Positions 1 through 64,000 of a DNA stretch of 64,000 nucleotides are shown piece by piece. Within the stretch, counting starts at the first letter, position 1, and each line of letters opens with the position of its first letter. The position numbers were made by a program, and so were the translations under genes. Origin of the DNA: a bacterium (lineage in GTDB: Bacteria > Patescibacteriota > Microgenomatia > UBA1400 > UBA12108); NCBI GenBank assembly GCA_043827085.1, contig JBDRPO010000004.1:2847-66846 (forward strand). The letters are read 5' to 3'. The notes below the pieces were generated by a model. That model made no database searches. It was not told the DNA's origin and was given only the letters and a program-made list of their open reading frames with translations.

Positions 1-56
1 CACCCCCTCCAACTAAATCCTAACCTCTAGTATCTAGCTTCTCGCCTGACCAGCGG

Positions 57-1160
57 TCAAGCATTTATCGGCATCACCACATATCGCCCGCTCTCGCGAC
101 TTGTATCGCGAATCATTCCCGGGGCAAGCCTATTCCCCATTCCCACCCAAAGCACCTCGCCCGTCACGATCGATAAATAGTCAAGTACATATTTTGCATT
201 AAAGATAATCTCCAATCCCTCTCCTGTAAGCTTTATTAAAACCTCAACTTTGCACTCCCCTCTCTCTGGTGAACTAGACGAAAGAATAAGTTTATCCTTC
301 TCAATCTGCCACCTCATCATGTTTGAGTTGTCACGCGCAAAAATATGGACTGCCCTAATCGCCGACAGTAATTCATCCCTATTCACCTCCACCTCCGTCG
401 TGAATTCTTTTGGCAGTATCTTCTGATAATCCGGGAAGTTCCCAGACAATAGTTGCGACACTATCTGGGTATCCCCCACCAAAAAATATATTTGATTGGT
501 AGCAGACAGATGACCAATTCGAATTTGTTCTTCTCCAGCAAGTCTAATAACTTCAGATACCACTCGCGAAGGTACAAGTAGAGTCAGCTGTTCCACTTTA
601 GTCTCAACCGCAAGCTCCTCAACGGCAAGTCGAAACCCGTCTGTTGCGACCAGTTTCATTCTTTTCTTCCCAAACTCCAATAACACTCCAGTCAATACTG
701 GTCTTAGACTATCGCGCGCACTTGCGAACACCACCCGCTCAACCGTCGTGGTAAATAAACCAGCCTCAACAGTACAAATTCCCATCTCCTTCTCTATATC
801 TGGAATAGCCGGGAACTCGTCTATGTTAATCGTCTGGAACTTGCCACTGTACCCTGGTGCCGACAAAATTAAAGTTTCCTTTTCTAATCTCAACTCAATC
901 TTTCCTGGGTTTAATGAACTTAAAAACTCACCAAAAATCTTTGCAGGAACTGCCACAACCCCCACCCCTACTACTTTTGCCGTCACTTTGGTTTTAATCC
1001 CAATTTCAAGATCTGTCGCTGACAAAACCAACCCCTCACTCTTTGCCTCAATTAGGATGTGTGATAAGGCTGGAAGTTGTGCCCTTGTCGCAACCGCTCT
1101 TTCCACAATATTTAAACCCACTAAAAGCTGTTCCTGTAAAACCTCGACTTTCATAAACAT
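57..1160 (-). CDS. dnaN: DNA polymerase III beta subunit (sliding clamp)
   Basis: 367-aa ORF with the three-domain beta-clamp pattern. It lies directly downstream of dnaA on the same strand, the canonical dnaA-dnaN order. Confidence 0.93.
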   Translation of the reverse strand: MFMKVEVLQEQLLVGLNIVERAVATRAQLPALSHILIEAKSEGLVLSATDLEIGIKTKVTAKVVGVGVVAVPAKIFGEFLSSLNPGKIELRLEKETLILSAPGYSGKFQTINIDEFPAIPDIEKEMGICTVEAGLFTTTVERVVFASARDSLRPVLTGVLLEFGKKRMKLVATDGFRLAVEELAVETKVEQLTLLVPSRVVSEVIRLAGEEQIRIGHLSATNQIYFLVGDTQIVSQLLSGNFPDYQKILPKEFTTEVEVNRDELLSAIRAVHIFARDNSNMMRWQIEKDKLILSSSSPERGECKVEVLIKLTGEGLEIIFNAKYVLDYLSIVTGEVLWVGMGNRLAPGMIRDTSRESGRYVVMPINA

Positions 1161-1225
1161 CTTCCCCCCTTAGTGTTTATTACTAACACTAATTATTATA
1201 AATAACATTGTAGCAGTAGTAGAGC

Positions 1226-1290
1226 CGGTGGATTTTGGGATAACTGTCTGAAACCGCCGTGGAAAACCCTGTGGATAACTTTGTGGAAAA
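1226..1290. promoter_or_regulatory. DnaA-box cluster (candidate oriC segment) between dnaA and dnaN
   Basis: Perfect TGTGGATAA (reverse complement of TTATCCACA) at 1270-1278, TGTGGAAAA at 1282-1290 and GGATAAC-like sites at 1228-1245. An AT-rich stretch at 1180-1215 is a possible DUE. Further one-mismatch boxes (TTTTCCACA at 2748-2756) lie upstream of dnaA. Confidence 0.55.
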
Positions 1291-1382
1291 CTTTAACTTT
1301 ATGGGGACAACCCGGAATATTCCTCTTTTCCCCAAATATATTATTTCTTTTCCCGCTCTTTTCCCCATACTTATTCACCTAC

Positions 1383-2729
1383 TTATAAACCGTGTTTAAT
1401 ATCTGCAATTATTTTGGCCATCCCGGGGGCTGTCTTAATCTTCTCGGCTATCTTCTCCACGGCGTGAATTACCGTGGTGTGGTCGCGCCCCCCAAACAGC
1501 CTCCCCACCTGTTCATATGGTAAGCGAAGGTCATTATATAAAAGATACATCGCAGTATGTCTTGCCTCAGTGAGTGGTGCCTTGCGGCTCGCACTTATTA
1601 GCTCGGTTGGTTTAAACGAAAAATACTGAGCGGTCTTATTTATTACACTACTTGGCCTAATTCGTTGAGTTCTCCGCTCCGACTCTGCTCCAAAATACGC
1701 CCTGACTAAGTCGCTCGTGATCTCTCCTCCGCTTGGCAGCGCCTTTGTCAGAATTCCCTGCAAGGCGCCCTCAAGTTCACGAATGTTGGTCGTTGTCCGC
1801 TCGGCAATTAATGAAATTGCCTCGCTAGGGATGGTAATATTCAGGGACTCACACTTCTGGGTTAAGATCGCCACTCTCGTTTCAAAGTCTGGCGACTGGA
1901 TGTCAACCATCAGTCCCCCCATAAATCGCGATGAGAGCCTCTCTTCGAGCCGCGCAATTTCTTGTGGTGGTCGGTCAGACGTGAGGATCACCTGTCGCTG
2001 TGACATATAGAGCTCGTTAAAGGTGTGGAAAAACTCTTCCTGGATATATTCTTTGCCGGCGATAAACTGGATATCGTCAACCAGTAGTACGTTAGGGGCA
2101 CGATACTTCTTCTTAAACGCAGGCGTCTTTTTATTCTGTAAACTCGCAATTAAATCACTCCCAAACGTCTCCGCTGAGATGTACATAATGTTCCAGTCTG
2201 GGTGGTCGGCGTATATCGCATGCCCCACCGCCTGCATTAGGTGAGTTTTCCCCAAACCCACCCCGCCATAGATAAAGAGTGGGTTATAGCGTGTTCCTGG
2301 ACTTTTTGTTGCTCCTTGAGCTGCGGCGTATGCAAAATTATTCGATGGCCCAACCACATAAGTCTCAAATGTTAGTCTCGGATTTAGGTTGTGTGAACCA
2401 TCCCCCCTTACCGTAGTCTTAAGCTCGTCAAATAGTGGTGATGGTGGTTGTTTAGAACTAGTCGCAACATCCTTTCCTATTACGTAAGCCACCCCAACTT
2501 TCCCTCCGCAGATACGCTCTAAACTTCGCTTAATTTGTCCTTCATACCTCTGTCCCACCATTGTTTGGTGGTATGCAGACGGACAAACAATCGTGATCAG
2601 CTGCACTCCCCCCTCAAGCTTTTCGAGAGACTCAATTGAGAGTGGTTTAATCCAGGTTGGAAAATACACGGGTGATATCGCAAGCTCCAACTCTCCCAAA
2701 ACCGCCTTCCATATTGCTAAGATATCCAT
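1383..2729 (-). CDS. dnaA: Chromosomal replication initiator protein DnaA
   Basis: Walker A GVGLGKTHL, the AAA+ sensor motifs and a C-terminal DnaA-box-binding helix-turn-helix (RHTAMYLLYNDLRLPYEQVGRLFGGRDHTTVIHA). Confidence 0.97.
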   Translation of the reverse strand: MDILAIWKAVLGELELAISPVYFPTWIKPLSIESLEKLEGGVQLITIVCPSAYHQTMVGQRYEGQIKRSLERICGGKVGVAYVIGKDVATSSKQPPSPLFDELKTTVRGDGSHNLNPRLTFETYVVGPSNNFAYAAAQGATKSPGTRYNPLFIYGGVGLGKTHLMQAVGHAIYADHPDWNIMYISAETFGSDLIASLQNKKTPAFKKKYRAPNVLLVDDIQFIAGKEYIQEEFFHTFNELYMSQRQVILTSDRPPQEIARLEERLSSRFMGGLMVDIQSPDFETRVAILTQKCESLNITIPSEAISLIAERTTTNIRELEGALQGILTKALPSGGEITSDLVRAYFGAESERRTQRIRPSSVINKTAQYFSFKPTELISASRKAPLTEARHTAMYLLYNDLRLPYEQVGRLFGGRDHTTVIHAVEKIAEKIKTAPGMAKIIADIKHGL

Positions 2730-2824
2730 ACATTCATTATCCCCAAATTTTCCACATAGAACAATATAGCGAAACTATCTCCCACCGTGACAAATCCACT
2801 CGCTCCTGTTAAAATACATAAATC

Positions 2825-2959
2825 ATGAAACGCACTTACCAACCCAAAAAAATCAAGCGCAGAAACGTTCACGGTTTTATAAAGCGCATGAGTTCCCACA
2901 AGGGCAGGCTTGTTCTCTCCAGGCGTCGTCTCGCCGGTCGCGCCAAACTGACCGTATAA
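2825..2959 (+). CDS. rpmH: 50S ribosomal protein L34
   Basis: Hand-translated 44-aa [47 protein letters not shown]. This is the classic L34 sequence, divergent from dnaA and upstream of rnpA. It is below the ORF-track length cutoff. Confidence 0.9.
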
Positions 2960-2970
2960 CAGGTATTGGT

Positions 2971-3106
2971 TGGTCAGACTGCAACTCCCAAGTTAGTAAT
3001 CAACCTGTCGTCAGAAGGTCTGTCCTGCTCAGGAAACCCCGAGCTTGTCGAGGGGTGTTTAGTCGACTTCAATATACAAACAGGAGACTAGGACAGACCT
3101 TAAAGG
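2971..3106. repeat. MITE-like palindromic repeat, family A, full-length copy (~135 bp) between rpmH and rnpA
   Basis: Near-identical copy at 34613-34752 and an internally deleted copy at 17097-17160. Arms GGTCTGTCCTG and CAGGACAGACC form an inverted repeat. Confidence 0.8.
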
Positions 3107-3118
3107 TATAATACGAAT

Positions 3119-3439
3119 ATGATCTCCCGCTCTCACAAATTCCCTCTCCGCACCCAGTTTCTCTCTTTTCGTGCCGCGTCCTCTCAAACCGCCACTCCCC
3201 ATCTTCGCCTCCTCACATCACCCCATACTCCCAGTAGACTCTCTGTAATTGTTCCCCTTAAAGTTAACAAGCGCGCCGTGGTTCGTAATCACCTCAAGCG
3301 CCTAGTTTACGATGTGGTCTGGAAAATTCTTCTCGATAAAAATATCGACTGCGTGATCATGTCCAAACCTCTCGCTCTCACCAAAGGCGACCCCACCGAC
3401 AAATTAATCCTTTCGGAATTATCGAGCCTTCATGTATAA
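3119..3439 (+). CDS. rnpA: Ribonuclease P protein component
   Basis: RnpA RNR-type motif (KRAVVRNHLKRL), ~106 aa, positioned between rpmH and yidD. Confidence 0.85.
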   Translation: MISRSHKFPLRTQFLSFRAASSQTATPHLRLLTSPHTPSRLSVIVPLKVNKRAVVRNHLKRLVYDVVWKILLDKNIDCVIMSKPLALTKGDPTDKLILSELSSLHV

Positions 3440-3650
3440 AATCTACCGTCGCCTCTCCACTTTTCTAAAGTCGTTCACCCGCAATCTCGGTCTCTCAACG
3501 GGCCATTGTCGGTACGTTCCCACCTGTTCTCTTTATGCTAAACAAGCTTTTACCAAACATGGTTTGTGGAGGGGCGCTTGGTTATCTACCCAAAGACTGT
3601 TAAAATGTCACCCATGGTCTAAAGGTGGTTACGATGCACATCAGGAGTAA
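3432..3650 (+). CDS. yidD: Membrane protein insertion efficiency factor YidD
   Basis: 72-aa protein with the conserved CRYxPTCS..A and HPWSKGGYD motifs. It overlaps the rnpA stop. Confidence 0.85.
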   Translation: MYKIYRRLSTFLKSFTRNLGLSTGHCRYVPTCSLYAKQAFTKHGLWRGAWLSTQRLLKCHPWSKGGYDAHQE

Positions 3651-3700
3651 TAACTCCTGAGAAATGCCTCCAGATACGAAGTAATCTGAGAGGCCCCCGA
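3650..3700. repeat. Short hairpin repeat, family D (CTGAGAAATGYCTCCAGAYACGAAGTARTCTGRGAGGCC)
   Basis: Second copy at 6715-6765, which sits in frame inside the flippase-like gene. Confidence 0.7.
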
Positions 3701-3713
3701 CAACTAAACAATT

Positions 3714-4451
3714 ATGTACAACACTCTAATCTATCAACCCATCCTTAACTCTCTCCTTTGGCTCTACCAGGTCACAGGGCAGAATCTTGGCTTCGCCATC
3801 ATCTTCTTAACCCTGATAATCCGCGGTATTTTGATCCCGTTTACTCTCCCCCAACTCAAGTCCGCCAAAAAAATGGCTCAGTTAAAACCCGAGCTTGACG
3901 CGCTTAAAAAGAAATATGGCCACGACAATAAACTTTTCCAGCAAAAGCAAGTCGAGTTCTACAAAACTCACGGCGTCAATCCCGCTGCCGGTTGCTTACC
4001 CTTTATTGCTCAGTTCATTGTCTTAATTGCCCTCTACCAAGTGTTTATGCACACACTGGGAGGCAACGGTATGGGGGAAATCAACACCTCCTTTTTTCTT
4101 TGGGATCTTAAAGTTAAAGACACGACCTTTATTCTCCCCGTCCTAGCCGGTATTCTCCAGCTTGTGACCTCTCTTGCCATTCTTCCTGCCGTGGAAAACG
4201 AACCCGAAAAGCGGCAGGGATCTGTCGAAGACAAAAAAGATGTAGCTGACATGGCAACCTCATTGCAACAACAGATGGTTTTTATGATGCCCATCATGAC
4301 CGTCATCTTTTCTCTTCAGTTCCCCTCAGGGCTCGCTCTGTACTGGGTGGTGACAACCGCCTTCTCCCTCGTTCAACAACTCATCGTCTCTGGCCCTGGG
4401 GCGATCCTTACCTATGCTTACAAATTTAAATTACTCAAGAAGGGGAAATAA
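3714..4451 (+). CDS. yidC: Membrane protein insertase YidC (short Gram-positive/Oxa1-like form)
   Basis: Five-TM core with the conserved GCLPFIAQFIVLIALYQVF region, following rnpA-yidD. Confidence 0.85.
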   Translation: MYNTLIYQPILNSLLWLYQVTGQNLGFAIIFLTLIIRGILIPFTLPQLKSAKKMAQLKPELDALKKKYGHDNKLFQQKQVEFYKTHGVNPAAGCLPFIAQFIVLIALYQVFMHTLGGNGMGEINTSFFLWDLKVKDTTFILPVLAGILQLVTSLAILPAVENEPEKRQGSVEDKKDVADMATSLQQQMVFMMPIMTVIFSLQFPSGLALYWVVTTAFSLVQQLIVSGPGAILTYAYKFKLLKKGK

Positions 4452-4452
4452 T

Positions 4453-4905
4453 ATGTTAGCCACCGATATTAAAAAGATTGAAGAGCTTCTTCAGCTTTTT
4501 GACATTACGCCCGACCAAATCAAGATTGACGAAACTGATGAAGCAGTCACCATCACCGTTGATCAAAGCGAACTCGAAGCCGGCCGCCTAATTGGTCGCT
4601 TTGCCTCTACCCTCGACTCTCTTCAGTTGATTATCTCGCTTATGCTCAATAAAGGCGATGTTCACCGCCACATTCTTTTAGATGTTGCCGGCTACCGCGC
4701 TCGTCGCTTGACCACCCTCGAGACTATGGTTGAAAACGCCAAACAACAAGTGAGAAATATTGGTGGTGCCTGCGCCCTCCCGCCCCTTTCCGCAACCGAA
4801 CGCCGCCAAGTTCATTTTATGCTTCAAGATGATGCAGAATTCACTAGTTACTCCGAAGGCTACGGGCAAGATAGGCGCCTATTTATCGCTCCCAAAACTA
4901 TCTAG
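4453..4905 (+). CDS. jag: Jag/KhpB-like RNA-binding protein (KH + R3H domains)
   Basis: Jag N-terminal domain, KH and a C-terminal R3H-like region, following yidC. The start is set to MLATD at 4453, because the ORF-track start at 4414 overlaps yidC. Confidence 0.75.
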   Translation: MLATDIKKIEELLQLFDITPDQIKIDETDEAVTITVDQSELEAGRLIGRFASTLDSLQLIISLMLNKGDVHRHILLDVAGYRARRLTTLETMVENAKQQVRNIGGACALPPLSATERRQVHFMLQDDAEFTSYSEGYGQDRRLFIAPKTI

Positions 4906-6148
4906 TCTCCTAGTCGGTCTGATTATTTTTTTCTCTGCTACCCAATTTGGTTTGCATTTCTGGCCGCTCTCAACTCTTGTTTATGGCATCCGTATTGACT
5001 ATCTCTCCCCCGCCACCTACTTCCTCGACATCCTAATCATTTTTTATTTATCTCTCTCTTCACGCCTACCATCCACACTCTCTCGCTTGCATTCTATTTT
5101 CCCCATTCTCCTTGTCAATCTCATCTTTTCTCAAAACCCCGCCAGCACCCTCTCCTGGTCTCTCCACCTTGTTCTATATTTGTTGTTTATCTCATCTCTA
5201 CCCCTCAGCAGAATACGCAATACTCTATACAAAATATTGCCCATAGCAATCCTCTTCCAAGTCACGCTCGCGCTCACCCAAGTCACCATTGGTCATTCTG
5301 TTGGTGGGCTCATGTACTACCTTGGTGAACGAACCGTGGCTGTGGGTGCGCCTACGATCGCCCTTGCCATGTTTATGGATCATGTTGTACTACGTGCCTA
5401 TGGTACTTTCGGACACCCCAACGTGCTTGCTGGATGGTTAGTAATCGCTTTATTGATTACCATCCAACTTTGGAGACAACGCCAATCGTCAGTGGGGCTG
5501 ACCTTAAAGGACTCGAGCGCGATTAGTGTCCGAAAAGATCCTAGAAGGTCAGACCCAATGGGTACTAAAACCATTTGGGTACCCCTCATCCTCACCACCC
5601 TCGGCATTTTTCTCACTCAGTCTCGCGCCGCCGCCCTCACCCTCTTTGTTTTCATCATTCCTTTCTATCTACTTAAATCCCTCAAATCTCGAGTGATTTA
5701 TTTTGTACTTATTCTAGCTTCTAGCTTCTATCTTCTATCTTCTGGCACACTATTACGTGCGTTCGATCTCTCCTCTTCCGAGCGCCTTACTTTGCAGGGA
5801 GTCTCCCTTAAAGCAATTCAAGCATTTCCGCTTTTCGGCACCGGGGCGCAGGCTAGCATTTCTACCTACCCTACCGTCTCTCCCAATACTCGCCTCCTCC
5901 AACCCGACCACAATTCTCTTACCCTCTTCCTCTCCTGGTTCGGTATTTTTGGTCTCCTAGCCATTTTATACTCTCTGAGATTTCAATTTAAGAATTTGAG
6001 AATTTATGATTTTCGATTTGTCCTCCCACTCCTCCCACTTCTTCTCCTCGACCACTATCTCTTCACTTCCCCCCAAGGTTTATTTGTATTACTTCTATAC
6101 CCTGCCGTTGCGGTAAACTACTCTCATGCTCAAAAAAATCGCGAGTAA
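4760..6148 (+). CDS. O-antigen ligase (Wzy_C)-like polytopic membrane protein; true start uncertain, probably ~4830-4950
   Basis: 10-12 TM helices and an FLTQSRAAALTLFVF segment typical of O-antigen ligase domains. The N-terminal part of the track ORF overlaps jag and is probably not translated. A 75-bp palindromic repeat is inserted in frame at 5500-5578. Confidence 0.45.
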   Translation: MVVPAPSRPFPQPNAAKFILCFKMMQNSLVTPKATGKIGAYLSLPKLSSLLVGLIIFFSATQFGLHFWPLSTLVYGIRIDYLSPATYFLDILIIFYLSLSSRLPSTLSRLHSIFPILLVNLIFSQNPASTLSWSLHLVLYLLFISSLPLSRIRNTLYKILPIAILFQVTLALTQVTIGHSVGGLMYYLGERTVAVGAPTIALAMFMDHVVLRAYGTFGHPNVLAGWLVIALLITIQLWRQRQSSVGLTLKDSSAISVRKDPRRSDPMGTKTIWVPLILTTLGIFLTQSRAAALTLFVFIIPFYLLKSLKSRVIYFVLILASSFYLLSSGTLLRAFDLSSSERLTLQGVSLKAIQAFPLFGTGAQASISTYPTVSPNTRLLQPDHNSLTLFLSWFGIFGLLAILYSLRFQFKNLRIYDFRFVLPLLPLLLLDHYLFTSPQGLFVLLLYPAVAVNYSHAQKNRE

Positions 6149-7343
6149 TACCCTGGCACAACTTGTCGCCAAATTTTTTGGTGCTGGACTCACCCTCTTC
6201 ACCACCTACTATACGATCCGTCTTACCGGTCTCGAACTTTATGGTGATTTAACTAAAATTCTCGTCCTCGTCGCCATAGGTTTTACCGCCATCGATTTTG
6301 GTTTGAACGCCGAAGCAATTCGCTTTGGTACGAGTGAAAGCAAAATGCGTCAAGTTCTAGGTCAAGTTATCCTCGTTCGCCTAGTTCTTTCCGCACTCGT
6401 CATCCTTGCCCTCAATCTCCTTATTTTCTTTTTACCCGGCGGCTATTCGAGTGAAGTTAAATCCATTTTCTGGCTTGGTAGCCTGGCAATCATTTTTCAA
6501 GGCATCTATACCTCAGGCAATGCTTGGTTTCAATCCAATTTGTCATACTGGCGTCCTACCATCTCGGTCGTTGTCGGGTCACTGACCGGCACGGGTCTCA
6601 CCCTCTATTTTCTTGCGACCTCCCCCACCCTCTCTCATCTGGTTCTTGCCAACACTATTGGATACTCCGTCATGGCCCTCTGCTCTGTTTTCATGCTCTG
6701 CACATCAGGCGCGTTAGCGCCTGAGAAATGTCTCCAGACACGAAGTAGTCTGGGAGGCCTTCTCCGTCGCTCCCTAATTCTCGGGCTGATCTTAATTGCG
6801 AGCGTCTTTGCCTCAAAACTGGATACTATCATCCTCGGCATCTTCCGCCTCTCTAGCGAGGTTGGAGAATATGGTTTTGCCTACCGCATTTTTGACGTCA
6901 TTCTCGTCCTCCCAGTATTTGTCATGAATGCCGTCTATCCTCTCTTAATCAAAGATAGTGGAAACTCTTCAAAACTAATCAGTCATACCACAAAAAACAT
7001 GGCCTTCATTGGCGTCGCTACCGCCATTTTTCTCTGGTTTGCCGCCCCCTACGTCAATCTTGTCAAACCCGGCCTCACACTCACAGTAAGCGTCCTTCGT
7101 CTCCTCTCCCTCTCCCTTCCCCTCTTCTATGTGACCGCACCCCTTATGTGGTCTTTGATTGGGGCTCGTCGCGACAAAATAGTACTCAGCGTGTATGTTG
7201 TTGCTGCCCTGGGCAACGGTCTTTTAAACCTACTTTTTATACCCTCTTTTGGCGCCCCCGCCGCCGCCGCGATGACTGGTATTACCGAGTTATTTATTTT
7301 TTGCGCTCTGTTATACTTCTCTCGCAATGATTTGAGAACTTAA
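6126..7343 (+). CDS. Polysaccharide biosynthesis protein / Wzx-like flippase (MOP superfamily)
   Basis: 12-14 TM helices. The N-terminal ASNTLAQLVAKFFGAG..YG motif is typical of Wzx/MurJ-like flippases. A family D hairpin repeat is in frame at 6715-6765. Confidence 0.55.
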   Translation: MLKKIASNTLAQLVAKFFGAGLTLFTTYYTIRLTGLELYGDLTKILVLVAIGFTAIDFGLNAEAIRFGTSESKMRQVLGQVILVRLVLSALVILALNLLIFFLPGGYSSEVKSIFWLGSLAIIFQGIYTSGNAWFQSNLSYWRPTISVVVGSLTGTGLTLYFLATSPTLSHLVLANTIGYSVMALCSVFMLCTSGALAPEKCLQTRSSLGGLLRRSLILGLILIASVFASKLDTIILGIFRLSSEVGEYGFAYRIFDVILVLPVFVMNAVYPLLIKDSGNSSKLISHTTKNMAFIGVATAIFLWFAAPYVNLVKPGLTLTVSVLRLLSLSLPLFYVTAPLMWSLIGARRDKIVLSVYVVAALGNGLLNLLFIPSFGAPAAAAMTGITELFIFCALLYFSRNDLRT

Positions 7344-7348
7344 GACTT

Positions 7349-7795
7349 ATGATTACAAAACTATTATTGAATACAGACGGTGGTTCGCGCGGCAATCCCG
7401 GCCCTGCCGCCTACGGCTACGTTATCCGCGACATCTCTGGCCTGCCCGCCGAAGCCTCGGCGAAGGAGGGTACGGGAATCATTCTGGAAAAATGCGGTAA
7501 TTATATAGGCACTGCCACCAACAACACTGCGGAATACGAAGGCCTAATTGCGGGGATCAAATGGGTGCTCACCCACCACCCGCGCGCCATGCTCACAATT
7601 AAAATGGACTCACTCCTTATTGTCAATCAAATCAAGGGCCTATTTAAAGTGAAAAATCCCGGTCTCATTCCAAAATATCAAGAAGTGAGGGGACTATTAT
7701 CTCAACTCCCCAAGTGGTCTATCGAACACACCTACCGTGAAGGCAACTCCCTAGCAGATGAACTAGTCAATCTAACGCTTGATGCACGTACTTAA
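7349..7795 (+). CDS. rnhA: Ribonuclease HI-like (type 1 RNase H fold)
   Basis: DGGSRGNPGPAAYGYV...TNNTAEYEGL...D..L...REGNSLAD pattern (DEDD carboxylates). A family C repeat (GCCGAAGCCTCGGCGAAGGAGG) sits in frame at 7446-7470. Confidence 0.7.
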   Translation: MITKLLLNTDGGSRGNPGPAAYGYVIRDISGLPAEASAKEGTGIILEKCGNYIGTATNNTAEYEGLIAGIKWVLTHHPRAMLTIKMDSLLIVNQIKGLFKVKNPGLIPKYQEVRGLLSQLPKWSIEHTYREGNSLADELVNLTLDART

Positions 7796-8054
7796 CTTTT
7801 CTTATAAGCTATAGGTCTTCAATAGTCTAGTCAAAATTTTGTATTCACTAGTGGTCTTTTCAGACTAATGAAAAACGTGGAAAAAGTGTAACAACGAAAA
7901 AGGGTAGAAAAGTATACATACAAACCAAGACACGAAACAAAAATAAATCGTAGTAACAAAGAAGTTAGTAGGGGAGTAATTTGTATAGGTCTGAATATAT
8001 ATAAGGTATTTAAACATTCCGAGTTATCCGAGTTTTCTGATAAACTGAAATCGT

Positions 8055-10862
8055 ATGTCTGCTCGTACTTTTGCCGTCGAAACTCAAGCTCAAGCCGTGG
8101 CCATTTTCGGTGGTCCTACTGAACTCACCACCAAACTTACTCAGGAGCTAGAGGTAAACGGTCTTCATGCCGAAAGGGTAGCATCTTCAACCCAGCTCGA
8201 AAAACTACAAGCTACTCACGACCCCGATTATCTTGTGATCTTCTCTGACTTTAAAGACGGCGATCTCCTCCCAACTCTCCAAACTCTGGTTGAATCAGGC
8301 CAATCTCACCTTATTCTCATCTCTCCCCTTAACTCGCCCGCCTCGAATCTTCCCCTCCCTCCCGCCACCCTAAATCTTATTTATTCTGATTATGTAGGGG
8401 ATGACGAGTTATTCTCTCCCACTCTCGAGTCTTGGCTCACTAATATCCAAAGCAGCCGCGCCCTCGAACTTGCCGGTGATGGACTTTCCGAACTAAGCCT
8501 CTTGGGGATTAACGATCTAGCTAGCCTTCTCAGTCTCGCCATTTTCCATAGCGGGGGAGGGTCCGGCGTCACTCTCTACTTGGGTAATCCCACTCCAATT
8601 TCATTTCTTAATCTCGCTTACCTTATCCGCACCAACTTGCCCTTTAAAATAAACTTATCGTTTACGGCAGGGGAGGAGTCCACTCAGCTTGAACTGGACA
8701 ATTTTGCCGCCGCTCTCGAGAAACTAAACTATCATCTCCTCGATTCATTTGAAGACTTGCTTAAAATCTACCTCAAGACGCACGTGAAAGTCGAAGAAAA
8801 ACCCACCCCTCGTAGCGAAGCGGAGACCCCTCCATTAAACCCGAATGCCAATACGGCTGAACAAGCAGTCAGTGGCAAATCGAGCATTAATGGCGGGGCC
8901 AAAAAACTTACCCCTCTTAAAACCTCAATCCCCGCTTTTATTCCTCTCCAGTCCAAAAAGCGCCCCTTTAGCTTCTCAAATCTTATCCCCAAATTTCATC
9001 TAAAACGTCACCATATTCTCCAGCCCTCTCCCACCCATCCACACCTTCGTACCATCGTGGGTAGGGGACTCATTATTGGTCTTGCCCTCTACCTTGGGAC
9101 TGTCGCCTTCTCCGGCACCATCGTCGGCTTATCCGTCAATAGCAACATAAAAACCATTCGCCAAGAAGAGCTCCCTAAAAGTAATCGGCTAAGTAGCTTT
9201 TCGCTCACCTACCTCCAAGCCAACTGGATCGCGCTCACTTCCGTCCCCGGTCTCTCCACCAAACAATCCATGATCGACTTAACCCTACTTCTGGACGCCT
9301 ATCACCAGGCTCTCTCCGCCCTAGACACGGCGAGTCTCTTAAATAAATCAACTCAAAATCTCCTTGGTTACATTTTTGGCTCCGGCAACGCCGACGTTGC
9401 TCAAGTTATCAGTCTCTCTCGTCTTCAAGCCGAGGAGTTGTATCAAAAACTCTCACTCCTCGATGGTTCACTTCCAAAGGATCCGCCCCTCATCGTCCCA
9501 ACTAAATATCACTTATCCTACGAGCGAGCTAAAGCTAAATTGGGGGTAGTCAAAAGGGGAGTCACCACCACCAAGGCCGTCCTCGCAGTCACCCCCGACT
9601 TTATCGGCCTTGGCGGCAGACGAAAATACGCCGTTCTCTTCCAAAATAATCTTGAGCTCCGCGCAACCGGCGGGTTTATTGGCTCTTTTGCCATTCTCAG
9701 TTTTGAAAACGGCAAGCTTTATGACATGCCGATCTACGATGTATACGACTCTGACGGTCAGCTCAAGGGCCACGTTGAGCCCCCATCTCCCATCAAAACT
9801 ATCCTCGGCGAAGGGAATTGGTATCTCCGCGACTCAAACTTCGATCCAGATTTCCCCACAAGTGCCAGGCGGGCCGAGTGGTTTATCAACAAATCACTCA
9901 ATTTTAACCTTGATGGTACGATCGCCATGACGATTCCCTCGCTCTCCGCGCTTCTGGAAGCTACCGGTCCCCTCGAAATTCCCGATTATAACGAGACCAT
10001 AACCGGGGGGAATCTCTCCGAACGGGTCCAACTTCACGCCGAAGTCAATTTTTTCCCCGGCAGCACCAAAAAGAAAGAATTTTTAAGTACCGTCGCAAGT
10101 GCTCTCTTTGCCAAGCTTCCTAGCCAGGGAGGACTAGTTAGCCTCAAGTTGGGGACAGCCCTCGCCGACTCAGTCGCGAGAAAAGATACTCTTATCTCGC
10201 TCACAAATACTACTACCAACCACGTTTTTCAGACTCTTGGCTGGAACGGCAGTTTGGTTGATTTTCCCTGTCCCACCACACTTAACTGCCACAAAGACTA
10301 CGCCATGGTCGTCGATAGTAATTTTGGTGTCAACAAAGCCAATTACTTTATCAAAAGAAATATCGAAGAGGTTATAACCCTTGATCAAAATCTGGCCGTG
10401 AATCACGTCCTACGTTTACGTTACCAGAACACTGCCACCTCCGACGCTTGGCCTGCCGGCACCTACAAGAATTATCAGCGACTCTATCTCCCGATCGGCA
10501 CCACCATCGGGAAAATCAGAGTAGGGGACAAGGAGCTCGCGACCAAAGACTATACTGTCTACTCCGAGCACAATCGCGCTGTTCTCAGCTATCTCGTTTC
10601 TGTCCCCATCAAAGAAACAGTCATCGTTCAAATAGAATACACAACTCCCCAACTCCCTCAGGAAAATGAACTTCTCTACACCTGGTACTGGCAAAAACAA
10701 CCCGGTACTTCCAGTGATGACAGTCTCACGGTTTATCTCAACCACCCCGCGTACTTGAGCCCCACGACCATCTCTCCCGCGGCCGACCTTGGTCCCCAAC
10801 AACTCAAGTTTGACATGCAAAACGACACCGATCGTCGCATCACCGTCAAATTCACCAAGTAA
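8055..10862 (+). CDS. Large membrane-anchored protein; C-terminal extracytoplasmic part resembles the DUF4012 family
   Basis: 935 aa. An ~300-aa N-terminal cytoplasmic region precedes one TM helix near residue 335 (LIIGLALYLGTVAFSGTIVGL). A GGFIGSFAIL.. block follows, as recalled for DUF4012 cell-envelope proteins of Actinobacteria and Saccharibacteria. Confidence 0.4.
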   Translation: MSARTFAVETQAQAVAIFGGPTELTTKLTQELEVNGLHAERVASSTQLEKLQATHDPDYLVIFSDFKDGDLLPTLQTLVESGQSHLILISPLNSPASNLPLPPATLNLIYSDYVGDDELFSPTLESWLTNIQSSRALELAGDGLSELSLLGINDLASLLSLAIFHSGGGSGVTLYLGNPTPISFLNLAYLIRTNLPFKINLSFTAGEESTQLELDNFAAALEKLNYHLLDSFEDLLKIYLKTHVKVEEKPTPRSEAETPPLNPNANTAEQAVSGKSSINGGAKKLTPLKTSIPAFIPLQSKKRPFSFSNLIPKFHLKRHHILQPSPTHPHLRTIVGRGLIIGLALYLGTVAFSGTIVGLSVNSNIKTIRQEELPKSNRLSSFSLTYLQANWIALTSVPGLSTKQSMIDLTLLLDAYHQALSALDTASLLNKSTQNLLGYIFGSGNADVAQVISLSRLQAEELYQKLSLLDGSLPKDPPLIVPTKYHLSYERAKAKLGVVKRGVTTTKAVLAVTPDFIGLGGRRKYAVLFQNNLELRATGGFIGSFAILSFENGKLYDMPIYDVYDSDGQLKGHVEPPSPIKTILGEGNWYLRDSNFDPDFPTSARRAEWFINKSLNFNLDGTIAMTIPSLSALLEATGPLEIPDYNETITGGNLSERVQLHAEVNFFPGSTKKKEFLSTVASALFAKLPSQGGLVSLKLGTALADSVARKDTLISLTNTTTNHVFQTLGWNGSLVDFPCPTTLNCHKDYAMVVDSNFGVNKANYFIKRNIEEVITLDQNLAVNHVLRLRYQNTATSDAWPAGTYKNYQRLYLPIGTTIGKIRVGDKELATKDYTVYSEHNRAVLSYLVSVPIKETVIVQIEYTTPQLPQENELLYTWYWQKQPGTSSDDSLTVYLNHPAYLSPTTISPAADLGPQQLKFDMQNDTDRRITVKFTK

Positions 10863-10908
10863 TCCTGATCTGCTATAATACCTTCACCATTAGCTATATG
10901 GAGGATCT

Positions 10909-11640
10909 ATGACTATTTTTGAACTCGCCGCTTCTACTCGCACGCTCTTTGGCCGGAAAACCAAACAGCTCAGGAAAAAGGGAATCGTCCCAGCGAACAT
11001 CTTTGGCAAAAAAATCAAATCCCTCGGCATAGAGATCGAAAAAGGGATTCTTCTAGACACCATGCGTAAAGCCGGCGAGACAGGCTTGATCCATCTCAAG
11101 ATCAAGGGTGACGATAAAACCCACCCCGTCCTCGTTTCTGGCTACGCTCAAGATCCAGTAACCGGCGACATGCTCCACGTCGATTTCCACGAAGTTGATC
11201 TTAAACAAAAAACCAAAGCCATGGTTCCTGTCAAAACCGTGGGCGTTTCTCCCGCAGTCGACACAGGCAACATCTTGGTTATGTTCAAAAATGAAATTGA
11301 AGTTGAAGCCCTTCCCACCGACCTCCCCGATGTCATTGAAGTTGATATTTCGGGGCTTGCCGAAGTTGGAGCCCATATTTTAGCGAAAGATCTCAAAGTT
11401 GACCGCTCCAAAGTTACGCTCGATATCGAGGGAGATGCACAAATAGTTGCCATCCAAGAGCCAACCAAAGAAGAAGTTGTTGTCCCCGCTGCTCCAGCCG
11501 AGGGCGAGGAAGCCGCTCCAACCGAGGGTGAGGAAAGCAAACCAGCCGAGGGCGAAACTAAACCGGAGGCTAAAGAAACCAAGAAAGAAGACTTGTCCGC
11601 CGAAGCCAAGGCTAAGGCGGGACCTAAGGCTGAAAAATAG
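10909..11640 (+). CDS. rplY: 50S ribosomal protein L25 / general stress protein Ctc
   Basis: N-terminal L25 beta-barrel (LFGRKTKQLRKKGIVPANIFG) plus a low-complexity E/K/A-rich C-terminal tail. GGAGG ribosome-binding site 8 bp upstream. Confidence 0.85.
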   Translation: MTIFELAASTRTLFGRKTKQLRKKGIVPANIFGKKIKSLGIEIEKGILLDTMRKAGETGLIHLKIKGDDKTHPVLVSGYAQDPVTGDMLHVDFHEVDLKQKTKAMVPVKTVGVSPAVDTGNILVMFKNEIEVEALPTDLPDVIEVDISGLAEVGAHILAKDLKVDRSKVTLDIEGDAQIVAIQEPTKEEVVVPAAPAEGEEAAPTEGEESKPAEGETKPEAKETKKEDLSAEAKAKAGPKAEK

Positions 11641-12097
11641 GATCGTTAGGATCCAAAATCCTGGCTTGTTCTTGGTATTCTTGCGCTTTTTCTATGTTCC
11701 CTGTCTCGCCATATAAGCGCGCTATCTCGAGTAGTATTTCTTTATCTCCTGGGTATTTCTCTAACTTCTGCTCCAGTTCTGTGGTCCTTTTCTCAACCAC
11801 ACGCTCAGGATAAACTTTCTCTTCTAACTCACTCTCTGTTCCAAGTACATTTTCTGCCGCTTCCGAATAAAGTCTCTCCGCCGCCTGATAATCTCCAACT
11901 TGTACTGCTTTCTCTATTACTTCTCGCTCGCTCCGCGCCGAGACTACACTATTTTTCACGTTTTGCGCCGACATCACCAAGATGATCCCCACAACCCCCA
12001 CTCCTATCCATGTCCAGTATCGGGGTAGGGGAGATCTCACAACCACTCTCCAGCTATATTGTTCTAAACTCCGCCAAAATCCTTCACTCTTTTTCAT
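11624..12097 (-). CDS. Hypothetical membrane-anchored protein with TPR-like C-terminus
   Basis: One N-terminal TM helix and a coiled/TPR-like tail. No recognisable catalytic motif. Confidence 0.3.
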   Translation of the reverse strand: MKKSEGFWRSLEQYSWRVVVRSPLPRYWTWIGVGVVGIILVMSAQNVKNSVVSARSEREVIEKAVQVGDYQAAERLYSEAAENVLGTESELEEKVYPERVVEKRTTELEQKLEKYPGDKEILLEIARLYGETGNIEKAQEYQEQARILDPNDPIFQP

Positions 12098-12100
12098 TTC

Positions 12101-12508
12101 TTGAGTATACAGCGTAGAATATTTCTTATGCTATCTCTTACTCCCGAACTACTCGTTGAAGACATTCAAAAAACTCTTGATTGGTACCAAACCACTCTCG
12201 GATTTGAGGTTATGTTTGTCTCTCCCGAAACTGGCACCCCCACCTTCACCCGGATCAAAAAAGAGGGGACAAAAATCATGTTTTTCCGCCGTGCCGAGTT
12301 CTCAAGTGAAATCCTCACCTTTTCTTTCGCTCCCATGGGCGGTAGTTTTGTCCTCTATCTCGAAGTTAAAGACATCAAAAAAATATGGCTAGAAATACAA
12401 GACAAAGTAACCATTGTCCAACCCCCCCAGATTAAAGACTATGGTTCCCAGGAATTCACTATTCAAGACTTTAATGGTTATCACCTTATGTTTGGTCAGA
12501 GGAGTTAA
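12101..12508 (+). CDS. VOC-family (glyoxalase / bleomycin-resistance fold) protein
   Basis: ~130-aa beta-alpha-beta-beta-beta module (TLDWYQTTLGFEV....YGSQEFTIQDFNGYHLMF). Confidence 0.6.
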   Translation: MSIQRRIFLMLSLTPELLVEDIQKTLDWYQTTLGFEVMFVSPETGTPTFTRIKKEGTKIMFFRRAEFSSEILTFSFAPMGGSFVLYLEVKDIKKIWLEIQDKVTIVQPPQIKDYGSQEFTIQDFNGYHLMFGQRS

Positions 12509-12725
12509 TCTATGTTCTCTAAATGAGATCTTTGTCACCCAACTATTTATACTTAAAAACTTCTTTTCTCTGGTTATCAGCTGGGTATTCTATGGCGAAG
12601 AGGTTGGAATTCTTACCCTAGCAGGAGCTGGAGTCGTCATCACGAGCGTCTATCTCATGAATAAACTAGAAGTTACACCGTGCTCGCCCCCATCAGTCCT
12701 GTCATAATCGTCATGCTCGCGAGGC

Positions 12726-13322
12726 ATGCGCTTTGTTGCGACATCACCCGATCAACTGAGCTTTCTCCTCTCCGACCGCGAGCACGAACTCGAGAAACTG
12801 CGCGCGTCTCTCCCAATCCTCGAGTCCCAACTATCCGAACTCAAAGGATCCACTTCGAAATCCCAGGTTCTCTACTACCACGGCAAGGACGGTCTCAAAC
12901 AAGTGACCTACAACTCTCTAAAAGCTAAAGGAGAGCTCCTAACTTACGAGCTCTCCACCATGAACGCCTTCATGTCTCACGATGAAGCCGAAAAGCTTCA
13001 TGCTCGTTTTGTAGAAAACAAAATTCATATTTGTACTCTCACCAACGCTACCAGACTCGAATCATGGACAAATGTATCCGCAATGGTTGAAAAGTACTGG
13101 GAGACCCGCCAGCTAGTACCCAAGGGAAATCCCTTCAAGTTCGAAATCTTGATCTACAACGACGTCTACTGCACGTATCGCTACATAGGCGAGGACATCT
13201 TCTGTATCGAGATCCACAACCAGGAACTCGCCGACATGCAACGCCAACTTCTTGAGCATCTCTGGTCTGGAGCCCACAAATTCAAGGTTCTCGATGGCCG
13301 CGGCTCCGCCAAACTAACTTGA
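12726..13322 (+). CDS. Hypothetical protein
   Basis: 198-aa ORF with coding-like composition and no recognised motif. Confidence 0.3.
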   Translation: MRFVATSPDQLSFLLSDREHELEKLRASLPILESQLSELKGSTSKSQVLYYHGKDGLKQVTYNSLKAKGELLTYELSTMNAFMSHDEAEKLHARFVENKIHICTLTNATRLESWTNVSAMVEKYWETRQLVPKGNPFKFEILIYNDVYCTYRYIGEDIFCIEIHNQELADMQRQLLEHLWSGAHKFKVLDGRGSAKLT

Positions 13323-13323
13323 T

Positions 13324-13587
13324 CTATCTATAAATATCTTGTCTGTGCCCCACCGCCAGTATGAGCACCACCCCATCTCCGTCATACACGTCATATAACA
13401 CTCGGTAGTCACCGACCCGTAGGCGATAATCCGCAGTCTTATGTTTGGTTAAATGTTTAAATTGATTAGGAAACCGTTCTTTCGCAAGCTTTTGTATCTC
13501 TGGAATAATCACATTTCTTACTTGCGGGTTTAGTTTTTTTAGTTGTTTTCTTGCCTTTAAACTTAACTGGATCTCGTATGGCCTCAT
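13324..13587 (-). CDS. RelE/ParE-family type II toxin
   Basis: 87 aa with the YRLRVGDYRVLYDV... motif characteristic of RelE/StbE toxins. Its start overlaps the stop of the upstream antitoxin ORF (ATGA). Confidence 0.7.
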   Translation of the reverse strand: MRPYEIQLSLKARKQLKKLNPQVRNVIIPEIQKLAKERFPNQFKHLTKHKTADYRLRVGDYRVLYDVYDGDGVVLILAVGHRQDIYR

Positions 13588-13838
13588 ACCACTTCAGCTA
13601 GAAAATCATCAAGCTTAGTAGTTTTCCCACGCAAGTACTCACTTCTCCCATCTGCAATGTCCTTCTGTAACGCAGGAGAATTCATCTCAAGTAAAATATC
13701 CTCCACCGCCTGGTAATCCGCAAAGGGGATTGCCACCATCGCTGGTTCATTGCGGTTAGTCACCAGATAATGTCCCCCCATGGCTTTGATATTGCGCGCC
13801 ACCATAGGCAGTTGTGTCTGGAATTGTTTGATTCCCAT
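13584..13838 (-). CDS. Phd/YefM-like antitoxin (partner of the RelE toxin)
   Basis: ~84 aa immediately upstream of and overlapping the toxin; PAMVAIPFADYQAVEDILLE resembles Phd/YefM antitoxins. The start is uncertain; the track ORF extends to 13892. Confidence 0.55.
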   Translation of the reverse strand: MGIKQFQTQLPMVARNIKAMGGHYLVTNRNEPAMVAIPFADYQAVEDILLEMNSPALQKDIADGRSEYLRGKTTKLDDFLAEVV

Positions 13839-14244
13839 TACATTACTCAACATAGTACCATTAGGATACCTTAGTCGCAGTACCACTGTCAAGTCGTTGG
13901 TGGTTTCCCAAACTCCTCGCTCGCTCCTAGCTTCTTCACCATCTCCCCTTTGAACTAAAAGATATGTCAGTCTGGATTCATATCAAAGGTGACCGCACTA
14001 GGATAGTCTCCGTCAGGGGCGATGAAGTCTGGGGTCTCAGAATTCGGTCTCAAAACTTGGCAGACTCCCTCATCGGCATCCACGAGTCCCTCTGGAAGCT
14101 TGCCACCCCCATCACCAAAGATATGATTACCGCCTGGGGCCCCAACGAATACCTCCAAGCTGAAAAACGCACAACTAACCAAAAAACAAATGATTAAATG
14201 ATTTAAATCATTATATCGACAATCATTCAAGCTATATCAAATTT

Positions 14245-14772
14245 ATGTTACAAACTACTGACGAACAACTAGACACTATCAATGAAAAGAACGTTGTCAT
14301 TAGCTCAACCAGCAAGTCTATAGCCCACCGTGCCGGTCTCCTGCACAGGATCGTCATCGGTGAAATCGTAAACTCCAAAAGAGAATACTGTTTCGTCAAA
14401 CAAGCGGGTGATCGCCAAGATCCTGGTCAGTACATCTCTCCGATTGGTGGGCATGTCCAGGCAGGGGAGCGGATCGAAGACGCACTCTGTCGCAAGTGCC
14501 ATGAAGAAGTTGGCTTTACCCCGGTCGAACTAAAATATGTTGGTGGAACGATCTACAATCGCGAAGTTATCGGCCGTCGCGAAAACCACTTCTTTCTCGT
14601 TTACATGATTCGTCACAATGGCCCAGTCATCCTCAACCATGAATCAGTCGATTACCAGTGGTTCTCAGTGGAGAAGATTCAACAAACTCTGCAAAGTAGT
14701 CCTCAAACCTTCGATGCCGCCTGGCACCACGTGTTTAAAAACATCTTCCTTAAAATCTACCAAACTACTTAA
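14245..14772 (+). CDS. NUDIX hydrolase
   Basis: Nudix box GGHVQAGERIEDALCRKCHEEVGF (GX5EX7REUXEEXGU). Confidence 0.7.
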   Translation: MLQTTDEQLDTINEKNVVISSTSKSIAHRAGLLHRIVIGEIVNSKREYCFVKQAGDRQDPGQYISPIGGHVQAGERIEDALCRKCHEEVGFTPVELKYVGGTIYNREVIGRRENHFFLVYMIRHNGPVILNHESVDYQWFSVEKIQQTLQSSPQTFDAAWHHVFKNIFLKIYQTT

Positions 14773-17077
14773 TTTCCGGTTTACCCGCCGAAGCCCCGCG
14801 CCCTTCCGAAGCCTTTGGCGAAGGAGGGTTGGCGTAGGTGGGCCACTTCGACAAAATGAGCATGCCATCCTTCATTCTTGGCATTTCCTTCCAAATCGCC
14901 TCCGTCACAAACGGCATAAACGGATGCAGCAACTTCAATCCATTTAGTAACACGTGTCGCAAGACGGACAGTGCGACATCTTGATCTTTCCTCACCTTCA
15001 CTTTCTCGATATACACGTCGGCTACGCTATGCCACATAAACTCGTAGATTGTGTCCGCCGCTTCCGCAAAACGATATTTCTCGAGTAGGGTAGTTATTTT
15101 TGTAATTTTCTCGTTTAACTCTTTGATCATCACCTCATCTTCCGCCGCTAACCCCTTTATCTTGGGTCCATACCACGGGATTTTCCCCTCACACTTTTCC
15201 GTCATCATCAGATAAAACCGACTCATATTCCAAATCTTATTGGCAAAGTTCCGCATCGCCCGCACCTTGTCTTCTGATAAAGGCACTTTTCCTCCCTCCC
15301 CGTTCCCAAACAGGAGTGACATCCGGAAAGCATCAGCCCCGTATTTATCCACGAGTTCGATCGGGTTGATCACATTACCCTTGCTCTTACTCATCTTCTG
15401 TCCCCGGGCGTCAGTCACCGTCGACCACAAGTACACATTTTTAAAAGGCACCTCTTTCTTTGCGTAAAGTCCAAACATCATCATCCGTGACACCCACATC
15501 CGGAGAATGTCCGACATTGTTGCCATCACGTCAGTGGGGTAATGGCTCGCATACTCATTCTCTTTTAGGGTGACTAGGGGCCACTGTCCAGAAGAAAACC
15601 AAGTATCAAACGTATCCGTTTCCTGTAAATATTCGCCAGCAGGCCTAGTCTCATTTACCACATATTTTGCCTCTTTTGGTGCCGACAATGTTTGGAGTCC
15701 ACTCTCAATGTCTTCAAAACGATATGTCCTTAAAAGTTCTCCAATCTTCCCGCTCACCGGTTTTTTCTCTTTATCCAAAAACGTCACGTGTATTTTTTGA
15801 TTAATACTAGAGTCTGGAGTCTTACTACTGGCGTCTATTAAGTACCACGCCGGAATCCGGATTCCCCACGCCACTTGTCTGCTGATTGGCCAGTCATGCA
15901 TGACCGCCATCCAGTCGAGGATTTGTTTCTCAAACTTCTTGGGATAAAACTGTGTCTTTTTCTTTTTGATCGCCTCGACTACCGGCGGCTTCAAAGATTC
16001 CACCTTGATGTACCAGTTGGGCACCGTCATGGGTTCCATATCGCGACCACACTTGTAACAAACAGTAACAGCATGAAGATAATGCTCATCAATTTTTTTG
16101 ATTATTCCAATCTTCTGGAGTTCCTCAACTGTCTTTTCTCTCGCCACTTTTACTTTAAGTCCGTTTAGTTCTTTAACCTTTGCATCACTCGGAATTGTCA
16201 TCCTCCCCATCTGGTCGATCACCGAAATAGTCGCGAGCTTGTGGCGTTTCCCCGCCTCAAAATCATTGGGGTTATGAGCAGGGGTAATCTTTACGACTCC
16301 CGTCCCAAACTTCATGTCTACCATCGAATCCGCAATAACTGGGATTTTTCTGGTCGTTAAGGGGAGCTCCACTTCCATCCCCACAAACTTCGCGTATCGC
16401 TTGTCTTTTGGATGTACCGCGAGAGCCGTATCCCCAAACATCGTCTCTGGCCTGACTGTCGCCACGGTAAGCAGTCCGTATTTTATGTAGTAAAGCTTAT
16501 CTTCTCTCTCGTCATGTAATATCTCTAATTCAGCCAGGGACGTCCCACAATATGTGCAGTAGTTTACAAGGTAATCACTGCGGTATACTAAATCTTCCTT
16601 AACCATTCTCTGGAAAGTCTCAAACACAGTCGAGAGTACCCGGGAGTCTAGTGTGAACACACTTCGCTCCCAATCAGCGGAGAAGCCGAGTCGACGGAAC
16701 TGCTCAAAAATAAGTCCTGAATTATCTTCTACAAACTTGGCGATATTATCGTACAAAGTTTGTCGGTCGAAGTCCAGCCGGCTTTTACCCTCTTTTGATA
16801 GTTGTTTCTCGTACACAAACTGGGTCTCTAACCCCGCGTGGTCTCGCCCCGGTATCCACTCTGTCACGTAGCCTTGCATCCTTTTCCACCGGATCAAAAC
16901 ATCATCGATCGTGTACATCCCATGTCCCGCGTGCAAGCTAGCATTTGCATTCGGTGGCGGCATTAAAATCGTGAACGGTTTACCATGAGCGGAGTCGAAG
17001 GGTCTAAACGCACCGCTTACTTCCCACTCCTTATAAATCTCGCTCTCTACCTTGCTGTGTTCAAACCTCGATTCCAT
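14765..17077 (-). CDS. valS: Valine--tRNA ligase
   Basis: Class I aminoacyl-tRNA synthetase: HIGH-type PPPNANASLHAGHG (ValRS-type PPPN.TG.LH.GH), KMSKS (GQKMSKSKGNV) and an editing CP1 region. The C-terminal 20 aa are encoded by a family C palindromic repeat. Confidence 0.9.
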   Translation of the reverse strand: MESRFEHSKVESEIYKEWEVSGAFRPFDSAHGKPFTILMPPPNANASLHAGHGMYTIDDVLIRWKRMQGYVTEWIPGRDHAGLETQFVYEKQLSKEGKSRLDFDRQTLYDNIAKFVEDNSGLIFEQFRRLGFSADWERSVFTLDSRVLSTVFETFQRMVKEDLVYRSDYLVNYCTYCGTSLAELEILHDEREDKLYYIKYGLLTVATVRPETMFGDTALAVHPKDKRYAKFVGMEVELPLTTRKIPVIADSMVDMKFGTGVVKITPAHNPNDFEAGKRHKLATISVIDQMGRMTIPSDAKVKELNGLKVKVAREKTVEELQKIGIIKKIDEHYLHAVTVCYKCGRDMEPMTVPNWYIKVESLKPPVVEAIKKKKTQFYPKKFEKQILDWMAVMHDWPISRQVAWGIRIPAWYLIDASSKTPDSSINQKIHVTFLDKEKKPVSGKIGELLRTYRFEDIESGLQTLSAPKEAKYVVNETRPAGEYLQETDTFDTWFSSGQWPLVTLKENEYASHYPTDVMATMSDILRMWVSRMMMFGLYAKKEVPFKNVYLWSTVTDARGQKMSKSKGNVINPIELVDKYGADAFRMSLLFGNGEGGKVPLSEDKVRAMRNFANKIWNMSRFYLMMTEKCEGKIPWYGPKIKGLAAEDEVMIKELNEKITKITTLLEKYRFAEAADTIYEFMWHSVADVYIEKVKVRKDQDVALSVLRHVLLNGLKLLHPFMPFVTEAIWKEMPRMKDGMLILSKWPTYANPPSPKASEGRGASAGKPEIK

Positions 17078-17096
17078 ATGGATATTGTACCAGAGG

Positions 17097-17160
17097 TTGT
17101 TCGGACCGCAGTTCCCAGGCTAGTAAACAACAAGCCGTCAGAAGGTCAGACCTTATTGGA
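17097..17160. repeat. MITE-like repeat family A, internally deleted copy, abutting the VanW-like stop codon
   Basis: Matches the left arm and right end of the 2971-3106 and 34613-34752 copies (CCGTCAGAAGGTCAGACCTTATTGGAATT). Confidence 0.7.
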
Positions 17161-17161
17161 A

Positions 17162-18934
17162 TTATTGTGCTCCCGTTCCTCGCAAAAACACGCTTGCCCA
17201 AGGTCTGTACGTCGTCGAGAACGTTTTGTCCTGAATAGTTTCCCCATCTCGCACTACCTTGTACTCAAAACTAGCCTTCGCTCCCGCTGCCGCCCAGTCT
17301 ATTTGTTTCGTCGTCCCTGCAGGAAGTGAAGGATCATCTTGGTAAATTGTTGGGAGGGGAGGGGTAATTCCCCAAACTTTATGGTTCTCAATCGTTGCCA
17401 CTCGCCCGTCGCTCGTTCCATAAATCTCGATCACTAAATGTAATGCCTTGGGATCATTAATTGTCTGAATCAGAATATGCCCCGGCGTATCGTTTTTAAA
17501 CCGGAAATCTTTAGATGGTGCAATCACCGTCGCGTCGACCCCTGGCTTACTATCGAGTTCATAATAAGACACTCGGTACGCGTGTCCCCAGCGCTCGATT
17601 ATCGGCAGTCCTGCGCTTATTACAGCTCGAAACATAGTGGTCGATACTTGGCAAAGTCCCCCGCCATCCCCCAGGACCGTCCGGCCAGCCGAAATAATAT
17701 ATGCTGGTCGATACCCCGTTGCCGAGGACACCTCTCCCACCATTTTATTAAAACTAACTTCCTCTCCAGGCGCAAACAAAGTGCTATTGATGCGCGACGA
17801 GGCAAGTGCCACATTATAAATCCGATTCGGGATGGAATGTTGGTAATACGACTCGCCCCGCCCGATCCGCTCACGTATCCCTAGTTCATTCACTTTTTCT
17901 GTCGTCACCTTGGGTGGTGTCCTAGTGGCTGCAACCTCTATTGTCTCACTTTTACTCTTTCCCTCAAGTAAATTCTTAATTCCAGTTTGAATCCTCACTG
18001 CCGTCTCCTGATCACCAACAGTTATCCCGTCCCTCCCCGGTGCAAACTCTTTTACCTTTCCCCCAATAAACTCAAATTTTGCGTCCTGAGACTCCTTATT
18101 TAAGCTATCACCAAGTCCCACCACATAACCATTTACTATCGCCATATCCACCTCTTCTATCCCTCCTTCAGTCGAGAGAAAAGGTATTAGTTCTTTCCCA
18201 CCGAGAGAAATTTTTTCATCATCAAGCGTCATCACCATGCTTACTTGTGCCAAAGTCTCCGCTCTTGCCGTCAGCTCGGAGAGCTTCTCACTGGTGAGCC
18301 TCCTCTCTGCAATTTTTGTTGGGACAGCGATATCTTCGCTTCCTAGTTTGCTATAAACACTCCGTATTTCCTGGTCAAACATCTCGCTGTCCAAGACTAC
18401 TCCGTCGCTCCCATTGGTTACCCTTACCTTCTGCCCCACTATCTCAATCGTTGGTTCAACCGGCACGATCTCAATCGCCAAGCTTATTTCATTGATAAGC
18501 CCTTCCATTTTTTCTGTCTTCCCCTCCGCAATTTTGAGTGGGTAGCTTGTTTTCTTATTAATGAGTAAAAGTAAATAGTCTTCAATCTGTACTCGTCGTC
18601 CATAGTGGTAAGCCTCATTTAGTGTGTCATCGACTTCAAAATTAACCGATTCTTTTGGTGTTTCCCAACTGCTCCCATTAAAAACCAACTTCGCTTGATA
18701 ATTTTGAGTAGCCTCCAATATCCTTACTCGTGCCTGCTCTCTGGTCAGTCCAGCAACAGAGACCCCCGCCACCTCGATTCTCGGGTAAAACTTAGTGTGG
18801 TAGGTAAGTCTGGCAACCGCCACAAGTGTCATTATCCCAACAAGCATCCCCAATAAAAAATACCCAACAATCTTCCCGTGCCCCCAACGAAGCCCAAAAA
18901 GCGAAGTAGGGTTAGCTTGTTTCGTTTTCTTCAT
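17162..18934 (-). CDS. VanW-family protein (peptidoglycan-associated, N-terminal TM anchor)
   Basis: C-terminal VanW domain (PGEEVSFNKMVGEVSSATGYRPAYIISAGRTVLGDGGGLCQVSTTMFRAV) and one N-terminal TM helix. Confidence 0.8.
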   Translation of the reverse strand: MKKTKQANPTSLFGLRWGHGKIVGYFLLGMLVGIMTLVAVARLTYHTKFYPRIEVAGVSVAGLTREQARVRILEATQNYQAKLVFNGSSWETPKESVNFEVDDTLNEAYHYGRRVQIEDYLLLLINKKTSYPLKIAEGKTEKMEGLINEISLAIEIVPVEPTIEIVGQKVRVTNGSDGVVLDSEMFDQEIRSVYSKLGSEDIAVPTKIAERRLTSEKLSELTARAETLAQVSMVMTLDDEKISLGGKELIPFLSTEGGIEEVDMAIVNGYVVGLGDSLNKESQDAKFEFIGGKVKEFAPGRDGITVGDQETAVRIQTGIKNLLEGKSKSETIEVAATRTPPKVTTEKVNELGIRERIGRGESYYQHSIPNRIYNVALASSRINSTLFAPGEEVSFNKMVGEVSSATGYRPAYIISAGRTVLGDGGGLCQVSTTMFRAVISAGLPIIERWGHAYRVSYYELDSKPGVDATVIAPSKDFRFKNDTPGHILIQTINDPKALHLVIEIYGTSDGRVATIENHKVWGITPPLPTIYQDDPSLPAGTTKQIDWAAAGAKASFEYKVVRDGETIQDKTFSTTYRPWASVFLRGTGAQ

Positions 18935-18952
18935 CTCTGCTATTATGGTATC

Positions 18953-20461
18953 ATGCCAAAATTTCCTGATCCTACCAAAGACTACGGTGGCACACCCATG
19001 ACTGGCTCTATCGACTTATCTGCCGAAGCATCGGCGAAGGAGGCGGACATCCCCCCCACCCCGCTCTATCAAGCTCCAGAACCGACCGCCGCTCCCACTC
19101 CCGAACCGGCCCCCACACCTGGCAACCAAAGCGCCGGAACACCAGAAAATCAAACTCCCAAATCGTCGATTTCCAGTTCTCCGTTCCGCAATATGATGCC
19201 GATCTTAATCGGAGGTGGTGCCCTCATCCTTTTACTAGTCCTAGGGTTTACCATCGTTCCCAAATTCTTTAAAAAAGCCGAACCCATCACTCTCAACTAT
19301 TGGGGCCTTTGGGAATCAAGCTCCGTTATGCAAACCGTCATTGCCGACTACGAGAGTCAGAATCCAACCGTCAAAATCAACTACACCATGCAGAATATCA
19401 AAAACTATCGCTCGCGCTTTCTCACCGCCGGCACCCAGGGGAGTTCACCCGATATTGTTCGCATTCACAATACCTGGCTTCCCATGCTCAAAAAAAATCT
19501 CGCCCCCGCTCCCGATACAGTACTCACAACCAGTGATCTAAGTAGCTACTACCCCATCGTCCAAAAAAACTTCGTCAGTGGCGGCAAAATCTACGCCCTC
19601 CCGCTTGAAATTGACGGGCTAGCTCTCCTTTATAACGAAGATATCTTTAATGAAGCGGGTGCGACTCCTCCCTCCGACTGGAACACGCTGAGGAAACTTG
19701 CCTTTGACTTGACCAAAATCAACGCCGAAACCAAAATTATCGAACGCGCAGGGGTAGCGCTCGGTACCACCAACAATGTCGAACACTGGTCCGACATCTT
19801 GGGTCTCCTGATCCTCCAAAACTCCGGCAATCCAGGGAAACCCACCGACACTGCCGTTCAAGACGCTCTCACTTTCTACACCATCGTTTCCACCCAAGAC
19901 AAATCATGGGACTCTAGCCAACCCAACTCTGTCTATGCCTTTGCGACCGGTACCGTTGCCATGATCTTGGCTCCGTCCTGGCAAGTCTCCGAAATCAAAG
20001 CTATTAATCCTGATCTCCACTTTAAAGTCGCTCCCGCTCCCGTTTTGCCTTCTGCTAACTATGCCTGGGCTTCATATTGGGGTGAGGCAGTGCCACTCAC
20101 TAGTAAAAATCCTGAAGCTGCCTGGAAATTTATCAAATACCTAAGTACCCCCGAAGTCCTCCAAAAAATGTACGCCGGCGCCAGCCAAATCCGCGCTCTT
20201 GGCGAGCCTTACCCACTCACGAGTCTCAGCAGTACTTTAGCTAGCGACCCACTAGCAGGAGCATATGTTACTCAGGGTCCAAACTATGTGTCCTGGTATC
20301 TTGCCGACCGCACCTACGACGATGGGGTCAATACCGAATTTAGTAAGTACTACGAAGACGCCGTAAACGCCATCAATGATGGTTCGACTGTCGGGAGCAT
20401 CCTCAAAACTCTCGACGAAGGCATAGCCCAAGTTTCCGCCAAGTACCCCGAGGCAAAATGA
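18953..20461 (+). CDS. Extracellular solute-binding protein (ABC transporter substrate-binding protein, family 1-like), orphan
   Basis: N-terminal TM/signal anchor followed by an SBP fold (LNYWGLWESS...DIVRIHNTWLPMLKKNL). A family C repeat is in frame near the N-terminus (SAEASAKEA). No adjacent permease or ATPase gene. Confidence 0.65.
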   Translation: MPKFPDPTKDYGGTPMTGSIDLSAEASAKEADIPPTPLYQAPEPTAAPTPEPAPTPGNQSAGTPENQTPKSSISSSPFRNMMPILIGGGALILLLVLGFTIVPKFFKKAEPITLNYWGLWESSSVMQTVIADYESQNPTVKINYTMQNIKNYRSRFLTAGTQGSSPDIVRIHNTWLPMLKKNLAPAPDTVLTTSDLSSYYPIVQKNFVSGGKIYALPLEIDGLALLYNEDIFNEAGATPPSDWNTLRKLAFDLTKINAETKIIERAGVALGTTNNVEHWSDILGLLILQNSGNPGKPTDTAVQDALTFYTIVSTQDKSWDSSQPNSVYAFATGTVAMILAPSWQVSEIKAINPDLHFKVAPAPVLPSANYAWASYWGEAVPLTSKNPEAAWKFIKYLSTPEVLQKMYAGASQIRALGEPYPLTSLSSTLASDPLAGAYVTQGPNYVSWYLADRTYDDGVNTEFSKYYEDAVNAINDGSTVGSILKTLDEGIAQVSAKYPEAK

Positions 20462-21411
20462 AGTCCGTATCCAAGGGGACCGTCCTTAAAAGGAATTCCC
20501 GGCTGCAAGCCGAGAAGGGCTCGTCGGCGGACGGAAGGACAGTCCCCAATGTAACCCTTTCGATTCTCCAAACACTAAAGTATAGCGATCACTTTGACTT
20601 TCCCCTGACCGCTAGTGAAATCTACACTCGCCTTATTGAGATTAAAGCCTCGCGTTCCCAAATCGAGGCTACTCTTTCCGAGCTTTGCCGCTCAAAGAAA
20701 ATTGGCAAAACCAAAAACTCCTACCATCTCCCCCATCGTGAAACTCTTGTTTCCCGCCGTCTCAAATGCGCCAAACTATCCAAGCCTCTGCTTGCCCGTG
20801 CACGAAAACTATCATCTAAAATCTCACATCTAAAATCTATTCTTGCCATCTACTTGACGGGCTCTCTCGCCGTAGGCAACACTGACAGAGACTCCGATAT
20901 AGATTTGATGATTATTACCAAACCAGGTCGTCTATGGACCACCCGCCTCCTCCTCACTCTCTATACCACTCTACTTAATCTTCGCCGCACTCCACATTCC
21001 CTCAATAATTCAGGCAAGCTCTGTCTCAACCTCTACTTAACTCCAAATGCCTATCTGCTCCCTCCTGATCGAAGGTCACTCTATACAGCCTACGAACTCA
21101 TCCAAGCCGTCCCGCTCCACGATCCTATGGATACTCACTCCGCTCTCCTGTCCGCCAACTCTTGGATTCACAATTACCTGCCCAATGCGATCACAGGGTC
21201 TGACCTTGAAGGAAGTGCCCAACCCCGCCCTTACAGCGAGCGGGGAAGGTCAGACCCTATCGGAAACTTACTTGAATCTCTCGTCTATCATCTGCAATTT
21301 CTCTACATGCGCCCCCGCATCACTCGCGAATATGTGACCAAAGACTCTGCCTTCTTCCACCCCCACAATCCAGGCGAAATTGTAATAAATAAGCTTTCTA
21401 GGCTAATTTGA
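20458..21411 (+). CDS. Nucleotidyltransferase-domain protein (winged helix + Pol-beta-type NTase)
   Basis: GSLAVGNTDRDSDIDLMII is the G[SG]x9-13Dh[DE] NTase motif. The N-terminus carries an in-frame 84-bp family B repeat (20470-20553) and a second repeat at 21205-21250. Confidence 0.5.
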   Translation: MKSVSKGTVLKRNSRLQAEKGSSADGRTVPNVTLSILQTLKYSDHFDFPLTASEIYTRLIEIKASRSQIEATLSELCRSKKIGKTKNSYHLPHRETLVSRRLKCAKLSKPLLARARKLSSKISHLKSILAIYLTGSLAVGNTDRDSDIDLMIITKPGRLWTTRLLLTLYTTLLNLRRTPHSLNNSGKLCLNLYLTPNAYLLPPDRRSLYTAYELIQAVPLHDPMDTHSALLSANSWIHNYLPNAITGSDLEGSAQPRPYSERGRSDPIGNLLESLVYHLQFLYMRPRITREYVTKDSAFFHPHNPGEIVINKLSRLI

Positions 21412-21456
21412 CAAAAATAGTACAATCAACTCATAACAAATTATTGGAGGACAAAT

Positions 21457-21717
21457 ATGACATTATTACCCGAATTGATTAAGCTTAGTTTAGCAGCAGC
21501 GCATTTGTTCGGTGGAGGAGATGTCAACACCAATGCACAAAGTAAAATTGATACCCATGCCCAAGAAGCTACTATCAATGAAGTTGTTACTACAGCTCCT
21601 TTTCAAATTGGGCTCGATAGGGAGCTTGTCATTTCTGGATACTATTATCACAATGGGAAATATTATCGAATCCAAGTTGAAGAACCACGTCATCACAGGG
21701 ATGACGACAATCATTAA
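21457..21717 (+). CDS. Small hypothetical protein (possible GG-leader peptide)
   Basis: Strong ribosome-binding site (GGAGGAcaaatATG), AT-rich context, and an N-terminal ...HLFGGG motif. Confidence 0.3.
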   Translation: MTLLPELIKLSLAAAHLFGGGDVNTNAQSKIDTHAQEATINEVVTTAPFQIGLDRELVISGYYYHNGKYYRIQVEEPRHHRDDDNH

Positions 21718-21756
21718 CTCTCAGAGTTAACCTTCAAACGCTGCTAAAATACTCTC

Positions 21757-22326
21757 ATGTTCTACACCATTTCTTCCATTGGTCCCGTCTGCCGTAAGCT
21801 GCATGCCGCAGGCTGTAAGCTGGTCCTCGCGACCGGCTTCTTTGACCTCCTCCACGCCGAGCACATTAAGTTTTTAGCGAAAGCCAAAGCCGCCGGCGAT
21901 ATCTTAATTGTCGCCGTCGAATCCGACGAACGAGCTCGGGTACTAAAAGGGGAGGGACGCCCCATCGAGCCCCAACCAGTTCGTTGTCAACATCTCCTTG
22001 ATCTCCGTAGCCCAGGGTCCGACCTGCTAAGGAGACGACCAATGGGAGTGTTTAGTCGAGCCCGCTCAGCGGGTGAGACCAGGTCGGACCCTCAAAGCAC
22101 ATTAGTTGATTATGTAATTTCTCTCCCCCCCGATTTCAACAACTTCGCCTCCTACGACTCCCTTATGTCTGCCGTTCGCCCACAAGTCTACGCCGTCTCG
22201 GCCCACACTTCTCACCAGAAAAGTAAAGATTTTCTCGTCGAAAAATATGGAGGTAAACTCCTTGTCGTCCATGACTTCAATCCTGCTATCTCCACCACCC
22301 AAATTATTCAAAACACTAGAATCTAA
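21757..22326 (+). CDS. Cytidylyltransferase-like nucleotidyltransferase (RfaE domain II / glycerol-3-phosphate cytidylyltransferase-like)
   Basis: N-terminal GFFDLLHAEHIKFL (HxGH nucleotidyltransferase motif). An ~85-bp palindromic insert (GGGTCCGACCTG...CAGGTCGGACCC) is in frame at 22013-22100. Confidence 0.55.
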   Translation: MFYTISSIGPVCRKLHAAGCKLVLATGFFDLLHAEHIKFLAKAKAAGDILIVAVESDERARVLKGEGRPIEPQPVRCQHLLDLRSPGSDLLRRRPMGVFSRARSAGETRSDPQSTLVDYVISLPPDFNNFASYDSLMSAVRPQVYAVSAHTSHQKSKDFLVEKYGGKLLVVHDFNPAISTTQIIQNTRI

Positions 22327-22349
22327 CATCTATCGTCTATAATCTATTT

Positions 22350-23156
22350 ATGTTTGAAACCTATATCTACGCTCCTTTCTTCAATATTCTCGTCGGTCTC
22401 TATGAGATCTTGGGTGGAATCTCTCCAGACCTGGCCGACATGGGTATTGCGGTCATTATTTTCTCGATAGTTGTTCGTATTATCATGTTCCCACTTACCA
22501 TCATGGGTGAACGCTCCGAAGAAGAAAAGCGGAAGATCACCACAAAAATTGAAGAACTAAAACGCACTTACTCTCACGAACCAGTAAAACTCCGCGCCGA
22601 GATCAAACTCGTCATGCGCGACAACTTTAAACGAGTTTTCGCGACCACTTTTGAGCTCTTTGTGGGTCTCGCCATCATTCTCATGCTTTATCGCATCTTC
22701 ACGACCGGCCTTGAGGGTGCCGACTTCTATCTCCTCTACGACTTTATCCCTCGTCCAGACCACATTAACTTGATGTTTCTCGGCAAATACGATCTTAGCC
22801 ACACCAACAACACCCTCAACCTCATCCAGTCCATCATGATCTGTGTGGTTGAGGTTTTGTCCGCTCTCCGCTCTCCCTTTCCCGTTTCCCGGAAAGAAAA
22901 AATCCTTCTTCAACTTGTTCTCCCCGTCGGCTCCTATATTATCTTTATGTTTCTCCCCGCCGGTAAAAAAATCTTTCTGATTACTTCCCTCGCCTGGTCT
23001 GCCGTCTACCAATCAATCAGACTCATCCAAGATTGGGGTAATAAACTCTTAACTCGCTTCACACCAACTATTCAGACTGCAATTCCCACACCAGTTAACA
23101 ACGCGCCGTCAGAGGGTCAGACCTTGACGGAAGCGCCCACCCCGACCTCAAAATAA
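22350..23156 (+). CDS. Second YidC/Oxa1-family membrane insertase paralogue
   Basis: APFFNILVGLYEILG...GIAVIIFSIVVRIIMFPLT is the hallmark YidC TM1-2 region. The C-terminal ~20 aa come from a palindromic repeat (23093-23156). Confidence 0.7.
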   Translation: MFETYIYAPFFNILVGLYEILGGISPDLADMGIAVIIFSIVVRIIMFPLTIMGERSEEEKRKITTKIEELKRTYSHEPVKLRAEIKLVMRDNFKRVFATTFELFVGLAIILMLYRIFTTGLEGADFYLLYDFIPRPDHINLMFLGKYDLSHTNNTLNLIQSIMICVVEVLSALRSPFPVSRKEKILLQLVLPVGSYIIFMFLPAGKKIFLITSLAWSAVYQSIRLIQDWGNKLLTRFTPTIQTAIPTPVNNAPSEGQTLTEAPTPTSK

Positions 23157-23237
23157 ATCAGGAGGGAGGGTCTGACCCTATGGGTACTAGAGACCATCGA
23201 GCTTGCAATCCATCATTCGTGTTAGAATATCTATGCT

Positions 23238-23789
23238 ATGTTTGACAATCTAGTAGTCTCGTTTCTGGCTGATGAGGTGGTTGGCGGGTTTTTTATCTCC
23301 GTCCCCCCTGGCCATATTGCTTGTATCTATGACCGCGGCCGCGGCGTCCTCAAGCAAGTTTATGGCCCAGGCCTCCACCTGAAGATTCCTTTCTGGCAAG
23401 TCGCTAAACTCTTTAACGCCCAGGTCCTCGAGTATACGATCCACAAGGGCTTTGACTTGAGCAATAAAGAAATCTTGGGTGACGAGCCCATCAAATCCAC
23501 CACCAAAGACGGGGTAGGAGTTGTTGTTGAAGGCTCCATCCTCTTTAAAATCGACAAAGCTAATGCCCCCGAACTCTGGGAAAACATCGGCGAGCACTTT
23601 GTTAGTAAAGTCATCCGCCCCTTTAGTCGGAGCAAAATCTCTGCCATTTTTGCGACCGTCGATGCAAACGTCGTCAAAAACTCCCGCGCTAGCCTGGAAA
23701 AGACACTTAAAGATGAGCTGAACTCCGAGTTCGAGAACCGCGGCTTGATTTGCGAAGGCGTCCTCTTGTCCGAAGTGACCGTCGGTTAA
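23238..23789 (+). CDS. SPFH/band-7 domain protein (HflC/K-like, short)
   Basis: LKIPFWQ..V....Q..E and downstream SPFH-like segments. Only 183 aa, so it may be truncated. Confidence 0.55.
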
Positions 23790-24937
23790 ATTATCCCGAG
23801 CTTTTTCCCCACTTTAATAAACGCTGCAATTCCCGTATCCAGATCTTCCTTTGAGTGTGCCGAGGAGGGCATTACGCGAATTCTCGCCTTCCCCATCGCG
23901 ACCATGGGGAATTTAATGGGTGTTGCAAATACTCCTTCATTAAATAGCTCGCGCGAAAAATCGATCGATTTTTGCTCGTCCCCAATCATGACGGGTGTGA
24001 TTGGCGTCTCAGACACTCCGGTATTAAATCCTGCATTTTTAAACTGAGCCTTAAGATAGTCTCCATTTTCCCATAGTTTCTTTACGAGCTCATCCGACGA
24101 CTCTAGTATCTCCACGCCGGCAATCAGTGCCGCCGCGTCCGGGATCGAGATCCCAGTAGAGAACAAAAACTGCCTGGCTTTTGTGCGCAAGTAATCAATG
24201 AGTTGTTTCTTCCCTGCAATCACTCCTCCCACTACCCCAAAAGCTTTGGATAGTGTTCCGACCTCCACATCCACTTGTCCATGGAGTTTAAAATGTTCGA
24301 CGATCCCTCGTCCGTTTCCAAGTACTCCCTCCCCATGCGCATCGTCCACCACCGTGATCGCATTGTATTTTTTGGCAAGCTCCACGATTTTCGGTAAGGG
24401 GGCAATATCTCCATCCATCGAAAACACTCCATCGGTAACAATCATCACTTGTTTGTCTGTAGTTCCGATCTCCTGAAGCTTCTTTTCCAAATCTTTCATA
24501 TCGTTGTGTTTATAAATAAACTTGTTCTTAATCCCCGCGAGCCGTATCGCATCAATAATCGAAGCGTGATTTAGTTCGTCCGACACTATATAGTCCTCTT
24601 TGGTCATGAGTGTTTGCACGGCCACCAAATTGGCAATATATCCACCTTGCAAAACAAGCGCCGCCTCGACATTTTTGAACTTAGCGAGTTTGGTCTCTAG
24701 TTCCTCATGTAGCTTCGTATTTCCCGATAGTGCCCGCACCGCCCCCGGTCCTACTCCATATTTTTCAATCGCGAGAGTCGCCGCCTTACCAACTCGCGCA
24801 TCCCCCGCGAGTCCCAAATAGTTATTTGAACATAGGTTTAATACTTTTTTCCCATTCACCACTATCCAGGCCCCCTGTGGGGACTCAACCACTCTTTTAT
24901 CTGGCACTACTAGCGTAGGATCTTCCCATGGTCTCAT
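23786..24937 (-). CDS. kbl: Glycine C-acetyltransferase (2-amino-3-ketobutyrate CoA ligase)
   Basis: PLP-dependent class II aminotransferase: VFSMDGD...DDAHG...GTLSKAFG (Lys-PLP). Assigned Kbl rather than BioF because it sits immediately downstream of tdh. Confidence 0.8.
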
Positions 24938-24986
24938 TGTTCTGTCCTCCGATATCCTATATTACTAACTCCTATATTACTATTTC

Positions 24987-26012
24987 TCATGGCGTCAGCA
25001 CGATCTTGCCACTTTGTCCCGACTTCATAATTTTCATCGCCTCTTCAAACTCTGCAAGCTTAAAACGGTGTGTGATAATTGGATCTAAATTTATCTTACC
25101 CGACTTTAGCAACCTAGTCGTTTCTTCCCACGTCTCCCAAATATGTCGCCCAAAAGCCGAAAGAATTGTCAGCTCCTTATTTATCATATACTTCCCCCAA
25201 TCAACGGAGATTGGAGTTTTGGGGATCCCAAAAGCCATTAAAGTCCCCGCAATTCGCACCACATCAAATGCGCGCGCGATTGCCGCTGGATATCCTGACA
25301 TATCGATTACTACATCTATAGCATTGTCATATTCTTTTGGTAACTCAGCATAAACTTTGTCACACCCCATTTTTAATCCCAAATTTCGTCGGTACTCTAC
25401 TGGATCTACTCCTACTATCTCCGCTGCCCCGTTCGCCTTTGCAACTCCAGAAGCCGCCAGCCCCGTCGGCCCCATCCCAAATATCACCACGCGTTTCCCC
25501 TTTACCCTCGCCATCGTAATTACGTGTACTGCGTTTCCAAATGGCTCCTGCACACTCATCCAGTCAAGTTTAATTGCTGGATCATTTTTCCAGCTTGTCC
25601 GAATTGGCACCGTCGCATACTCAGCAAACCCACCATTTCTCCCGATCCCAAATAATTGCATTTTCTCGCATATATGTCGCCGGTTATTCTGGCACTGATA
25701 GCACTTGCCGCAAAAAATATGCGTTTCTGACGACACTAAGTCTCCAACTTTCAATTGACCATTGACCATTGACCATTGACCATTAATTTCCAGGACCTCT
25801 CCCAAAACTTCGTGTCCGATCACGACTGGCGGCTTGATGTGGTCGGCCGCCCACGGCGTCCAGTCATAGATCCCAATATCCGTCCCACAAATCGACGCTG
25901 CCCTTACCTTTATCAATAACTCGCCGGGTTCAGGGGAGGGGATCGGTATCTGCTTCAGCACGACACCTGGCTCTGCTTTCTCCTTCACGACCGCGAGCAT
26001 CATCTTTTTCAT
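24987..26012 (-). CDS. tdh: L-threonine 3-dehydrogenase (Zn-dependent MDR family)
   Basis: Zn-ADH motifs (CGTD.G, GHEVLGEV, CGKCYQCQ, GMGPTGL Rossmann) upstream of kbl. Contains a perfect (ATTGACC)x4 tandem repeat at 25754-25781. Confidence 0.85.
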   Translation of the reverse strand: MKKMMLAVVKEKAEPGVVLKQIPIPSPEPGELLIKVRAASICGTDIGIYDWTPWAADHIKPPVVIGHEVLGEVLEINGQWSMVNGQLKVGDLVSSETHIFCGKCYQCQNNRRHICEKMQLFGIGRNGGFAEYATVPIRTSWKNDPAIKLDWMSVQEPFGNAVHVITMARVKGKRVVIFGMGPTGLAASGVAKANGAAEIVGVDPVEYRRNLGLKMGCDKVYAELPKEYDNAIDVVIDMSGYPAAIARAFDVVRIAGTLMAFGIPKTPISVDWGKYMINKELTILSAFGRHIWETWEETTRLLKSGKINLDPIITHRFKLAEFEEAMKIMKSGQSGKIVLTP

Positions 26013-26090
26013 ACCTCGCTATTGTAGCAAAGTTATCTATTCTTAGTATTGACACTCAACTATGACTATGGTACTATGACCATAGTCATT

Positions 26091-26330
26091 ATGTTAAAAA
26101 CAACAATTTCTAAATCAGAATTCAAAGCCAAAGCCCTCGAATACATGCGCTTTGTCGAGCAAAACAATCAACCCATTATCGTTACTGACATGGGAACTCC
26201 CGTTATTCAGGTTCAAGTTTTTCAACCAAAATCCAAGAGTGATCCATACGATTATTACCGCGGCAGCGTTCTCAAGTATGTCGGACCCAACAAACCCCTC
26301 GATTTGGAGGATTGGGGAAGATTAAAGTGA
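26091..26330 (+). CDS. Phd/YefM-type antitoxin (partner of the downstream PIN toxin)
   Basis: ~79 aa starting MLKTTISKSEFKAKALEYMRFVEQNNQPIIVT. A 24-bp perfect palindrome (GACTATGGTACTATGACCATAGTC, 26061-26084) just upstream is a likely autoregulatory operator. Confidence 0.5.
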   Translation: MLKTTISKSEFKAKALEYMRFVEQNNQPIIVTDMGTPVIQVQVFQPKSKSDPYDYYRGSVLKYVGPNKPLDLEDWGRLK

Positions 26331-26722
26331 TTCTACTAGACACCAATGCTTTTATTTGGTGGCTGTCTGATCGTGATAAACTCTCAAGTCGCGCACTATC
26401 CTCTATAAATTCACATGCTGTCGACAACAAAATACTCATTTCATCTATGAGTATTTGGGAGATTTGTTTATTAGTCCAAAAAAAACGTATCGACATTCAC
26501 GATTCACTTGAAAACTGGGTAAGCGGTTTAAAGAAACTACCCGATCTGGAATTTATTCCCATTGACAACGATATTGCCTATCAGGCAACTAATTTACCAG
26601 GTATTTTCCATAAAGATCCTGCCGATCGTATTATCGTGGCAACAGCTCGTTTTCTTGGTGCTACCCTCATCACTAGCGATAAACTAATTTTCAGATACAA
26701 ACACGTCAAAACCATTTGGTAG
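26312..26722 (+). CDS. vapC: PIN-domain toxin (VapC family)
   Basis: ILLDTNAFIWW...D.....TAR.......TSD pattern of acidic PIN residues. Overlaps the antitoxin stop. Confidence 0.75.
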   Translation: MGKIKVILLDTNAFIWWLSDRDKLSSRALSSINSHAVDNKILISSMSIWEICLLVQKKRIDIHDSLENWVSGLKKLPDLEFIPIDNDIAYQATNLPGIFHKDPADRIIVATARFLGATLITSDKLIFRYKHVKTIW

Positions 26723-26740
26723 TTATTCGCTTTGATCCAG

Positions 26741-26794
26741 TTGACACGCCGACCTCATTTTCTTACAATAGCACTCGCACAGTACGAGTGATAA
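26741..26794 (+). promoter_or_regulatory. groES promoter (TTGACA-17-TACAAT) overlapping a CIRCE operator (ATAGCACTC-N9-GAGTGATAA)
   Basis: TTGACA 26741-26746, TACAAT 26764-26769, CIRCE 26768-26794 (consensus TTAGCACTC-N9-GAGTGCTAA). Ribosome-binding site AGGAGG at 26810. Confidence 0.75.
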
Positions 26795-26818
26795 TTAATT
26801 ACTTAAACAGGAGGAACT

Positions 26819-28755
<1,937 letters not shown>

Positions 28756-28764
28756 CTTACTAAA

Positions 28765-28845
28765 GGACTGTCCTTAAAAGGAATTCCCGACCGCAAGTCA
28801 AGAAGGGCTCGCCAGCAGGCGAAAGGACAGTCCTCATTGGATAAC
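28765..28845. repeat. Palindromic repeat family B (GGACTGTCCTTAAAAGGAATTCCCG...CGAAAGGACAGTCC) immediately after the groEL stop
   Basis: Near-identical copy at 20470-20553. Shorter derivatives at 35440-35478 and 44290-44330. Confidence 0.75.
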
Positions 28846-28919
28846 GGTCAGACCCCACAGGTTACGATTTCTAAGTTGTTCTACTTGCACTCCCATTCTA
28901 TTCATGTCATAAATAGATT

Positions 28920-29297
28920 ATGTCTAAATCGCGCTTTCGTCGTGGCTCCCGCAAATCCATTTACCTCATCCTCGGTTTCTCCTTTATCCTCGCTCTCGGT
29001 TACGTCTATTTCCGCGCGCTCCTCTCACCTGCTCCCGCTCAAATCTTCCCCATCACCCCCACAGTGCTCGAATACGGCAATACCACCGTCGAAGGCACGC
29101 TCCGCAAAGATGCTCCCGCAGGCAGTCCCGGCAACTTCATTCTCGTCCTGTCAGACTCCCGCCCCATCCTCTTAGATGTCCAGGGTCTCGACCATCTCCT
29201 CAATCAAACAGTTACTGTTTCCGGCCTTCTCTCTCCCGCTGCAGAAACTAGTGCTCCTATGACTATGGTTGTCTCTCAACTTACCGTCGCTCAATAA
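28920..29297 (+). CDS. Hypothetical membrane-anchored small protein
   Basis: N-terminal TM helix (IYLILGFSFILALGYVYF), 125 aa, immediately upstream of the giant surface protein. Confidence 0.35.
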   Translation: MSKSRFRRGSRKSIYLILGFSFILALGYVYFRALLSPAPAQIFPITPTVLEYGNTTVEGTLRKDAPAGSPGNFILVLSDSRPILLDVQGLDHLLNQTVTVSGLLSPAAETSAPMTMVVSQLTVAQ

Positions 29298-29304
29298 ATT
29301 CATT

Positions 29305-32300
29305 ATGAAAAAATCCAAACTCAAAAAATCTCACCAGCCCAAATTTTACCCCTTCAAATACCTCAAATTCATCGCTCTCGCCACCATTATCTTTTTCGCC
29401 GGCTCTCTATATCTCGCCTTCCGTTACACCACCGGTCCCTTTGCTACTTTTGTCTTCCTCCATCCTCTCTCCGTCAATCTAATCAAATCTGACGTCCCCG
29501 AGCTAAATGCCAAAAATGCCGCCAAACAGGCCGCCGCTATCCATCTCAAACAAAAACCCGGTGATACAAAAGGAGCCGAAAAAGTTGCCGCCTCTGCCGC
29601 TAAGCAAGCCGTCAAGCAAACCATCCAAACCTTTGCTCCCCAGACAAAAGTGAAACCAGAAAATGCAATTGATAGTCAATCATCCACAGAACAAAAAATC
29701 ATGCAATTTGTTGAAGACACCACTGGCAAATCGCTTGATTTAAATGCTAGCATCTCTGACGCCATCAAAAAAGCTCAAGAATCAGTTGTTACAGATGACT
29801 TTGTTAGTAAAGCCGTTAATGATGCTAAATCAAACATTCCTGCAAGCTCTGGTACTAAATGTGGTAGTAGTAGCAAATCTTGCGGTGGTGGTAACGTCCC
29901 CGTCAAAGTTGGTTGCTGGGCCGCCACTGGTGGCGCACCAACCGATGAAGAGGGAAAAACTCTTCCTCAACGCTCCTGCGTCCGCTGCGGTCTCGATGCC
30001 TCCGGCGAGCCAACCTGGAATCGTGACGACAGTGGTGGTTCAGTATCCGGGAAAAACTGTAGTGATCTCTATAAACAAGATCCTTCCCAGGTCATCCTCC
30101 CCCCCAATCCTCCCACAGAATACACTCTCGGCATTTCTCAACCCAAGGGCGGGTGGGAAGGCACTAGGGTACTTGAGGATGGTACTATCATCACTTGTTC
30201 TGCCAAATTCGGTTGTTGGGATGGTGGCGCCAAAGCCAACTGCTACGATTCTGACGGTGGTGTCGTTGTGACCGGTGGCTCTGGCTCCGGTGGCAAGGGT
30301 AGATGTTTCAACGGTGGTTGGTACGAGACCGACTCTGCCTATCAAGAAGTATCAACTAATTTCGATAACACCATGAAAGCAAAATGTGAAGAGTTTGGTA
30401 AATCATTTAGCGGTGGCAAATGCGGCGGCAGCCAGGAACCTATACCCGAATCAGACTTAGGCATTCAACTTTCAGATGCACAAAAACAAGAGGAACTAAA
30501 GAAAGTCCAAGAAGCTCAAAGACTCGCCGAAGCCGCCGAAGCAAAACGCCTCGCCACTCAATATTCTGATAGTTCATGTGGCAGAAAATTGTATACTGGC
30601 GAAAAATGTTTCCCCGTCAATGTTAAAACATCTAGTGGCGAAAACCAAACCAAATACATGATCGTTCCCAATGACTTAAAAGCTACCATTACAACCCAGG
30701 GTGGTAACAACAGTATGGAGCGACAGTATTTTGCATATAAATTCGGCTCCAATTCCGGTGAAGCCAACATTCCCACCACCCCTAAACTCTCTCAAGATGG
30801 TGGTCAATTTGTCGTAAAAGCTTCAGATTGTGCAGGGGATGGCGCAAAGGGTGCTAAAGTTACTCGTTCCGGTAATCAAATGGGATATGCCTGTGGTAAC
30901 TCCAACGGTACTCCATTCGATTATGTTAAACAGCTCAACGAAATCACTGCCATGCAAAAAGCTGCAGAAGCCAAAGCTGTTTCTTCGAAAGATGACACTA
31001 TCGCGCTCCAAAATCAATCTGACAATACGCAAAGAGATAAATTGATCTTAGCCTACAATGCTCTCAAGCAAAACGGAATATCAATCAAAACAATCAAAAC
31101 TGACAATTGTAGTACCTCAGCCGATTGTCTTGACTACAATCAATATATCGATCTAATCGATCTAAATGATTTAAAACATCAAATAGACATTCATCACGAC
31201 ATCGTAAATTACGTCAATACGTATGAGCAAATTATCGATAATAACAAAAATGCGTTTTATGATAGATCATTCAAAAATTTTTGGACAGGTGAATACCACA
31301 CGAAAGTATATTGCGACCAAAACAAACTGAAGTGCATAAAAGTAGCCAATGGTATTGCCTATAATTATCTAACGGTAGATCAAATCAATACTAAAGCGGC
31401 AAGTTTACCAATCGAAAACTTTACACTCGCCCCCACCACAATTGTTTCTCCCACCAAGGAAGAATCAATCCTTACTTCTTCCGAAGAACTCCTTGCCAAA
31501 TACAACCAACTCGAAAAGGATGGGTATACAAAAACATTCAATGAAAATAATCAATACAAGATAGGGATTCTATGCGGAGACGATTGTATCAAGATTCCTG
31601 GACGTTGGTTATTTAACTACCTACCAGCCTCCACCATCGAGGAAATTTATAATAAATATTATCCAACCACTCAATCAGTCACAACTCCAACTACACCCAC
31701 CCCTCCTAACACTACTACCAACCCCGTCGCCGTTTATCCCGCCCCAGTCACTCAACCAGCCCCCACCCAACCAGGCGGCAATAGTTCAAATGGAATTAGT
31801 TTAGATTTTACCGTTGCCAAACAAAATGGCGTTACCACTCCAATGCCAGGTACCTACAGTAAAGCCACTCCAAATGGAATTCAAGTACTAGAACGCGGTT
31901 GTGGACCTCTCACCGTTTATAACGTCAAAAAATATCTCGGGCAAAATATTACCGTAGGCCAAGCCTATCAAGAATACAACTGGACTTGCACAGACAAAGG
32001 TTGTTCAACTAACGTTGATCAAACCCTCGCCGAATTAGGAGCTCGCGAAAGTTTCAAAAAGCCTATTATCGACGCTACAACTATTAAAAGTAAAGACGGC
32101 GTTTATCTTTATGGTGGTCAAGTTTCCGGAAACGAAGGCAGTAAAATTAACCACATATCAGCCTTTATTGTAGACAATGGTGTAGTCTACAAACTAGACT
32201 CCAATTTTGGCAGCAATAAGCCAGAGAAATGTTCCGACATCGCAAGTGGGAGTATTAAGTGTGGAGCTACCAGTTACCGCATAGCCCCAGCCGACCAATC

Positions 32301-32352
32301 TGACGGAATCGCCGATGCACTCTATTATCTCCCCGGCTCAGATACACAATAA
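29305..32352 (+). CDS. Large Cys-rich, Thr/Pro-linker-containing cell-surface protein (hypothetical)
   Basis: ~1015 aa. N-terminal signal anchor, K/A-rich segment, multiple Cys-rich modules, a TTPTTPTPPNTTTNP linker and a C-terminal globular domain. Confidence 0.4.
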   Translation: MKKSKLKKSHQPKFYPFKYLKFIALATIIFFAGSLYLAFRYTTGPFATFVFLHPLSVNLIKSDVPELNAKNAAKQAAAIHLKQKPGDTKGAEKVAASAAKQAVKQTIQTFAPQTKVKPENAIDSQSSTEQKIMQFVEDTTGKSLDLNASISDAIKKAQESVVTDDFVSKAVNDAKSNIPASSGTKCGSSSKSCGGGNVPVKVGCWAATGGAPTDEEGKTLPQRSCVRCGLDASGEPTWNRDDSGGSVSGKNCSDLYKQDPSQVILPPNPPTEYTLGISQPKGGWEGTRVLEDGTIITCSAKFGCWDGGAKANCYDSDGGVVVTGGSGSGGKGRCFNGGWYETDSAYQEVSTNFDNTMKAKCEEFGKSFSGGKCGGSQEPIPESDLGIQLSDAQKQEELKKVQEAQRLAEAAEAKRLATQYSDSSCGRKLYTGEKCFPVNVKTSSGENQTKYMIVPNDLKATITTQGGNNSMERQYFAYKFGSNSGEANIPTTPKLSQDGGQFVVKASDCAGDGAKGAKVTRSGNQMGYACGNSNGTPFDYVKQLNEITAMQKAAEAKAVSSKDDTIALQNQSDNTQRDKLILAYNALKQNGISIKTIKTDNCSTSADCLDYNQYIDLIDLNDLKHQIDIHHDIVNYVNTYEQIIDNNKNAFYDRSFKNFWTGEYHTKVYCDQNKLKCIKVANGIAYNYLTVDQINTKAASLPIENFTLAPTTIVSPTKEESILTSSEELLAKYNQLEKDGYTKTFNENNQYKIGILCGDDCIKIPGRWLFNYLPASTIEEIYNKYYPTTQSVTTPTTPTPPNTTTNPVAVYPAPVTQPAPTQPGGNSSNGISLDFTVAKQNGVTTPMPGTYSKATPNGIQVLERGCGPLTVYNVKKYLGQNITVGQAYQEYNWTCTDKGCSTNVDQTLAELGARESFKKPIIDATTIKSKDGVYLYGGQVSGNEGSKINHISAFIVDNGVVYKLDSNFGSNKPEKCSDIASGSIKCGATSYRIAPADQSDGIADALYYLPGSDTQ

Positions 32353-32483
32353 TCTTGTCTGATATTTCCATCAAGCCTGAAGGTATGCTATCCTACTTTC
32401 TGGCATTATTCCACCCCGGTATTCCACCCCGGGTGTGTTAGCCTTGTAGTTTAGAGTTTTTTCATTATTGGTATACTCGAATC

Positions 32484-33161
32484 ATGCCAATCAGGAAAGC
32501 CCCACTCGTTACAGGAGAGTATTACCATATATATAATCGTGGCATCAATCGGCGCCGGACTTTCACTGCCGAGAATAATTATCGAGATTATAATCGCGCC
32601 ATTCAAACCCTTGTCTACTATCGCCCCACAACCAATAAATTGAGATACTCCCATTTCCTAGCTAGGCCCAAGGACGAACAAAAAGACATTCTAACCAAAC
32701 TAGCAGAATCACCCCATAGAGTTACAATCATTGCCTACTGTCTCATGCCAAATCATTTTCACCTTCTCTTAAAACAAGAGGAAGATGGGGGGATCTCCCA
32801 GTATTTAGCCGACTTTCAAAACAGTTACACCAAATACTTCGACTCCAAACATAAACGTTCAGGCGCTCTTTTTGACCGCCAGTTTAAAGCAGTACTCATG
32901 GAATCTGAAAATCAATTGCTCCACTTGACTCGCTATATTCATCTCAATCCCTATTCATCCAATCTAGTTACAAATGATCAAATCGCTTCTTATCCATATT
33001 CATCACTACCTGAGTACTTATCAGGCAACTATCATCTCGCCAATCCAGGGGTAGTGTTGGATATCAATCCTCGCCGCTACGAGTCATTCGTCCTAGACAA
33101 TGCTGACTACCAACAGCAATTAGAACGTCTCAAACACGTCAGTCTCGATCTAGAAGTATGA
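32484..33161 (+). CDS. IS200/IS605-like HuH Y1 tyrosine transposase (REP-associated tyrosine transposase / RAYT-like)
   Basis: N-terminal YHIYNRGINRR, HuH motif HFHLLL and a catalytic Tyr in RYIHLNP. 225 aa, larger than IS200 TnpA, as in RAYT-type proteins. Confidence 0.7.
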   Translation: MPIRKAPLVTGEYYHIYNRGINRRRTFTAENNYRDYNRAIQTLVYYRPTTNKLRYSHFLARPKDEQKDILTKLAESPHRVTIIAYCLMPNHFHLLLKQEEDGGISQYLADFQNSYTKYFDSKHKRSGALFDRQFKAVLMESENQLLHLTRYIHLNPYSSNLVTNDQIASYPYSSLPEYLSGNYHLANPGVVLDINPRRYESFVLDNADYQQQLERLKHVSLDLEV

Positions 33162-33200
33162 GTTGGCGGGACGGATTGACAATACCATTCATACCATGGT

Positions 33201-33491
33201 ATGTTTAGTATTATGAAACAAAAAATCGTCGTTAGCAATGTCAGGTTCCCTTATCAAGATTGGATTATGGTAAAATCCGGGGCAGCTAACATGGGAATGA
33301 GCATAAATGAATACTTTCAGTACTTAGCCAATACCGACACCATAAAACAAGTAACCGGCACTAAAAAAATCATTCCACATACCAATCGTGAGAAAGCCTT
33401 CTCCGAATTATTTAAATTCGCGAGCCGTAAAGTAAAAGGCAAACCCATGGGGGCAAATGAAGACGATAAAATAATTTATGGCATCAAATAA
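33201..33491 (+). CDS. Ribbon-helix-helix (CopG/Arc-like) antitoxin
   Basis: VRFPYQDWIMVKSGAANMGMSINEYF matches the RHH beta-strand/helix pattern. A 14-bp perfect palindrome CATACCATGGTATG (33192-33205) overlaps the start. Overlaps the downstream PIN gene. Confidence 0.5.
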   Translation: MFSIMKQKIVVSNVRFPYQDWIMVKSGAANMGMSINEYFQYLANTDTIKQVTGTKKIIPHTNREKAFSELFKFASRKVKGKPMGANEDDKIIYGIK

Positions 33492-33888
33492 TATATTTAT
33501 CGATACAAGTTGGTTCAAGGCATTAGCTGATCCACAAGATAACTTTCACGCAAAAGCCTTAACTCAACTACAAAACTTTTCCCAATCAACCAATTTTATA
33601 ACCACCAATTTTATTTTAGATGAAACCCACACCTTAATTCGAGTCAAAACTGATCTAGAGTCTGCTCTCAATTTTCGTACTCTTCTGACCAAATTAGGAA
33701 TTATTCTCAAAGTTGTTCGAGTACTGGCCCAAGACGAATTCAAAGCTTGGGATTGGTTCCCTAAGCAGTGGAAGCGCTTATCATTTACGGACTGTACCTC
33801 TTTTGCTGTCATGCAAAGACTCGATCTAAAAGATGTCGCTACTTTTGACGATCACTTCTCCCGTGCTGGCTTTAATATGTTATCCTAA
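33478..33888 (+). CDS. vapC: PIN-domain toxin (VapC family)
   Basis: IFIDTSWFKAL...LDETHTL...FTDCTSFAVM PIN acidic-residue pattern. Confidence 0.7.
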   Translation: MASNNIFIDTSWFKALADPQDNFHAKALTQLQNFSQSTNFITTNFILDETHTLIRVKTDLESALNFRTLLTKLGIILKVVRVLAQDEFKAWDWFPKQWKRLSFTDCTSFAVMQRLDLKDVATFDDHFSRAGFNMLS

Positions 33889-33892
33889 TCAT

Positions 33893-34606
33893 ATGGCAAC
33901 TCCCCACTACAAACGTGTACTCTTAAAACTTGGTGGTGAAAGCTTGCTTGGCAACCGAGAATTCGGCATTGACCCCAAAGCCGCGACCAGCGTCGCCCAA
34001 GAAATCAAATCCATCAGCGAAACTGGCACTCAGGTAGCCGTCAGTATCGGCGCCGGCAATCTCTTCCGTGGTATTTCAGGAGCCGCAAACGGCATAGACA
34101 GGGCCACTGCCGATTATATGGGCATGCTTGCAACGGTAATGAATGCTCTCGCCCTCCAAGATGCCGTAGAGAAACTAGGCGTCCCCAGTAGAGTTCTCTC
34201 GGGTCTTGAGATGCCCGCCGTCGCCGAGCCCTACATCCGCCGCCGTGCGATCCGCCACATGGAAAAGGGGAGGGTGGTTATCCTTGCGGGTGGCTCAGGA
34301 GCCCCTTATTTTACGACTGACACCAGCGCCGCCCTCCGTGCCCTCGAACTAAACTGCGAAATCATTATGAAAGCCACCAAAGTTGATGGCGTCTACAACA
34401 AAGATCCCAATAAATTCCCCAGTGCCAAAAAATATCAAGAATTAGGTTATATGGATGCCCTCAAGGGACGTCTTGAAGTGATGGATACCTCCGCTTTTGC
34501 TCTTTGCATGGACAATCATTTGCCGATCATGGTTTTTAACTTCTTTGAAAAAGGTAACTCCCGCCGCGCCGTCCTCGGCGAAAAAATCGGGACAGTTGTA
34601 AAGTAA
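33893..34606 (+). CDS. pyrH: Uridylate kinase
   Basis: KRVLLKLGGESL...GAGNLFRG...ILAGGSGAPYFTTDTSAALRA amino-acid-kinase family motifs. Start at MATPHYKR. Confidence 0.9.
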   Translation: MATPHYKRVLLKLGGESLLGNREFGIDPKAATSVAQEIKSISETGTQVAVSIGAGNLFRGISGAANGIDRATADYMGMLATVMNALALQDAVEKLGVPSRVLSGLEMPAVAEPYIRRRAIRHMEKGRVVILAGGSGAPYFTTDTSAALRALELNCEIIMKATKVDGVYNKDPNKFPSAKKYQELGYMDALKGRLEVMDTSAFALCMDNHLPIMVFNFFEKGNSRRAVLGEKIGTVVK

Positions 34607-34612
34607 AGAAGC

Positions 34613-34752
34613 TGGTCGGACTGCCACTCCCAAATTAGTAATTAACCTACCGTCAGAAGGTCTGTTCTGCTCAGGAGATCCTGGCCGAAGGCCAAGACCT
34701 TTAGTCGACTTTAACATACAAGCGAGAGACCAGGACAGACCTTATTGGAATT
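34613..34752. repeat. MITE-like palindromic repeat family A, full-length copy after pyrH
   Basis: Aligns along its whole length with 2971-3106. Confidence 0.8.
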
Positions 34753-35299
34753 TTCCCGAGATATACCCCATCGGGTTCATCATTTTATTTCCCTGCAGCA
34801 CCTCAAAATGTAGGTGTGGTCCAGTGGTCCACCCGGTCATTCCGACTGTCCCTATCTCTTCTCCTCGGCTAACCTTATCCCCTGGTTTTACCCTCACTTT
34901 GTTCAAGTGTGCATACAAACTAGACATCGTACCATTGTGCGCAATCCGGGCGTAGTGTCCATATCCCACTCTCATTTCCTCGACCTCAATGACGATTCCC
35001 GCGTCCATCGCCAGTACCGCCGTCCCTATGGGTGCACGCAAATCCACTCCTGGGTGGAGTAGGTGATATCCTTGCGACATTCCGAGTGTAACCACCAGGG
35101 GGAATTGATACTGAGTTTGGGTGGTGATGACAATAGCTTCGTTAGCTCCATTTTGAGCTGATTGTGCCATAGCGTAGTCAAACGCATGAGTAGGGGAGAT
35201 CGCGATAGACAAAGCCATCGCCACCCCAGCCATCTGGACTCCGACCGCGCGGTGTGCTGAGTTTTTCTTGAATATCTGCCATTTATGTACTGACTTCAT
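34742..35299 (-). CDS. M23-family metallopeptidase (LytM-like), secreted
   Basis: HPGVDLRAPIGTAVLAMDAG..V.......GYGHYARIAH....SLYAHL and HLHFEV motifs (HxxxD / HxH). Signal peptide after MKSVHKWQIF. Confidence 0.8.
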   Translation of the reverse strand: MKSVHKWQIFKKNSAHRAVGVQMAGVAMALSIAISPTHAFDYAMAQSAQNGANEAIVITTQTQYQFPLVVTLGMSQGYHLLHPGVDLRAPIGTAVLAMDAGIVIEVEEMRVGYGHYARIAHNGTMSSLYAHLNKVRVKPGDKVSRGEEIGTVGMTGWTTGPHLHFEVLQGNKMMNPMGYISGKFQ

Positions 35300-35493
35300 A
35301 TTTGGGGTTAATCTAGCCCCTGAAGTGCGTGATCCTAGCAAAGAATGTCGATTTGTCAATCAAATTTTGTTTTTTTCCCAGGCAGAAACCAAGTAATCCC
35401 AGAGGTAAATACATAAATATATCAAAGTATATCAAAATGTCTTAGAGGACCGTCCTTAAGACGAAAGGACAGTCCTCGTGGTACATTAGAGGT

Positions 35494-36567
35494 ATGCAAT
35501 CTTTCGCCATCAATGGTTTTGGCCGCATCGGCCGCCTAGCCACCCGGGTTTGGTGGCAATATCATCGTGAAGAACTCAAACTCTCAGCCATCAACACTTC
35601 AGGTTCTATGGATATCACCGGTTGGGCACATCTCCTCAAGTACGACACCACCTATGGCCTTTTCCCTGGAGAAATTGCTTTCGAGTCATACCAATCCGCC
35701 AAAGATGCCACCGACACAGATCCCCTCATCGGATACCTAATATTTGATACACAATACAAGGTACCTGTCTTCGCCCAGCGAGATCCTGCTAAAATCCCCT
35801 GGGGAAAGTATGAAATCGAGGTCGTTATCGAATCAACTGGCGCCTTCACGAGTGGTGAGAAAGCCAAGGCCCACCTCACAGGTGGTGCAAAACAAGTTGT
35901 CATCTCAGCCCCAGCCAAGGGGGGTAATGTCCCGACTAGCGTTATTGGTGTCAACGAAGAAAAAATCGTCAGCGCCGACCACCAGAACACAATCGCTGTT
36001 CTCAATAACGCCAGTTGTACTACCAACTGTGTCGCCCCCGTCGCCCTCGTCATACAAGAGCGCCTAGGGATCGCCAAAGCCGCCATGACCACCATCCATA
36101 GTTATACTGACGATCAAAACCTCCAAGATGCCTCCCACAAGGACTTGCGCCGCGCTCGGGCAGCCGCCCAGAATATTGTCCCTACTACGACTGGGGCTGC
36201 CATTGCGACTACCGAAACGATACCCGAACTCAAAGGTTTATTTGATGGGATTGCCCTCCGCGTCCCCACAATTACCGGCTCTCTCACTGACTTTAGCTTT
36301 GTCGTGAAGAGAAAAACCACGGTCGATGAGGTAAATAACTTCTTCCGCCAGGCCACGCTCATGGATAACCTATCCGGCATTCTCGCGGTCACCGACGAGC
36401 CAATCGTCTCCTCCGACATCATTGGCCACCGCGAATCCGCCATTGTTGACCTCGCCCTCACTCAAGTCATTGACGGTGATCTAGTTAAAGTTTTTGCCTG
36501 GTATGACAACGAATGGGGCTATTCAAACCGTCTTGTTGAAACTGTGATCGACATCGCCAACGCCTAA
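35494..36567 (+). CDS. gap: Glyceraldehyde-3-phosphate dehydrogenase (type I)
   Basis: INGFGRIGR N-terminus and the active-site ASCTTNC motif. Confidence 0.95.
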   Translation: MQSFAINGFGRIGRLATRVWWQYHREELKLSAINTSGSMDITGWAHLLKYDTTYGLFPGEIAFESYQSAKDATDTDPLIGYLIFDTQYKVPVFAQRDPAKIPWGKYEIEVVIESTGAFTSGEKAKAHLTGGAKQVVISAPAKGGNVPTSVIGVNEEKIVSADHQNTIAVLNNASCTTNCVAPVALVIQERLGIAKAAMTTIHSYTDDQNLQDASHKDLRRARAAAQNIVPTTTGAAIATTETIPELKGLFDGIALRVPTITGSLTDFSFVVKRKTTVDEVNNFFRQATLMDNLSGILAVTDEPIVSSDIIGHRESAIVDLALTQVIDGDLVKVFAWYDNEWGYSNRLVETVIDIANA

Positions 36568-37325
36568 ATAAGCCCAAGAGCTTTTTTCACCCTCGGCCCC
36601 ATTAAGTGATCTTTATACTCCAGATATTTCTGATATTTATACTTAAGATATGGTGCCTTATCCAAATCATGATACATGTAGTCCAAGATATTTACAGCCT
36701 CTACACTATGGCTAATTAAATTGAAATCCCCGCACGATTTATACATTCGCGGTGATTTGATATTCAATAAACTACTAATTTCATCAGCAAGTTCATTTAA
36801 AAAAGCAATGCTACCACTGGAATATATTACACTTAAACGATTTGTCATTCTTCCCTTAGCCAAATATAAATTAATACACCCATCGCCGTCGAAATAACCC
36901 CTCAGAAAATATGAAAAATACTCGATAGGAATAGTAGGTAAATGCATAGTATTTGATTTACGGTGAGTCATTCCCAAATTAATCAAATCTTGATACATAA
37001 CCTTGTTCCCCATTTTTAGTACATAGCCCTCGCGTGAGGTATATTTTCCATGCCTGTGCTGCATCAGTCGGGGTGGCCTAACATAAATTGCATGTTCAGA
37101 GTTTAGACAAAGCTTAATTTTACTTAGTAATTCAAAATCATTATTACTGAATAACAGATAATACGTTCGACTAGATTTATTAGTATCGAGCAAAGATCCA
37201 TCAGCAAACATAAATCCAAGGACATATGCCATGTTCGGAGTCCACGTTTTGAAAAAAACTTCATTTACTTTTTTACGATTATGCCCACCTCTAGGATCTC
37301 GTACCATACTTCTAGTATTACCCAA
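36564..37325 (-). CDS. LAGLIDADG-family homing endonuclease (double-motif, free-standing)
   Basis: Two LAGLIDADG motifs (LGFMFADGSL and LRGYFDGDGCI), 253 aa. Markedly AT-rich relative to its neighbours. Its stop overlaps the gap stop. Confidence 0.85.
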   Translation of the reverse strand: MGNTRSMVRDPRGGHNRKKVNEVFFKTWTPNMAYVLGFMFADGSLLDTNKSSRTYYLLFSNNDFELLSKIKLCLNSEHAIYVRPPRLMQHRHGKYTSREGYVLKMGNKVMYQDLINLGMTHRKSNTMHLPTIPIEYFSYFLRGYFDGDGCINLYLAKGRMTNRLSVIYSSGSIAFLNELADEISSLLNIKSPRMYKSCGDFNLISHSVEAVNILDYMYHDLDKAPYLKYKYQKYLEYKDHLMGPRVKKALGLI

Positions 37326-37353
37326 ACACTACCCGAAGTCAACATCAAAAATG

Positions 37354-37426
37354 AGGCCCGAGGGAGATTCGAACTCCCGCATAAGAGTTTTGCAGACTCT
37401 CGACTTGACCTCTTGTCTATCGGGCC
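37354..37426 (-). tRNA. tRNA-Cys (anticodon GCA)
   Basis: Manually folded: acceptor GGCCCGA/TCGGGCC, D arm with GG, anticodon stem AGAGT/ACTCT with loop CTGCAAA, T arm GGGAG-TTCGAAT-CTCCC, discriminator U73. 73 nt, no encoded CCA. Confidence 0.9.
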
Positions 37427-37447
37427 ACAGCAGGTATTATAACCCAA

Positions 37448-37474
37448 ACAGAGCCCTGCCTTGTAAGCAGGGCT
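37448..37474 (-). terminator. Stem-loop (GAGCCCTGC-N-GCAGGGCTC) downstream of hsp20, likely intrinsic terminator
   Basis: 9-bp perfect stem followed by a U-rich run on the minus strand (TGTTTGGGTT). Confidence 0.5.
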
Positions 37475-37500
37475 CCATTCCTCAATTACTATCTCCAATC

Positions 37501-37899
37501 CTACTTTTTTATCGCAATTTTTTTCGGTTTAGCTTCTTCTGCCTTTTTGAAAGTGACGCTGATCACTCCATGCTTCACCTTGGCTTCAGGCTCAGTTGAA
37601 AGATCGATGTTGCCAGGCACCGCCACACGGTATGCGTAAGAACGGCTCGATTTTCGATAAAACTTCTTGTCTTCCTTCTCTTCCGTTTCCTCGGCTCCAG
37701 TAATCGTAAGCACTCCCTTCTCAAAAGTAATATCAACTTTATCAGGGTCAACCCCGGCCACAGCCGCTCTCACTACCACCTCATCTTTGGTTTCATAAAC
37801 ATCGAGATTATCTCCCACCTCGGACGTGAAATCTTCATCATCCCAAATATTTGGCCAGCGCAGTAGCGCTCGGGTAGGATCCCAGCGAATAATTGCCAT
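37501..37899 (-). CDS. Hsp20/alpha-crystallin small heat-shock protein
   Basis: Alpha-crystallin domain (DVYETKDEVVVRAAVAGVDPDKVDITFEKGVLTITG). Confidence 0.9.
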   Translation of the reverse strand: MAIIRWDPTRALLRWPNIWDDEDFTSEVGDNLDVYETKDEVVVRAAVAGVDPDKVDITFEKGVLTITGAEETEEKEDKKFYRKSSRSYAYRVAVPGNIDLSTEPEAKVKHGVISVTFKKAEEAKPKKIAIKK

Positions 37900-37958
37900 A
37901 TATACCTCCTTTGGTCTTCCGTAGCTTCAGCACAGGAGACCTCTAAACATTTTATTAA

Positions 37959-37985
37959 CTGGCAGTCCCAGGGATAGACTGCTAA
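37959..37985. promoter_or_regulatory. CIRCE-like inverted repeat (CTGGCAGTC-N9-GACTGCTAA) upstream of hsp20
   Basis: 9-N9-9 architecture. Right half matches CIRCE GAGTGCTAA with one mismatch; the left half is degenerate. Confidence 0.35.
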
Positions 37986-38053
37986 ATGAAATATAAAACA
38001 GGGTAGGGGGTTTGTCAACACCCCACTTTCATCCTGTGGTAACATAAGTTCGT

Positions 38054-38929
38054 ATGCAAAAACTCTTTCTTGTTCTAATTTCAGCCATCCTTCTCGCTGG
38101 TTGTACCCCCAAAGATCTTTTTGTAAAACCCCCTGCCGGACTTGAGATTGCTACCATTCCAGCTTCCACTGTCTTTCTCAACGGTGTAAGCAAAGGCGAA
38201 ACCCCTTACTCCGACAAAAATCTCAAACCTGGCACCTACACCCTCAAACTAATTCCAACTGGCACTCCTCTTCCTGCCCATGAAATCAATCTAACTCTGA
38301 CCTCCAAAGCCTCGACCATTATTTCTCGCACTTTCGCAGAGTCCGATCTGGATTCATCAGGATACACCCTTGAACTAAAAGAAGAGGCCTCAGGTGGCAC
38401 CTACCTCTCGGTCATTTCTGATCCCGATACCGTCAATGTAACAATCGACGATAAACCGAGCGGCTTCACTCCTCTCTCTAAACTTCCAGCTAGTCCCGGT
38501 ACTCACTCGATTACAGTCAACTCGCCAGGCTATACAGAACAAATCCTCTCCGTAAATACCGTCAAAGGCTATAATCTAGTAGTCAACTTCAAACTAGCCG
38601 GAGTCAATATCACCCTCGCTCCCTCCGAACCAGCCACACCCTCCGCCTCACTGAGTCCTTCCCCCTCACCTTCATTATTATCCTCCCCCACACCATCAGA
38701 TGAATCTTCAGTCAGCTTCCCAAAACCCTACGCCCTAATCGGTGAGACCGGTACTGGTTGGCTCCGGGTCAGAAAAGAGTCTTCTGGTACATCCGAGGAA
38801 TTAGGCAAAGTTGATACCGGCGAGAAACTCAAATATCTGGGTGAAAGTACCGATCTCGGTTGGCACAAAATCGAGTTCGAAGGCTCTGTCGGCTGGGTTT
38901 CCGGCAAATATGTAACTTTAGTTAAGTAA
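38054..38929 (+). CDS. Lipoprotein with PEGA-like repeats and C-terminal SH3b domain
   Basis: Lipobox LLAGC, two to three VxLNGVSKGETP-type PEGA segments, a Ser/Pro linker and a C-terminal SH3b-like WLRVRKESSGTSEELGKVDTGEKLKYLGE..GWHKIEF. Confidence 0.5.
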   Translation: MQKLFLVLISAILLAGCTPKDLFVKPPAGLEIATIPASTVFLNGVSKGETPYSDKNLKPGTYTLKLIPTGTPLPAHEINLTLTSKASTIISRTFAESDLDSSGYTLELKEEASGGTYLSVISDPDTVNVTIDDKPSGFTPLSKLPASPGTHSITVNSPGYTEQILSVNTVKGYNLVVNFKLAGVNITLAPSEPATPSASLSPSPSPSLLSSPTPSDESSVSFPKPYALIGETGTGWLRVRKESSGTSEELGKVDTGEKLKYLGESTDLGWHKIEFEGSVGWVSGKYVTLVK

Positions 38930-39854
38930 AGTATAAAATTGCAACTACCATCACTCCCCACAGCCCCACTACAAACAGAAGTGGTTTATCCGACATAATC
39001 ACCTTGTGTGGACTCTCCCCTTCGTTCTTTTCGTAAATTAACTGCATATAACGCATCACCCCAAAAATCACAACTGGTATCGTCGCCATTAGCCACTTAT
39101 CCATTATCAAAGTTCTCGGCAACAAAGAAAATAATTTGAGCACCTTTCCCTCTGCCGTAAATGGTGGGTGGAGGAATGTGAAAAACGCATACGTAAGCCA
39201 AGTAGTATTGGCAAACATTGAGGTATACGCGTCAAGTAATACTGGTGTGTAATGTATTAGGGTAGCTCTCAATTGTTTTGCCTCAATCTTTGACCCAGAC
39301 AGAAGCGTCATCTCGCTCCTTCTTTTCCCGACTGCCAAAAATAAAGATGCGGACACGACGGTGAGGAGGAACCATACATCCATGTGTACATTAATCACAA
39401 AACTGCCCGCATATATTCTCAGCACAAACCCAGCAGCTATCACAAACACGTCCAGTATTGGCACCTTCTTCCACCAAAGTGTATATAAAATATTCAACAA
39501 AAAGTATGTCCCCATCGCAGCAAAGAAAAACGTTGATGTCATAAGTGCCAACCAAAGAGATATCCCTCCAAGGAAAATAAACAAGAATATTGCTAAATCT
39601 ATCGGCATCTTTCCGCTAGCAATTGGTCTATTTTTCTTAAAAGGATGTTGTCGGTCGCTAGGTATATCGACGATGTCATTAAAAACATATATTGAAGATG
39701 ATAGTAGACAAAACAATATGAATGCCCAGACAACTTTAGGAAAATATCCCGGTACGAACAAAAATCCCGAAAAAATAATTGGTGCAAAAACCACGATGTT
39801 TTTGATCCACTGAGTCACTCGGATTGATTTGAAGACAAGAATAAGTTTATCCAC
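38922..39854 (-). CDS. UbiA-family prenyltransferase (decaprenyl-phosphate phosphoribosyltransferase-like)
   Basis: NDIVDIPSDRQHPFKKNRPIASG (NDxxDxxxD ... KxxRPxxSG) and 8-9 TM helices. Confidence 0.65.
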   Translation of the reverse strand: MDKLILVFKSIRVTQWIKNIVVFAPIIFSGFLFVPGYFPKVVWAFILFCLLSSSIYVFNDIVDIPSDRQHPFKKNRPIASGKMPIDLAIFLFIFLGGISLWLALMTSTFFFAAMGTYFLLNILYTLWWKKVPILDVFVIAAGFVLRIYAGSFVINVHMDVWFLLTVVSASLFLAVGKRRSEMTLLSGSKIEAKQLRATLIHYTPVLLDAYTSMFANTTWLTYAFFTFLHPPFTAEGKVLKLFSLLPRTLIMDKWLMATIPVVIFGVMRYMQLIYEKNEGESPHKVIMSDKPLLFVVGLWGVMVVAILYFT

Positions 39855-40822
39855 AACAATGCGCCTCCCACGCTAACTGCGATTAACAAGATTGTATAGA
39901 TTTTCATCTGGCTATTCAATTGCAGAGCTACTGTCCCTAAGATAGCAGTCACAAGCCAATAAAAACTGGCGACTTTCCGTTTACTCCAACCTATCTTCAG
40001 TAGTTGATGGTGTAAATGGCTAGTATCCCCCCACACTGGCGACTTACCAGACGCTATTCTCCTTCCTATCACATAAACAACATCCATAAATGGTACCCCT
40101 AGCACTATCATCGCCGTTGCGACCTTGGCTCCCGACAAAATCGACAGCACCGCCAAAAAATAACCAGCCAGCGCCCCTCCTCCCCATCCAGGCATAATTT
40201 TTTGTGGATACATATTAAAAATTAGTAGCCCCCCATAAGCTCCAGCTAGGGCAAATGACAAATACGCACTCGGCCAAGAAGTTATGTCGTTTACAAATCT
40301 AAAAGACAATATCCCCATAACCACTGCCGCGATGAGCGTAACCCCGGGCAATTGCCCGTCTAGACCCTTTGCTCCCATATTTACAAAATTCATCCCCCAC
40401 ACGATCCAAATGACAGTCAAGGCACTGGTCAAAAAATGCATATTCAACTGAACTACCCCTGAGCCTATGGGATTGCTAATATATGTAATTCCAATTCCTG
40501 ATAAAACAACAATTAATGCCGCAACAACTCCCAATAAAATCCGGAAATATGGCGAAATATCTAGCACGTCGTCCAGAATCCCCGCTACTGTTATGACCAC
40601 TGCCCCCGCGAATATTCCTGCAATTTGTGGGTCGATTTTTACAAAAATTAATGTTGTAAAGACCATTGCAGCAAATATCGGGATTCCACCGCCTCTTGGT
40701 ACAGGAATAGTGTGAATATTTTTTGGGTGTTGTTTCCTCGTTGATTTGTCTACAAGTCCAAGCAACTTATATCCCTGTATGGTGAGATATGTTATTGCCA
40801 AGGATACTACGAATGCTAAAAC
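39815..40822 (-). CDS. Glycosyltransferase family 4 (WecA/MraY-type polyprenyl-phosphate N-acetylhexosamine-1-phosphate transferase)
   Basis: Polytopic, with a C-terminal VGVPFMDVVYVIGRRIASGKSPVWGDTSHLHHQLL motif. Start set at MIVQLAIL; the longer track ORF to 41056 has a non-coding-looking N-terminus. Confidence 0.7.
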   Translation of the reverse strand, partial: VLAFVVSLAITYLTIQGYKLLGLVDKSTRKQHPKNIHTIPVPRGGGIPIFAAMVFTTLIFVKIDPQIAGIFAGAVVITVAGILDDVLDISPYFRILLGVVAALIVVLSGIGITYISNPIGSGVVQLNMHFLTSALTVIWIVWGMNFVNMGAKGLDGQLPGVTLIAAVVMGILSFRFVNDITSWPSAYLSFALAGAYGGLLIFNMYPQKIMPGWGGGALAGYFLAVLSILSGAKVATAMIVLGVPFMDVVYVIGRRIASGKSPVWGDTSHLHHQLLKIGWSKRKVASFYWLVTAILGTVALQLNSQMKIYTILLIAVSVGGALLWINLFLSSNQSE

Positions 40823-40848
40823 GAATGGAAGGATAGCTAGTTGTACAA

Positions 40849-41232
40849 TCATAAAACTAGTGACTGCACGATGCCTAGTAATGAAACCATCATCATGGCA
40901 GCGATAATCGCTGTTGATACAGCAAGGACTCTTGGCAGTAAGGGAGATAATTTTGTCGCAACCCTCCCTAGTCCCAAATTCAAGATCAAAAATACTAAAG
41001 CAATCCCAGGGATCGTATACAGCATGAGTTTTGTCGCAAGCCGTGCCTCGCCCCACGGCAACGTAAAATATATAGGCACTATAAGAGGTAATTTACTATA
41101 GAGCAGAGTAATAAAAACCATCATCAGCACTATTAGTCCAAAACCAATAACATAACTACTCCTCCCCAAGCTATCCGGAACTAGTATCTCTGCCGTCTCA
41201 CGAATGCTAAAAATTTGTTTATTCTTTATCAT
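40849..41232 (-). CDS. Hypothetical small membrane protein
   Basis: Three predicted TM helices; no recognised motif. Confidence 0.3.
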   Translation of the reverse strand: MIKNKQIFSIRETAEILVPDSLGRSSYVIGFGLIVLMMVFITLLYSKLPLIVPIYFTLPWGEARLATKLMLYTIPGIALVFLILNLGLGRVATKLSPLLPRVLAVSTAIIAAMMMVSLLGIVQSLVL

Positions 41233-41233
41233 G

Positions 41234-42721
41234 CTAAAGGTGAATGTATATCTGGATATCACCTATCGTCTTGACCAAAATATATTTGTGATCCAAAAGC
41301 GTTGTTAACGCCGGGAAATCACCCGCTCCAGGTTGCACCAAAATATACCCTGGCTGATTATTTTGCAAATTCTCTGCCGTGTAATCATACTTTTTGAGAT
41401 CCCTGACATGGAAACTCACAATATACTTCCCCCCAGAAGGCAACCGTTTTGTCAGGTTATATATTGTCGAATCAGTCCCCCAAATATATATCTTGTCTTC
41501 ATCAGTCAAATGTTCGTTTAAGTATTTTACAGTTTCATAATTCTGCGCACCATTATCAAATCTCGCCAAATATTCAGGCCACGTAATCCTCTTGGTAACG
41601 TATTCCCAATAACTTTTATATACGCTTACGGTTGGATATCCCCAGAATCCGATTCTCCACTGCACCACCCCTCCAATCCCCACGAGTACTCCAATTACTA
41701 GCCAGGTGACAACATTTTCCGCAGTAAATACGAAAGGAATTAAAAGTGCAGCGGCCGGCACCACCTCTTGTAGATAATGTGGATACGGACGAGCCGAGAG
41801 TAGTGCTCCAAATAGCGCAAACCCCACCCACAAAGAGGTAAACACAAATGATTTATTCAGCTTATTCCGAAGTAGATATAATCCAAGGGCATATACCGCG
41901 AGGATCGTCCCCCTCACTACAAGCCCGCTCTTAAACGGATTAAACGTATACGTACTCGTTGACCAAGAAGACACATATCCCAAGTTCATCGTCAAAACTG
42001 TATCCAAATAATCTGATCCAGTACCTTTAAGGTAATAGTAAACAAAAGTCGTCAGGAGTGGAGTAACAAACGCCAGTAAGTAGGCCAGGAACGACCACGA
42101 GAATATAGCTGCCAAACCTTCGCGAAACGTCTTTCTCTTATACACCAAAAAATAAAGACCCAGTGCAATCATGTCAAAAGCCACGGGAATTTTAAATAAC
42201 CAACCGATACCCCCGAGTAGTCCCGCGATCAAGAACTTCTTCCACTCTGCTAGTTTCGCGCGCCAGAGAATTACTGCTGCTGCCGTGACTGGAATCATCA
42301 TGAGTAGTTCGGCGTTTACAGTGAGTCCCTCTAGAGTGGGTAGGGTAGTCAGAAGTACGAACAAGAAAGAGCTGATATATGCCAATTTTGGCCTAGTTCT
42401 AGCCCATATGAGCTGTGACAATTTCCAGAACAAGATTGTGTGCAAGACCATAAAGCCTGCAAGCAGTCCTCGGAAAGCTAACATTGTCGGTGCCACTCCC
42501 GCCATTATGTAGATGAGAGGCGGTTTATGGTCAAACATGGCCTTATAAAGTGGTTCCCCCATTCTCCAGGCACGTCCCATTACAAAGTATATTTCTTCGT
42601 CGCCATAATAATGGGGCATCACTAAACTAGGGAGTCTCAGTACCACGACCAACATAACTAGAAATATCACCCACTCGTGCTTATTACACCAAGCCTGAAC
42701 AGCCTTCATTCCTTTGAGCAT
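41234..42721 (-). CDS. GT-C-fold membrane glycosyltransferase (GT39/GT83, PMT/ArnT-like)
   Basis: N-terminal YGDEEIYF...DHKPPL loop motif and >=10 TM helices. Confidence 0.6.
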   Translation of the reverse strand: MLKGMKAVQAWCNKHEWVIFLVMLVVVLRLPSLVMPHYYGDEEIYFVMGRAWRMGEPLYKAMFDHKPPLIYIMAGVAPTMLAFRGLLAGFMVLHTILFWKLSQLIWARTRPKLAYISSFLFVLLTTLPTLEGLTVNAELLMMIPVTAAAVILWRAKLAEWKKFLIAGLLGGIGWLFKIPVAFDMIALGLYFLVYKRKTFREGLAAIFSWSFLAYLLAFVTPLLTTFVYYYLKGTGSDYLDTVLTMNLGYVSSWSTSTYTFNPFKSGLVVRGTILAVYALGLYLLRNKLNKSFVFTSLWVGFALFGALLSARPYPHYLQEVVPAAALLIPFVFTAENVVTWLVIGVLVGIGGVVQWRIGFWGYPTVSVYKSYWEYVTKRITWPEYLARFDNGAQNYETVKYLNEHLTDEDKIYIWGTDSTIYNLTKRLPSGGKYIVSFHVRDLKKYDYTAENLQNNQPGYILVQPGAGDFPALTTLLDHKYILVKTIGDIQIYIHL

Positions 42722-42730
42722 AACACCATT

Positions 42731-44248
42731 CTACAATATTTTTGTTGGTGTTACCTTCTCTGTTACTTTGTATTCGATATACTTACCGAGCATTAACCGT
42801 GTATGGGCATCAATCCCTGGTACTGCAGTAAAAAAGAACCCTACGACTGGTATCGTCACAAACTCCAGTGCTCCCAAAATAAAGCTCACAACGGGGATTT
42901 GCCTACCCTCTCGTTTCGGACGTAGTTTATCATTTAAAATGATCATGATCACAAGCGCCACCAAACACATCGTCAGTATCCCCGATGTTACTTGCGGTAA
43001 AGTTTTTCCAATAATTGTCCGTGAAAAGTCTTTATTCAAGAATGGTGGTATCAGCGCCCCAATGGTAATCGCAAACCAATTCACCGGCCACAAAAAATGA
43101 TCCTCCATGACCCGTAATACTCTGATAGTCTTCTCCCAAAAAGGCACCGTCTCAGCCATAATCCATCGTGAAATTACGTATGGTGTATCAGACACTCCCC
43201 AGGCCCATCGCTTCACTTGTTCGTACTGGCTCGTGTACGTCTTCCACACACTCTCCGCTTCCGCCGCATCAGCCATGATCGGTAAAAACAATGGTTCCAC
43301 GCTAACCCTGCCCTCGAGCGCAAAAAAAGCCTTGAAAAATAGCCGCCAATCCTCCGGGATGACATCAGTATCCCAGTACCCAATCGCATCAATCATCTTC
43401 AAGCTCGCCGAGTACGTCGAGAAATTGATAAGACGGTCTTTTCTTGCGACCATCGAAAGTGACATTATCGTTGCCGAGGAAGAGAATACTCGCACGAGCA
43501 TGGGAACTTTCCAAATGTTATTATAAAACATGAGGATCGCCTGCCAAATAGTCGTATAACGGGCTGGGTTATCTAAAAAATGGTACGACAGGCAAGCAAA
43601 GTAGGCTGGGTGTAAGAGCGAATCGGCATCTTCACTTGTAATTGTAATGTAATCGATGTCAGCTCCTTCCTGGTCTACTAGCAGACGCTTGGCCTCCTTT
43701 GCCCCCCACGAGGTGTTAGATGATTTCCCCTTCACTTCCCCTGGTAAATCGGGATGGTAGGTGACCCACAAATGGCCAAACACTCCCCTATACTGCTCAA
43801 GTAGTTCCCCCGCCTTTTTTCTCGCCAGTTCTCCCTCCCTATCTTCAAGCGAAAGCATAATATGGATTCTCTTCAAGGGAAACGTTTGTTCTTTTAGTTT
43901 TTCAAGCGTTCTTCGGAGCGTGGCTTGCGGTTCTTTGTAAGTAGGGATCACGATGATATGGTGTACCTTTTTCCAATCTGGGAAACTTCTCACATCACCC
44001 ATCCAGTCATAAACCTGAAAAGTTTTTAACTTTAGATATCCCAATACAGCCATCAATGCCGTCGTAATTGAACGGTAGAACCAATAGACAGAGAAAGCGA
44101 TAATGTAATAGGCTACCACTTCAGGGATGACAAAAGACCCCCACACCGGGAACAGGATCAGAAACCACGAGACGAATCCTGGCAATATCTCCAGTGCCCG
44201 CTTAGTCCGCACCGGATGTCTGCGCATCCATTTTTGTAAATATTTCAT
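42731..44248 (-). CDS. Membrane-embedded family-2 glycosyltransferase (processive, cellulose/chitin-synthase-like)
   Basis: VIPTYKE, the DAD-type SEDAD motif and Q..RW (QYEQVKRWAWG), with flanking TM helices. Confidence 0.75.
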   Translation of the reverse strand: MKYLQKWMRRHPVRTKRALEILPGFVSWFLILFPVWGSFVIPEVVAYYIIAFSVYWFYRSITTALMAVLGYLKLKTFQVYDWMGDVRSFPDWKKVHHIIVIPTYKEPQATLRRTLEKLKEQTFPLKRIHIMLSLEDREGELARKKAGELLEQYRGVFGHLWVTYHPDLPGEVKGKSSNTSWGAKEAKRLLVDQEGADIDYITITSEDADSLLHPAYFACLSYHFLDNPARYTTIWQAILMFYNNIWKVPMLVRVFSSSATIMSLSMVARKDRLINFSTYSASLKMIDAIGYWDTDVIPEDWRLFFKAFFALEGRVSVEPLFLPIMADAAEAESVWKTYTSQYEQVKRWAWGVSDTPYVISRWIMAETVPFWEKTIRVLRVMEDHFLWPVNWFAITIGALIPPFLNKDFSRTIIGKTLPQVTSGILTMCLVALVIMIILNDKLRPKREGRQIPVVSFILGALEFVTIPVVGFFFTAVPGIDAHTRLMLGKYIEYKVTEKVTPTKIL

Positions 44249-45015
44249 ATCTTAAATAATCTTATTGCATTTTCTGTCGTTTGTTCTCCTAAGGCCTGCA
44301 AGGACTGTCCTCGTAGGTCAGCCATTATCTGGCCAGTTATTCTAACATTACAGGGTTCATTTCGCTCTCCTCGCTTACCAATAGGGGGTAAATATGGTGA
44401 ATCCGTCTCGAGTAACAACCTATTGCTAGGAACCAACTTCACGAGCTCCCTCAGCTCTCGATTTGATTTATACGTGACATTGCCGTCAAACCCTACGTAA
44501 AAACCCCTTGAGAGCACCCAGTCCAAAAAATCCACGTTGCCACTAAAACAATGAAACTGTCCTCTCGGCAACACTGTCATCTGCTCAATTATTTTCCTAA
44601 TTAACTCATGGCTCAACCGGTTGTGTATCACCACTGGCTTGTCTAGCCGCACGGCCATTTCAAGTTGAGCCTTAAACATTTCCGTTTCAAGCGTTTCATT
44701 TTTCTCATTCCAATGACTATCCAAACCTATCTCTCCGATACCCACAACCTTCTCATTACTTTTCACCATCTTTTCAATTTTGTCTAAATCATCCCGCCAA
44801 TGTTGGTGCTTTTGGCCATCGCCAGGATAAAGACCGGCACACCCATACACTTGAGTGTATTTCCTAGTTAACTCCAACATCATCTTTGTAGTTTTCAAAT
44901 TTACCGATGGACAAATTATTTTCCCTATCCCAGCCTCACCAGCTCTTTGTATTACGCGATCAATTTCATTAGTAGATCCCAAATACATCAAATGTGCGTG
45001 CGTATCAACAAACAT
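44245..45015 (-). CDS. tatD: TatD-family metal-dependent deoxyribonuclease
   Basis: FVDTHAHL, GEIGLD and conserved His/Asp/Glu ligands. Confidence 0.85.
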   Translation of the reverse strand: MFVDTHAHLMYLGSTNEIDRVIQRAGEAGIGKIICPSVNLKTTKMMLELTRKYTQVYGCAGLYPGDGQKHQHWRDDLDKIEKMVKSNEKVVGIGEIGLDSHWNEKNETLETEMFKAQLEMAVRLDKPVVIHNRLSHELIRKIIEQMTVLPRGQFHCFSGNVDFLDWVLSRGFYVGFDGNVTYKSNRELRELVKLVPSNRLLLETDSPYLPPIGKRGERNEPCNVRITGQIMADLRGQSLQALGEQTTENAIRLFKI

Positions 45016-45033
45016 GAGTTCATTCTACATTAG

Positions 45034-45222
45034 CTAACCCGTTCCCATCACAAACCCGCGACTATTCCCATACTGCACAAAACCCTGATAATCCAATTCG
45101 GTGTGATCTACTATAGATCCTTCAAAATTAGTGCCAGCCAAGTCCGCTCCCACAAACTTCGCCTTAGTGAGTTTACATCGATCAAACACCGCCACCGCTA
45201 GTTTTGCCTGGTCGAAATCCAC
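45034..45222 (-). CDS. Pentapeptide-repeat protein (C-terminal portion; possibly the 3' part of an interrupted gene)
   Basis: A(D/N)LxG-type pentapeptide repeats. Only 17 nt separate it from the upstream pentapeptide ORF. Confidence 0.45.
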   Translation of the reverse strand: MDFDQAKLAVAVFDRCKLTKAKFVGADLAGTNFEGSIVDHTELDYQGFVQYGNSRGFVMGTG

Positions 45223-45239
45223 TCCTTATAGGTCACACT

Positions 45240-45614
45240 TTAAAACACAGTATTAAGCAAACTCGCTCCCCGAAATATGCATTCCCGTAGTGCGTACCAC
45301 ACTACTTCATCTTTCGTCCCCGTCTTTACGTGGCGGAAGATACTATTCTCCATTACTGTTCCGCGGAAATCGCACTTAATAAGCGTCGTCGGGGTCAAAT
45401 CCAAATTACTCAGCTTACTCCCCGGGAAGCTGCATTCTTCAAAAGAAGTTCCCTCAAATATTACTCCCGTGAAATCACAATTTTCAAACATACACTTGGT
45501 AAATGAACTAAACTTTAATTTTACTCCCGCAAACCAGCACCCCACAAACTTTGAGTCTCTTATCTGCTCTCCCTTTAACTCTGTTTCAGTGAACACTTTA
45601 TCCCGATAATTCAT
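45240..45614 (-). CDS. Pentapeptide-repeat protein
   Basis: Tandem pentapeptide repeats throughout (FxGxxFxxCxF...). Confidence 0.6.
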   Translation of the reverse strand: MNYRDKVFTETELKGEQIRDSKFVGCWFAGVKLKFSSFTKCMFENCDFTGVIFEGTSFEECSFPGSKLSNLDLTPTTLIKCDFRGTVMENSIFRHVKTGTKDEVVWYALRECIFRGASLLNTVF

Positions 45615-45625
45615 TATTCTTAACG

Positions 45626-45650
45626 ATATAATGATTTAAATTCATTATAT
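45626..45650. promoter_or_regulatory. Palindromic operator-like motif ATATAATGA-TTTAAAT-TCATTATAT upstream of the pentapeptide gene
   Basis: 9-bp perfect arms. A related 16-bp perfect palindrome AATGATTTAAATCATT lies at 14197-14212 upstream of the NUDIX gene. Confidence 0.4.
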
Positions 45651-45661
45651 CAATTCCATAA

Positions 45662-47089
45662 TTAAGTTAATCGGGGGAAAAGGGGAGCCGACTTTACAAT
45701 TTTCTCTCCCCCAAACTGCTTAGATATTTTCTCGGCCGTCTCCGGCATAAAAGGCGAGAGATCGACCGCGATCTGTCGGACATCCCCAACCAACTTCACG
45801 AGCGCGCCTTCTTTTTCTTTACCTTTGAGCTCCCATACTTTTTGCTCCGACACAAACTGATCGGCCTTCTTGATCTTGTCCCAAATCCTCCCCATCGCTA
45901 TATCAAATCGATATAACTTAATTGCTACACCTACGTCCAAAGTAATCTCACGTTGTCTGTTGCTTTCGGCAATACTCATTCCACTAGCCATCGCTGCTAC
46001 TCGGGAAACCAGGTTTCCCAGCCCATTCTGCAAATCAGCCACATAGACCGTATTCATCCTCCCTTCAGTTAAATCTCCGTCATCCTGTGTTGGGATTTGT
46101 GATAGTAAATAGTATCTAAACGCCTCTACCCCAAACTTTTTGATTATTGCGTACGGGTCAACTACGTTACCGATTGATTTGGACATTTTCTTTCCGCCCG
46201 AGGTAATAAATCCATGAACAAGAAGTGATTTAGGTAATTGCAACTTTGCAGACATGAGCATTGCCGGCCAATACACGGCGTGGAAACGAATAATATCTTT
46301 ACCAATGACGTGGAGATCAGCGGGCCACCATTTTTTGTACAATTTTTGGTCGTATCCCCATCCAACTGCTGTTTGATAGATATTGAGCGCATCAAACCAC
46401 ACGTACATTTTCTGGCTATCATCGCCTGGGACTGGTACTCCAATTCCTCGCGCCCTTTGATTGCTGCGCGAAATACTAAAATCTTCCAAGCCCAATATTA
46501 TAAAACTCAATACTTCTCTTTTACATTTTTCCGGCTCTATCTTCAAAGTGTCTGATTCGATCAATTTGATTAGTTTATCTTGATATTTAGACAATCTAAA
46601 GAAATAATTTTCTTCCTCTACAACTTCTGGTTCTTTGTTGTGATCGGGGCATTTACCATCCACCAAGTCATCTTTAGTTTTAAATGATTCGCACCCCACA
46701 CAATAAAGACCCTTATACTTTTTCTTATAAATATCTCCATTTTTATCGGTCAGTTTCCACAATTCCTGCACGCCCGGCCAATGTTGTACTTGGTCGGTGC
46801 CACGCCGGAATTCGTCTAGATCTGCTTCGAGTAATTTATAAAAATCCTGAAAAACCTTGGCGTATTTATCCAAGAATACGTCCGGCTCCATCCCAACTTT
46901 CTCCGCCGCCTGCACATTTTTCAGTGCATTTTCATCCGCTCCAGACACAAAAAAGACTTCATCTCCGACCGTCTCATGATACCGATGTATTACGTCTGCC
47001 ATTACGTATTCGAGTGCATGGCCGCAGTGAGGATTAGCATTAACATAAGGAATCGCAGTAGTTAAGAAGAATTTCTTGCTCATCCCCAA
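45662..47089 (-). CDS. metG: Methionine--tRNA ligase (compact form)
   Basis: PYVNANPHCGH (HIGH-type), KMSKS (GGKKMSKSIGNV) and a Zn knuckle CVGCESF...CPDH. Confidence 0.9.
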   Translation of the reverse strand: MGMSKKFFLTTAIPYVNANPHCGHALEYVMADVIHRYHETVGDEVFFVSGADENALKNVQAAEKVGMEPDVFLDKYAKVFQDFYKLLEADLDEFRRGTDQVQHWPGVQELWKLTDKNGDIYKKKYKGLYCVGCESFKTKDDLVDGKCPDHNKEPEVVEEENYFFRLSKYQDKLIKLIESDTLKIEPEKCKREVLSFIILGLEDFSISRSNQRARGIGVPVPGDDSQKMYVWFDALNIYQTAVGWGYDQKLYKKWWPADLHVIGKDIIRFHAVYWPAMLMSAKLQLPKSLLVHGFITSGGKKMSKSIGNVVDPYAIIKKFGVEAFRYYLLSQIPTQDDGDLTEGRMNTVYVADLQNGLGNLVSRVAAMASGMSIAESNRQREITLDVGVAIKLYRFDIAMGRIWDKIKKADQFVSEQKVWELKGKEKEGALVKLVGDVRQIAVDLSPFMPETAEKISKQFGGEKIVKSAPLFPRLT

Positions 47090-47101
47090 ATTATACCAGA
47101 C

Positions 47102-47464
47102 CTATTTCATCAGCTTCTCAAGTGCGCGGGACAGTCGGATACTCCACACATCCGCCCATTCTTCCGCCTTCACTTTTGTCAACGCCATCTGCAAACCCTT
47201 GTTATTCATATTCTCCGCAACCGACGCAATAGTTGCGGTCGACACTTTAAGTACGTCCTTTATGTGCTCGTACGACTGGCGCTTGTCCAGAAATACCGCG
47301 ATCGCCAACCGCTTGGCGATAGCCGACAACTCATTTTCCGACATGAGTGCTTTCAGGGTTAGTTCCACCTCCACTTCATTCTTAGCATCCGCCAAAACCT
47401 GGTATAGGATTTTATATACCTGCGCTTCTATTTTATTGTTCATTGACTGGGTGGATTTTTTCAT
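47102..47464 (-). CDS. TrpR/YerC-YecD-like helix-turn-helix protein
   Basis: ~120 aa with a C-terminal helix-turn-helix (KRLAIAVFLDKRQSYEHIKDVLKVSTATIASV) typical of the YerC/YecD Trp-repressor-like family. Confidence 0.45.
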   Translation of the reverse strand: MKKSTQSMNNKIEAQVYKILYQVLADAKNEVEVELTLKALMSENELSAIAKRLAIAVFLDKRQSYEHIKDVLKVSTATIASVAENMNNKGLQMALTKVKAEEWADVWSIRLSRALEKLMK

Positions 47465-47777
47465 GCCTACGGTACATATACCAACTTTCAATGACTAAAG
47501 TCAAGAGGAGAGCTGCAGCTAGCCCGAAGTGCATGATCCTTATCACGGTCAAAATCAAGGCAGCAATAATCGTCAGCGTATACACGAAGCTTCTCCCCAT
47601 CGATCGGAGGATCAAGCTGAGTGTATACCAAATTGTCACAAACAGTAGCACAAAAAACGGCAAGTATAATCCTGGGATTAGAACATCTTTGAGTAGCTCC
47701 GGCTCGACATATAATATGACCGCTGTCAGCGCCCCATACAACGACAGCAAACTTAGTATTTTTGGTATCCACTTCAT
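47433..47777 (-). CDS. Hypothetical membrane protein
   Basis: Three TM helices, 114 aa. Confidence 0.3.
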   Translation of the reverse strand: MKWIPKILSLLSLYGALTAVILYVEPELLKDVLIPGLYLPFFVLLFVTIWYTLSLILRSMGRSFVYTLTIIAALILTVIRIMHFGLAAALLLTLVIESWYMYRRHEKIHPVNEQ

Positions 47778-47797
47778 CTTATGACTATAATAGCAGT

Positions 47798-48751
47798 ATG
47801 GAGCTCACTACCCTTACTCTAGTTATCGTCTTTTTCCTCCTGGGATTCATGCTCCTCATCCTCAAATTTTTCCGCGACGACCTCCACTCCCTTCGCTCCT
47901 CCATGGACTCGACCAAAGACACCATCAACTCTAGTCTGGCGGTCAATACCAAAGACATTAACGATCGCCTACTTCGTGCCACCGAGGTAATCGGCGATCT
48001 AAAAAAGGAAGCAGGGGCTTTTTCTGAGGTCAGCCGTAGCATGAAAGATCTCCACGACTATCTTCGCTCCCCAAAGTTGCGGGGAAATATCGGCGAAATG
48101 GTCCTCAAAGACCTGATCAGCCAGATCTTCCCCAAGAGCTCGTATCGTCTCCAACACGCTTTCAAATCCGGGGACAAAGTCGACGCCGTGATCACGACCG
48201 ATGCGGGCCTCCTCCCCATCGACTCCAAGTTTCCCATGGAAAACTTTCAGAAAATGATGTCCACCGTAGCTCCTGCCGAGCAAGACCCACTCCGCAACAC
48301 CTTTGCCCGCGACATTCGTGCTCACGTGACCGCAATCAGCAAAAAATACATTCTGCCAGAGGAGAACACGCTCGACTTTGCCCTCATGTATATCCCTTCC
48401 GAGTCTGTTTTCTACGAGGTCGCCAGCTCCGAAGATCTAATGGAGTTTGCGCGGGGCAGTCGTGTCTACCCCGTCTCTCCCAATACCTTGTACGCCGCCC
48501 TCCAAACCATCCTCTTGTCCTTCGAAGGCAAAAAGATCGAATCGCAAGCCAAAGAAGTTTTTAAACTCATGCGCGGCATCACCAAAGACTTCGGCAAAAC
48601 CACTGATAGTTTGACCACCTTGGGTGGACACCTCACCAACGCCTACAATAAATTTTCTGATGTCCAATCTCACTTCAACCAAATCACCCAAAAGCTCAGT
48701 TCCACTCGCGAATTGACTGGTGGCGACGACAAAAAATTACTCGACGAATAG
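47798..48751 (+). CDS. rmuC: DNA recombination protein RmuC
   Basis: N-terminal TM/coiled-coil and a C-terminal RmuC nuclease-like core (GNIGEMVLKDLISQIF...DAVITTDAGLLPIDSKFP). Confidence 0.8.
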   Translation: MELTTLTLVIVFFLLGFMLLILKFFRDDLHSLRSSMDSTKDTINSSLAVNTKDINDRLLRATEVIGDLKKEAGAFSEVSRSMKDLHDYLRSPKLRGNIGEMVLKDLISQIFPKSSYRLQHAFKSGDKVDAVITTDAGLLPIDSKFPMENFQKMMSTVAPAEQDPLRNTFARDIRAHVTAISKKYILPEENTLDFALMYIPSESVFYEVASSEDLMEFARGSRVYPVSPNTLYAALQTILLSFEGKKIESQAKEVFKLMRGITKDFGKTTDSLTTLGGHLTNAYNKFSDVQSHFNQITQKLSSTRELTGGDDKKLLDE

Positions 48752-48787
48752 TCATTACTCTAATTATTCGAATAATCGAAGTATTGA

Positions 48788-51700
48788 ATGAAAAAACCAA
48801 CTAAAAACCTCGCATTTAAAAAAGCCTACAAAGCACTCAATGCCGAGCAGAAAAAAGCCGTGGACACAATCGACGGCCCAGTCATGCTCATCGCCGGCCC
48901 CGGCACCGGCAAGACCCAAACTCTCGCGCTCCGCATCGCCAACATTCTCAAGAACACCGACACTCCCGCCTCCAGTATTCTCGCTCTCACTTTTACCGAG
49001 TCCGGCGCCCGCGCTATGCACGCGAGGCTAATCAACATGATTGGTGCGGAGGCCTACTACGCCCACATCTCCACTTTCCACGCTTTCTGTATAGAAATCA
49101 TCAAAGACAACCCCGATCACTTCACCCTGAACCCCAATCTCGAACCTCTTTCGGATCTAGAGAAACTCAAAATTATCTATGAGCTAATCGACACTACGCC
49201 ACTCAAATATTTGCGCCCCGTGGGTGCCCCCCGTCTCTACGTCAAAGCTATCCTAGGAGCGATCAGCGATCTAAAGCGTGAAAGTGTTTCGGTCGACGAG
49301 TTTGAAGAATTGCTCAGAGCTGAAGAAATACTACTAAATTCGGATGATGCCAAAGATCTCAAGAAAGTTGAACTGACTAAGCGGCTTCACAATCTCGCCA
49401 AAAATAAAGAGTTGAATATCCTCTATGGCAAATACCAGGCTCAGCTCAAAAAACTTGAAACATTTGATTTTGAAGATATGATCTCCACGGTCGTAGCGGC
49501 ATTCAAGACAGATGGTGATCTGCTTCGTTCCTGTCAGGAAAAATATCTCTATATTTTAGTTGACGAATATCAGGACACCAACTCCGCTCAAAACGAACTC
49601 ATCCTTGCCCTGTCGAGTTACTGGGGAGATAACGCAAATATTTTTGTCACCGGCGATCCAGACCAGTCCATCATGCGTTTCCAAGGCGCCTCAATCGAAA
49701 ATCAACTTTCTTTCATTAAAGTGTATCCCAAAGCTACCGTGATCACGCTTCATGCTAACTATCGTAGCTCCCAAACAATATTGGATGTCGCAGACTCCCT
49801 CATCTCTCACAACAATCTCAGGATTAGCGACGTGGTCCCAAGTGTCGATACCCACTTAATTTCGCAATGTGGCAAAGGGGAGTCAATCGGACTAGCCGAG
49901 CTCTCTGGCAGTACCGCCGAAACGGTTTTCATTGCAGAAGATATCAAGCGCAAAATAAAAGGCAGAGTTAGTCCCACAGATATCGCGGTCATCTACCACA
50001 CCAACAAAGAGTCCATGATTATCGCCGACACCCTAGTCAAATACGGTCTCGACTACACCGTGCAAGGTGGAGCCAATATTCTCGCCGACCCGACCGTACG
50101 CAATTTTATTAAAATCTTAAAAGTCATTTATAAAATGCGCGATAGCGACGACGACGAAGATCTCTTTACCATTCTCCATTATGATATTTTTCATATCGAC
50201 CCCCTCGACGTTTTAAAAATCTCACGCTTGGCCGGGGTCAAGCGACTGAGTTTGTTTGATGTCATCGCAAGTCCAGAATTATTAAATTCACTTGACCTCG
50301 CAACTAGAGCCCAAATCAACACGACTATTACCTCGCTCGGTGTCTGGCAAGCACTGGACGCCAGTACTACCTTCAGCGAGTTTTTTGAAAAAGTCTTAAA
50401 CGAGTCAGGCTACCTCACCTGGGTTTTGGGACAGTCAGATGCACACCACCGCCTCGCTCGCCTCAATACTTTGTTCGACGAAGTCAAACGGATGAATCGC
50501 TCCGATCACGCCCTTGATCTCAAAGGTTTTATCGAGAATCTGCATATTATGGAAGACAACAATTTACGGCTCGAAGAATCGACTTATGGTGTTAGTCGTG
50601 ATGCTATCACGCTCACGACCGCGCACAAGAGCAAAGGTCTCGAATGGGAGCATGTCTATATCTATCGTGCGATCGACAAAGGGTGGGGCAACAACAAAAA
50701 GCCGGAGAAAATCACCCTCCCCGATGGCGTCTTAAAACACGTCAAGTTATCCGACAAAGAAAAAAATGAAGATGAGCGGAGGCTTTTCTACGTGGCTGCT
50801 ACCCGCGCCAAGTCAGAGCTCACGATCACCTATGCCGATTCTTATTCTAGCTATGGCACCTCCCGTGAAGCCGTCCCCACCATGTTTATTTCTGAGTTAG
50901 GCCTGCCCACCACAGCTTCTCGCGACAGCGGGATGCGGGCGGGAGACAGTCCTTTAAAAAAGCTCGACGTGCAAGCCGTCGAAAATGAAGCACACAAACA
51001 TATCGAAACTCTCCTTACCTCTCCAACAAGTAGCAATTATTCGCAAGCTGAAGAGGCTTTTCTCCAGGACATCGCCGACAATTACAAACTCTCCGCCACT
51101 TCGCTCAACTCTTATCTCTTTTGTGCTTACAAATTTAAGCTCGACAAATTGCTGAGAGTCCCGCACGCGAAAAAGTCTCACCTCGCCTTTGGTACTGCCG
51201 TCCACTCTGCTCTCGAGAATTTTTACACAAAGTTCAAAGATGAAGGTGTTGCTCCCGGCAAAGAGTATTTACTCTCCGAGTTTGCACGCGCGCTAAGTTC
51301 AGCCGTCATTACCAAGGCCGATTTATCTATCTTCCAGGCCAAGGGTAGGGAAGTCCTCTCCGCCTACTTCGATTTAAACGCCACTAGTTTTACCCTTCCC
51401 CTAGCGACAGAAAAAAATATTTCCGCGCATCTCGGGGATATCGAGATCTCCGGCAAACTCGATCGCCTCGAGTGGTCAAACAAAGAGGTTAAACTCGTCC
51501 GCGTCATCGACTACAAAACTGGCAGTCCCAAAACGATGGGGAAGATAGAGGGCACCACCAAGAATAGCGATGGTGATTTACAGCGCCAACTAGAGTTTTA
51601 CAAACTTCTCATCGATTCGGGTCCTGGGTTAAATTACAAATTTGGCGAGGCCATGTTCGATTTTGTGGAAGAACCACTCGACAAGGGTAAGGACGGCAAA

Positions 51701-51871
51701 CGCCATATCCTCGTCACTGACAAACAAGTCAACGATCTAAGATCTATGATCTATCAAACTATGAAAGATATCCGCTCGCTCCACTTCCCCCGCACGACTA
51801 ACTACAAAGCCTGCGCCAAATGCGCCTTCGCCGACCACTGCTACCCAGACGGTATTCTTACCAACCTCTAG
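48788..51871 (+). CDS. AddA-like single-chain helicase-nuclease: UvrD/PcrA superfamily-1 helicase fused to a C-terminal PD-(D/E)xK nuclease with a Cas4/AddB-type Cys cluster
   Basis: Walker A GPGTGKTQT, helicase motifs through motif VI, then a nuclease core (IDYKTGSPK; D...E.K) with C...CAKCAFADHC (C-x2-C-x5-C plus one upstream Cys). Confidence 0.8.
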   Translation: MKKPTKNLAFKKAYKALNAEQKKAVDTIDGPVMLIAGPGTGKTQTLALRIANILKNTDTPASSILALTFTESGARAMHARLINMIGAEAYYAHISTFHAFCIEIIKDNPDHFTLNPNLEPLSDLEKLKIIYELIDTTPLKYLRPVGAPRLYVKAILGAISDLKRESVSVDEFEELLRAEEILLNSDDAKDLKKVELTKRLHNLAKNKELNILYGKYQAQLKKLETFDFEDMISTVVAAFKTDGDLLRSCQEKYLYILVDEYQDTNSAQNELILALSSYWGDNANIFVTGDPDQSIMRFQGASIENQLSFIKVYPKATVITLHANYRSSQTILDVADSLISHNNLRISDVVPSVDTHLISQCGKGESIGLAELSGSTAETVFIAEDIKRKIKGRVSPTDIAVIYHTNKESMIIADTLVKYGLDYTVQGGANILADPTVRNFIKILKVIYKMRDSDDDEDLFTILHYDIFHIDPLDVLKISRLAGVKRLSLFDVIASPELLNSLDLATRAQINTTITSLGVWQALDASTTFSEFFEKVLNESGYLTWVLGQSDAHHRLARLNTLFDEVKRMNRSDHALDLKGFIENLHIMEDNNLRLEESTYGVSRDAITLTTAHKSKGLEWEHVYIYRAIDKGWGNNKKPEKITLPDGVLKHVKLSDKEKNEDERRLFYVAATRAKSELTITYADSYSSYGTSREAVPTMFISELGLPTTASRDSGMRAGDSPLKKLDVQAVENEAHKHIETLLTSPTSSNYSQAEEAFLQDIADNYKLSATSLNSYLFCAYKFKLDKLLRVPHAKKSHLAFGTAVHSALENFYTKFKDEGVAPGKEYLLSEFARALSSAVITKADLSIFQAKGREVLSAYFDLNATSFTLPLATEKNISAHLGDIEISGKLDRLEWSNKEVKLVRVIDYKTGSPKTMGKIEGTTKNSDGDLQRQLEFYKLLIDSGPGLNYKFGEAMFDFVEEPLDKGKDGKRHILVTDKQVNDLRSMIYQTMKDIRSLHFPRTTNYKACAKCAFADHCYPDGILTNL

Positions 51872-51934
51872 TATAATAACAGGAGTTACGCACTCTCCCC
51901 TCAATTAGTTTGATTTGACAATTCATTACAGGAG

Positions 51935-52582
51935 TTACGCACCCGCCATTAGTATCCCTTCATAATGTTTGATTCGGTTGTATCCCCAGCTCTGGTTGAA
52001 GATAAACTTTTCTTTGAGGGAATAGAGGGTTTCTGTGGTGTGTCTCTCCTTCTGCAAAATCAGGTAGCTCACACAGATACATAAGAGGTGCTTTTCTTGT
52101 GCCCTGGTTGATCTCGCCTGACATTCGGCAAAGTGGAGTTCTTGCTTGAGAAAACGGAAGACATCCTCAATGCACCACCGCTTTAGATACTCTTTGGGAA
52201 TATCTTCTTTTGTGAGGGATAAATCGTTGGTGCCCAGATACCGATGGTCGTACTTAACCACCTTGATCTTGCACTGCTCGCCGATATATCCAGTTGTTTG
52301 ATCACCTTCCTCAGTTAAGTCCTCATCCAGTCGACACCCGTTCACAACTCGATTCTTTTTGATTCTCCCCACCCAAGTCCAGCCATATGAGTCAAGGAGA
52401 TTGACGACCTCATCAGCCACATAAAAGGCATCCATCAGAACTCGCTGGGGATGAATACACCAGACCACTTTCACTTCCCGAAGCAGGGACTTGGCAAACT
52501 CAATCTTGGTTTTGTAGTGCTTGCGGTACCACCGCCAACACAGGGGAATCGTGACTTTCCCATTGCTCCACACGACCATCAC
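51935..52582 (-). CDS. IS transposase, C-terminal ORF (orfB) with DDE/RW..IE..F..LK signature
   Basis: LKRWCIEDVFRFLKQEL is the C-terminal signature of IS4/IS5/IS701-type DDE transposases. Confidence 0.65.
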   Translation of the reverse strand: MMVVWSNGKVTIPLCWRWYRKHYKTKIEFAKSLLREVKVVWCIHPQRVLMDAFYVADEVVNLLDSYGWTWVGRIKKNRVVNGCRLDEDLTEEGDQTTGYIGEQCKIKVVKYDHRYLGTNDLSLTKEDIPKEYLKRWCIEDVFRFLKQELHFAECQARSTRAQEKHLLCICVSYLILQKERHTTETLYSLKEKFIFNQSWGYNRIKHYEGILMAGA

Positions 52583-52917
52583 TAGGTTGTATCCAAAGAC
52601 ATGGAACTTTTGACATGAGTCATAAACCCAGCAGGCTTGGGAAATACTTTTCCAAATGGCTTAGCCAGTACCGTATCATCAATCGCTATCCACCCCGATC
52701 CCCCGAGCATGCCAAATAGGTGCACCACGACAAAACGATACCAACTCCTCCAGGAGAAGGACGAGGTCAAAAACCTAGTCAAGGCGTCATGGGAATAGCC
52801 AAACTGACGAAACAAGGAAGTAGTAGTGACCTTCTTCCCTTGCAATAATCCGCGAATGTAGCATACTAATGGGGCAGGCATAGTGATCCTTTCTGATATT
52901 CTAAGTACCAGAAACAC
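52582..52917 (-). CDS. IS transposase, N-terminal ORF (orfA)
   Basis: Contains IAIDDT (first catalytic Asp region). Ends one nucleotide into the start of orfB in another frame, indicating a programmed frameshift or an inactivating mutation. Confidence 0.65.
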   Translation of the reverse strand: MFLVLRISERITMPAPLVCYIRGLLQGKKVTTTSLFRQFGYSHDALTRFLTSSFSWRSWYRFVVVHLFGMLGGSGWIAIDDTVLAKPFGKVFPKPAGFMTHVKSSMSLDTT

Positions 52918-53187
52918 TATGCCTGCTTCACTAATGAATTGTCAAATCAAACTAATTGAGGGGAGAGTGCGTAACTCCTGAAAAAAAGAACTAGAAAATA
53001 AGCTAAAAGAGATAAGATGGAATCCAAAAAATAGTCATTAAATTCCACCCCAGGTGTATTTCCACTTCGCCTGCGGCTTCGGGCGGACTCAGCAGCTTTG
53101 TATTTTCAACACTTCGATTATTCGAATAATTAGAGTATCTCCTTTTTTTACATCTTGACTCTGTCTTGAAATAGTATATTACTACCC

Positions 53188-53460
53188 TTGTCATTTATTA
53201 TCGGACTAAACAATATGTGTCATACCGCAGATCAAATTACTTGGGTAGCAAAACAACTAGGTTTCAAGGACTTTCAATGTCAGAGGGAAAATGAATGTAA
53301 TGAAGAAAGTTGTCTCCTATGCGCCGATTTGGGTTTTACCCATGAAGAAATCATTACAATTACCAATTATCTTCAAGGACAACGGCAGATAGTCAGATTT
53401 GACGATATCGCAGTTCAAGCCAACTCGGTTGATTACACCCCGGGTGTGTCAGCCTTTTAG
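53188..53460 (+). CDS. Hypothetical Cys-rich small protein
   Basis: 90-aa ORF; no recognised motif. Confidence 0.25.
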   Translation: MSFIIGLNNMCHTADQITWVAKQLGFKDFQCQRENECNEESCLLCADLGFTHEEIITITNYLQGQRQIVRFDDIAVQANSVDYTPGVSAF

Positions 53461-53501
53461 TTTAGTCAAGGTCTGACCTTGCAGGGTGATAAACTACAAA
53501 T

Positions 53502-54212
53502 ATGCCCCTGCAAAAACTCCTCACCCATTTAGACAAGCAAAAAGACCCAGAGCGGGCAGCCAATCTCGCGCGATTTTTCAAAACGGGGGCAGGGCAGTAC
53601 GGCGAAGGCGACAAGTTTGTAGGACTCAAAGTGCCCGAGCTCCGTGAGGCCGTAAAGCTATATTGGCAAAACCTCACCCTCCTCGATCTTAAGGAATTGC
53701 TTCGCAGTCCCTACCACGAATATCGCCTCGCCGGTCTCTTGGTTTTAGTCAAAAAATACGAGAAGGGGAGACCCGCCGAGCAGAAAAAGATCTATGATTT
53801 CTACCTCGCTCACCTGGACCGTATCAACAACTGGGATTTGGTCGATCTCTCCGCCCCCAACATTGTGGGCGACTATCTCTTCACCCATCCCCGCAAACTA
53901 CTATACAAATATGTTTGGTCAAGTAATCTTTGGCACCGCCGGATCGCAGTTTTGTCCACTTTTACCTTTATTCGCGAGCACGACTTCACCGACTCACTAA
54001 AACTTGCCGAGCTTCTCCTCGCCGACCCTCATGACCTCATCCACAAAGCCGTCGGGTGGATGCTCCGGGAAATCGGCAAGCGCGATCTACCCACCCTGAT
54101 CTCATTTCTCGATGCTCACGCCACTGTCATGCCCCGCACCATGCTCCGCTACGCTATCGAAAAATTGTCTCCCGCTGCGCGGCAGAACTATCTGATACTA
54201 AAGAAACATTAA
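53502..54212 (+). CDS. DNA alkylation repair protein (AlkD/AlkC HEAT-like repeat glycosylase family)
   Basis: N-terminal LAREL...DPERAANLARFFKTG...GLKVPELR and an all-alpha repeat architecture typical of the PF08713 DNA_alkylation family. Confidence 0.7.
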   Translation: MPLQKLLTHLDKQKDPERAANLARFFKTGAGQYGEGDKFVGLKVPELREAVKLYWQNLTLLDLKELLRSPYHEYRLAGLLVLVKKYEKGRPAEQKKIYDFYLAHLDRINNWDLVDLSAPNIVGDYLFTHPRKLLYKYVWSSNLWHRRIAVLSTFTFIREHDFTDSLKLAELLLADPHDLIHKAVGWMLREIGKRDLPTLISFLDAHATVMPRTMLRYAIEKLSPAARQNYLILKKH

Positions 54213-54237
54213 CCTGCAAGACCAGGCCTTGCAGGTA
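54213..54237. repeat. Hairpin repeat family E (CCTGCAAG-N-CTTGCAGG) immediately after the alkD-like stop
   Basis: Perfect 23-bp version CCTGCAAGGCCTGGCCTTGCAGG at 55821-55845. Half-copies at 53470-53490 and 44290-44300. Confidence 0.65.
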
Positions 54238-54254
54238 ACTGTATAATTACTCTC

Positions 54255-54458
54255 ATGACATACGCAAAATTTTGTGGACTAGCCAGTACCCCACTTACAC
54301 CAAAAGAATGGGCCTCAACCGACGGAACTCCTGCCACACCCGAAGAATTACAATGGCGCTTAGGTTACCAAGTCCTTCGTGCAATTAGACATAAGCGAGC
54401 CGGCATCCCCACACGCCAAGACCTCGAACTAATTGAAGAAAAACGAAAATTGTCGTAA
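54255..54458 (+). CDS. Hypothetical small protein
   Basis: 67-aa ORF only. Confidence 0.2.
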   Translation: MTYAKFCGLASTPLTPKEWASTDGTPATPEELQWRLGYQVLRAIRHKRAGIPTRQDLELIEEKRKLS

Positions 54459-54597
54459 CCAGAGATAATTACTGTCTAGCAAGATCCAAAGAACTAGCCG
54501 CAGATCGCACCAACGCTGACAAATACTTTCCCCTATAATCCCACATGATTATCGTCGAGCTACCAGCTCGCCAACTACTGGGGAGTATAATCAGCCC

Positions 54598-55035
54598 ATG
54601 TCCATTCCACGCCTCGCCCCTGACTTTACCCTCCTCGACCAAAATGGTCAGCCTCACTCCCTCCACGACTACCTCGGCAAATGGGTCGTCCTCTACTTTT
54701 ATCCCAAAGATGACACTCCCGGCTGCACCACCGAAGCCTGCAACTTCCGCGACTCATTTCGTGAGCTACAAAAACTAGGCATCGTAATCCTCGGTGTCTC
54801 CAAAGATTCTGTTGTAAGCCACGGTGAGTTCGCGAGTAAATACCAGCTCAACTTCCCGATATTATCCGACCCCGATCACAAAGTGATCGAGCAGTACGAC
54901 GCCCACTCCCTTCTCGGCACTCTCCGCATGACATATCTAATCAATTCCAAAGGCGAGATCGCGAAAGTCTACCCCCACGTCAACCCAACCGTTCATGCTG
55001 CTGAAATCCTGGCCGATCTTCCGACTCTAAAATAA
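54598..55035 (+). CDS. bcp: Thiol peroxidase Bcp (1-Cys/atypical 2-Cys peroxiredoxin)
   Basis: FYPKDDTPGCTTEAC peroxidatic Cys motif. Confidence 0.85.
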   Translation: MSIPRLAPDFTLLDQNGQPHSLHDYLGKWVVLYFYPKDDTPGCTTEACNFRDSFRELQKLGIVILGVSKDSVVSHGEFASKYQLNFPILSDPDHKVIEQYDAHSLLGTLRMTYLINSKGEIAKVYPHVNPTVHAAEILADLPTLK

Positions 55036-55103
55036 TATTTTACTAGTATATTGCTACACTTTGACCTCTTGGAATATTAGGCGATTACCTCATAATAATT
55101 ACT

Positions 55104-55421
55104 ATGGGTAGATTGCCTCCTCCAGATAGAAGAACATATACACCATTTTTAGATGGGGCTAGAAACGGTGATCCGCTTCAAGAACGTTTGTTTCGCATCG
55201 CAGTTTCTCACGGATATATTGACGTGTCTCAGACTACAAATTGTGACCCAGCCATGTTAACCGAACAAATAGGAAAATCATTATCACCAGCACAAATTAA
55301 TGCAATCATGGCTGAGCTTGCGGGAGAGGAAGAGTCAACAGTTCTACAAATAATCACTAATCCTAGAGTTTCGCAGTGGCTACCAGGTGGAAACAAATCT
55401 CGGGTAGCTAAGCATAAATGA
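55104..55421 (+). CDS. Hypothetical protein (AT-rich islet)
   Basis: ORF only. Confidence 0.25.
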   Translation: MGRLPPPDRRTYTPFLDGARNGDPLQERLFRIAVSHGYIDVSQTTNCDPAMLTEQIGKSLSPAQINAIMAELAGEEESTVLQIITNPRVSQWLPGGNKSRVAKHK

Positions 55422-55434
55422 ATTTCACTTCAAT

Positions 55435-55773
55435 TTAATCAGTAGGGAATTTCCATCCGCGCCGATACGCAGCAATAGTTCTCAGTTTTGCGATTTCGGA
55501 TAGTTCTGCTGCCCACTGAATTTTTTGATCTACAGTCGCGCCATTGTGCAACTTTCCCCAGTGAGCCCCTTTTTGGCATACAGAAATAATATTCTCTGGT
55601 ATATCCTCCTTGTCCTCAATATGGTGCACAGACATTTTGCCCCCACAAACATGCTCACCTGGGAATTTACACTCATGACCATCTCGGTCAAGAATGGCTC
55701 TTACTTGCTGAATCGTAATCAGCACAATGGGCAATATTAGAGACATCTCCGGCCCGGACATTATTTCGATCAT
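55435..55773 (-). CDS. HNH endonuclease
   Basis: RDGHECKFPGEHVCGGKMSVHHIE...NIISVCQKCH: an HNH beta-beta-alpha metal finger with paired Cys/His. Confidence 0.7.
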   Translation of the reverse strand: MIEIMSGPEMSLILPIVLITIQQVRAILDRDGHECKFPGEHVCGGKMSVHHIEDKEDIPENIISVCQKGAHWGKLHNGATVDQKIQWAAELSEIAKLRTIAAYRRGWKFPTD

Positions 55774-55846
55774 ATAAATATCTCAGGCAGAGCTATCTAA
55801 TCTTTATGCATTATACCAACCTGCAAGGCCTGGCCTTGCAGGCTAA

Positions 55847-56068
55847 TTATCCCTCCGCATTTCTATACAACAACTCCATGATAATCTCCAAAACTGGCCA
55901 TTCACCATTCTCGCTCTTATACATCACCACCCGCTCTCTAATTTTTGCCGCTTGAGCTACCTCTTTCCCTGCCTCTTTCACAGTAACCGGACCAGAAATA
56001 ATTATTCCACCACCCACTTCTTTACCCAAATAAATTCCCGGATTCTCGGCCCACAAAGAATAATCCAT
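55847..56068 (-). CDS. Hypothetical small protein
   Basis: ORF followed by the perfect family E hairpin, a likely terminator. Confidence 0.25.
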   Translation of the reverse strand: MDYSLWAENPGIYLGKEVGGGIIISGPVTVKEAGKEVAQAAKIRERVVMYKSENGEWPVLEIIMELLYRNAEG

Positions 56069-56217
56069 ATATACAATATATTACTCTTCCACTACGAGAC
56101 TTAGTTCTTGAAGATATCATGGGGGTAATATTGCTCTTATAAGATATGGTTTGTGGTCTTGCTACATCGTTCAGCATTTAGTTTAATTACCCTCGTTAGT
56201 TCTCTCTGCCCCAAGGA

Positions 56218-56454
56218 GTGTGTATGTATGAGTTCTTAAAAGCAGTCAAGGCTGAAGCAAAGAGAAAAGGTCTTGATCCTCATCTTGTAATGTGTCTGCT
56301 CCAAGGGATAGGTGGAATCTGCGATGGTACAAACTGTGTAGCTTTAGAAGTGACAGAACCAATGGATCCTGATACTCGTAAACAAACGGGTCAGGCAAAC
56401 TTAGATAAGTTTTACAATAAACTCGAAACTCGTCAAAATCTCCTTCAACGGTAG
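56218..56454 (+). CDS. Hypothetical small protein
   Basis: ORF only. Confidence 0.2.
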   Translation: MCMYEFLKAVKAEAKRKGLDPHLVMCLLQGIGGICDGTNCVALEVTEPMDPDTRKQTGQANLDKFYNKLETRQNLLQR

Positions 56455-56487
56455 TCCTCCTCTTGCCTCGACTAATAAAATATCCCT

Positions 56488-56721
56488 ATGGGAGCAAATG
56501 GGTTAGAATATTTCACAACGTATAGTCGAAGTGATAAGTGGTATCAATTATTTGACAGTAAACTACTTGTCAATAATGGAAGAGTTAGAGTAGATGGAGA
56601 TGGAGTCGTGCTGTGCGCGAAAGACCACATTAGGATGATTTATGACTTGGCTACGGGTGTGTATAAATGTCCATCTTGCTCAGCCAGCGCCGTTCGTATT
56701 CTAGTAGATGCTTTAGGGTAG
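56488..56721 (+). CDS. Hypothetical small protein with a possible C-x2-C zinc-ribbon element
   Basis: ORF only; CPSC motif. Confidence 0.2.
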   Translation: MGANGLEYFTTYSRSDKWYQLFDSKLLVNNGRVRVDGDGVVLCAKDHIRMIYDLATGVYKCPSCSASAVRILVDALG

Positions 56722-56735
56722 AGTAAACTTAAGCA

Positions 56736-57575
56736 ATGTTTACCCACTACCTCCCCCTCGCCATTCTTGCCGGTCTCGGCACGATTGGTTTTAACACTTT
56801 CAACAGGAAAACTCTCCAAAAAGGCCACGACTCCACCGTCTATGCTTGGCTCTTTGAAGTATTGCGTGTTCTCATTTTCCTTCCCTTCCTCCTCTTTGAC
56901 TACCAAGTGGTCTGGTCCTGGGCCAGTGCCAGAGCCTTCATTATCATGGGTTTCACCGAATTAGTCTCAGTCTATCTCTTCATGAAAATGCATTCCCATT
57001 CCGATCTCTCCATTTCCTCTATTTTTTCTCGTCTACGCATCATCTGGACTCCAATTGTTGGTTTTCTCATCCTCGGTGAAATCTTGACTCCTATGCAATA
57101 TCTAGGCATTCTTGTCATCTTTGCCGGTTGCTTATTTGTCTATTTCGCCAATAGGAATGGTTCCCTCCGAGGCCTCATTTATGCCTTCCTTTTTTCTTTG
57201 GTGAATGCATGTTCCAATGTTTTTGTAAAACAAGCCTCGGTCTATGCTTCCTCGAGTATGATTACCATCTTGTTTTCCCTTCCTGCCGCACTCTTTATCC
57301 CCATCATTATGCGTAGTGCTCGCACTCGGATCTCTCACAATCTAATTCCTGTTATACGCCCACTATTTACTGCCTCCCTTTTTAACGCTCTCACGATGTT
57401 TACCCTCATTTCTGCCCTCCGCCTCGCCCCCGCAGGCCAAGTTACAGGAATCTATCAGGGTATTGCCACCCTCACCATTTTTTCCGGTATATTTATCTTG
57501 GGAGAACACGATCATAAATGGGTTAAACTCATAGCCGGTCTCGCTACCACAGTCGGAATTATACTGCTTGTATAA
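56736..57575 (+). CDS. EamA/DMT-family transporter
   Basis: 10 TM helices in two EamA-like halves. Confidence 0.7.
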   Translation: MFTHYLPLAILAGLGTIGFNTFNRKTLQKGHDSTVYAWLFEVLRVLIFLPFLLFDYQVVWSWASARAFIIMGFTELVSVYLFMKMHSHSDLSISSIFSRLRIIWTPIVGFLILGEILTPMQYLGILVIFAGCLFVYFANRNGSLRGLIYAFLFSLVNACSNVFVKQASVYASSSMITILFSLPAALFIPIIMRSARTRISHNLIPVIRPLFTASLFNALTMFTLISALRLAPAGQVTGIYQGIATLTIFSGIFILGEHDHKWVKLIAGLATTVGIILLV

Positions 57576-57583
57576 TCCTATCT

Positions 57584-58444
57584 ATGCAGTTATGGCTTGT
57601 GTATTCCCTACTATCTGTTTTATCACTGGCTGGATCAGAGATATCGCAAAAAATATCTCTAACTCAAAAAGTTGATATCTCCGCCATCACCAATAATTTC
57701 TTTGTTTGGACTTTTCAAGGAATCATTGGGCTAGTACTGGCCTTATTACTGGGTCAGTTCTCATTAAGCTTACCAACCACAATGATTTGGAAATTAGTAA
57801 TGATTAGTTTCATTTACTTCGCAGGGGGAACTGCCTTCTATACCAGTTACAAAGGCAACAGCCCAAGCATTTCCATTATTTTCGGGACAATATCCGTAGT
57901 TATTAGTAGCTTACTTGGAGCAATTTTCCTCAACGATTTATACACTGGTCTCAAAGTTGTAGGGATAATGCTCATTCTCTCTGCGATAATTTTCCTCAAC
58001 TACAAGAGAACTGAGAAACTTAGTAAATATAATCTCTACGCCGTTATAGGTGGCATCTGTTTTGGTGTCGCCTTTACCCTCGACAAGTCGATGGCCACCA
58101 CCATATCACCCTTTATGTATTTGGGGTTGATGTGTTTGGGTGTTGCAGTAGTCAGCGCCATCACCAGCTTCAAACTGATTAGACAAGAAACAAGCAAGTT
58201 AACAAGCAAAAATTTCATCCCCATGTTATCCTCAGCCAGCTTCGGTTCTTCATTTAACCTCTTAACTTTTTTTGCCTACAGAAATGGTGCCAATGTGGGA
58301 GTGGCTGATGCTATCAACAATACAACTGTCTTTTTCGTGATCCTCCTCGAGATAATACTTTTAAAAGATAAAGAAAATCTTACGAAAAAAATTCTTGCTG
58401 CCATTATTGCAATTTTGGGTGTAATCCTAATAGGAGCAAGTTAG
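57584..58444 (+). CDS. EamA/DMT-family transporter (tandem paralogue)
   Basis: 10 TM helices, tandem to the preceding DMT gene. Confidence 0.7.
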   Translation: MQLWLVYSLLSVLSLAGSEISQKISLTQKVDISAITNNFFVWTFQGIIGLVLALLLGQFSLSLPTTMIWKLVMISFIYFAGGTAFYTSYKGNSPSISIIFGTISVVISSLLGAIFLNDLYTGLKVVGIMLILSAIIFLNYKRTEKLSKYNLYAVIGGICFGVAFTLDKSMATTISPFMYLGLMCLGVAVVSAITSFKLIRQETSKLTSKNFIPMLSSASFGSSFNLLTFFAYRNGANVGVADAINNTTVFFVILLEIILLKDKENLTKKILAAIIAILGVILIGAS

Positions 58445-58605
58445 ACTTGGTGAGCAAGACGTGAGAAATATTCACATTTTCTGAATGCAATTGTATCAAC
58501 AATCCCCATTCTGTGATTTAATTAATGTATTAATTAATTTAATAACAACAACTAGTTTGGAATTTGGTTATTGTTATTTGGAATTTACTCCTGAAAGGAG
58601 TTTAT

Positions 58606-58884
58606 ATGCCCGCCACAAAGAAAGCCAAGAAACCCTTAGTTAGCAAGAAAACCCAAGAAGAATTCAAGGTCGAAGGTAAAAAAGTCCTCAGCAAAGTCAA
58701 AGCGTTGATCAAAGAGGGGAACGTGAGGAAAATCACCGTCAAAGACAATAAGAGCAAAACTATTCTCTCTCTCCCCGTCACCGCCGGCGTAATTGGCGCT
58801 CTTATCCTCCCCCCACTCGTCGTGGTCGGTGCGATCGCAGCCCTCATCACCGAGTGCACGATCACAGTTCAAAGAGAAAAATAA
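58606..58884 (+). CDS. DUF4342-like small protein
   Basis: Start at MPATKK with an AAAGGAG ribosome-binding site. KVEGKKVLSKVKALIKEGNVRKITVKD...PVTAGVIGALILPPLVVVGAIAALITECTITVQRE matches the recalled DUF4342 pattern. Confidence 0.45.
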   Translation: MPATKKAKKPLVSKKTQEEFKVEGKKVLSKVKALIKEGNVRKITVKDNKSKTILSLPVTAGVIGALILPPLVVVGAIAALITECTITVQREK

Positions 58885-58886
58885 CT

Positions 58887-59843
58887 CTACTTCAGGAGTC
58901 GGAGCAACTTCCACCTCAGATTTTCAACTAACCGGTAAATCTGGTACAACATCGGTCTCGCCACGTAGTCCCAAGTCCCAATGTATTCCACATGCCTTGC
59001 TCCGTAGCCCGATTTGAAGGTGTGGAACCCAAACCACGGGTCATTTGGGTCAGGCTCTGGTCCAAGCGCTCCCCACATATCCAGGTACTTCAATTTCCAT
59101 TTCTTGGCGAGGCGGATTGCCTCCCACATCACAAGGTTATTTGCCATTACTTCCCGGTGTTCTCGAGTTGAGGCTCCGTATGGGTAATACAATGTATCTC
59201 CAAACTTAAATACCACCCAGGTAGTAATAATTTGCCCCTCATACTTGGCCACGAGTAAATGTGCAATTCCTGCTGGATGCAAGGTCTCCCACATCTTCCG
59301 GTGATACTCTCGCGAATGCGCATAAAATCCCTGTCTCTTGGTTGTCTCCTTCGTCAATTCTAGATATTTTTCAAATGCCTCGTTACTATCATCCAATTCT
59401 ACCGTCACTCCCTTCTTCTCCGCCACTTTTATGTTGTACCTAGTCTTCTGTTTAAAGTTGGCTAGGAGCTCTTCTTCGGTCGGTTGCACGTCAAGCACAA
59501 AATTATATTTAGTAAATAGTGGTCTCCCCGCCACAAGCCCCCATTTACTAAAATCTAGAGTCTGGAATCTGGCATCTGATACTTCGACCTTCGGCTCTAC
59601 CTTAATCAGAATACAATTATTCTCGCGAGCTATTTTCTTCAATGTTTCAGTCATCTTTCTATCAGGCATTCTAGCTTTCGGGCAATACCCCACGCTCCAT
59701 GGTGTATGGGTAATTCTGTGGATCGTGACCTGCAACTGGTCTTCCCGTACCACCTTGACACCAGTTTTCTCGCGGAACTCCCCCCACTCCCAGCTTTGTA
59801 GTGGATGCGCTACCTGTTTATTCCATTCTTCTCTTGTTTCCAT
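58887..59843 (-). CDS. FemAB-family peptidoglycan interpeptide-bridge aminoacyltransferase
   Basis: Two GNAT-like halves (KTRYNIKVAEKKGV... and ...TWVVFKFGDTLYYPYGAS), as in FemX/FemAB. Confidence 0.75.
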   Translation of the reverse strand: METREEWNKQVAHPLQSWEWGEFREKTGVKVVREDQLQVTIHRITHTPWSVGYCPKARMPDRKMTETLKKIARENNCILIKVEPKVEVSDARFQTLDFSKWGLVAGRPLFTKYNFVLDVQPTEEELLANFKQKTRYNIKVAEKKGVTVELDDSNEAFEKYLELTKETTKRQGFYAHSREYHRKMWETLHPAGIAHLLVAKYEGQIITTWVVFKFGDTLYYPYGASTREHREVMANNLVMWEAIRLAKKWKLKYLDMWGALGPEPDPNDPWFGFHTFKSGYGARHVEYIGTWDYVARPMLYQIYRLVENLRWKLLRLLK

Positions 59844-59857
59844 ACCTTAATTGTACC

Positions 59858-61840
59858 CTACCTATTTAAGAGTTCCTCGACCGACATATTCCCCGACAGA
59901 AAGTCATCGAGCGTTGAATCATCCAAACTATCGATCCTGATTCCAGTTTTTTTGGTATTTAACTTGGCTCCATGCTCCCGCCAAAACTTCTCATTTTCTT
60001 TATCACTGAACTTGATCCGGTTATCAACCGGCGTATTGTTCAGGGGGTTAGTCGTCAAACTGAGTTCAAACAGCTTCTGGTCGATCTCGTCCACAAATCG
60101 ACTTCTGACCTGGTACCCAGTGCTGCCCCAGATATTTCTTTGCTTTGCCCACGATATATACAACTTCTCCTTCGCTCGGGTGATCCCCACATACGCGAGC
60201 CTCCGCTCCTCCTCCATTTCTTCACTCGACATGAGTGACCGCGAGTGGGGGAATAGCCCCTCCTCCATCCCAATGAGGAATACGATTGGGAATTCTAGTC
60301 CCTTGGCCGCATGTAGTGTCATCAAAGTTACCGCGTCTCGCTTCTCTCCTCTCCCTAACTTTTCCCCCTCATAATACTCCGCTTGTACAAGCGCTACGTT
60401 TTCCAAAAACTCACTCATTTGACTAAACTCAGTCGCAACCGCCTGCAGTTCTTTTACGTTCTCGATTCTCGCCAAATCCTCCTCCACTTCTTCTTCAAAT
60501 TGATCTAGATATTTCGAAGCTTCTAGTATCATCCCCAAGGTCTCAGCGGGTGGGATTATCTTGACGTCCAGCTTCTCACCCAGGGCTAGCACCATCGCCA
60601 GCCGCCTCTTCCCCAGTTTTTCTGTTCGGCGCATACTCACTCCATCTTTAGGATTGAGCAGTATCCGCAAATAAGCCAGTAAATCTTTAATTTCTTTTCG
60701 CTCGTAAAACTTAGTGCCGCCTATTAGGACATAAGGAATGCCAGCTCGGATAAAGGATTCCTCGATTGCCCGCGACTGTGCATTGGTCCGGTATAGAAGA
60801 GCGATATCATGCCAGTCGTGTTTCTCGTGCAATTTTGTGATCTCAGCCGTGATCCGCATCGCCTCGTCTAGGCCACTATATGCTTCAATCAAAGTTATCT
60901 TCTCCCCAGCTCCAGTCTCGGTCCAAAGCGACAGAATGGGGTGATTTTTATTGTGTTCAATTACGTTCGTAGCCGCGTCCAGTATGTTCTGCGTCGAGCG
61001 ATAATTCCGCGACAACTGGATCTCAGTCAAGTCGGTATACTCCCGCTTGAGCTTAGCCATGTTCCGGTAGTCCGCTCCCCGCCACCGATAAATCGACTGC
61101 GACGCGTCCCCGACGACCGTTAGTTGTTTATATTTATTGGCGAGTAAGGTAGTAAACAGGTACTGCGCCGTATTAGTATCTTGGTACTCGTCTACAAAGA
61201 TGTAGCGGAACTGATCCTGGTATCGCGCTAAAATGCTTTGATTCTCTCTCATTAACTTGATGACCAAGTTCAGGAGATCATCAAAATCTACCGCTCCATA
61301 ATTCTTCAGTTGTTTCTGGTACTTGCTATAAACTTGGGCTACTACTTCCTGAAATGGGCCTCGCGCCATCTCGTTGTAACTTTCTGGAATTACCATCTCT
61401 TGCTTAGCTGAGGAAATCGCTCCCATCAAAGCGCGAACGCGGAAGCGTTTAGGATCGAGCTGCAAACTTGCTGAGATTTCCTTTACAAGATCTTCCTGGT
61501 CACCATCATCATAAATAACAAAGTCAGGTGAGAGCCCAAGAGCTACGGCATCTCTTCTAAGGATCCTCGCTGCCATCGAGTGGAAAGTCCCTACGTTTGG
61601 CACTCTTACCCCCACAATTTTAGCAAGTCTCTCTCTCATCTCTCCCGCCGCTTTATTGGTAAACGTTACCATCAGTAGTTGATCTGGGAGAATTGTTTTG
61701 GTATTGATCAGGTGGGCTGCTTTATATGTCAATGTTTTAGTCTTCCCCGACCCAGCTCCAGCGAGTATTAGTAGAGGACTCCCCGTGTGTTCAACCGCTT
61801 CTCTCTGTTTATCGTTCAATTCGTCGAGATATTCATTCAT
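59858..61840 (-). CDS. pcrA: ATP-dependent DNA helicase PcrA/UvrD
   Basis: LNDKQREAV, Walker A AGAGSGKT and helicase motifs II-VI (VDEYQDTN, LSRNYRST). ATG at 61840; the track ORF begins with TTG at 61849. Confidence 0.9.
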   Translation of the reverse strand: MNEYLDELNDKQREAVEHTGSPLLILAGAGSGKTKTLTYKAAHLINTKTILPDQLLMVTFTNKAAGEMRERLAKIVGVRVPNVGTFHSMAARILRRDAVALGLSPDFVIYDDGDQEDLVKEISASLQLDPKRFRVRALMGAISSAKQEMVIPESYNEMARGPFQEVVAQVYSKYQKQLKNYGAVDFDDLLNLVIKLMRENQSILARYQDQFRYIFVDEYQDTNTAQYLFTTLLANKYKQLTVVGDASQSIYRWRGADYRNMAKLKREYTDLTEIQLSRNYRSTQNILDAATNVIEHNKNHPILSLWTETGAGEKITLIEAYSGLDEAMRITAEITKLHEKHDWHDIALLYRTNAQSRAIEESFIRAGIPYVLIGGTKFYERKEIKDLLAYLRILLNPKDGVSMRRTEKLGKRRLAMVLALGEKLDVKIIPPAETLGMILEASKYLDQFEEEVEEDLARIENVKELQAVATEFSQMSEFLENVALVQAEYYEGEKLGRGEKRDAVTLMTLHAAKGLEFPIVFLIGMEEGLFPHSRSLMSSEEMEEERRLAYVGITRAKEKLYISWAKQRNIWGSTGYQVRSRFVDEIDQKLFELSLTTNPLNNTPVDNRIKFSDKENEKFWREHGAKLNTKKTGIRIDSLDDSTLDDFLSGNMSVEELLNR

Positions 61841-61860
61841 AAGGTACAATAGTACTACAT

Positions 61861-62517
61861 ATGACCTTCCTAGTCGTGGCCAATTTCAAATCCAACAAGA
61901 ATTTAGCCGAGGTCGAATCCTGGATAACTTCAGTTGCTCCCACTCCCGGCATGGTTATTGCTCCCACTTCTTCTCACCTCAATCTATTTGCTGACAAGTC
62001 ATTTGTCCTGGCTGGACAAGACGTCTCGCAGTTCCCTCCAGGAAGCTACACCGGGGCGGTAAACTCTCGCCAGCTCAAGGACCTTGGTGTCTCCTATTGT
62101 ATCGTCGGCCACTCCGAACGCAGGCGCTACTTCCACGAAACACCAGCTGACGTGGCAGGCAAAGTCCGCGAACTACTTGCCGTCGGTATCACCCCCATCC
62201 TCTGTATGGAAGAAGGGGATATCGCGCCCCAATTTGCCGCTCTCGACGATGAGTATTACTCTCAGTGTATCTATTGTTTCGAACCCGCCGCCGACATAGG
62301 AGGTGTCACAACCGCCCCCTCCGATCTAATAGTTAGTGTCAAAGATAAAATCGTTAGCTTTGTCCCCGGTGCCAAATTTATGTACGGTGGCTCCGTGACA
62401 GGAGACAATATTACTTCTCTTCTTCCCCTTAATCTCACCGGGGTCTTAGTCGCAACTGCTAGCCTGAATCCTCAAAGTTTTTTATCAATCATAGACAAAA
62501 TTCCTCATGCTAGCTAA
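61861..62517 (+). CDS. tpiA: Triosephosphate isomerase
   Basis: ANFK, GHSERR and the catalytic loop region. Confidence 0.88.
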   Translation: MTFLVVANFKSNKNLAEVESWITSVAPTPGMVIAPTSSHLNLFADKSFVLAGQDVSQFPPGSYTGAVNSRQLKDLGVSYCIVGHSERRRYFHETPADVAGKVRELLAVGITPILCMEEGDIAPQFAALDDEYYSQCIYCFEPAADIGGVTTAPSDLIVSVKDKIVSFVPGAKFMYGGSVTGDNITSLLPLNLTGVLVATASLNPQSFLSIIDKIPHAS

Positions 62518-63478
62518 AAAGATTATCCTCGCAGTTGTCCTGTCAGTTGCCGTCTTGGCGGGTTCTTGGTACTACCACAATAGAACAGCTCAAAACATCG
62601 TGAGCGGCGTGATTGGCAATCCAGCCTCGAACCTCAAATCCACCGACAGTCGTACCAATGTCCTCTTGCTCGGCATCGGTGGTGACGGCCACGAGGGGGG
62701 AGACCTAACCGACAGCATGCTCCTGGCCTCTTTTGATTTGACCGGGAACAAAGTCAAGCTGATCCCCATCCCCCGCGACGTCTGGATCCCCTCTCTCCAA
62801 GCCAAAGTAAATACTGCCTATCACTACGGAAATGTTCAAAGAGAAAGCGGGGGTCGCGATCTCGCCAAATCAGCCGTCGCCGAGGTACTGGGTATCCCCG
62901 TCCACTACGCCTTTGTCTTAGATTTTCAAGGTTTTGTCCGCGCGATCGACATCGTTGGTGGTATAGACGTAAATGTCGACAGGTCGTTTGACGATTACAA
63001 ATACCCAATCCCTGGGATGGAAAATGCCGAACCCGAAAGCGCCCGCTACGAACACATTCACTTCGACGCTGGGGCCGCTCACATGGATGGCACGACCGCC
63101 TTAAAATTCGCTCGTTCTCGCCATGCCGAGGGAGACGAGGGTACCGATTTTGCTCGCGCCGCTCGTCAAGAAAAAATCATTCTTGCCTTCCGCAACAAAT
63201 TCTTCTCGACGGGAACTCTGTTTGACTCGTCCATCTTGGGTGAACTAAAAGACAGCGTGGTGGGTTCAATCGACACCGACATCGAGGGGAGCGAGCAGGG
63301 GAGTTTCCTCAAAGTTTTTCTGGGACTAGGCAACAAAGACAATATCAAAAGCTTATCGCTCACCGATCTTTTCGAGAACCCCAAAAGTACCAGAGTCTAT
63401 GGTGGTCAATGGGTATTAATCCCCAATACTTCATGGGAAGAAATTCACGCCTATGTGGCAGAAAATCTGGCAAAGTAA
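62507..63478 (+). CDS. LytR-CpsA-Psr (LCP) family cell-wall glycopolymer transferase
   Basis: N-terminal TM helix, then the LCP core (TNVLLLGIGGDG..D..DSMLLASFD...IPRD). Confidence 0.85.
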   Translation: MLAKKIILAVVLSVAVLAGSWYYHNRTAQNIVSGVIGNPASNLKSTDSRTNVLLLGIGGDGHEGGDLTDSMLLASFDLTGNKVKLIPIPRDVWIPSLQAKVNTAYHYGNVQRESGGRDLAKSAVAEVLGIPVHYAFVLDFQGFVRAIDIVGGIDVNVDRSFDDYKYPIPGMENAEPESARYEHIHFDAGAAHMDGTTALKFARSRHAEGDEGTDFARAARQEKIILAFRNKFFSTGTLFDSSILGELKDSVVGSIDTDIEGSEQGSFLKVFLGLGNKDNIKSLSLTDLFENPKSTRVYGGQWVLIPNTSWEEIHAYVAENLAK

Positions 63479-64000
63479 ATACTTCTTCTGGACTATTTTT
63501 CTCCTCGCGATGGGGATCAGGGTATATGGTGCCTCGACCGAAGCTCAGTCATACGACATCGGTACCTATCACGCTTGGGGCAATCACTTGCTCGAGGTTG
63601 GTCCTCGCCATTTTTTTGACAATATTTGGTCAGATTATCTCCCTCTCCCCATTTTGACTTTCGCTGTCCCCGCTTGGATCTCTCAAATTCTCCACCTCAA
63701 TTTTTCGCTCGTTTTCAAACTCTTTCACAGTCTGATCGAAGTCATCCTCATCCTCGTGCTCGGCCAGACCCTCGGTAAGTCTTTTCGCTGGATAGTATTC
63801 CTCCTTTTGTTGTCTCCGGTTTTGATTGGCGATACTTCTTTTTGGGGACAAGTCGATAGTCTTCCCTCACTCCTTGCCCTGTTGTCTCTCTCGCGCCTAC
63901 TCACGCCCGGTGTGAAGGGTGCCCACACACCGGGCGTGTTTATTTTCGCAATCCTTTACGGGTTATCTGTAGCCTACAAACCTATCATGATTTTAATCGC
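63452..64000 (+). CDS. Polytopic membrane protein, probable GT-C-type glycosyltransferase (5' partial; continues beyond the window)
   Basis: Open frame from ATG 63452 to the window end, with several TM helices. Contains an in-frame 36-bp perfect palindrome at 63903-63938. Confidence 0.4.

What the first reader, a model, noticed from the sequence alone, without database searches (positions are those of the whole stretch)
20470..20553. Family B repeat and its mosaic relatives
GGACTGTCCTTAAAAGGAATTCCCG(R)C(Y)GCAAG(Y)C(R)AGAAGGGCTCG...GRAAGGACAGTCC occurs at 20470-20553 and at 28765-28845 right after groEL. Shortened hairpins with the same termini occur at 35440-35478 upstream of gap and 44290-44330 downstream of tatD. 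The termini of families A, B, E and H share half-sites (GGTCAGACC, CTGCAAGG, AGGACAGTCC). This suggests a recombining pool of hairpin modules and not independent families.
Basis: seen in the sequence. Interest (0 to 1): 0.55.

Follow-up and report, generated by a model that had tools for sequence, protein, structure and literature searches.

The report
In-frame palindromic repeat elements in Microgenomates
The "family B" repeat is a real ~70-base folded DNA element, probably mobile, found in a group of ultra-small (CPR) bacteria; it always lies on the same DNA strand and often sits inside genes, where its sequence stays in the reading frame and is probably translated as an extra protein loop.

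Summary
Two full family-B copies (20475-20547, 28763-28835) and one internally deleted copy (35445-35477) are real. The fourth site (44302) is ordinary tatD coding sequence.

B folds as a three-way junction, with double compensatory changes at 14 of 27 base pairs. It recurs at about 77-93% identity in other Microgenomates genomes; in one of these the groEL DNA is only 66% identical to the window's.

- **Strand:** of 84 unique copies, 83 lie on the C-rich strand.
- **In genes:** about 35 copies sit inside genes. All are sense-oriented and in frame. All ORF-spanned copies but one have lengths that are multiples of three.
- **Effect on proteins:** B-encoded peptides align as insertions in QueA and DinB. 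B1 encodes residues 5-31 of the window's nucleotidyltransferase, a segment the structure model leaves unresolved.
- **Mobility:** a syntenic relative lacks B2 but carries B elsewhere.

Every terminus, paired or solo, is one polar unit: a palindromic core GGWC-N-GWCC followed by a GG-containing (often GGAA) tail. Hybrid cores occur in only one of the two possible arrangements (20 against 0).

Best reading: an RPE/REPIN-like non-autonomous mobile element that moves by a strand-specific mechanism. A single-copy Y1 (RAYT-like) transposase at 32484-33161 is a candidate mobiliser but is unproven, because its own flanking hairpins belong to a different family.

The parts
20475..20554 (+). Family B copy B1. 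P1 20475-20487 / 20535-20547, with a C.A mismatch at the central pair. P2 20496-20503 / 20509-20516. P3 20521-20525 / 20530-20534. 3' flank CCAATGTAA 20546-20554, with the conserved G at +6 but no GG. In frame as codons 5-31 of ORF 20458-21411.
   Evidence: (97.5 bits)
28763..28842 (+). Family B copy B2, intergenic, 10 nt after the groEL stop codon. Cores 28765-28773 and 28825-28833. Polar tail TCATTGGAT.
   Evidence: 94 bits. Absent from the syntenic relative L197, which has an 18-nt spacer
28846..28854 (+). Solo core GGTCAGACC with a tail (CCACAGG), just after B2.
35445..35477 (+). Internally deleted B: P1 plus the 3' strand of P3, missing about 40 nt. Lies upstream of gap.
   Evidence: -18.7 kcal/mol, z -4.5; 31.9 bits. 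Absent in L197
44302..44310 (.). Not an element. A single GGACTGTCC inside the tatD coding sequence on the minus strand.
20458..21411 (+). Host gene, a nucleotidyltransferase (NCBI MFH2085241.1). It carries B1 (aa 5-31) and a second element, 21192-21261 (aa 246-268).
   Evidence: The only segments with pLDDT below 50 are residues 1-29 and 248-267
21192..21261 (+). Related element with GGTCTGACC / GGTCAGACC cores, in frame (peptide GSDLEGSAQPRPYSERGRSDPIG).
22011..22095 (+). Related element, in frame in a cytidylyltransferase-like ORF. Contains the GTGTTTAGTCGA module.
23069..23182 (+). D1 module followed by a related element, at the 3' end of the YidC-like ORF 22350-23156.
5490..5560 (+). Related element, in frame in the Wzy_C-like ORF 4760-6148.
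2971..3108 (+). Composite of a D1 module and element 3012-3104 (hybrid cores GGTCTGTCC / GGACAGACC), in the dnaA-rnpA spacer.
34613..34750 (+). Composite of a D1 module and element 34654-34746. Its P2 resembles B's. Its tail TTATTGGAA overlaps the stop codon of the M23 peptidase gene.
   Evidence: Absent in L197
17098..17166 (+). D1 module with a single core GGTCAGACC and tail TTATTGGAA (a solo site), lying between two minus-strand genes.
32484..33161 (+). Single-copy Y1 HUH (IS200/RAYT-like) transposase gene. HUH motif NHFHLL and catalytic Tyr in RYIHLNP. Candidate mobiliser, link unproven.
32400..32454 (+). D14 hairpin (CACCCCGGGTGTG followed by TTAGCCTTGTAGTTTAG) upstream of the Y1 gene. 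This is the hairpin family that flanks that gene.
53432..53478 (+). Second D14 hairpin, directly followed by a solo core GGTCTGACC (53470-53478).

Best explanation
**What it is.** Family B is one family in a superfamily of small (about 65-95 nt) non-autonomous palindromic DNA elements of Microgenomates (CPR) bacteria. The closest analogues are Rickettsia palindromic elements and REP/REPINs.

**Anatomy.** Each element is bounded by two same-direction copies of a polar unit of about 19 nt: RR-GGWC-N-GWCC-YY-N3/4-GG, the tail often reading GGAA. The 9-nt core of this unit is itself a palindrome. Because the cores are palindromic, the two ends pair into a 13-bp stem (P1). B's interior adds two further hairpins (P2 and P3), giving a three-way junction.

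**How it most likely works.**
- The elements are gained and lost at the DNA level by a strand-specific process, most likely involving single-stranded DNA. This step is inferred. It would explain why the same form lies on the C-rich strand of these chromosomes, which carry a one-directional GC skew.
- Copies survive in spacers between genes.
- Copies also survive inside genes on the C-rich strand. B is 3n nucleotides long and has two stop-free sense frames, so it can be read through as a hydrophilic loop of about 23-25 residues. The in-frame state is shown; translation itself is inferred.
- The single-copy Y1 HUH transposase at 32484-33161, which keeps its position between related genomes, is the best candidate enzyme. 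This link is inferred and weak.
For: **Structure**
- 14 of 27 pairs show changes on both sides, 94.9% of cells are paired, and 0 of 500 shuffles reach the observed values (alignment).

**Conservation across genomes**
- B matches other MAGs at 81-93% identity, while groEL DNA is 66% identical to the one of those genomes (MAG070) whose groEL region is held.
- Mean identity within a genome (86.8%) is about the same as between genomes (85.5%).

**Strand polarity**
- 83 of 84 unique copies lie on the C-rich strand.
- The skew does not depend on gene direction. ORFs on the opposite strand still show -0.22 on the element's strand.
- All 9 window elements are in the + orientation.
- Related Microgenomates (order UBA1400) have a chromosome-wide, one-directional GC skew (PMC7143001).
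- Genes flanking intergenic copies lie on the opposite strand in 20% of cases, close to the 26% baseline. The chromosome strand, not transcription direction, therefore sets orientation.

**Copies inside genes**
- About 35 copies are spanned by an ORF. All are sense-oriented, in two different frames.
- ORF-spanned copies are 66, 69, 72 or 75 nt long, with one 71-nt exception. Eight of the nine 71- and 131-nt variants are not ORF-spanned.
- The B-encoded peptide aligns as an insertion against solved QueA and DinB structures.
- In the window's protein, the only low-confidence segments of the structure model are the two element-encoded stretches.

**Gain and loss**
- Orthologs either carry or lack B at the same site.
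- The syntenic relative L197 lacks B2, element 34654 and the 35447 hairpin, but has B at L197:738-816 inside another gene.

**Polar unit**
- 16 of 22 cores carry the GG tail on the + strand, against 2 of 22 on the minus strand.
- G at position +6 is 98% conserved.

**Candidate enzyme**
- Pfam Y1_Tnp, E = 6.8e-10. NCBIfam REP-associated tyrosine transposase, 56.5 bits. HUH and Tyr motifs are intact.
- The gene looks single-copy and keeps its position in L197.
- Y1 enzymes act on hairpinned single-stranded DNA and are tied to one replication strand (PMC6006769).
Against: - No filled-versus-empty allele pair defines exact ends, and no target-site duplication was found.
- Between near-identical relatives, the element-bearing segment is replaced by unrelated sequence rather than simply inserted.
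- The Y1 gene is flanked by a different, low-copy hairpin (D14), not by B. No Y1 homolog lies near B in about 1.4 Mb of other loci.
- B has terminal inverted repeats, which IS200/IS605 derivatives lack.
- Within-genome identity equals between-genome identity. That is not the signature of recent bursts. It fits purifying selection on each copy, which is the functional-element rival.
- Which strand is the lagging-strand template in these genomes is unknown.
- Translation of the inserts is inferred, not observed.
Confidence: 0.6

Rival explanations
1. Cassette exchange by site-specific recombination. The polar unit with its palindromic core is a recombination site, with crossover next to the central N. 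B's interior, together with the inner half-sites (..GTCC [interior] GGAC..), moves as a cassette into resident sites. This leaves hybrid cores and direct repeats of the site. Recombination between the two cores deletes the cassette and leaves a solo site.
For: - Hybrid cores occur only as left GGTCnGTCC with right GGACnGACC (20 against 0 for the reciprocal). Inner halves are GTCC/GGAC in about 49 of 56 copies, while outer halves split about evenly. The central pair is T on the left and A on the right in 45 of 56 copies.
- In the window, 16 of the 22 cores carry the same-direction tail, whether left, right or solo.
- Solo sites with central A occur at 17144 and 28846.
- One orthologous protein site holds different families in different species.
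- Near-identical relatives differ by wholesale replacement of the segment.
- An empty ortholog keeps CCTATTGGAA, the tail motif.
Against: - No recombinase is linked to the sites.
- Six B copies have GGTCnGACC at both ends.
- Element 23110 has the central nucleotides reversed.
- Stem covariation combined with shared ancestry of copies could give the same counts, because the copies are not independent.
- No circular or junction products have been seen.
Confidence: 0.15
2. A functional structured RNA or single-stranded DNA element, kept by selection at each locus. Candidate roles are mRNA 3' stabiliser, processing site or protein-binding site. On this view the repeats are host-beneficial, not selfish.
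For: - Strong covariation, plus invariant junction strands AAAAGGAA and GGGCT and a never-paired C.A (or G.A) position in P2.
- DNA-level conservation greater than that of groEL.
- Within-genome identity equals between-genome identity.
- All copies inside genes are sense-oriented, and most intergenic copies lie downstream of co-oriented genes.
Against: - Host genes are unrelated to one another: QueA, DinB, TsaD, PBP1A, SecD/F and a nucleotidyltransferase.
- Copies are present or absent between close relatives.
- Intergenic copies follow the chromosome strand even next to opposite-strand genes, for example L061.
- No Rfam family matches. The best hit is RAGATH-21 at 15.7 bits against a 70.3-bit cutoff.
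- No U-tract follows B2, and the terminator scan found no terminator-like site on the + strand there.
- P2 forms an uninterrupted helix, with a G.T wobble, only on the antisense G-rich strand.
Confidence: 0.12
3. A selected peptide module: a protein motif shared by many proteins, with the DNA similarity as a by-product.
For: The peptide RTVLKRNSRLQAEKGSSADERTVL recurs in many proteins.
Against: - The same DNA is equally conserved in intergenic copies and in a second reading frame (GLSLKGIPGCKPRRARRQTKGQSL).
- Substitutions follow base pairing, not codon position.
- The encoded segments are modelled as low-confidence loops.
Confidence: 0.02

Closest known systems
Rickettsia palindromic elements (RPE-1 to RPE-8; Ogata et al. 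2000/2002, as reviewed in PMC2229807 and PMC3733652)
   Same: - Dispersed palindromic repeats in a reduced genome.
- Found both between genes and fused in frame inside conserved protein genes.
- The insert adds a short extra segment to an otherwise conserved protein; here that segment is modelled as a low-confidence loop.
- No obvious dedicated transposase, and no clear target-site duplication.
   Different: - Different phylum, and no sequence relationship was shown (none was tested).
- B is shorter: 69-75 nt against 105-146 bp.
- B is a three-way junction with conserved junction strands.
- B is bounded by a polar unit with a palindromic core.
- B has near-absolute strand polarity (83 of 84).
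- B is conserved across different MAGs more strongly than groEL DNA.
REP/REPIN-RAYT systems (PMC3116915, PMC3333891, PMC5581495, PMC6006769)
   Same: - Short hairpin-forming repeats that persist in a lineage.
- A Y1 HUH transposase gene that is single-copy and keeps its genomic position.
- A conserved short motif on one side of the hairpin.
- Intragenic copies are known for some REP families (PMC3733652).
   Different: - No GTAG tag. CGTC occurs only in the D1-associated subset.
- About 40% of copies lie inside genes.
- The Y1 gene is flanked by a different hairpin (D14), not by B.
- The NCBIfam score (56.5 bits) is below the equivalog cutoff (80).
IS200/IS605 transposition and its miniature derivatives (PATEs) (PMC5027513, PMC6006769)
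   Same: - Strand-specific orientation relative to chromosome asymmetry.
- No target-site duplication.
- A conserved sequence on only one flank.
- A Y1 enzyme is present in the genome.
   Different: - B has a 13-bp terminal inverted repeat.
- B's internal hairpins do not resemble the hairpins flanking the Y1 gene.
- No full-length parent element with B's ends was found.
Integron cassettes and attC sites
   Same: - Structured, single-strand-foldable sites with conserved ends and a variable centre.
- Cassette-like replacement at fixed sites.
- The proposed crossover lies inside a short conserved core.
   Different: - No arrays, no IntI gene, and no R''/R' (RYYYAAC/GTTRRRY) boxes.
- The elements carry no ORF of their own and sit inside host genes.

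Membership tests
Rickettsia palindromic elements (RPE) | Dispersed multi-copy palindromic repeat that folds into a long hairpin | tested here: met
   over 80 unique copies and a structure supported by covariation
Rickettsia palindromic elements (RPE) | In-frame insertion in conserved protein genes that adds a loop | tested here: met
   Translation is inferred, not measured
Rickettsia palindromic elements (RPE) | Sequence homology to RPE-1 to RPE-8, and a Rickettsia host | not tested
   The host is a Microgenomates MAG. No RPE sequences were available for comparison
REP/REPIN-RAYT | A 20-40-nt imperfect palindrome with a GTAG or CGTC tetranucleotide at the foot | tested here: not met
   the left flank is conserved only at -1 and -2, and there is no GTAG. 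CGTCAG is present only in the D1-linked subset. The right flank has G at +6 in 98% of copies
REP/REPIN-RAYT | A single-copy, vertically inherited RAYT gene in the genome | tested here: met
   The gene keeps its position in L197. The NCBIfam score is below the cutoff (56.5 against 80)
REP/REPIN-RAYT | The RAYT gene is flanked by its cognate REPs | tested here: not met
   the flanks carry the D14 hairpin, not B or any GGWCNGWCC element
REP/REPIN-RAYT | Predominantly extragenic location | tested here: not met
   about 35 of 84 copies lie inside ORFs
IS200/IS605-derived miniature elements | Orientation tied to one replication strand | tested here: met
   Which strand is the lagging-strand template is unknown
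IS200/IS605-derived miniature elements | Subterminal hairpins like those of the parent IS, and no terminal inverted repeats | tested here: not met
   B has a 13-bp terminal inverted repeat, and P2 and P3 are unlike D14
IS200/IS605-derived miniature elements | Insertion 3' of a fixed tetra- or pentanucleotide, without duplication | tested here: inconclusive
   there is a one-sided conserved flank, and an empty ortholog keeps CCTATTGGAA. Exact junctions are not resolved
Classical DDE-derived MITE | Terminal inverted repeats shared with a parent IS, plus a target-site duplication | tested here: not met
   The only DDE IS in the window (51880-52980) has unrelated, perfect 49-bp inverted repeats. 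No duplication was found
Described structured RNA families (Rfam 15) | A match at or above the family's gathering score | tested here: not met

The most novel reading that the evidence does not exclude
The elements bounded by GGWC-N-GWCC cores may not be decaying selfish DNA. They may be cassettes of a strand-specific, single-strand-based site-specific system. On this reading, each copy is held under purifying selection even inside coding sequence. The system's uniform polarity would then be functionally tied to the unusual one-directional strand asymmetry, and possibly unidirectional replication, of UBA1400-type Microgenomates chromosomes.
Probability: 0.15. Interest if true: 0.85.

Novelty: new variant of a known kind. 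Interest (0 to 1): 0.62.

Why it matters
- **Mobile DNA in tiny genomes.** CPR genomes are about 1 Mb, and one related closed genome was reported to lack mobile elements (PMC7143001). This 64-kb window holds at least 9 such elements. Several add probably translated loops to housekeeping-type proteins. Annotation and protein modelling of CPR genes should take them into account.
- **A marker of strand asymmetry.** The near-absolute strand polarity gives a sequence marker for the unexplained chromosome-wide strand asymmetry of these lineages. It also offers a route to testing how they replicate.
- **A candidate new enzyme-substrate pair.** If the Y1 enzyme or another recombinase acts on the polar palindromic unit, this would be a new substrate architecture for single-strand DNA transposition or recombination.

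Tried and rejected
- **Rfam.** The gathering-threshold scan of the window and permissive scans of B2, L035 and L079 gave only tRNA hits and noise.
- **Hammerhead-like core.** Checked by eye. The junctions do not fit CUGANGA/GAAA.
- **G.U asymmetry.** I first suspected that mismatches were always G.U on the minus strand, which would imply an antisense RNA. With 33 distinct copies the variable mismatches are 2 G.T against 2 C.A. Only the invariant P2 C.A remains.
- **Target-site duplication and left-right flank pairing.** None found.
- **Full-length parent element.** A search for one bounded by the same cores found only neighbouring small elements.
- **DDE IS as the parent.** Its inverted repeats are unrelated.
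- **Y1 homologs near B in other loci.** None found.
- **Phage carriage.** 0 matches in IMG/VR.
- **Exact look-up of the window's GroEL.** Not on record.
- **Literature searches.** Searches for the core motifs and for RPE-like elements or MITEs in CPR returned nothing relevant.
- **Hits in other phyla.** The genome scan also hit Myxococcota, Deltaproteobacteria and Clostridia. These share the core GGGACNGTCC(C)TTAA, but it sits inside longer perfect hairpins of a different architecture. I do not count them as family B.
- **Peptide-module explanation.** Rejected, because intergenic copies and a second reading frame are equally conserved.

Full report
**1. Observation**

The two long copies are real. 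B1 has cores at 20477-20485 and 20537-20545. B2 has cores at 28765-28773 and 28825-28833. They are 84% identical over 75 nt. The hairpin at 35447-35475 keeps the first 13 nt and last 16 nt of B, and a covariance model aligns it as B with a 40-nt internal deletion.

The fourth site fails. 44302-44310 is a single GGACTGTCC inside the tatD coding sequence on the minus strand (peptide RGQSLQA). It shows no indel against the ortholog and is not downstream of tatD. The terminal motif is far from chance: GGWCNGWCC occurs 22 times against 2.45 expected, with a maximum of 6 in shuffles.

**2. Structure**

Fifteen copies from the window and from five other MAGs align without difficulty. They support a three-way junction:
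- P1 has 13 bp: the core, two flanking R/Y pairs, and TT/AA.
- P2 has 8-9 bp and the loop TGCAA.
- P3 has 5 bp and a loop that is usually GGCA.

Fourteen of 27 pairs change on both sides, 94.9% of cells pair, and no shuffle or slid control comes close. The junction strands AAAAGGAA and GGGCT are nearly invariant. One P2 position never pairs on the + strand (C.A or G.A), and in the C.A copies it is a G.T wobble on the other strand. Both strands fold, as RNA or as DNA, and the G-rich strand folds slightly better. No Rfam family matches.

**3. Distribution**

The window comes from an NCBI MAG labelled "bacterium" (contig 69,684 bp; proteins MFH2085241 and MFH2085254). Its proteins group with Woesebacteria, Collierbacteria and other Microgenomates.

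A genome scan and a metagenome scan, followed by the covariance model, gave 120 B hits, of which 84 are unique by their flanks. B matches other MAGs at 81-93% identity, while groEL DNA is 66% identical to one of them, MAG070. Mean identity within a genome (86.8%) equals that between genomes (85.5%). A sister family (B') in MAG070 scores 50-59 bits with the B model.

**4. Inside genes, in frame**

B1 is codons 5-31 of ORF 20458-21411, and no later start codon exists. In other genomes B lies inside DinB, QueA, TsaD, PBP1A and a SecD/F-type protein. Against solved QueA and DinB structures, the B peptide is an insertion.
- About 35 of 84 unique copies are spanned by an ORF. All are sense-oriented, 29 in one frame and 5-6 in a second.
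- With 26% of coding DNA on the other strand in these loci, finding no antisense copy among 35 has p of about 3e-5.
- ORF-spanned copies are 66, 69, 72 or 75 nt long, with one 71-nt exception. Eight of the nine 71- and 131-nt variants are not ORF-spanned.
- The 72-nt variant adds one P2 base pair and one loop base, three nucleotides in all.
- In an AlphaFold model of the window protein (pLDDT 79, pTM 0.75), the only segments below pLDDT 50 are residues 1-29 and 248-267. These are the two element-encoded stretches.

Because intergenic copies and both reading frames are equally conserved, selection acts on the nucleic acid and not on the peptide.

**5. Polarity**

In 83 of 84 unique copies the + form lies on the C-rich strand. 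All nine window elements are in the + orientation, although about 42% of the window's genes are on the minus strand.

The skew does not depend on gene direction, and it does not switch at dnaA/dnaN, which lie at the start of the window. This matches the chromosome-wide, one-directional skew reported for UBA1400 Microgenomates (PMC7143001). Genes flanking intergenic copies lie on the opposite strand in 20% of cases against a 26% baseline. The chromosome strand therefore sets orientation, and the absence of antisense copies inside genes looks like a second filter.

**6. Gain and loss**

In orthologs of the nucleotidyltransferase, the N-terminal site holds B in 5 of 20 sequences, other element-like peptides in about 5, and nothing in about 10. 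The second site is likewise occupied by different families or is empty. DNA alignments show empty orthologous sites, and one of them keeps CCTATTGGAA.

The syntenic relative L197 lacks B2 (its spacer is 18 nt), element 34654 and the 35447 hairpin. It does have B inside another gene. Between near-identical relatives, the element-bearing segment is replaced by unrelated sequence of similar length, so exact ends remain undefined.

**7. A polar unit at every end**

The right flank reads Y Y A W N G(98%) G A A. The left flank is conserved only at positions -1 and -2, which pair with +1 and +2. The sequence after the left core (TTAAAAGGAA, or TTGAAGGAA in other families) is the same kind of tail. 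In the window, 16 of 22 cores carry the GG tail on the + strand, against 2 of 22 on the minus strand. Elements are therefore bracketed by direct repeats of one polar unit with a palindromic core. Solo units exist at 17144, 28846 and 53470.

Among 56 B copies the core combinations are:
- GGACnGTCC with GGACnGTCC: 29
- GGTCnGTCC with GGACnGACC: 20
- GGTCnGACC with GGTCnGACC: 6
- GAACnGTCC with GGACnGTCC (a degenerate left core): 1
- the reciprocal hybrid: 0

The central pair is T on the left and A on the right in 45 copies. This is what crossover beside the central N between a resident site and a B-borne site would produce. The copies are not independent, however, and stem covariation remains an alternative.

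**8. Modules**

The window elements share more than their ends.
- GTGTTTAGTCGA occurs in elements 3012, 34654 and 22011.
- Elements 21192 and 23110 share only their 5' halves.
- The P2 of 34654 resembles B's.
- The D1 module precedes three different elements and also occurs with a solo unit.
- Within B, terminus type and P2 variant show all four combinations.

**9. Candidate enzyme**

ORF 32484-33161 is a Y1 HUH transposase. Pfam Y1_Tnp gives E = 6.8e-10, and NCBIfam REP-associated tyrosine transposase gives 56.5 bits against a cutoff of 80. The HUH motif NHFHLL and the Tyr in RYIHLNP are present, and there is a weak match to ISDra2 TnpA. It has thousands of CPR homologs, looks single-copy, and keeps its position in L197.

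Y1 enzymes process hairpinned single-stranded DNA at replication forks (PMC6006769), which fits the polarity. But the gene is flanked by a different, low-copy hairpin, D14, and no homolog lies near B elsewhere. The window's DDE IS (51880-52980) has unrelated, perfect 49-bp inverted repeats. No B was found in viral contigs.

**10. Comparison and verdict**

In behaviour, B is closest to Rickettsia palindromic elements and to intragenic REPs (PMC2229807, PMC3733652). Its possible mechanism resembles REPIN-RAYT or IS200/IS605 systems, but it fails defining features of each:
- no GTAG tag;
- not extragenic;
- the Y1 gene is not flanked by B;
- B has terminal inverted repeats.

I file it as a new variant of the in-frame palindromic repeat kind. 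Its distinctive features are a three-way junction, a polar unit with a palindromic core, near-absolute strand polarity, and conservation across genomes. The mechanism remains inferred.

Noticed in passing
window 32484-33161, with 32400-32454 and 53432-53465: A single-copy Y1 HUH (RAYT/IS200-like) transposase gene. It keeps its position in a relative (L197). It is flanked by its own low-copy hairpin, CACCCCGGNGGTG followed by TTAGCCTTGTAGTTTAG (D14). A further D14 copy at 53432 abuts a solo GGTCTGACC core.
   Followed up: partly
window 57-2729 and 1-8000: dnaN and dnaA lie on the minus strand at the start of the window, but the GC skew stays near -0.2 on both sides. There is no switch at the presumed origin, as reported for UBA1400 Microgenomates. 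A composite element (2971-3108) sits in the dnaA-rnpA spacer.
   Followed up: partly
window 51880-52980: A 1.1-kb IS701/IS4-like insertion sequence with perfect 49-bp terminal inverted repeats. Its transposase is split into two ORFs (51935-52582 and 52582-52917).
   Followed up: partly
window 7443-7470, 11594-11621, 19017-19044: A small palindromic repeat (GCCGAAGCCTCGGC-type) lies in frame in three unrelated proteins (RNase H-like, ribosomal L25, solute-binding protein). It encodes L(P/S)AEA(S/K)AK(E/A)(G/A).
   Followed up: partly
window 3635-3695 and 6699-6759: A 61-nt repeat, 84% identical between its two copies, contains two hairpins that differ by compensatory changes. One copy is intergenic and the other lies inside the Polysacc_synt ORF 6126-7343.
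   Followed up: no
L001-L103 (Myxococcota, Deltaproteobacteria, Clostridia, Saccharibacteria and Parcubacteria MAGs): Multi-copy hairpin repeats in several unrelated phyla share the core GGGACNGTCC(C)TTAA. This is more than the roughly 8 chance hits expected. In the non-CPR phyla the core lies inside longer hairpins, many of them nearly perfect. Its meaning is unknown.
   Followed up: partly
L106:1450-1710 vs L193:9625-9895; L128:2170-2430 vs L107:1500-1765: Near-identical relatives differ by complete replacement of the element-bearing segment. In L193 the replacement is a CATCTAC-type tandem repeat. This points to hypervariable, cassette-like sites.
   Followed up: partly
window 36564-37325 and 37354-37426: A free-standing ORF of the LAGLIDADG endonuclease family lies directly next to a tRNA gene, both on the minus strand.
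   Followed up: no
window 63902-63938: A perfect 13-bp hairpin, CACGCCCGGTGTG / CACACCGGGCGTG, resembles the stem of the D14 hairpin that flanks the Y1 gene.
   Followed up: no
window 26049-26722 and 33478-33888: A Phd-like antitoxin with a PIN toxin, plus a second PIN-domain gene, lie near the repeat-rich region.
   Followed up: no

What the first reader, a model, noticed from the sequence alone, without database searches (positions are those of the whole stretch)
25754..25781. Perfect heptanucleotide tandem repeat (ATTGACC)x4 inside the tdh coding sequence
Twenty-eight bp of perfect 7-nt tandem repeat lie within the threonine dehydrogenase gene. They encode INGQWSMVNGQ between the conserved GHEVLGEV and KVGD segments. 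Three repeat units equal 21 nt, or 7 aa, so the present frame is consistent with an in-frame expansion of an ancestral single NGQ copy. The unit is not a multiple of three, so any plus or minus one-unit slippage would frameshift tdh. This could act as a contingency-style on/off switch in the kbl-tdh operon. A weaker 7-mer tract (TAGCTTC x2 / TATCTTC x2) sits at 5708-5735 in the ligase-like gene.
Basis: seen in the sequence. Interest (0 to 1): 0.65.

Follow-up and report, generated by a model that had tools for sequence, protein, structure and literature searches.

The report
Heptanucleotide microsatellite inside a tdh loop
A perfect 7-base repeat (4.4 copies) really does sit inside the threonine dehydrogenase gene of this candidate-phyla-radiation bacterium, but it is best read as an ordinary replication-slippage microsatellite that lengthened a length-variable loop, and nothing supports an on/off switch.

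Summary
(ATTGACC)x4.4 is a perfect repeat at 25754-25784, far longer than chance allows. It lies in a 341-aa Tdh-type Zn-dehydrogenase (24987-26012, minus strand) upstream of kbl and encodes N77-Q86 (NGQWSMVNGQ).

About 70 orthologues (58-86% identity) lack both the repeat and the peptide. They carry a short loop (EING-ESE-IKVGD) whose length varies independently in other lineages. In an AF2 model the insert is a lower-confidence loop between two strands, and all Zn ligands and the Rossmann motif are conserved.

Nothing supports phase variation, though:
- The tract has only 4 units, whereas documented phase-variable heptamer tracts have about 6-38.
- The gene is a core metabolic gene.
- No orthologue carries the repeat.
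- The two public records of this strain both carry 4 units.

The "single NGQ + 3 units" origin is too simple, because it implies a loop shorter than in any relative examined. Period-7 tracts are the dominant tandem-repeat class across this Microgenomates/Levybacteria clade (18 per 452 kb against 0.1 expected). That matches the known over-representation of heptanucleotide SSRs in prokaryotes.

Verdict: a recent in-frame slippage product and a new member of a known kind. Interest is low to moderate.

The parts
25754..25784 (-). Perfect heptanucleotide microsatellite: (AATGGTC)x4 + AAT on the coding strand, (ATTGACC)x4.4 on the plus strand. It covers codons N77-Q86 of tdh plus one base of L87.
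24987..26012 (-). tdh-type Zn-dependent medium-chain dehydrogenase, 341 aa. All Zn ligands (C42, H67, E68, E156; C101, C104, C107, C115) and the G179-x-G181-x-x-G184 motif are conserved.
23786..24937 (-). kbl (glycine C-acetyltransferase / 2-amino-3-ketobutyrate CoA ligase), immediately downstream of tdh on the same strand. The pair is syntenic in all relatives examined.
   Evidence: NF005394 466 bits, above its cutoff of 460; synteny
5712..5743 (+). Second period-7 tract, (TTCTAGC)x2(TTCTATC)x2.6, inside a Wzy_C/O-antigen-ligase-family ORF (4760-6148). It encodes LILASSFYLLSS and has no net length change against 30 orthologues.
51734..51754 (+). Third period-7 tract, (GATCTAA)(GATCTAT)x2, inside a UvrD-helicase/PD-(D/E)XK nuclease ORF (48788-51871).

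Best explanation
The tract is a young simple-sequence repeat (heptanucleotide microsatellite) created by replication slippage in one lineage of a Microgenomates-group (Patescibacteria/CPR) bacterium. It persists in tdh because its net effect is in frame and it falls in a length-tolerant loop between two beta strands of the catalytic domain. The loop lies just after the GHE zinc-ligand motif. The enzyme is intact and currently in frame. The tract is one instance of a clade-wide, and more generally prokaryote-wide, mutational bias towards 7-nt tandem repeats. It makes tdh somewhat more prone to frameshift loss, but that is a by-product and not an evolved switch.

Shown: the repeat and its significance, its absence from relatives, the variable loop length, the conserved active-site residues, the clade-wide period-7 excess, and the frameshift consequences.

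Inferred: slippage as the generating mechanism, neutrality or tolerance of the insert, and the absence of a switching function.
For: 1. The tract is perfect at 31 nt, against 13-19 nt at most in simulations. Having no degenerate units argues for a recent origin.
2. About 70 orthologues at 58-86% identity have no heptamer periodicity in their DNA and no NGQWSMV peptide.
3. The same loop has unrelated long variants in other lineages: P0004/L010 DLPAQAGSE, P0005 DPSENEAG, L011 DPTKEEAG. It ranges from 3 to 9 residues after 'NG', so it tolerates insertions.
4. The AF2 model (pLDDT 87, pTM 0.86) places residues 77-91 in a coil between strands 69-76 and 92-95, with local pLDDT about 64. The model superposes on solved TDHs at TM 0.91.
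5. All catalytic and structural Zn ligands and the NAD motif are invariant.
6. Under a criterion with equal chance expectation for each period, period 7 gives 3 tracts in the window (0-1 for each other period from 4 to 21; expected ~0.01-0.03). It gives 18 tracts in 452 kb of related MAG loci, against 0-7 for other periods and a Markov-3 expectation of 0.1.
7. Tracts occur in assorted genes and are enriched in spacers: 8 of 21 lie in the ~8% of sequence that is non-coding.
8. The identical heptamer forms 3-18-copy arrays in more than 120 unrelated metagenome contigs.
9. Literature: heptanucleotide repeats are the most abundant long-SSR class in most prokaryotic genomes and are attributed to polymerase slippage (Mrazek et al. 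2007, as summarised in PMC4679880 and PMC4692102).
Against: - A pure slippage history from ~1.4 to ~4.4 units must pass through frameshifted (null) intermediates or add 3 units at once. It also does not reproduce the loop length of relatives, so the exact path is unresolved.
- The nearest relatives (4 loci, 52 kb) show no period-7 tract. The bias is therefore not uniformly visible at this sample size.
- Tolerance of the W- and M-containing insert is inferred from a model and from loop variability. It has not been measured.
- No read-level data were available, so ongoing instability cannot be excluded.
Confidence: 0.75

Rival explanations
1. Contingency locus: the tract is a selected hypermutable switch. 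Gain or loss of one unit turns tdh off, with possible polar effects on the downstream kbl, and a later change restores it. This would give population-level ON/OFF heterogeneity in threonine catabolism.
For: - The unit length is not divisible by 3, and the tract lies early in the ORF (codons 77-87 of 341).
- A change of +/-1 or +/-2 units gives 84-111-aa truncations lacking the structural-Zn lobe and the whole NAD domain, while +/-3 units restores the frame.
- A tract of 3 or more units meets the permissive screening threshold used for H. influenzae SSRs (PMC2651432).
- Any stepwise slippage history would itself have passed through OFF alleles.
Against: - The tract has only 4 units. Heptanucleotide tracts judged phase-variable in H. 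influenzae carry about 6-38 units and sit in adhesin or TonB-receptor loci (PMC2651432).
- tdh-kbl is a core metabolic pair conserved in synteny across the clade.
- No orthologue carries any repeat there.
- No truncated or +/-7-aa allele appears among 5796 homologues or in the 90% cluster.
- The two public records both have 4 units.
- Similar tracts occur in unrelated housekeeping genes (Wzy_C-family, UvrD-like) and in spacers, as expected from a mutational bias and not from targeted selection.
Confidence: 0.07
2. Adaptive loop extension: the inserted peptide (QWSMVNG) was fixed because it changes Tdh properties such as oligomer contacts, stability or partner binding. The nucleotide repeat is only the way it arose.
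For: - The same loop has been lengthened independently in at least two other lineages (P0004/L010 and P0005/L011).
- The insert introduces bulky hydrophobic residues (W80, M82), which are unusual for a neutral surface loop.
Against: - The insert sequence is dictated entirely by reading one heptamer in three frames, and no relative has a similar peptide.
- The model gives it low confidence and no regular structure.
- A perfect repeat implies too little time for selection to be visible.
Confidence: 0.1
3. DNA- or RNA-level element: the array acts as a binding-site array or as an antisense promoter. The plus strand carries four tandem TTGACC, resembling the -35 hexamer, and faces the vapBC-like genes.
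For: TTGACC matches 5 of 6 positions of TTGACA and occurs 4 times on the plus strand. Heptamer arrays upstream of genes have been proposed as regulatory elements in Beggiatoaceae and cyanobacteria (PMC4679880).
Against: - The promoter scan finds no -35/-10 pair using the tract. The only plus-strand promoter-like site is at 26049-26077, 265 nt away.
- The tract lies inside a CDS and is absent from all relatives.
- The same heptamer is a generic SSR in unrelated contigs.
Confidence: 0.03
4. Assembly or sequencing artefact that created or miscounted the repeat.
For: Tandem repeats can be miscounted, and two related loci end in heptamer arrays at contig ends (L026, L036).
Against: - At 31 nt the tract is far shorter than a read.
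- Two different assemblies (the NCBI MAG contig and the Logan contig) agree exactly.
- The copy number present is the one that keeps a 341-aa ORF with all conserved motifs in frame.
Confidence: 0.02

Closest known systems
Long simple sequence repeats with 5-11-nt units (LSSR5-11), heptanucleotide class (Mrazek, Guo & Shah 2007, as summarised in PMC4679880 and PMC4692102)
   Same: A tandem, uninterrupted 7-nt unit that is longer than statistically expected. Period 7 is the dominant class in the genome neighbourhood and clade, tracts are enriched in spacers, and the origin is attributed to polymerase slippage.
   Different: This tract sits inside a conserved metabolic CDS, where units not divisible by 3 are normally disfavoured. 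The lineage is Patescibacteria/Microgenomates, and my literature search found no SSR survey for that group.
Heptanucleotide phase-variable SSRs of Haemophilus influenzae (hmw1A/hmw2A promoter TGAAAGA repeats; AACAACC in a TonB-dependent receptor; AATTTTG within hmw1A) - PMC2651432
   Same: A 7-nt unit, with an intragenic position in some cases, where unit changes shift the frame and truncate the product.
   Different: Those tracts have about 6-38 units, vary between strains, and control surface or uptake proteins of a host-adapted pathogen. This one has 4 units, no observed variation, and lies in a housekeeping enzyme.
Cyanobacterial STRR / Xanthomonas GGGAATC / Beggiatoaceae TAACTGA heptamer arrays (PMC4692102, PMC4679880)
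   Same: Tandem heptamers that are abundant in particular lineages.
   Different: Those are families of one recurring motif, mostly intergenic, with proposed structural or regulatory roles. The clade here shows many different AT-rich units with no shared motif, and the tdh unit is unrelated to them.
L-threonine 3-dehydrogenase of Pyrococcus horikoshii / Thermococcus kodakarensis (PDB 2dfv, 2d8a, 3gfb)
   Same: Best sequence match (E = 3e-94) and best fold match (TM 0.91). The Zn ligands are the same, and the gene is adjacent to kbl.
   Different: The loop after the GHE strand is 4 residues longer here (EINGQWSMVNGQLKVGD against EIGPGVEGIEVGD). Scores fall below NCBIfam's curated Tdh cutoffs.

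Membership tests
Simple sequence repeat / microsatellite (heptanucleotide LSSR) | At least 3 uninterrupted head-to-tail copies of a 1-11-nt unit | tested here: met
   4.4 perfect copies at 25754-25784
Simple sequence repeat / microsatellite (heptanucleotide LSSR) | Longer than expected from the genome's composition | tested here: met
   31 nt, against a maximum of 13-19 nt in 300 Markov-2 simulations
Contingency locus (phase-variable SSR gene) | The SSR is placed so that a unit change switches expression (frameshift or promoter spacing) | tested here: met
   +/-1 or +/-2 units give 84-111-aa truncations; +/-3 units are in frame
Contingency locus (phase-variable SSR gene) | Copy-number polymorphism between strains or within a population | tested here: inconclusive
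   Only two public records of this strain exist (an NCBI MAG and a Logan SRR26275510 contig). Both have 4 units and are possibly built from the same reads. No variant was found in the metagenome scans or in the protein cluster.
Contingency locus (phase-variable SSR gene) | Tract length in the range associated with high slippage rates | tested here: not met
   4 units here. Documented phase-variable heptanucleotide tracts have about 6-38 units (PMC2651432). The tract does pass the permissive screening threshold of 3 or more units.
Contingency locus (phase-variable SSR gene) | The gene class is one where stochastic switching is advantageous (surface structures, restriction-modification, uptake), and the repeat recurs in orthologues or paralogues | tested here: not met
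   The gene is a core tdh-kbl catabolic pair. The repeat is absent from ~70 orthologues.
L-threonine 3-dehydrogenase (Zn-dependent MDR; TIGR00692 / NF003808) | Score above the curated family cutoff | tested here: not met
   TIGR00692 scores 362.4 bits against a cutoff of 458.35. NF003808 scores 347.5 against 380. Both are nonetheless by far the best families.
L-threonine 3-dehydrogenase (Zn-dependent MDR; TIGR00692 / NF003808) | Catalytic Zn ligands, four-Cys structural Zn site and GxGxxG NAD motif | tested here: met
   C42, H67, E68, E156; C101, C104, C107, C115; and G179, G181, G184 are invariant in a 43-sequence alignment that includes the query
L-threonine 3-dehydrogenase (Zn-dependent MDR; TIGR00692 / NF003808) | TDH fold and genomic pairing with kbl | tested here: met
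   The five best Foldseek PDB hits are all TDHs (2dfv TM 0.91). kbl lies directly downstream and is syntenic in relatives.
L-threonine 3-dehydrogenase (Zn-dependent MDR; TIGR00692 / NF003808) | NAD-dependent oxidation of L-threonine to 2-amino-3-ketobutyrate | not testable with these tools
   Requires an enzyme assay

The most novel reading that the evidence does not exclude
The tract is a working contingency switch in an ultra-small CPR bacterium. It would stochastically toggle one of the few amino-acid catabolic routes (Thr to Gly + acetyl-CoA). More broadly, heptanucleotide SSRs in Microgenomates genes and 5' spacers would constitute a 'phasome' in a non-pathogenic, episymbiotic lineage.
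Probability: 0.06. Interest if true: 0.65.

Novelty: new member of a known kind. Interest (0 to 1): 0.25.

Why it matters
As it stands, this is a clean, datable example of how slippage of a unit not divisible by 3 can still produce an in-frame protein insertion. It also adds Microgenomates/Levybacteria to the lineages where heptanucleotide SSRs dominate. It would matter more if read-level data showed copy-number heterogeneity. Metabolic phase variation in a CPR organism has not been described as far as I know, and it would bear on how these reduced-genome cells diversify. The tract is also a practical warning for annotation and binning: SSRs like this break assemblies (two related contigs end in such arrays), and a one-unit miscount would turn tdh into an apparent pseudogene.

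Tried and rejected
1. Copy-number variants.
- An exact-flank scan with a 10-40-nt variable gap in JGI metagenomes found 0 hits.
- The repeat-core scan found more than 120 contigs, but none encodes a Tdh relative.
- Exact-protein look-ups of tdh, kbl and groES found only the single Logan contig.
- The 90% protein cluster holds only the MAG's own 341-aa protein and the 338-aa Logan call.
- No population information could be obtained.

2. Reconstructing the ancestral DNA from the nearest relatives failed. They are too diverged (86% aa or less, synonymous sites scrambled), and no intermediate state exists.

3. Testing '1+3 units' as a general rule on the second tract: rejected, because there is no length change against 30 orthologues.

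4. Antisense promoter formed by the TTGACC array: rejected, because there is no matching -10 element.

5. Identity with the cyanobacterial STRR, TAACTGA or GGGAATC families: rejected, because the units differ and the clade's tracts share no motif.

6. Two 1027-aa ORFs as paralogues: rejected, because they are unrelated.

7. A small E. coli control (50 kb) showed no tracts of period 5 or more. It is too small to say much beyond showing that the method does not invent period-7 hits.

Full report
**1. Observation**

The window carries ATTGACC repeated 4.4 times without a mismatch at 25754-25784. In 300 second-order Markov simulations of the window, the longest perfect period-7 run was 13-19 nt, so the tract is not a chance event.

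It lies on the antisense strand of ORF 24987-26012 (minus strand, 341 aa). On the coding strand it reads (AATGGTC)x4+AAT. That is CDS nt 229-259, i.e. codons N77 to Q86 plus one base of L87. A Logan assembly of run SRR26275510 is 100% identical to window 24686-28490 and has the same 4 full units. The NCBI MAG protein MFH2085247.1, on a 69,684-nt contig that is evidently the source of the window, is identical as well.

**2. The gene**

- The ORF is a Zn-dependent medium-chain dehydrogenase whose best families are the two L-threonine 3-dehydrogenase models. TIGR00692 scores 362 bits and NF003808 scores 347 bits, both below their curated cutoffs of 458 and 380.
- The best solved relatives are the archaeal TDHs 2d8a, 2dfv and 3gfb (E = 3e-94 to 4e-90).
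- An AlphaFold2 model built on 43 homologues (pLDDT 87, pTM 0.86) superposes on TDH 2dfv at TM 0.91, and the five best PDB matches are all TDHs.
- The catalytic Zn ligands (C42, H67, E68, E156), the four-Cys structural site (C101, C104, C107, C115) and the NAD motif (G179, G181, G184) are invariant in the alignment that includes the query.
- kbl follows on the same strand (23786-24937; NF005394 scores 466 bits, above its cutoff).
- The arrangement of groEL-groES diverging from tdh-kbl is conserved in relatives.

The gene is therefore intact and in frame, and calling it tdh is reasonable, with the cutoff caveat noted.

**3. Comparison with orthologues**

The protein database holds 5796 homologues at E <= 1e-30. 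Apart from the strain itself, the nearest are 78-86% identical and come from Microgenomates-group (Patescibacteria) MAGs. Levybacteria sit at about 60-66%.

- In 42 aligned proteins and 13 further genome loci, the segment between EIN and [IVL]K[VI]GD is short. Typical forms are G-ESE, G-ESDK and G-DAGD, which is 3-4 residues after NG.
- None has NGQWSMV, and none shows any heptamer periodicity in its DNA.
- The loop nevertheless varies in length. P0004/L010 carries DLPAQAGSE, P0005 carries DPSENEAG and L011 carries DPTKEEAG. These are unrelated sequences of 8-9 residues at the same place.
- In the model, residues 77-91 form a coil between strands 69-76 and 92-95, and confidence is lowest there (about 64 for residues 81-90).

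The insert is thus lineage-specific and sits in a loop that has repeatedly accepted insertions.

**4. The origin model**

Removing three units gives EINGQLKVGD. That has one residue after NG, 2-3 fewer than in any relative examined. The net difference from typical relatives is +4 to +5 aa (12-15 nt), which is not a multiple of 7. A simple "ancestral NGQ plus three units" history is therefore incomplete, and at least one further indel or replacement is required. The available relatives are too diverged to reconstruct it.

Any stepwise slippage path from about 1.4 to about 4.4 units also passes through frameshifted alleles. This remains unexplained.

**5. Frameshift logic**

A change of +/-1 or +/-2 units gives products of 84, 104, 111 or 91 aa. 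All of these lack the structural-Zn lobe and the whole nucleotide-binding domain. A change of +/-3 units is in frame, giving 334 or 348 aa. The coding-sense unit has no stop in any frame, whereas the opposite sense contains TGA.

**6. Is it a switch?**

I could find no variation.

- An exact-flank scan of JGI metagenomes with a 10-40-nt gap gave nothing.
- A scan for three units of the repeat found more than 120 contigs, but none encodes a Tdh relative.
- Exact look-ups of the neighbouring proteins found only the one Logan contig.
- The 90% cluster contains only the two records of the same allele.
- No truncated 100%-identical fragment appears among the best 120 hits.

This is absence of data more than evidence of stability, because the organism appears in only one sample. 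The indirect criteria all point away from a contingency locus.

- The tract has four units. The heptanucleotide tracts judged phase-variable in H. influenzae have about 6-38 units, differ between strains, and control adhesins or TonB-dependent receptors (PMC2651432).
- tdh-kbl is a conserved metabolic pair.
- The repeat is absent from every relative.
- The tract does pass the permissive screening threshold of 3 or more units used in that study, so it is a formal candidate but nothing more.

**7. Wider context**

It lies in a Wzy_C-family membrane protein. Unlike the tdh tract, it is not an insertion. Thirty orthologues have the same length there, and the encoded LILASSFYLLSS is still homologous to, for example, LILVSISYLLPS.

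I applied a criterion with the same chance expectation for every period (14 comparisons, at least 13 matches).

| Sequence set | Period 7 | Other periods | Expected |
|---|---|---|---|
| Window, 64 kb | 3 tracts | 0-1 each (periods 4-21) | ~0.01-0.03 per period |
| Related loci L010-L037, 452 kb | 18 tracts | period 8: 7; period 9: 6; all others 0-5 | Markov-3: 0.1 for period 7 |

The third window tract is 51734-51754, in a UvrD/PD-(D/E)XK helicase-nuclease. The units in the related loci are diverse and mostly AT-rich. Of the 21 tracts, 8 lie in the ~8% of sequence not covered by ORFs, and the rest lie in assorted genes. The four nearest relatives' loci (52 kb) have none.

This pattern is what Mrazek et al. 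(2007) reported for prokaryotes in general, as summarised in PMC4679880 and PMC4692102. Heptanucleotide repeats are the most abundant long-SSR class in most genomes. They were attributed to polymerase slippage, possibly because about 7 nt contact the polymerase. Units not divisible by three are under-represented in coding regions. The identical heptamer GGTCAAT forms 3-18-copy arrays in many unrelated metagenome contigs with GC from 34 to 69%. Whenever it lies in a long open frame, it is read in the GGTCAAT sense.

**8. Other readings considered**

- The plus strand presents four TTGACC motifs resembling -35 hexamers. No -10 element is suitably spaced, and the only promoter-like site on that strand is at 26049-26077.
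- An assembly artefact is unlikely. The tract is 31 nt, two assemblers reproduce it, and its copy number is the one that preserves the frame.
- An adaptive role for the inserted peptide cannot be excluded. The sequence is simply one heptamer read in three frames, and it is modelled as disordered.

**9. Verdict**

The proposed origin is too simple. The contingency-switch function is unsupported and, on indirect criteria, unlikely (about 6-7%).

The best explanation (about 75%) is a recent slippage-generated heptanucleotide microsatellite. It is tolerated because its net effect is in frame and it falls in a length-variable loop, in a clade where heptamer SSRs are the dominant tandem-repeat class. 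It is a new member of a known kind. Interest is low to moderate (0.25). The decisive test is read-level copy-number counting in SRR26275510.

Noticed in passing
L010-L037 (28 genome loci, 452 kb), e.g. L016 2889-2923 and 17370-17408; L026 13905-13960; L028 1036-1075 and 1091-1122; L036 13100-13141; L025 4045-4075: Period-7 tandem tracts are the dominant tandem-repeat class in Microgenomates/Levybacteria MAG loci: 18 tracts, against 0-7 for any other period from 4 to 21 and a Markov-3 expectation of 0.1. The units are diverse and AT-rich with no shared motif. My literature search found no SSR survey of Patescibacteria.
   Followed up: partly
L016 17370-17408; L020 3107-3128; L025 14271-14291; L032 14518-14538; L034 7225-7254: Most intergenic heptamer tracts lie within about 20 nt upstream of a start codon. 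In L016, (AATTTCT)x5.6 fills almost the whole 45-nt spacer between two co-directional genes. In L020, (AATATTT)x3 lies in the tdh-kbl spacer. This could simply reflect short spacers, or it could affect translation initiation or spacing, as proposed for TAACTGA arrays in Beggiatoaceae.
   Followed up: no
window 5712-5743; L025 4045-4075: Two coding tracts show an AABB pattern: two units of one variant followed by two or more units of a single-base variant (TTCTAGC/TTCTATC and ATTTGCC/ATTTACC). This implies a mutation followed by further unit duplication. The window tract has no net length change against orthologues. How periodicity spread without changing length is unexplained.
   Followed up: partly
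window 24954-24983 (minus strand, tdh-kbl spacer): There is a 15-nt tandem duplication (TAGTAATATAGGAGT / TAGTAATATAGGATA) just upstream of the kbl ribosome-binding site. The spacer is 49 nt here, against 9-11 nt in L002 and L005, and 47 nt in L007.
   Followed up: partly
window 26049-26722 (+): A Phd/YefM-like antitoxin (weak Pfam hit) and a PIN-domain toxin pair is inserted between groES and tdh. It is absent at this position from the close relatives L002, L005, L007 and L009, where groES and tdh are adjacent.
   Followed up: partly
L026 13905-13960 and L036 13100-13141: Long heptamer arrays of 8 and about 6 units lie at or within 50 nt of contig ends. This suggests that such SSRs break short-read assemblies of these MAGs.
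   Followed up: no
L007 13868-13899: A relative carries an octanucleotide tract, (TCCAGTTT) in about 4 copies, inside a CTP_transf_like (nucleotidyltransferase) ORF. This is another intragenic SSR whose unit is not divisible by 3.
   Followed up: no
L019 3560-3584 and L026 3489-3514: A similar (AATTTCN)x3.6 tract occurs at corresponding positions of similar-sized minus-strand ORFs (342 and 355 aa) in two different MAGs. Some coding heptamer tracts may therefore be conserved and not recent. blastn returned no nucleotide alignment between the two loci at E <= 1e-20, and orthology of the two ORFs was not checked.
   Followed up: no
L040-L119 (metagenome contigs), e.g. L089 6085-6189 and L092 527-764: The same heptamer GGTCAAT forms arrays of 3-18 copies in more than 120 unrelated metagenome contigs (GC 34-69%). 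In long open frames it is always read in the GGTCAAT sense, because the other sense contains TGA.
   Followed up: partly
window 29269-32352 (+): A 1027-aa ORF has no Pfam match at E <= 1e-3. It is unrelated to the equally long UvrD-like ORF at 48788-51871.
   Followed up: no
L010, L012, L013, L014 and other loci (record titles): Several TPA MAG records titled 'uncultured Pseudomonadales' or 'uncultured Gammaproteobacteria' carry tdh proteins 58-84% identical to the window's (other loci in the same identity range are titled Levybacteria or Patescibacteria). The names look like mislabels.
   Followed up: no

What the first reader, a model, noticed from the sequence alone, without database searches (positions are those of the whole stretch)
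32484..33161. IS200-like HuH/Y1 tyrosine transposase (RAYT-type) embedded among the palindromic repeats
The 225-aa protein has HuH (HFHLLL) and catalytic Tyr (RYIHLNP) motifs and the YHIYNRGINRR N-terminus typical of REP-associated tyrosine transposases. It is flanked upstream by the CCACCCCGG-containing family F hairpins (32420-32462; related copy 53430-53462) and downstream by a CATACCATGGTATG palindrome. A RAYT is the expected mobilising enzyme for REP/BIME-type hairpins, so it is a plausible driver of the repeat proliferation described above. RAYTs have been described mainly in Proteobacteria; one in this lineage would be notable.
Basis: partly seen in the sequence, partly recalled or inferred. 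Interest (0 to 1): 0.7.

Follow-up and report, generated by a model that had tools for sequence, protein, structure and literature searches.

The report
RAYT-like Y1 gene with cognate palindrome
The ORF is a real, intact, single-copy HUH/tyrosine ("RAYT-like") DNA-cutting enzyme of a type very common in CPR/Patescibacteria; it is tied to its own short palindrome, but nothing links it to the abundant repeats in this window.

Summary

Its diagnostic motifs fit TnpA-Y1 subclass 2.1 (RAYT Group 1 / TIRYT). The clade is very common in CPR, so its presence in this lineage is not unusual.

The upstream CCACCCCGGGTGTG element is its cognate palindrome. It is 86% conserved against L001 while synonymous sites are saturated. 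In 40 related loci the same locus-specific palindrome lies just upstream of the promoter and again after the stop codon. It changes with the protein clade, occurs as rare solo copies, and lies in frame inside some paralogs.

CATACCATGGTATG is the promoter/operator of an inserted PIN toxin-antitoxin pair. The abundant GGWCNGWCC palindromes do not flank the gene, and the syntenic region of the closest relative, which keeps the gene, has none.

Only one full and one partial solo cognate copy occur in 64 kb. This is a TIRtron/REPtron-like cassette, of moderate interest.

The parts
32484..33161 (+). Y1 HUH tyrosine endonuclease/transposase gene, 225 aa, class-2 (RAYT-like). It is identical to GenBank MFH2085254.1 'MAG: transposase [bacterium]'.
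32520..32543 (+). N-terminal beta-1 motif YYHIYNRG (residues 13-20).
   Evidence: Y14, H15 and N18 are invariant, and R19 and G20 are at least 90% conserved, in 60 homologs. The model places strand E13-20 here.
32754..32762 (+). HUH motif H91-F-H93, within PNHFHLLL.
   Evidence: N90, H91 and H93 are invariant in 60 homologs. The motif aligns to the HUH of ISDra2 TnpA.
32934..32951 (+). Y motif YIHLNP. Y151 is the presumed catalytic tyrosine, and Y---NP is the class-2 signature.
   Evidence: R150, Y151, H153, L154, N155 and P156 are invariant. The class-2 signature is taken from Table 1 of PMC6006769.
32407..32432 (+). Perfect tandem duplication of the 13-nt left half-site TATTCCACCCCGG.
   Evidence: D4, 100% identity. 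The same layout, an extra left half-site 5' of the palindrome, is seen in L007, L056, L044, L083 and L090.
32421..32454 (+). Cognate 'family F' element: imperfect palindrome CCACCCCGGGTGTG (32424-32437) plus tail TTAGCCTTGTAGTTTAG.
   Evidence: About 86% identical to the L001 ortholog's upstream element over the 58 nt from the palindrome to the -10 box (counted from the alignment), while third codon positions of the gene are 43% identical. The core is conserved in L004 and L007 in other genomic contexts. The element is duplicated after the stop codon in L001.
32450..32477 (+). Promoter-like site TTTAGA-16-TATACT with a TG-extended -10. The -10 box ends 6 nt before the ATG, which suggests a leaderless or near-leaderless mRNA (inferred).
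   Evidence: Consensus scan. The same geometry, a palindrome abutting a TTGACA-type -35 box about 45-65 nt before the ATG, is seen in most relatives.
53038..53090 (+). Partial solo copy of the F element: TTAAATTCCACCCCAGGTGTA followed by the spacer hairpin CTTCGCCTGCGGCTTCGGGCGGA.
   Evidence: Local alignment to the Y1-upstream segment of L001 scores 54, against shuffle mean 14.8, sd 2.6, max 27. On its own it is weak in nhmmer (E 0.64).
53431..53466 (+). Full solo copy of the F element. It lies at the 3' end of a small ORF and 36 nt upstream of the DNA-alkylation-repair-like gene at 53502.
   Evidence: 91% identical over 34 nt (D14). nhmmer E 2.5e-10. Sequence context.

Best explanation
What it is. 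The ORF encodes an intact, single-copy, mostly vertically inherited class-2 Y1 HUH single-strand DNA endonuclease/transposase of the RAYT-like branch. By its diagnostic motifs it is nearest to TnpA-Y1 subclass 2.1, which corresponds to RAYT Group 1 and most TIRYTs. It belongs to a large clade found throughout CPR/Patescibacteria.

The cassette (shown). Gene and palindrome form a REPtron/TIRtron-like cassette. A short protein-specific palindrome, often with an extra left half-site, sits directly against the gene's own promoter. In most relatives it is repeated just after the stop codon. The palindrome changes together with the protein clade. It occurs as rare solo copies elsewhere in the genome. 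In some paralogs it lies in frame inside the gene.

How it probably works (inferred from E. coli TnpA-REP and IS608 TnpA). When the DNA is single-stranded, for example at a replication fork or during transcription, the protein binds the palindrome folded as a hairpin. It cuts nearby using the HUH-bound metal and Tyr151, and it can rejoin the ends. This would occasionally copy or move palindrome-bearing segments. Binding at its own promoter could also give autoregulation.

State in this window. Only the upstream copy remains next to the gene. The position where the closest relative carries the downstream copy is occupied by an inserted PIN toxin-antitoxin module, which brings its own palindromic operator. 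The gene itself is therefore probably fixed in place.
For: Enzyme identity:
- Pfam Y1_Tnp match.
- REP_Tyr_transpos 56.5 bits against IS200 14.9 bits.
- Invariant HUH and Y---NP motifs.
- AF2 model with pLDDT 92.
- NHFH / FQ / YIHLNP / SS and the 225-aa length fit the subclass 2.1 row of Table 1 in PMC6006769.

Single copy and vertical inheritance:
- No second Y1 gene in the window.
- The 79% ortholog L001 has the same downstream genes (pyrH, M23 peptidase, GAPDH) in the same order.
- Flanking genes are shared on both sides between species representatives with 65-79% Y1 identity in three other lineages; window/L001 shares the downstream side.
- dN is 0.15 with saturated dS for window/L001, and dN/dS is 0.11 for L078/L086.
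- Within-genome paralogs are only 49-66% identical.
- A decayed 32-codon remnant sits at the same locus in L120/L121.

Link between gene and palindrome:
- The upstream element is about 86% conserved against L001, compared with 43% at third codon positions.
- The core is conserved in L004 and L007 despite different neighbours.
- In 40 loci the same palindrome of at least 13 nt lies upstream and within 260 nt after the gene. The non-cognate background is 0.095 per 100 kb.
- Palindrome type follows the protein tree.
- In L120 the palindrome has degenerated along with the pseudogene.

Mobility of the palindrome:
- Solo copies lie in the window at 53038-53090 and 53431-53466.
- Distal cognate copies occur at 1.6 per 100 kb against a control of 0.095.
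- Gene-less composite copies are present in metagenome contigs L090, L104, L110, L111 and L113.
- In-frame copies lie inside paralogs L076, L077, L073, L082, L085, L079, L087, L034 and L045.
Against: - No cleavage, binding or transposition was observed. The mechanism rests on analogy.
- The window's own palindrome is short and imperfect, and it is not unusually stable as a hairpin (z -1.7).
- The window has only one full and one partial solo copy. Family-wide, only 3 distal copies were found in 188 kb. Mobility is therefore rare, or mostly in the past.
- The protein scores below NCBI's RAYT cutoff (56.5 against 80).
- No GT[AG]G guide tetranucleotide is present.
- No Pfam HTH domain is detected in the C-terminus, unlike many subclass 2.1 members.
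- The subclass assignment rests on published motif signatures and not on a tree built with reference sequences.
- Because the palindrome always abuts the promoter, a purely regulatory role cannot be excluded.
Confidence: 0.7

Rival explanations
1. The palindrome is only a transcriptional control site. It would be an operator or UP-like element of the gene's leaderless promoter, bound as duplex DNA by the Y1 protein or a host factor. The protein would be fully domesticated for some function other than moving DNA. On this view, solo and downstream copies are portable or duplicated promoter pieces.
For: The palindrome always abuts or overlaps the -35 box. In Daviesbacteria-type loci the repeated unit includes the TTGACACCTGCGGAT box. 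Arrays of three half-sites resemble operators. The window's hairpin is weak as single-stranded DNA. Copy number is very low.
Against: The same palindrome recurs directly after the stop codon in 40 loci, in either orientation. It lies in frame inside coding sequence in nine paralogs. Both are hard to explain for an operator and are known behaviour of REPs (PMC6006769). The catalytic HUH and Tyr residues are invariant, so nuclease chemistry is under selection.
Confidence: 0.17
2. One reading: a classical REP-associated RAYT that is the active driver of the abundant palindromic repeat families in this genome.
For: The protein is RAYT-like. GGWCNGWCC palindromes are strongly over-represented, 22 against 2.45 expected. 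Similar AAGGTCNGACCTT palindromes flank distant Y1 paralogs in other CPR genomes: L064, L076, L077 and L084.
Against: No GGWCNGWCC copy lies within 1.5 kb of the gene. The gene's conserved partner is a different sequence, CCACCCCGGGTGTG. L001 keeps the Y1 gene, but its 12.7-kb syntenic region contains no GGWCNGWCC. Each Y1 clade has its own palindrome, so this enzyme would not be expected to serve that family. There is no GT[AG]G foot. The downstream palindrome cited as support belongs to the TA module.
Confidence: 0.06
3. A canonical IS200/IS605-type insertion sequence: an autonomous, currently mobile element whose left and right subterminal hairpins are the flanking palindromes.
For: In L001 and 16 other loci the two flanking copies are in direct orientation, as in IS200/IS605 ends. 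The unit is compact, about 800 bp. The promoter lies inside the left end.
Against: The Y motif is Y---NP and not Y---Q. The protein is 225 aa and not about 150. transpos_IS200 scores 14.9 bits against a cutoff of 55. There is one copy in the window. Flanking genes are shared on both sides down to 65% protein identity in other lineages. Paralogs are 49-66% identical and never near-identical. No TnpB is among the neighbours. In the window there is no right-end copy.
Confidence: 0.05

Closest known systems
TIRYT / 'TIRtrons' (Di Nocera et al. 2013, PMC3733652), equal to most of TnpA-Y1 subclass 2.1 (Quentin et al. 2018, PMC6006769) and RAYT Group 1 (Bertels et al. 2017, PMC5581495)
   Same: The motif set matches: NH[YF]H, FQ, Y[IV]HLNP and a proximal SS motif. 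Length is 225 aa against a median of 238. Copy number is low and paralogs are divergent. The gene is flanked by short repeats that may be self-complementary and that form only small genomic families. Group 1 flanking 16-mers occur about 12 times per replicon.
   Different: No Pfam-detectable C-terminal HTH (Bac_DnaA_C / HTH_23 / HTH_28). The flanking motif does not fit GGGGWSAS; the reverse complement of the window's element reads GGGGTGGA. Flanking copies are often direct and not inverted. The palindrome is fused to the gene's promoter. About 31 query residues between beta-1 and alpha-A are unmatched in a proteobacterial homolog. The taxon (CPR) is absent from those surveys. Quentin et al. 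reported no REP-like sequences for subclass 2.1.
E. coli TnpA-REP / RAYT (subclass 2.2, Group 2; PDB 4ER8)
   Different: Only 16% identity. The profile search against PDB sequences gives E 0.015 for 4ER8. There is no GTAG-footed REP or BIME. The cognate palindrome is present in a few copies and not hundreds. The NCBIfam RAYT cutoff is not reached.
IS200/IS605 TnpA (IS608, ISDra2; subclass 1.1)
   Different: Y---NP and not Y---Q. The protein is about 75 residues longer. It is single-copy and syntenic, has no TnpB, and shows no near-identical copies.
TnpA-Y1 subclass 2.4 (Cyanobacteria / Bacteroidetes)
   Same: Cognate palindromes are inserted in frame inside the Y1 gene itself. This is seen here in nine paralogs, at about residues 51-62 or directly after YIHxNP. 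Quentin et al. describe it for subclass 2.4.
   Different: Subclass 2.4 has WQ / YIxNNP motifs and GT[AG]G-footed long REPs. [quoted passage not shown] The window's own gene carries no such internal copy.

Membership tests
IS200/IS605 TnpA (TnpA-Y1 subclass 1.1) | HuH motif DH[VI]H and Y motif Y[IV]ENQ (Y---Q). | tested here: not met
   The query has NHFH and YIHLNP. Signatures are from Table 1 of PMC6006769.
IS200/IS605 TnpA (TnpA-Y1 subclass 1.1) | Reaches the curated NCBIfam transpos_IS200 score. | tested here: not met
   14.9 bits against a cutoff of 55.
IS200/IS605 TnpA (TnpA-Y1 subclass 1.1) | Multiple near-identical copies per genome (IS behaviour). | tested here: not met
   One copy in 64 kb. 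Paralogs within other genomes are 49-66% identical. Flanking genes are shared between species representatives at 65-79% Y1 identity. The rest of this MAG could not be examined.
IS200/IS605 TnpA (TnpA-Y1 subclass 1.1) | Subterminal hairpins at both ends, with or without a tnpB partner. | tested here: inconclusive
   Relatives have the palindrome at both ends. The window has it upstream only. No TnpB is among the neighbours.
RAYT / TnpA-REP in the strict sense (REP- or REPIN-associated) | Class-2 Y1 protein (Y---NP) with the TnpA-REP fold. | tested here: met
RAYT / TnpA-REP in the strict sense (REP- or REPIN-associated) | Reaches the curated NCBIfam REP_Tyr_transpos (NF047646) score. | tested here: not met
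   56.5 bits against a cutoff of 80. Relatives L004, L018 and L077 score 50-52 bits.
RAYT / TnpA-REP in the strict sense (REP- or REPIN-associated) | Gene flanked by REPs with a 5' GT[AG]G foot, in inverted orientation. | tested here: not met
   No GT[AG]G foot is visible at the palindromes listed (checked by eye only). The window is flanked on one side only. L001 has direct copies. Family-wide the count is 17 direct, 8 inverted and 15 ambiguous.
RAYT / TnpA-REP in the strict sense (REP- or REPIN-associated) | The cognate repeat is abundant across the genome (tens to hundreds of copies). | tested here: inconclusive
   One full and one partial solo copy in 64 kb. Distal cognate copies occur at 1.6 per 100 kb in 188 kb of relatives' flanks, against 0.095 for the control. 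No whole genome was accessible.
RAYT / TnpA-REP in the strict sense (REP- or REPIN-associated) | Single-copy, predominantly vertically inherited gene. | tested here: met
TnpA-Y1 subclass 2.1 / RAYT Group 1 / TIRYT | Motifs NH[YF]H, FQ (W-motif position), Y[IV]HLNP and a proximal SS, with length around 238 aa. | tested here: met
   PNHFH, DFQNSY, RYIHLNP and YPYSS in 225 aa, compared with Table 1 of PMC6006769.
TnpA-Y1 subclass 2.1 / RAYT Group 1 / TIRYT | C-terminal HTH-like domain (Bac_DnaA_C, HTH_23 or HTH_28). | tested here: not met
   Pfam finds only Y1_Tnp at E<=0.1. The model shows a helical C-terminus (residues 164-223) of unassigned type.
TnpA-Y1 subclass 2.1 / RAYT Group 1 / TIRYT | Flanking terminal inverted repeats, many of them with GGGGWSAS. 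| tested here: not met
   The complement of the window's element reads GGGGTGGA, which does not fit. Flanking repeats do exist in relatives, but they are locus-specific palindromes.
TnpA-Y1 subclass 2.1 / RAYT Group 1 / TIRYT | Clusters with reference subclass 2.1 sequences in a tree or MCL analysis. | not tested
   No reference set was available. One proteobacterial long-type homolog, from the R. rubrum plasmid, is 27% identical over 174 columns.

The most novel reading that the evidence does not exclude
The CPR-wide clade is an undescribed REPtron-type system. In it, subclass-2.1-like Y1 enzymes, reported to lack REP-like partners, each have a co-evolving private palindrome fused to a leaderless promoter. 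The enzyme occasionally copies this palindrome-plus-promoter module to new sites, including in frame into genes. The solo copies would then act as portable promoter/operator units. The hundreds of natural protein-palindrome pairs would give a readable specificity code for HUH recognition of single-stranded DNA.
Probability: 0.3. Interest if true: 0.6.

Novelty: new member of a known kind. Interest (0 to 1): 0.4.

Why it matters
For this window, the analysis corrects three things:
- The gene is not an IS.
- No evidence links it to the abundant repeats.
- One of its supposed hairpins is a toxin-antitoxin operator.

More broadly, RAYT-like or TIRtron-like cassettes turn out to be pervasive in the small genomes of CPR/Patescibacteria. 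The RAYT surveys I could read do not mention these phyla. The largest and least understood RAYT group, reported as having no REP partner, here shows a clear protein-specific palindrome partner.

The many syntenic, co-varying protein-palindrome pairs form a ready data set. It could be used to work out how these HUH enzymes read their DNA, and why genomes under strong reduction keep them. The blanket annotation 'transposase' is probably misleading for these genes.

Tried and rejected
- Rfam, whole window at gathering threshold and 32300-33300 at E<=10: only tRNA-Cys and noise. The upstream element is not a known RNA.
- A second Y1 gene in the window: none found by tblastn with 84 family members.
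- Segmental duplication as the origin of the solo copies: the two 1027-aa ORFs next to the F copies are unrelated. The second is a UvrD/PD-(D/E)XK helicase-nuclease.
- CATACCATGGTATG as a diverged downstream copy: rejected, because the identical promoter/palindrome travels with the antitoxin in loci without an intact Y1 gene.
- The 'CGCCGAAGCC...' repeats (D9) as partners of the spacer hairpin: by my reading all three copies lie inside ORFs and encode an AEA(S/K)AK-like peptide, so they are probably not a REP family. This was shown directly only for the copy at 19020.
- Whole-genome copy count through a metagenome scan for TCCCACMCCGGGTGTGGA: the 964-kb contig of L004 was not in that collection. 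Of 29 hits, about half are chance or coding matches in GC-rich contigs, and about 8 are true gene-less composite copies.
- Hairpin thermodynamics: not significant for the window's elements.
- The afdb50 fold library was unavailable.
- Sequence-only PDB searches were too weak to separate RAYT from IS200. Structure comparison was needed.
- An empty site to define cassette ends: L118 lacks the gene but shows no clean junction, and L120 shows decay and not excision.
Full report
OBSERVATION

The ORF 32484-33161 (+) exists and encodes 225 aa with YYHIYNRG, PNHFHLLL (H91-F-H93) and RYIHLNP (Y151). It passes Pfam Y1_Tnp with 39.6 bits against a cutoff of 23. Upstream lies a perfect tandem TATTCCACCCCGG x2 (32407-32432). 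This runs into the imperfect palindrome CCACCCCGGGTGTG and the tail TTAGCCTTGTAGTTTAG. A 34-nt copy at 91% identity lies at 53432-53465. nhmmer finds exactly these two full copies in the window, at E 3e-11 and 2.5e-10. CATACCATGGTATG is at 33188-33201. The stated features are all present.

WHAT THE PROTEIN IS

NCBIfam places it nearer REP-associated tyrosine transposases (56.5 bits, cutoff 80) than IS200 (14.9 bits, cutoff 55). Sequence-only searches of the PDB are weak for both kinds.

HUH, R150, Y151 and H-L-N-P are invariant among homologs. Against the published signature table of Quentin et al. 2018, the motif set fits one row only. NHFH, FQ, YIHLNP, a proximal SS motif and a length of 225 aa match subclass 2.1. 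That subclass equals Bertels' RAYT Group 1 and contains most of the 'TIRYT' proteins of Di Nocera et al.. The IS200 signature (DH[VI]H, Y---Q, about 150 aa) is not met.

No TnpB is nearby. The neighbours are a 1027-aa ORF without Pfam hits, a PIN toxin-antitoxin pair, pyrH, an M23 peptidase and GAPDH.

HOW COMMON IT IS

The word-indexed search returned 7,983 significant homologs among the 8,000 candidates scored. The named top hits are Woesebacteria, Daviesbacteria, Curtissbacteria and Microgenomates 'transposases'. The exhaustive search of 50%-identity representatives gives 19,499 hits at E<=1e-3, 5,974 at 1e-10 and 278 at 1e-30. The window's protein is GenBank MFH2085254.1, 'MAG: transposase [bacterium]'. 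The gene is therefore ordinary for CPR genomes. The RAYT papers I could read do not mention these phyla.

INHERITANCE

The window has one copy. A 79%-identical ortholog (L001) has the same downstream genes, pyrH, M23 peptidase and GAPDH. Upstream it has a large ORF without Pfam hits, as the window does, but the tblastx comparison confirmed shared flanks only on the downstream side.

Among GTDB species representatives, flanking genes are shared on both sides for pairs with 65-79% Y1 identity in three further lineages. These are L017/L018/L020/L026, L030/L040 and L078/L086. Synonymous sites are saturated while dN is 0.15 for window/L001. For L078/L086, dN/dS is 0.11.

Paralogs within one genome are only 49-66% identical. 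Relatives L120/L121 keep a 32-codon remnant of the gene at the same locus, which shows loss by decay. This is the behaviour of a resident, selected gene and not of an active insertion sequence.

THE COGNATE PALINDROME

Between the window and L001, third codon positions are 43% identical. At identical fourfold-type codons the figure is 38%. Over the 58 nt from the palindrome to the -10 box, by contrast, I count about 86% identity from the alignment. Orthologs at 64-66% identity in quite different neighbourhoods carry AATCCCAC(A/C)CCGGGTGTGGAG at the same position (L004, L007).

In 80 further loci, a locus-specific palindrome typically sits about 45-65 nt before the ATG. It directly abuts a TTGACA-type -35 box. 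In 40 loci the same palindrome of at least 13 nt recurs within 260 nt after the gene. Non-cognate palindromes hit at only 0.095 per 100 kb.

Orientation of the two copies is direct in 17 loci, inverted in 8 and ambiguous in 15. In Daviesbacteria-type loci the repeated unit is 41-50 nt and includes the -35 box.

Palindrome sequence follows the protein tree. Each paralog in a multi-paralog genome has its own palindrome. An extra left half-site 5' of the palindrome recurs, as in the window's tandem 13-mer. In L120 the palindrome has degenerated together with the pseudogene.

EVIDENCE THAT THE PALINDROME MOVES

The window has a full solo copy at 53431-53466. It also has a partial one at 53038-53090. 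The partial copy aligns to L001's Y1-upstream segment with score 54, against a shuffle mean of 14.8 and maximum of 27.

In relatives, distal cognate copies occur at 1.6 per 100 kb, but this rests on only 3 events in 188 kb. The control rate is 0.095 per 100 kb.

A metagenome scan for the L004/L007 core found about 8 low-GC contigs with the full composite element, that is, half-site, palindrome, an 8-nt spacer and CCACMTCGGGAT. Where enough flanking sequence is held, these carry no Y1 gene.

In nine paralogs the cognate palindrome lies in frame inside the gene itself. It sits at about residues 51-62 or directly after YIHxNP. Quentin et al. describe this behaviour for REPs of subclass 2.4.

Copy numbers are low. 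This is comparable to the roughly 12 flanking 16-mer occurrences per replicon reported for Group 1.

WHAT DOES NOT BELONG TO THE SYSTEM

(a) CATACCATGGTATG lies between TTGACA and TATGTT, a promoter-like site scoring 10 of 12. It precedes a 96-aa antitoxin-like ORF and a PIN toxin. This pair is absent from L001. There, a second copy of the Y1 palindrome occupies the 83-nt spacer before pyrH. The same approximately 50-nt promoter-plus-palindrome precedes the same antitoxin in L118, L120 and L122, identical in L118 and L120 and with two substitutions in L122. L118 and L122 have no Y1 gene, and L120 has only a remnant. It is therefore the TA module's promoter/operator.

(b) The abundant GGWCNGWCC palindromes number 22 against 2.45 expected. 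None lies within 1.5 kb of the gene, and they differ from its conserved partner. They are absent from the 12.7 kb held for L001, which carries the Y1 gene. Their density in the window is ten times that in 459 kb of other CPR loci. Nothing ties them to this enzyme. Similar AAGGTCNGACCTT palindromes do flank distant Y1 paralogs elsewhere (L064, L076, L077, L084). A different paralog outside the window remains possible, but this is a lead only.

MECHANISM

Shown:
- an intact HUH/Tyr enzyme with the TnpA-REP fold;
- a co-evolving palindrome at its promoter, and usually after its stop codon;
- rare solo and intragenic copies.

Inferred by analogy with TnpA-REP and IS608 TnpA: the protein binds the palindrome as a single-stranded hairpin. 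It cleaves nearby through Tyr151 and the HUH-bound metal, and it rejoins the ends. This would occasionally disperse palindrome-bearing segments. Occupancy at its own promoter may autoregulate a near-leaderless transcript, since the -10 box ends 6 nt before the ATG.

In this window only the upstream copy remains beside the gene, so the gene itself is probably immobile.

The main rival is that the palindrome is only an operator. Its constant fusion to the promoter and its low copy number favour that view. The post-stop and in-frame copies, and the strict conservation of the catalytic residues, argue against it.

COMPARISON AND VERDICT

It works like a RAYT. It fails strict RAYT membership: it is below the NCBIfam cutoff, it has no GT[AG]G-footed REPs, and no abundant family has been demonstrated. 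It also fails IS200 membership.

It fits the motif definition of subclass 2.1 / Group 1 / TIRYT, and the 'TIRtron' idea of a RAYT-like gene bracketed by private repeats. It differs in five respects:
- no detectable C-terminal HTH;
- no GGGGWSAS motif;
- frequent direct orientation of the flanking copies;
- fusion of the palindrome to the promoter;
- about 31 query residues between beta-1 and alpha-A that are unmatched in a proteobacterial homolog.

I file it as a new member of a known kind, in a phylum group the surveys did not cover. Interest is moderate. The gene is routine for CPR, but the family-wide protein-palindrome pairing looks undescribed and useful.

CAVEATS
- No whole genome could be scanned.
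- The subclass assignment rests on motifs and not on a tree.
- The hairpin-finding step selects the best hairpin per locus, although the independent downstream recurrence controls for that.
- Some MAG titles ('uncultured Gammaproteobacteria', binchicken assemblies) are quoted as given and were not verified.

Noticed in passing
window 33176-33888: A toxin-antitoxin module (96-aa antitoxin-like ORF plus a PIN toxin) is inserted between the Y1 gene and pyrH, relative to the closest relative L001. Its promoter TTGACA-18-TATGTT contains ATACCAT-TC-ATACCATGGTATG. The same promoter precedes the same antitoxin in L118, L120 and L122. In those relatives the slot before pyrH collects different TA modules.
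   Followed up: yes
window, 22 sites, for example 3017/3091, 20477/20537, 21197/21248, 22016/22082, 23115/23169, 28765/28825/28846, 35447/35467: GGWCNGWCC palindromes occur 22 times against 2.45 expected. They often come in pairs 20-75 nt apart. By eye they are mostly intergenic and usually sit 6-8 nt upstream of TGnTAnnnT-like -10 boxes. They are absent from the syntenic 12.7 kb of L001 and ten times rarer in other CPR loci. At the GAPDH promoter, relatives L118 and L120 carry (GATTTACG)x4 in the same slot. This is a lineage-specific proliferation of unknown cause. Similar palindromes flank distant Y1 paralogs in L064, L076, L077 and L084.
   Followed up: partly
window 63902-63938: This is the longest perfect hairpin in the window, with a 13-bp stem. 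It is built from two F-like cores (CACGCCCGGTGTG and CACACCGGGCGTG). It lies in frame in a membrane-protein ORF and encodes TPGVKGAHTPGV. It may be an intragenic insertion of the Y1-type palindrome.
   Followed up: partly
window 51880-52980: An insertion sequence with perfect 49-nt terminal inverted repeats. Its DDE_Tnp_1 transposase is split into two minus-strand ORFs (51935-52582 and 52582-52917).
   Followed up: partly
window 48756-48788 and 53105-53137: A 33-nt inverted repeat (97% complementary) brackets the UvrD/PD-(D/E)XK helicase-nuclease gene (48788-51871) together with the IS element. The right arm lies between the two solo F copies.
   Followed up: no
L120 1078-1173 and L121 1011-1106: A 32-codon remnant of the Y1 gene (MPIRSVPIVTGEYCHILNCRINKAPTFTTDRD) with a degenerated upstream palindrome sits at the syntenic locus of a relative. 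It shows loss of the cassette by decay.
   Followed up: yes
L076, L077, L073, L082, L085 (after YIHxNP); L079, L087, L034, L045, L076 (about residues 51-62): Copies of each gene's own flanking palindrome lie in frame inside the Y1 coding sequence at two recurrent positions. This suggests that part of the clade-specific protein insertions may derive from palindrome insertions.
   Followed up: partly
L007 5889-5935 and L113 (after the palindrome): A second, GC-rich stem-loop (CCCGCCTGC...GCGGGCAGG) is inserted between the Y1 palindrome and its third half-site. L001 and window 53061-53085 carry a different hairpin (CTTCGCCTRCGGCTTCGGRCGGA) at a comparable position. The cassette's left end seems to attract other small hairpins.
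   Followed up: no
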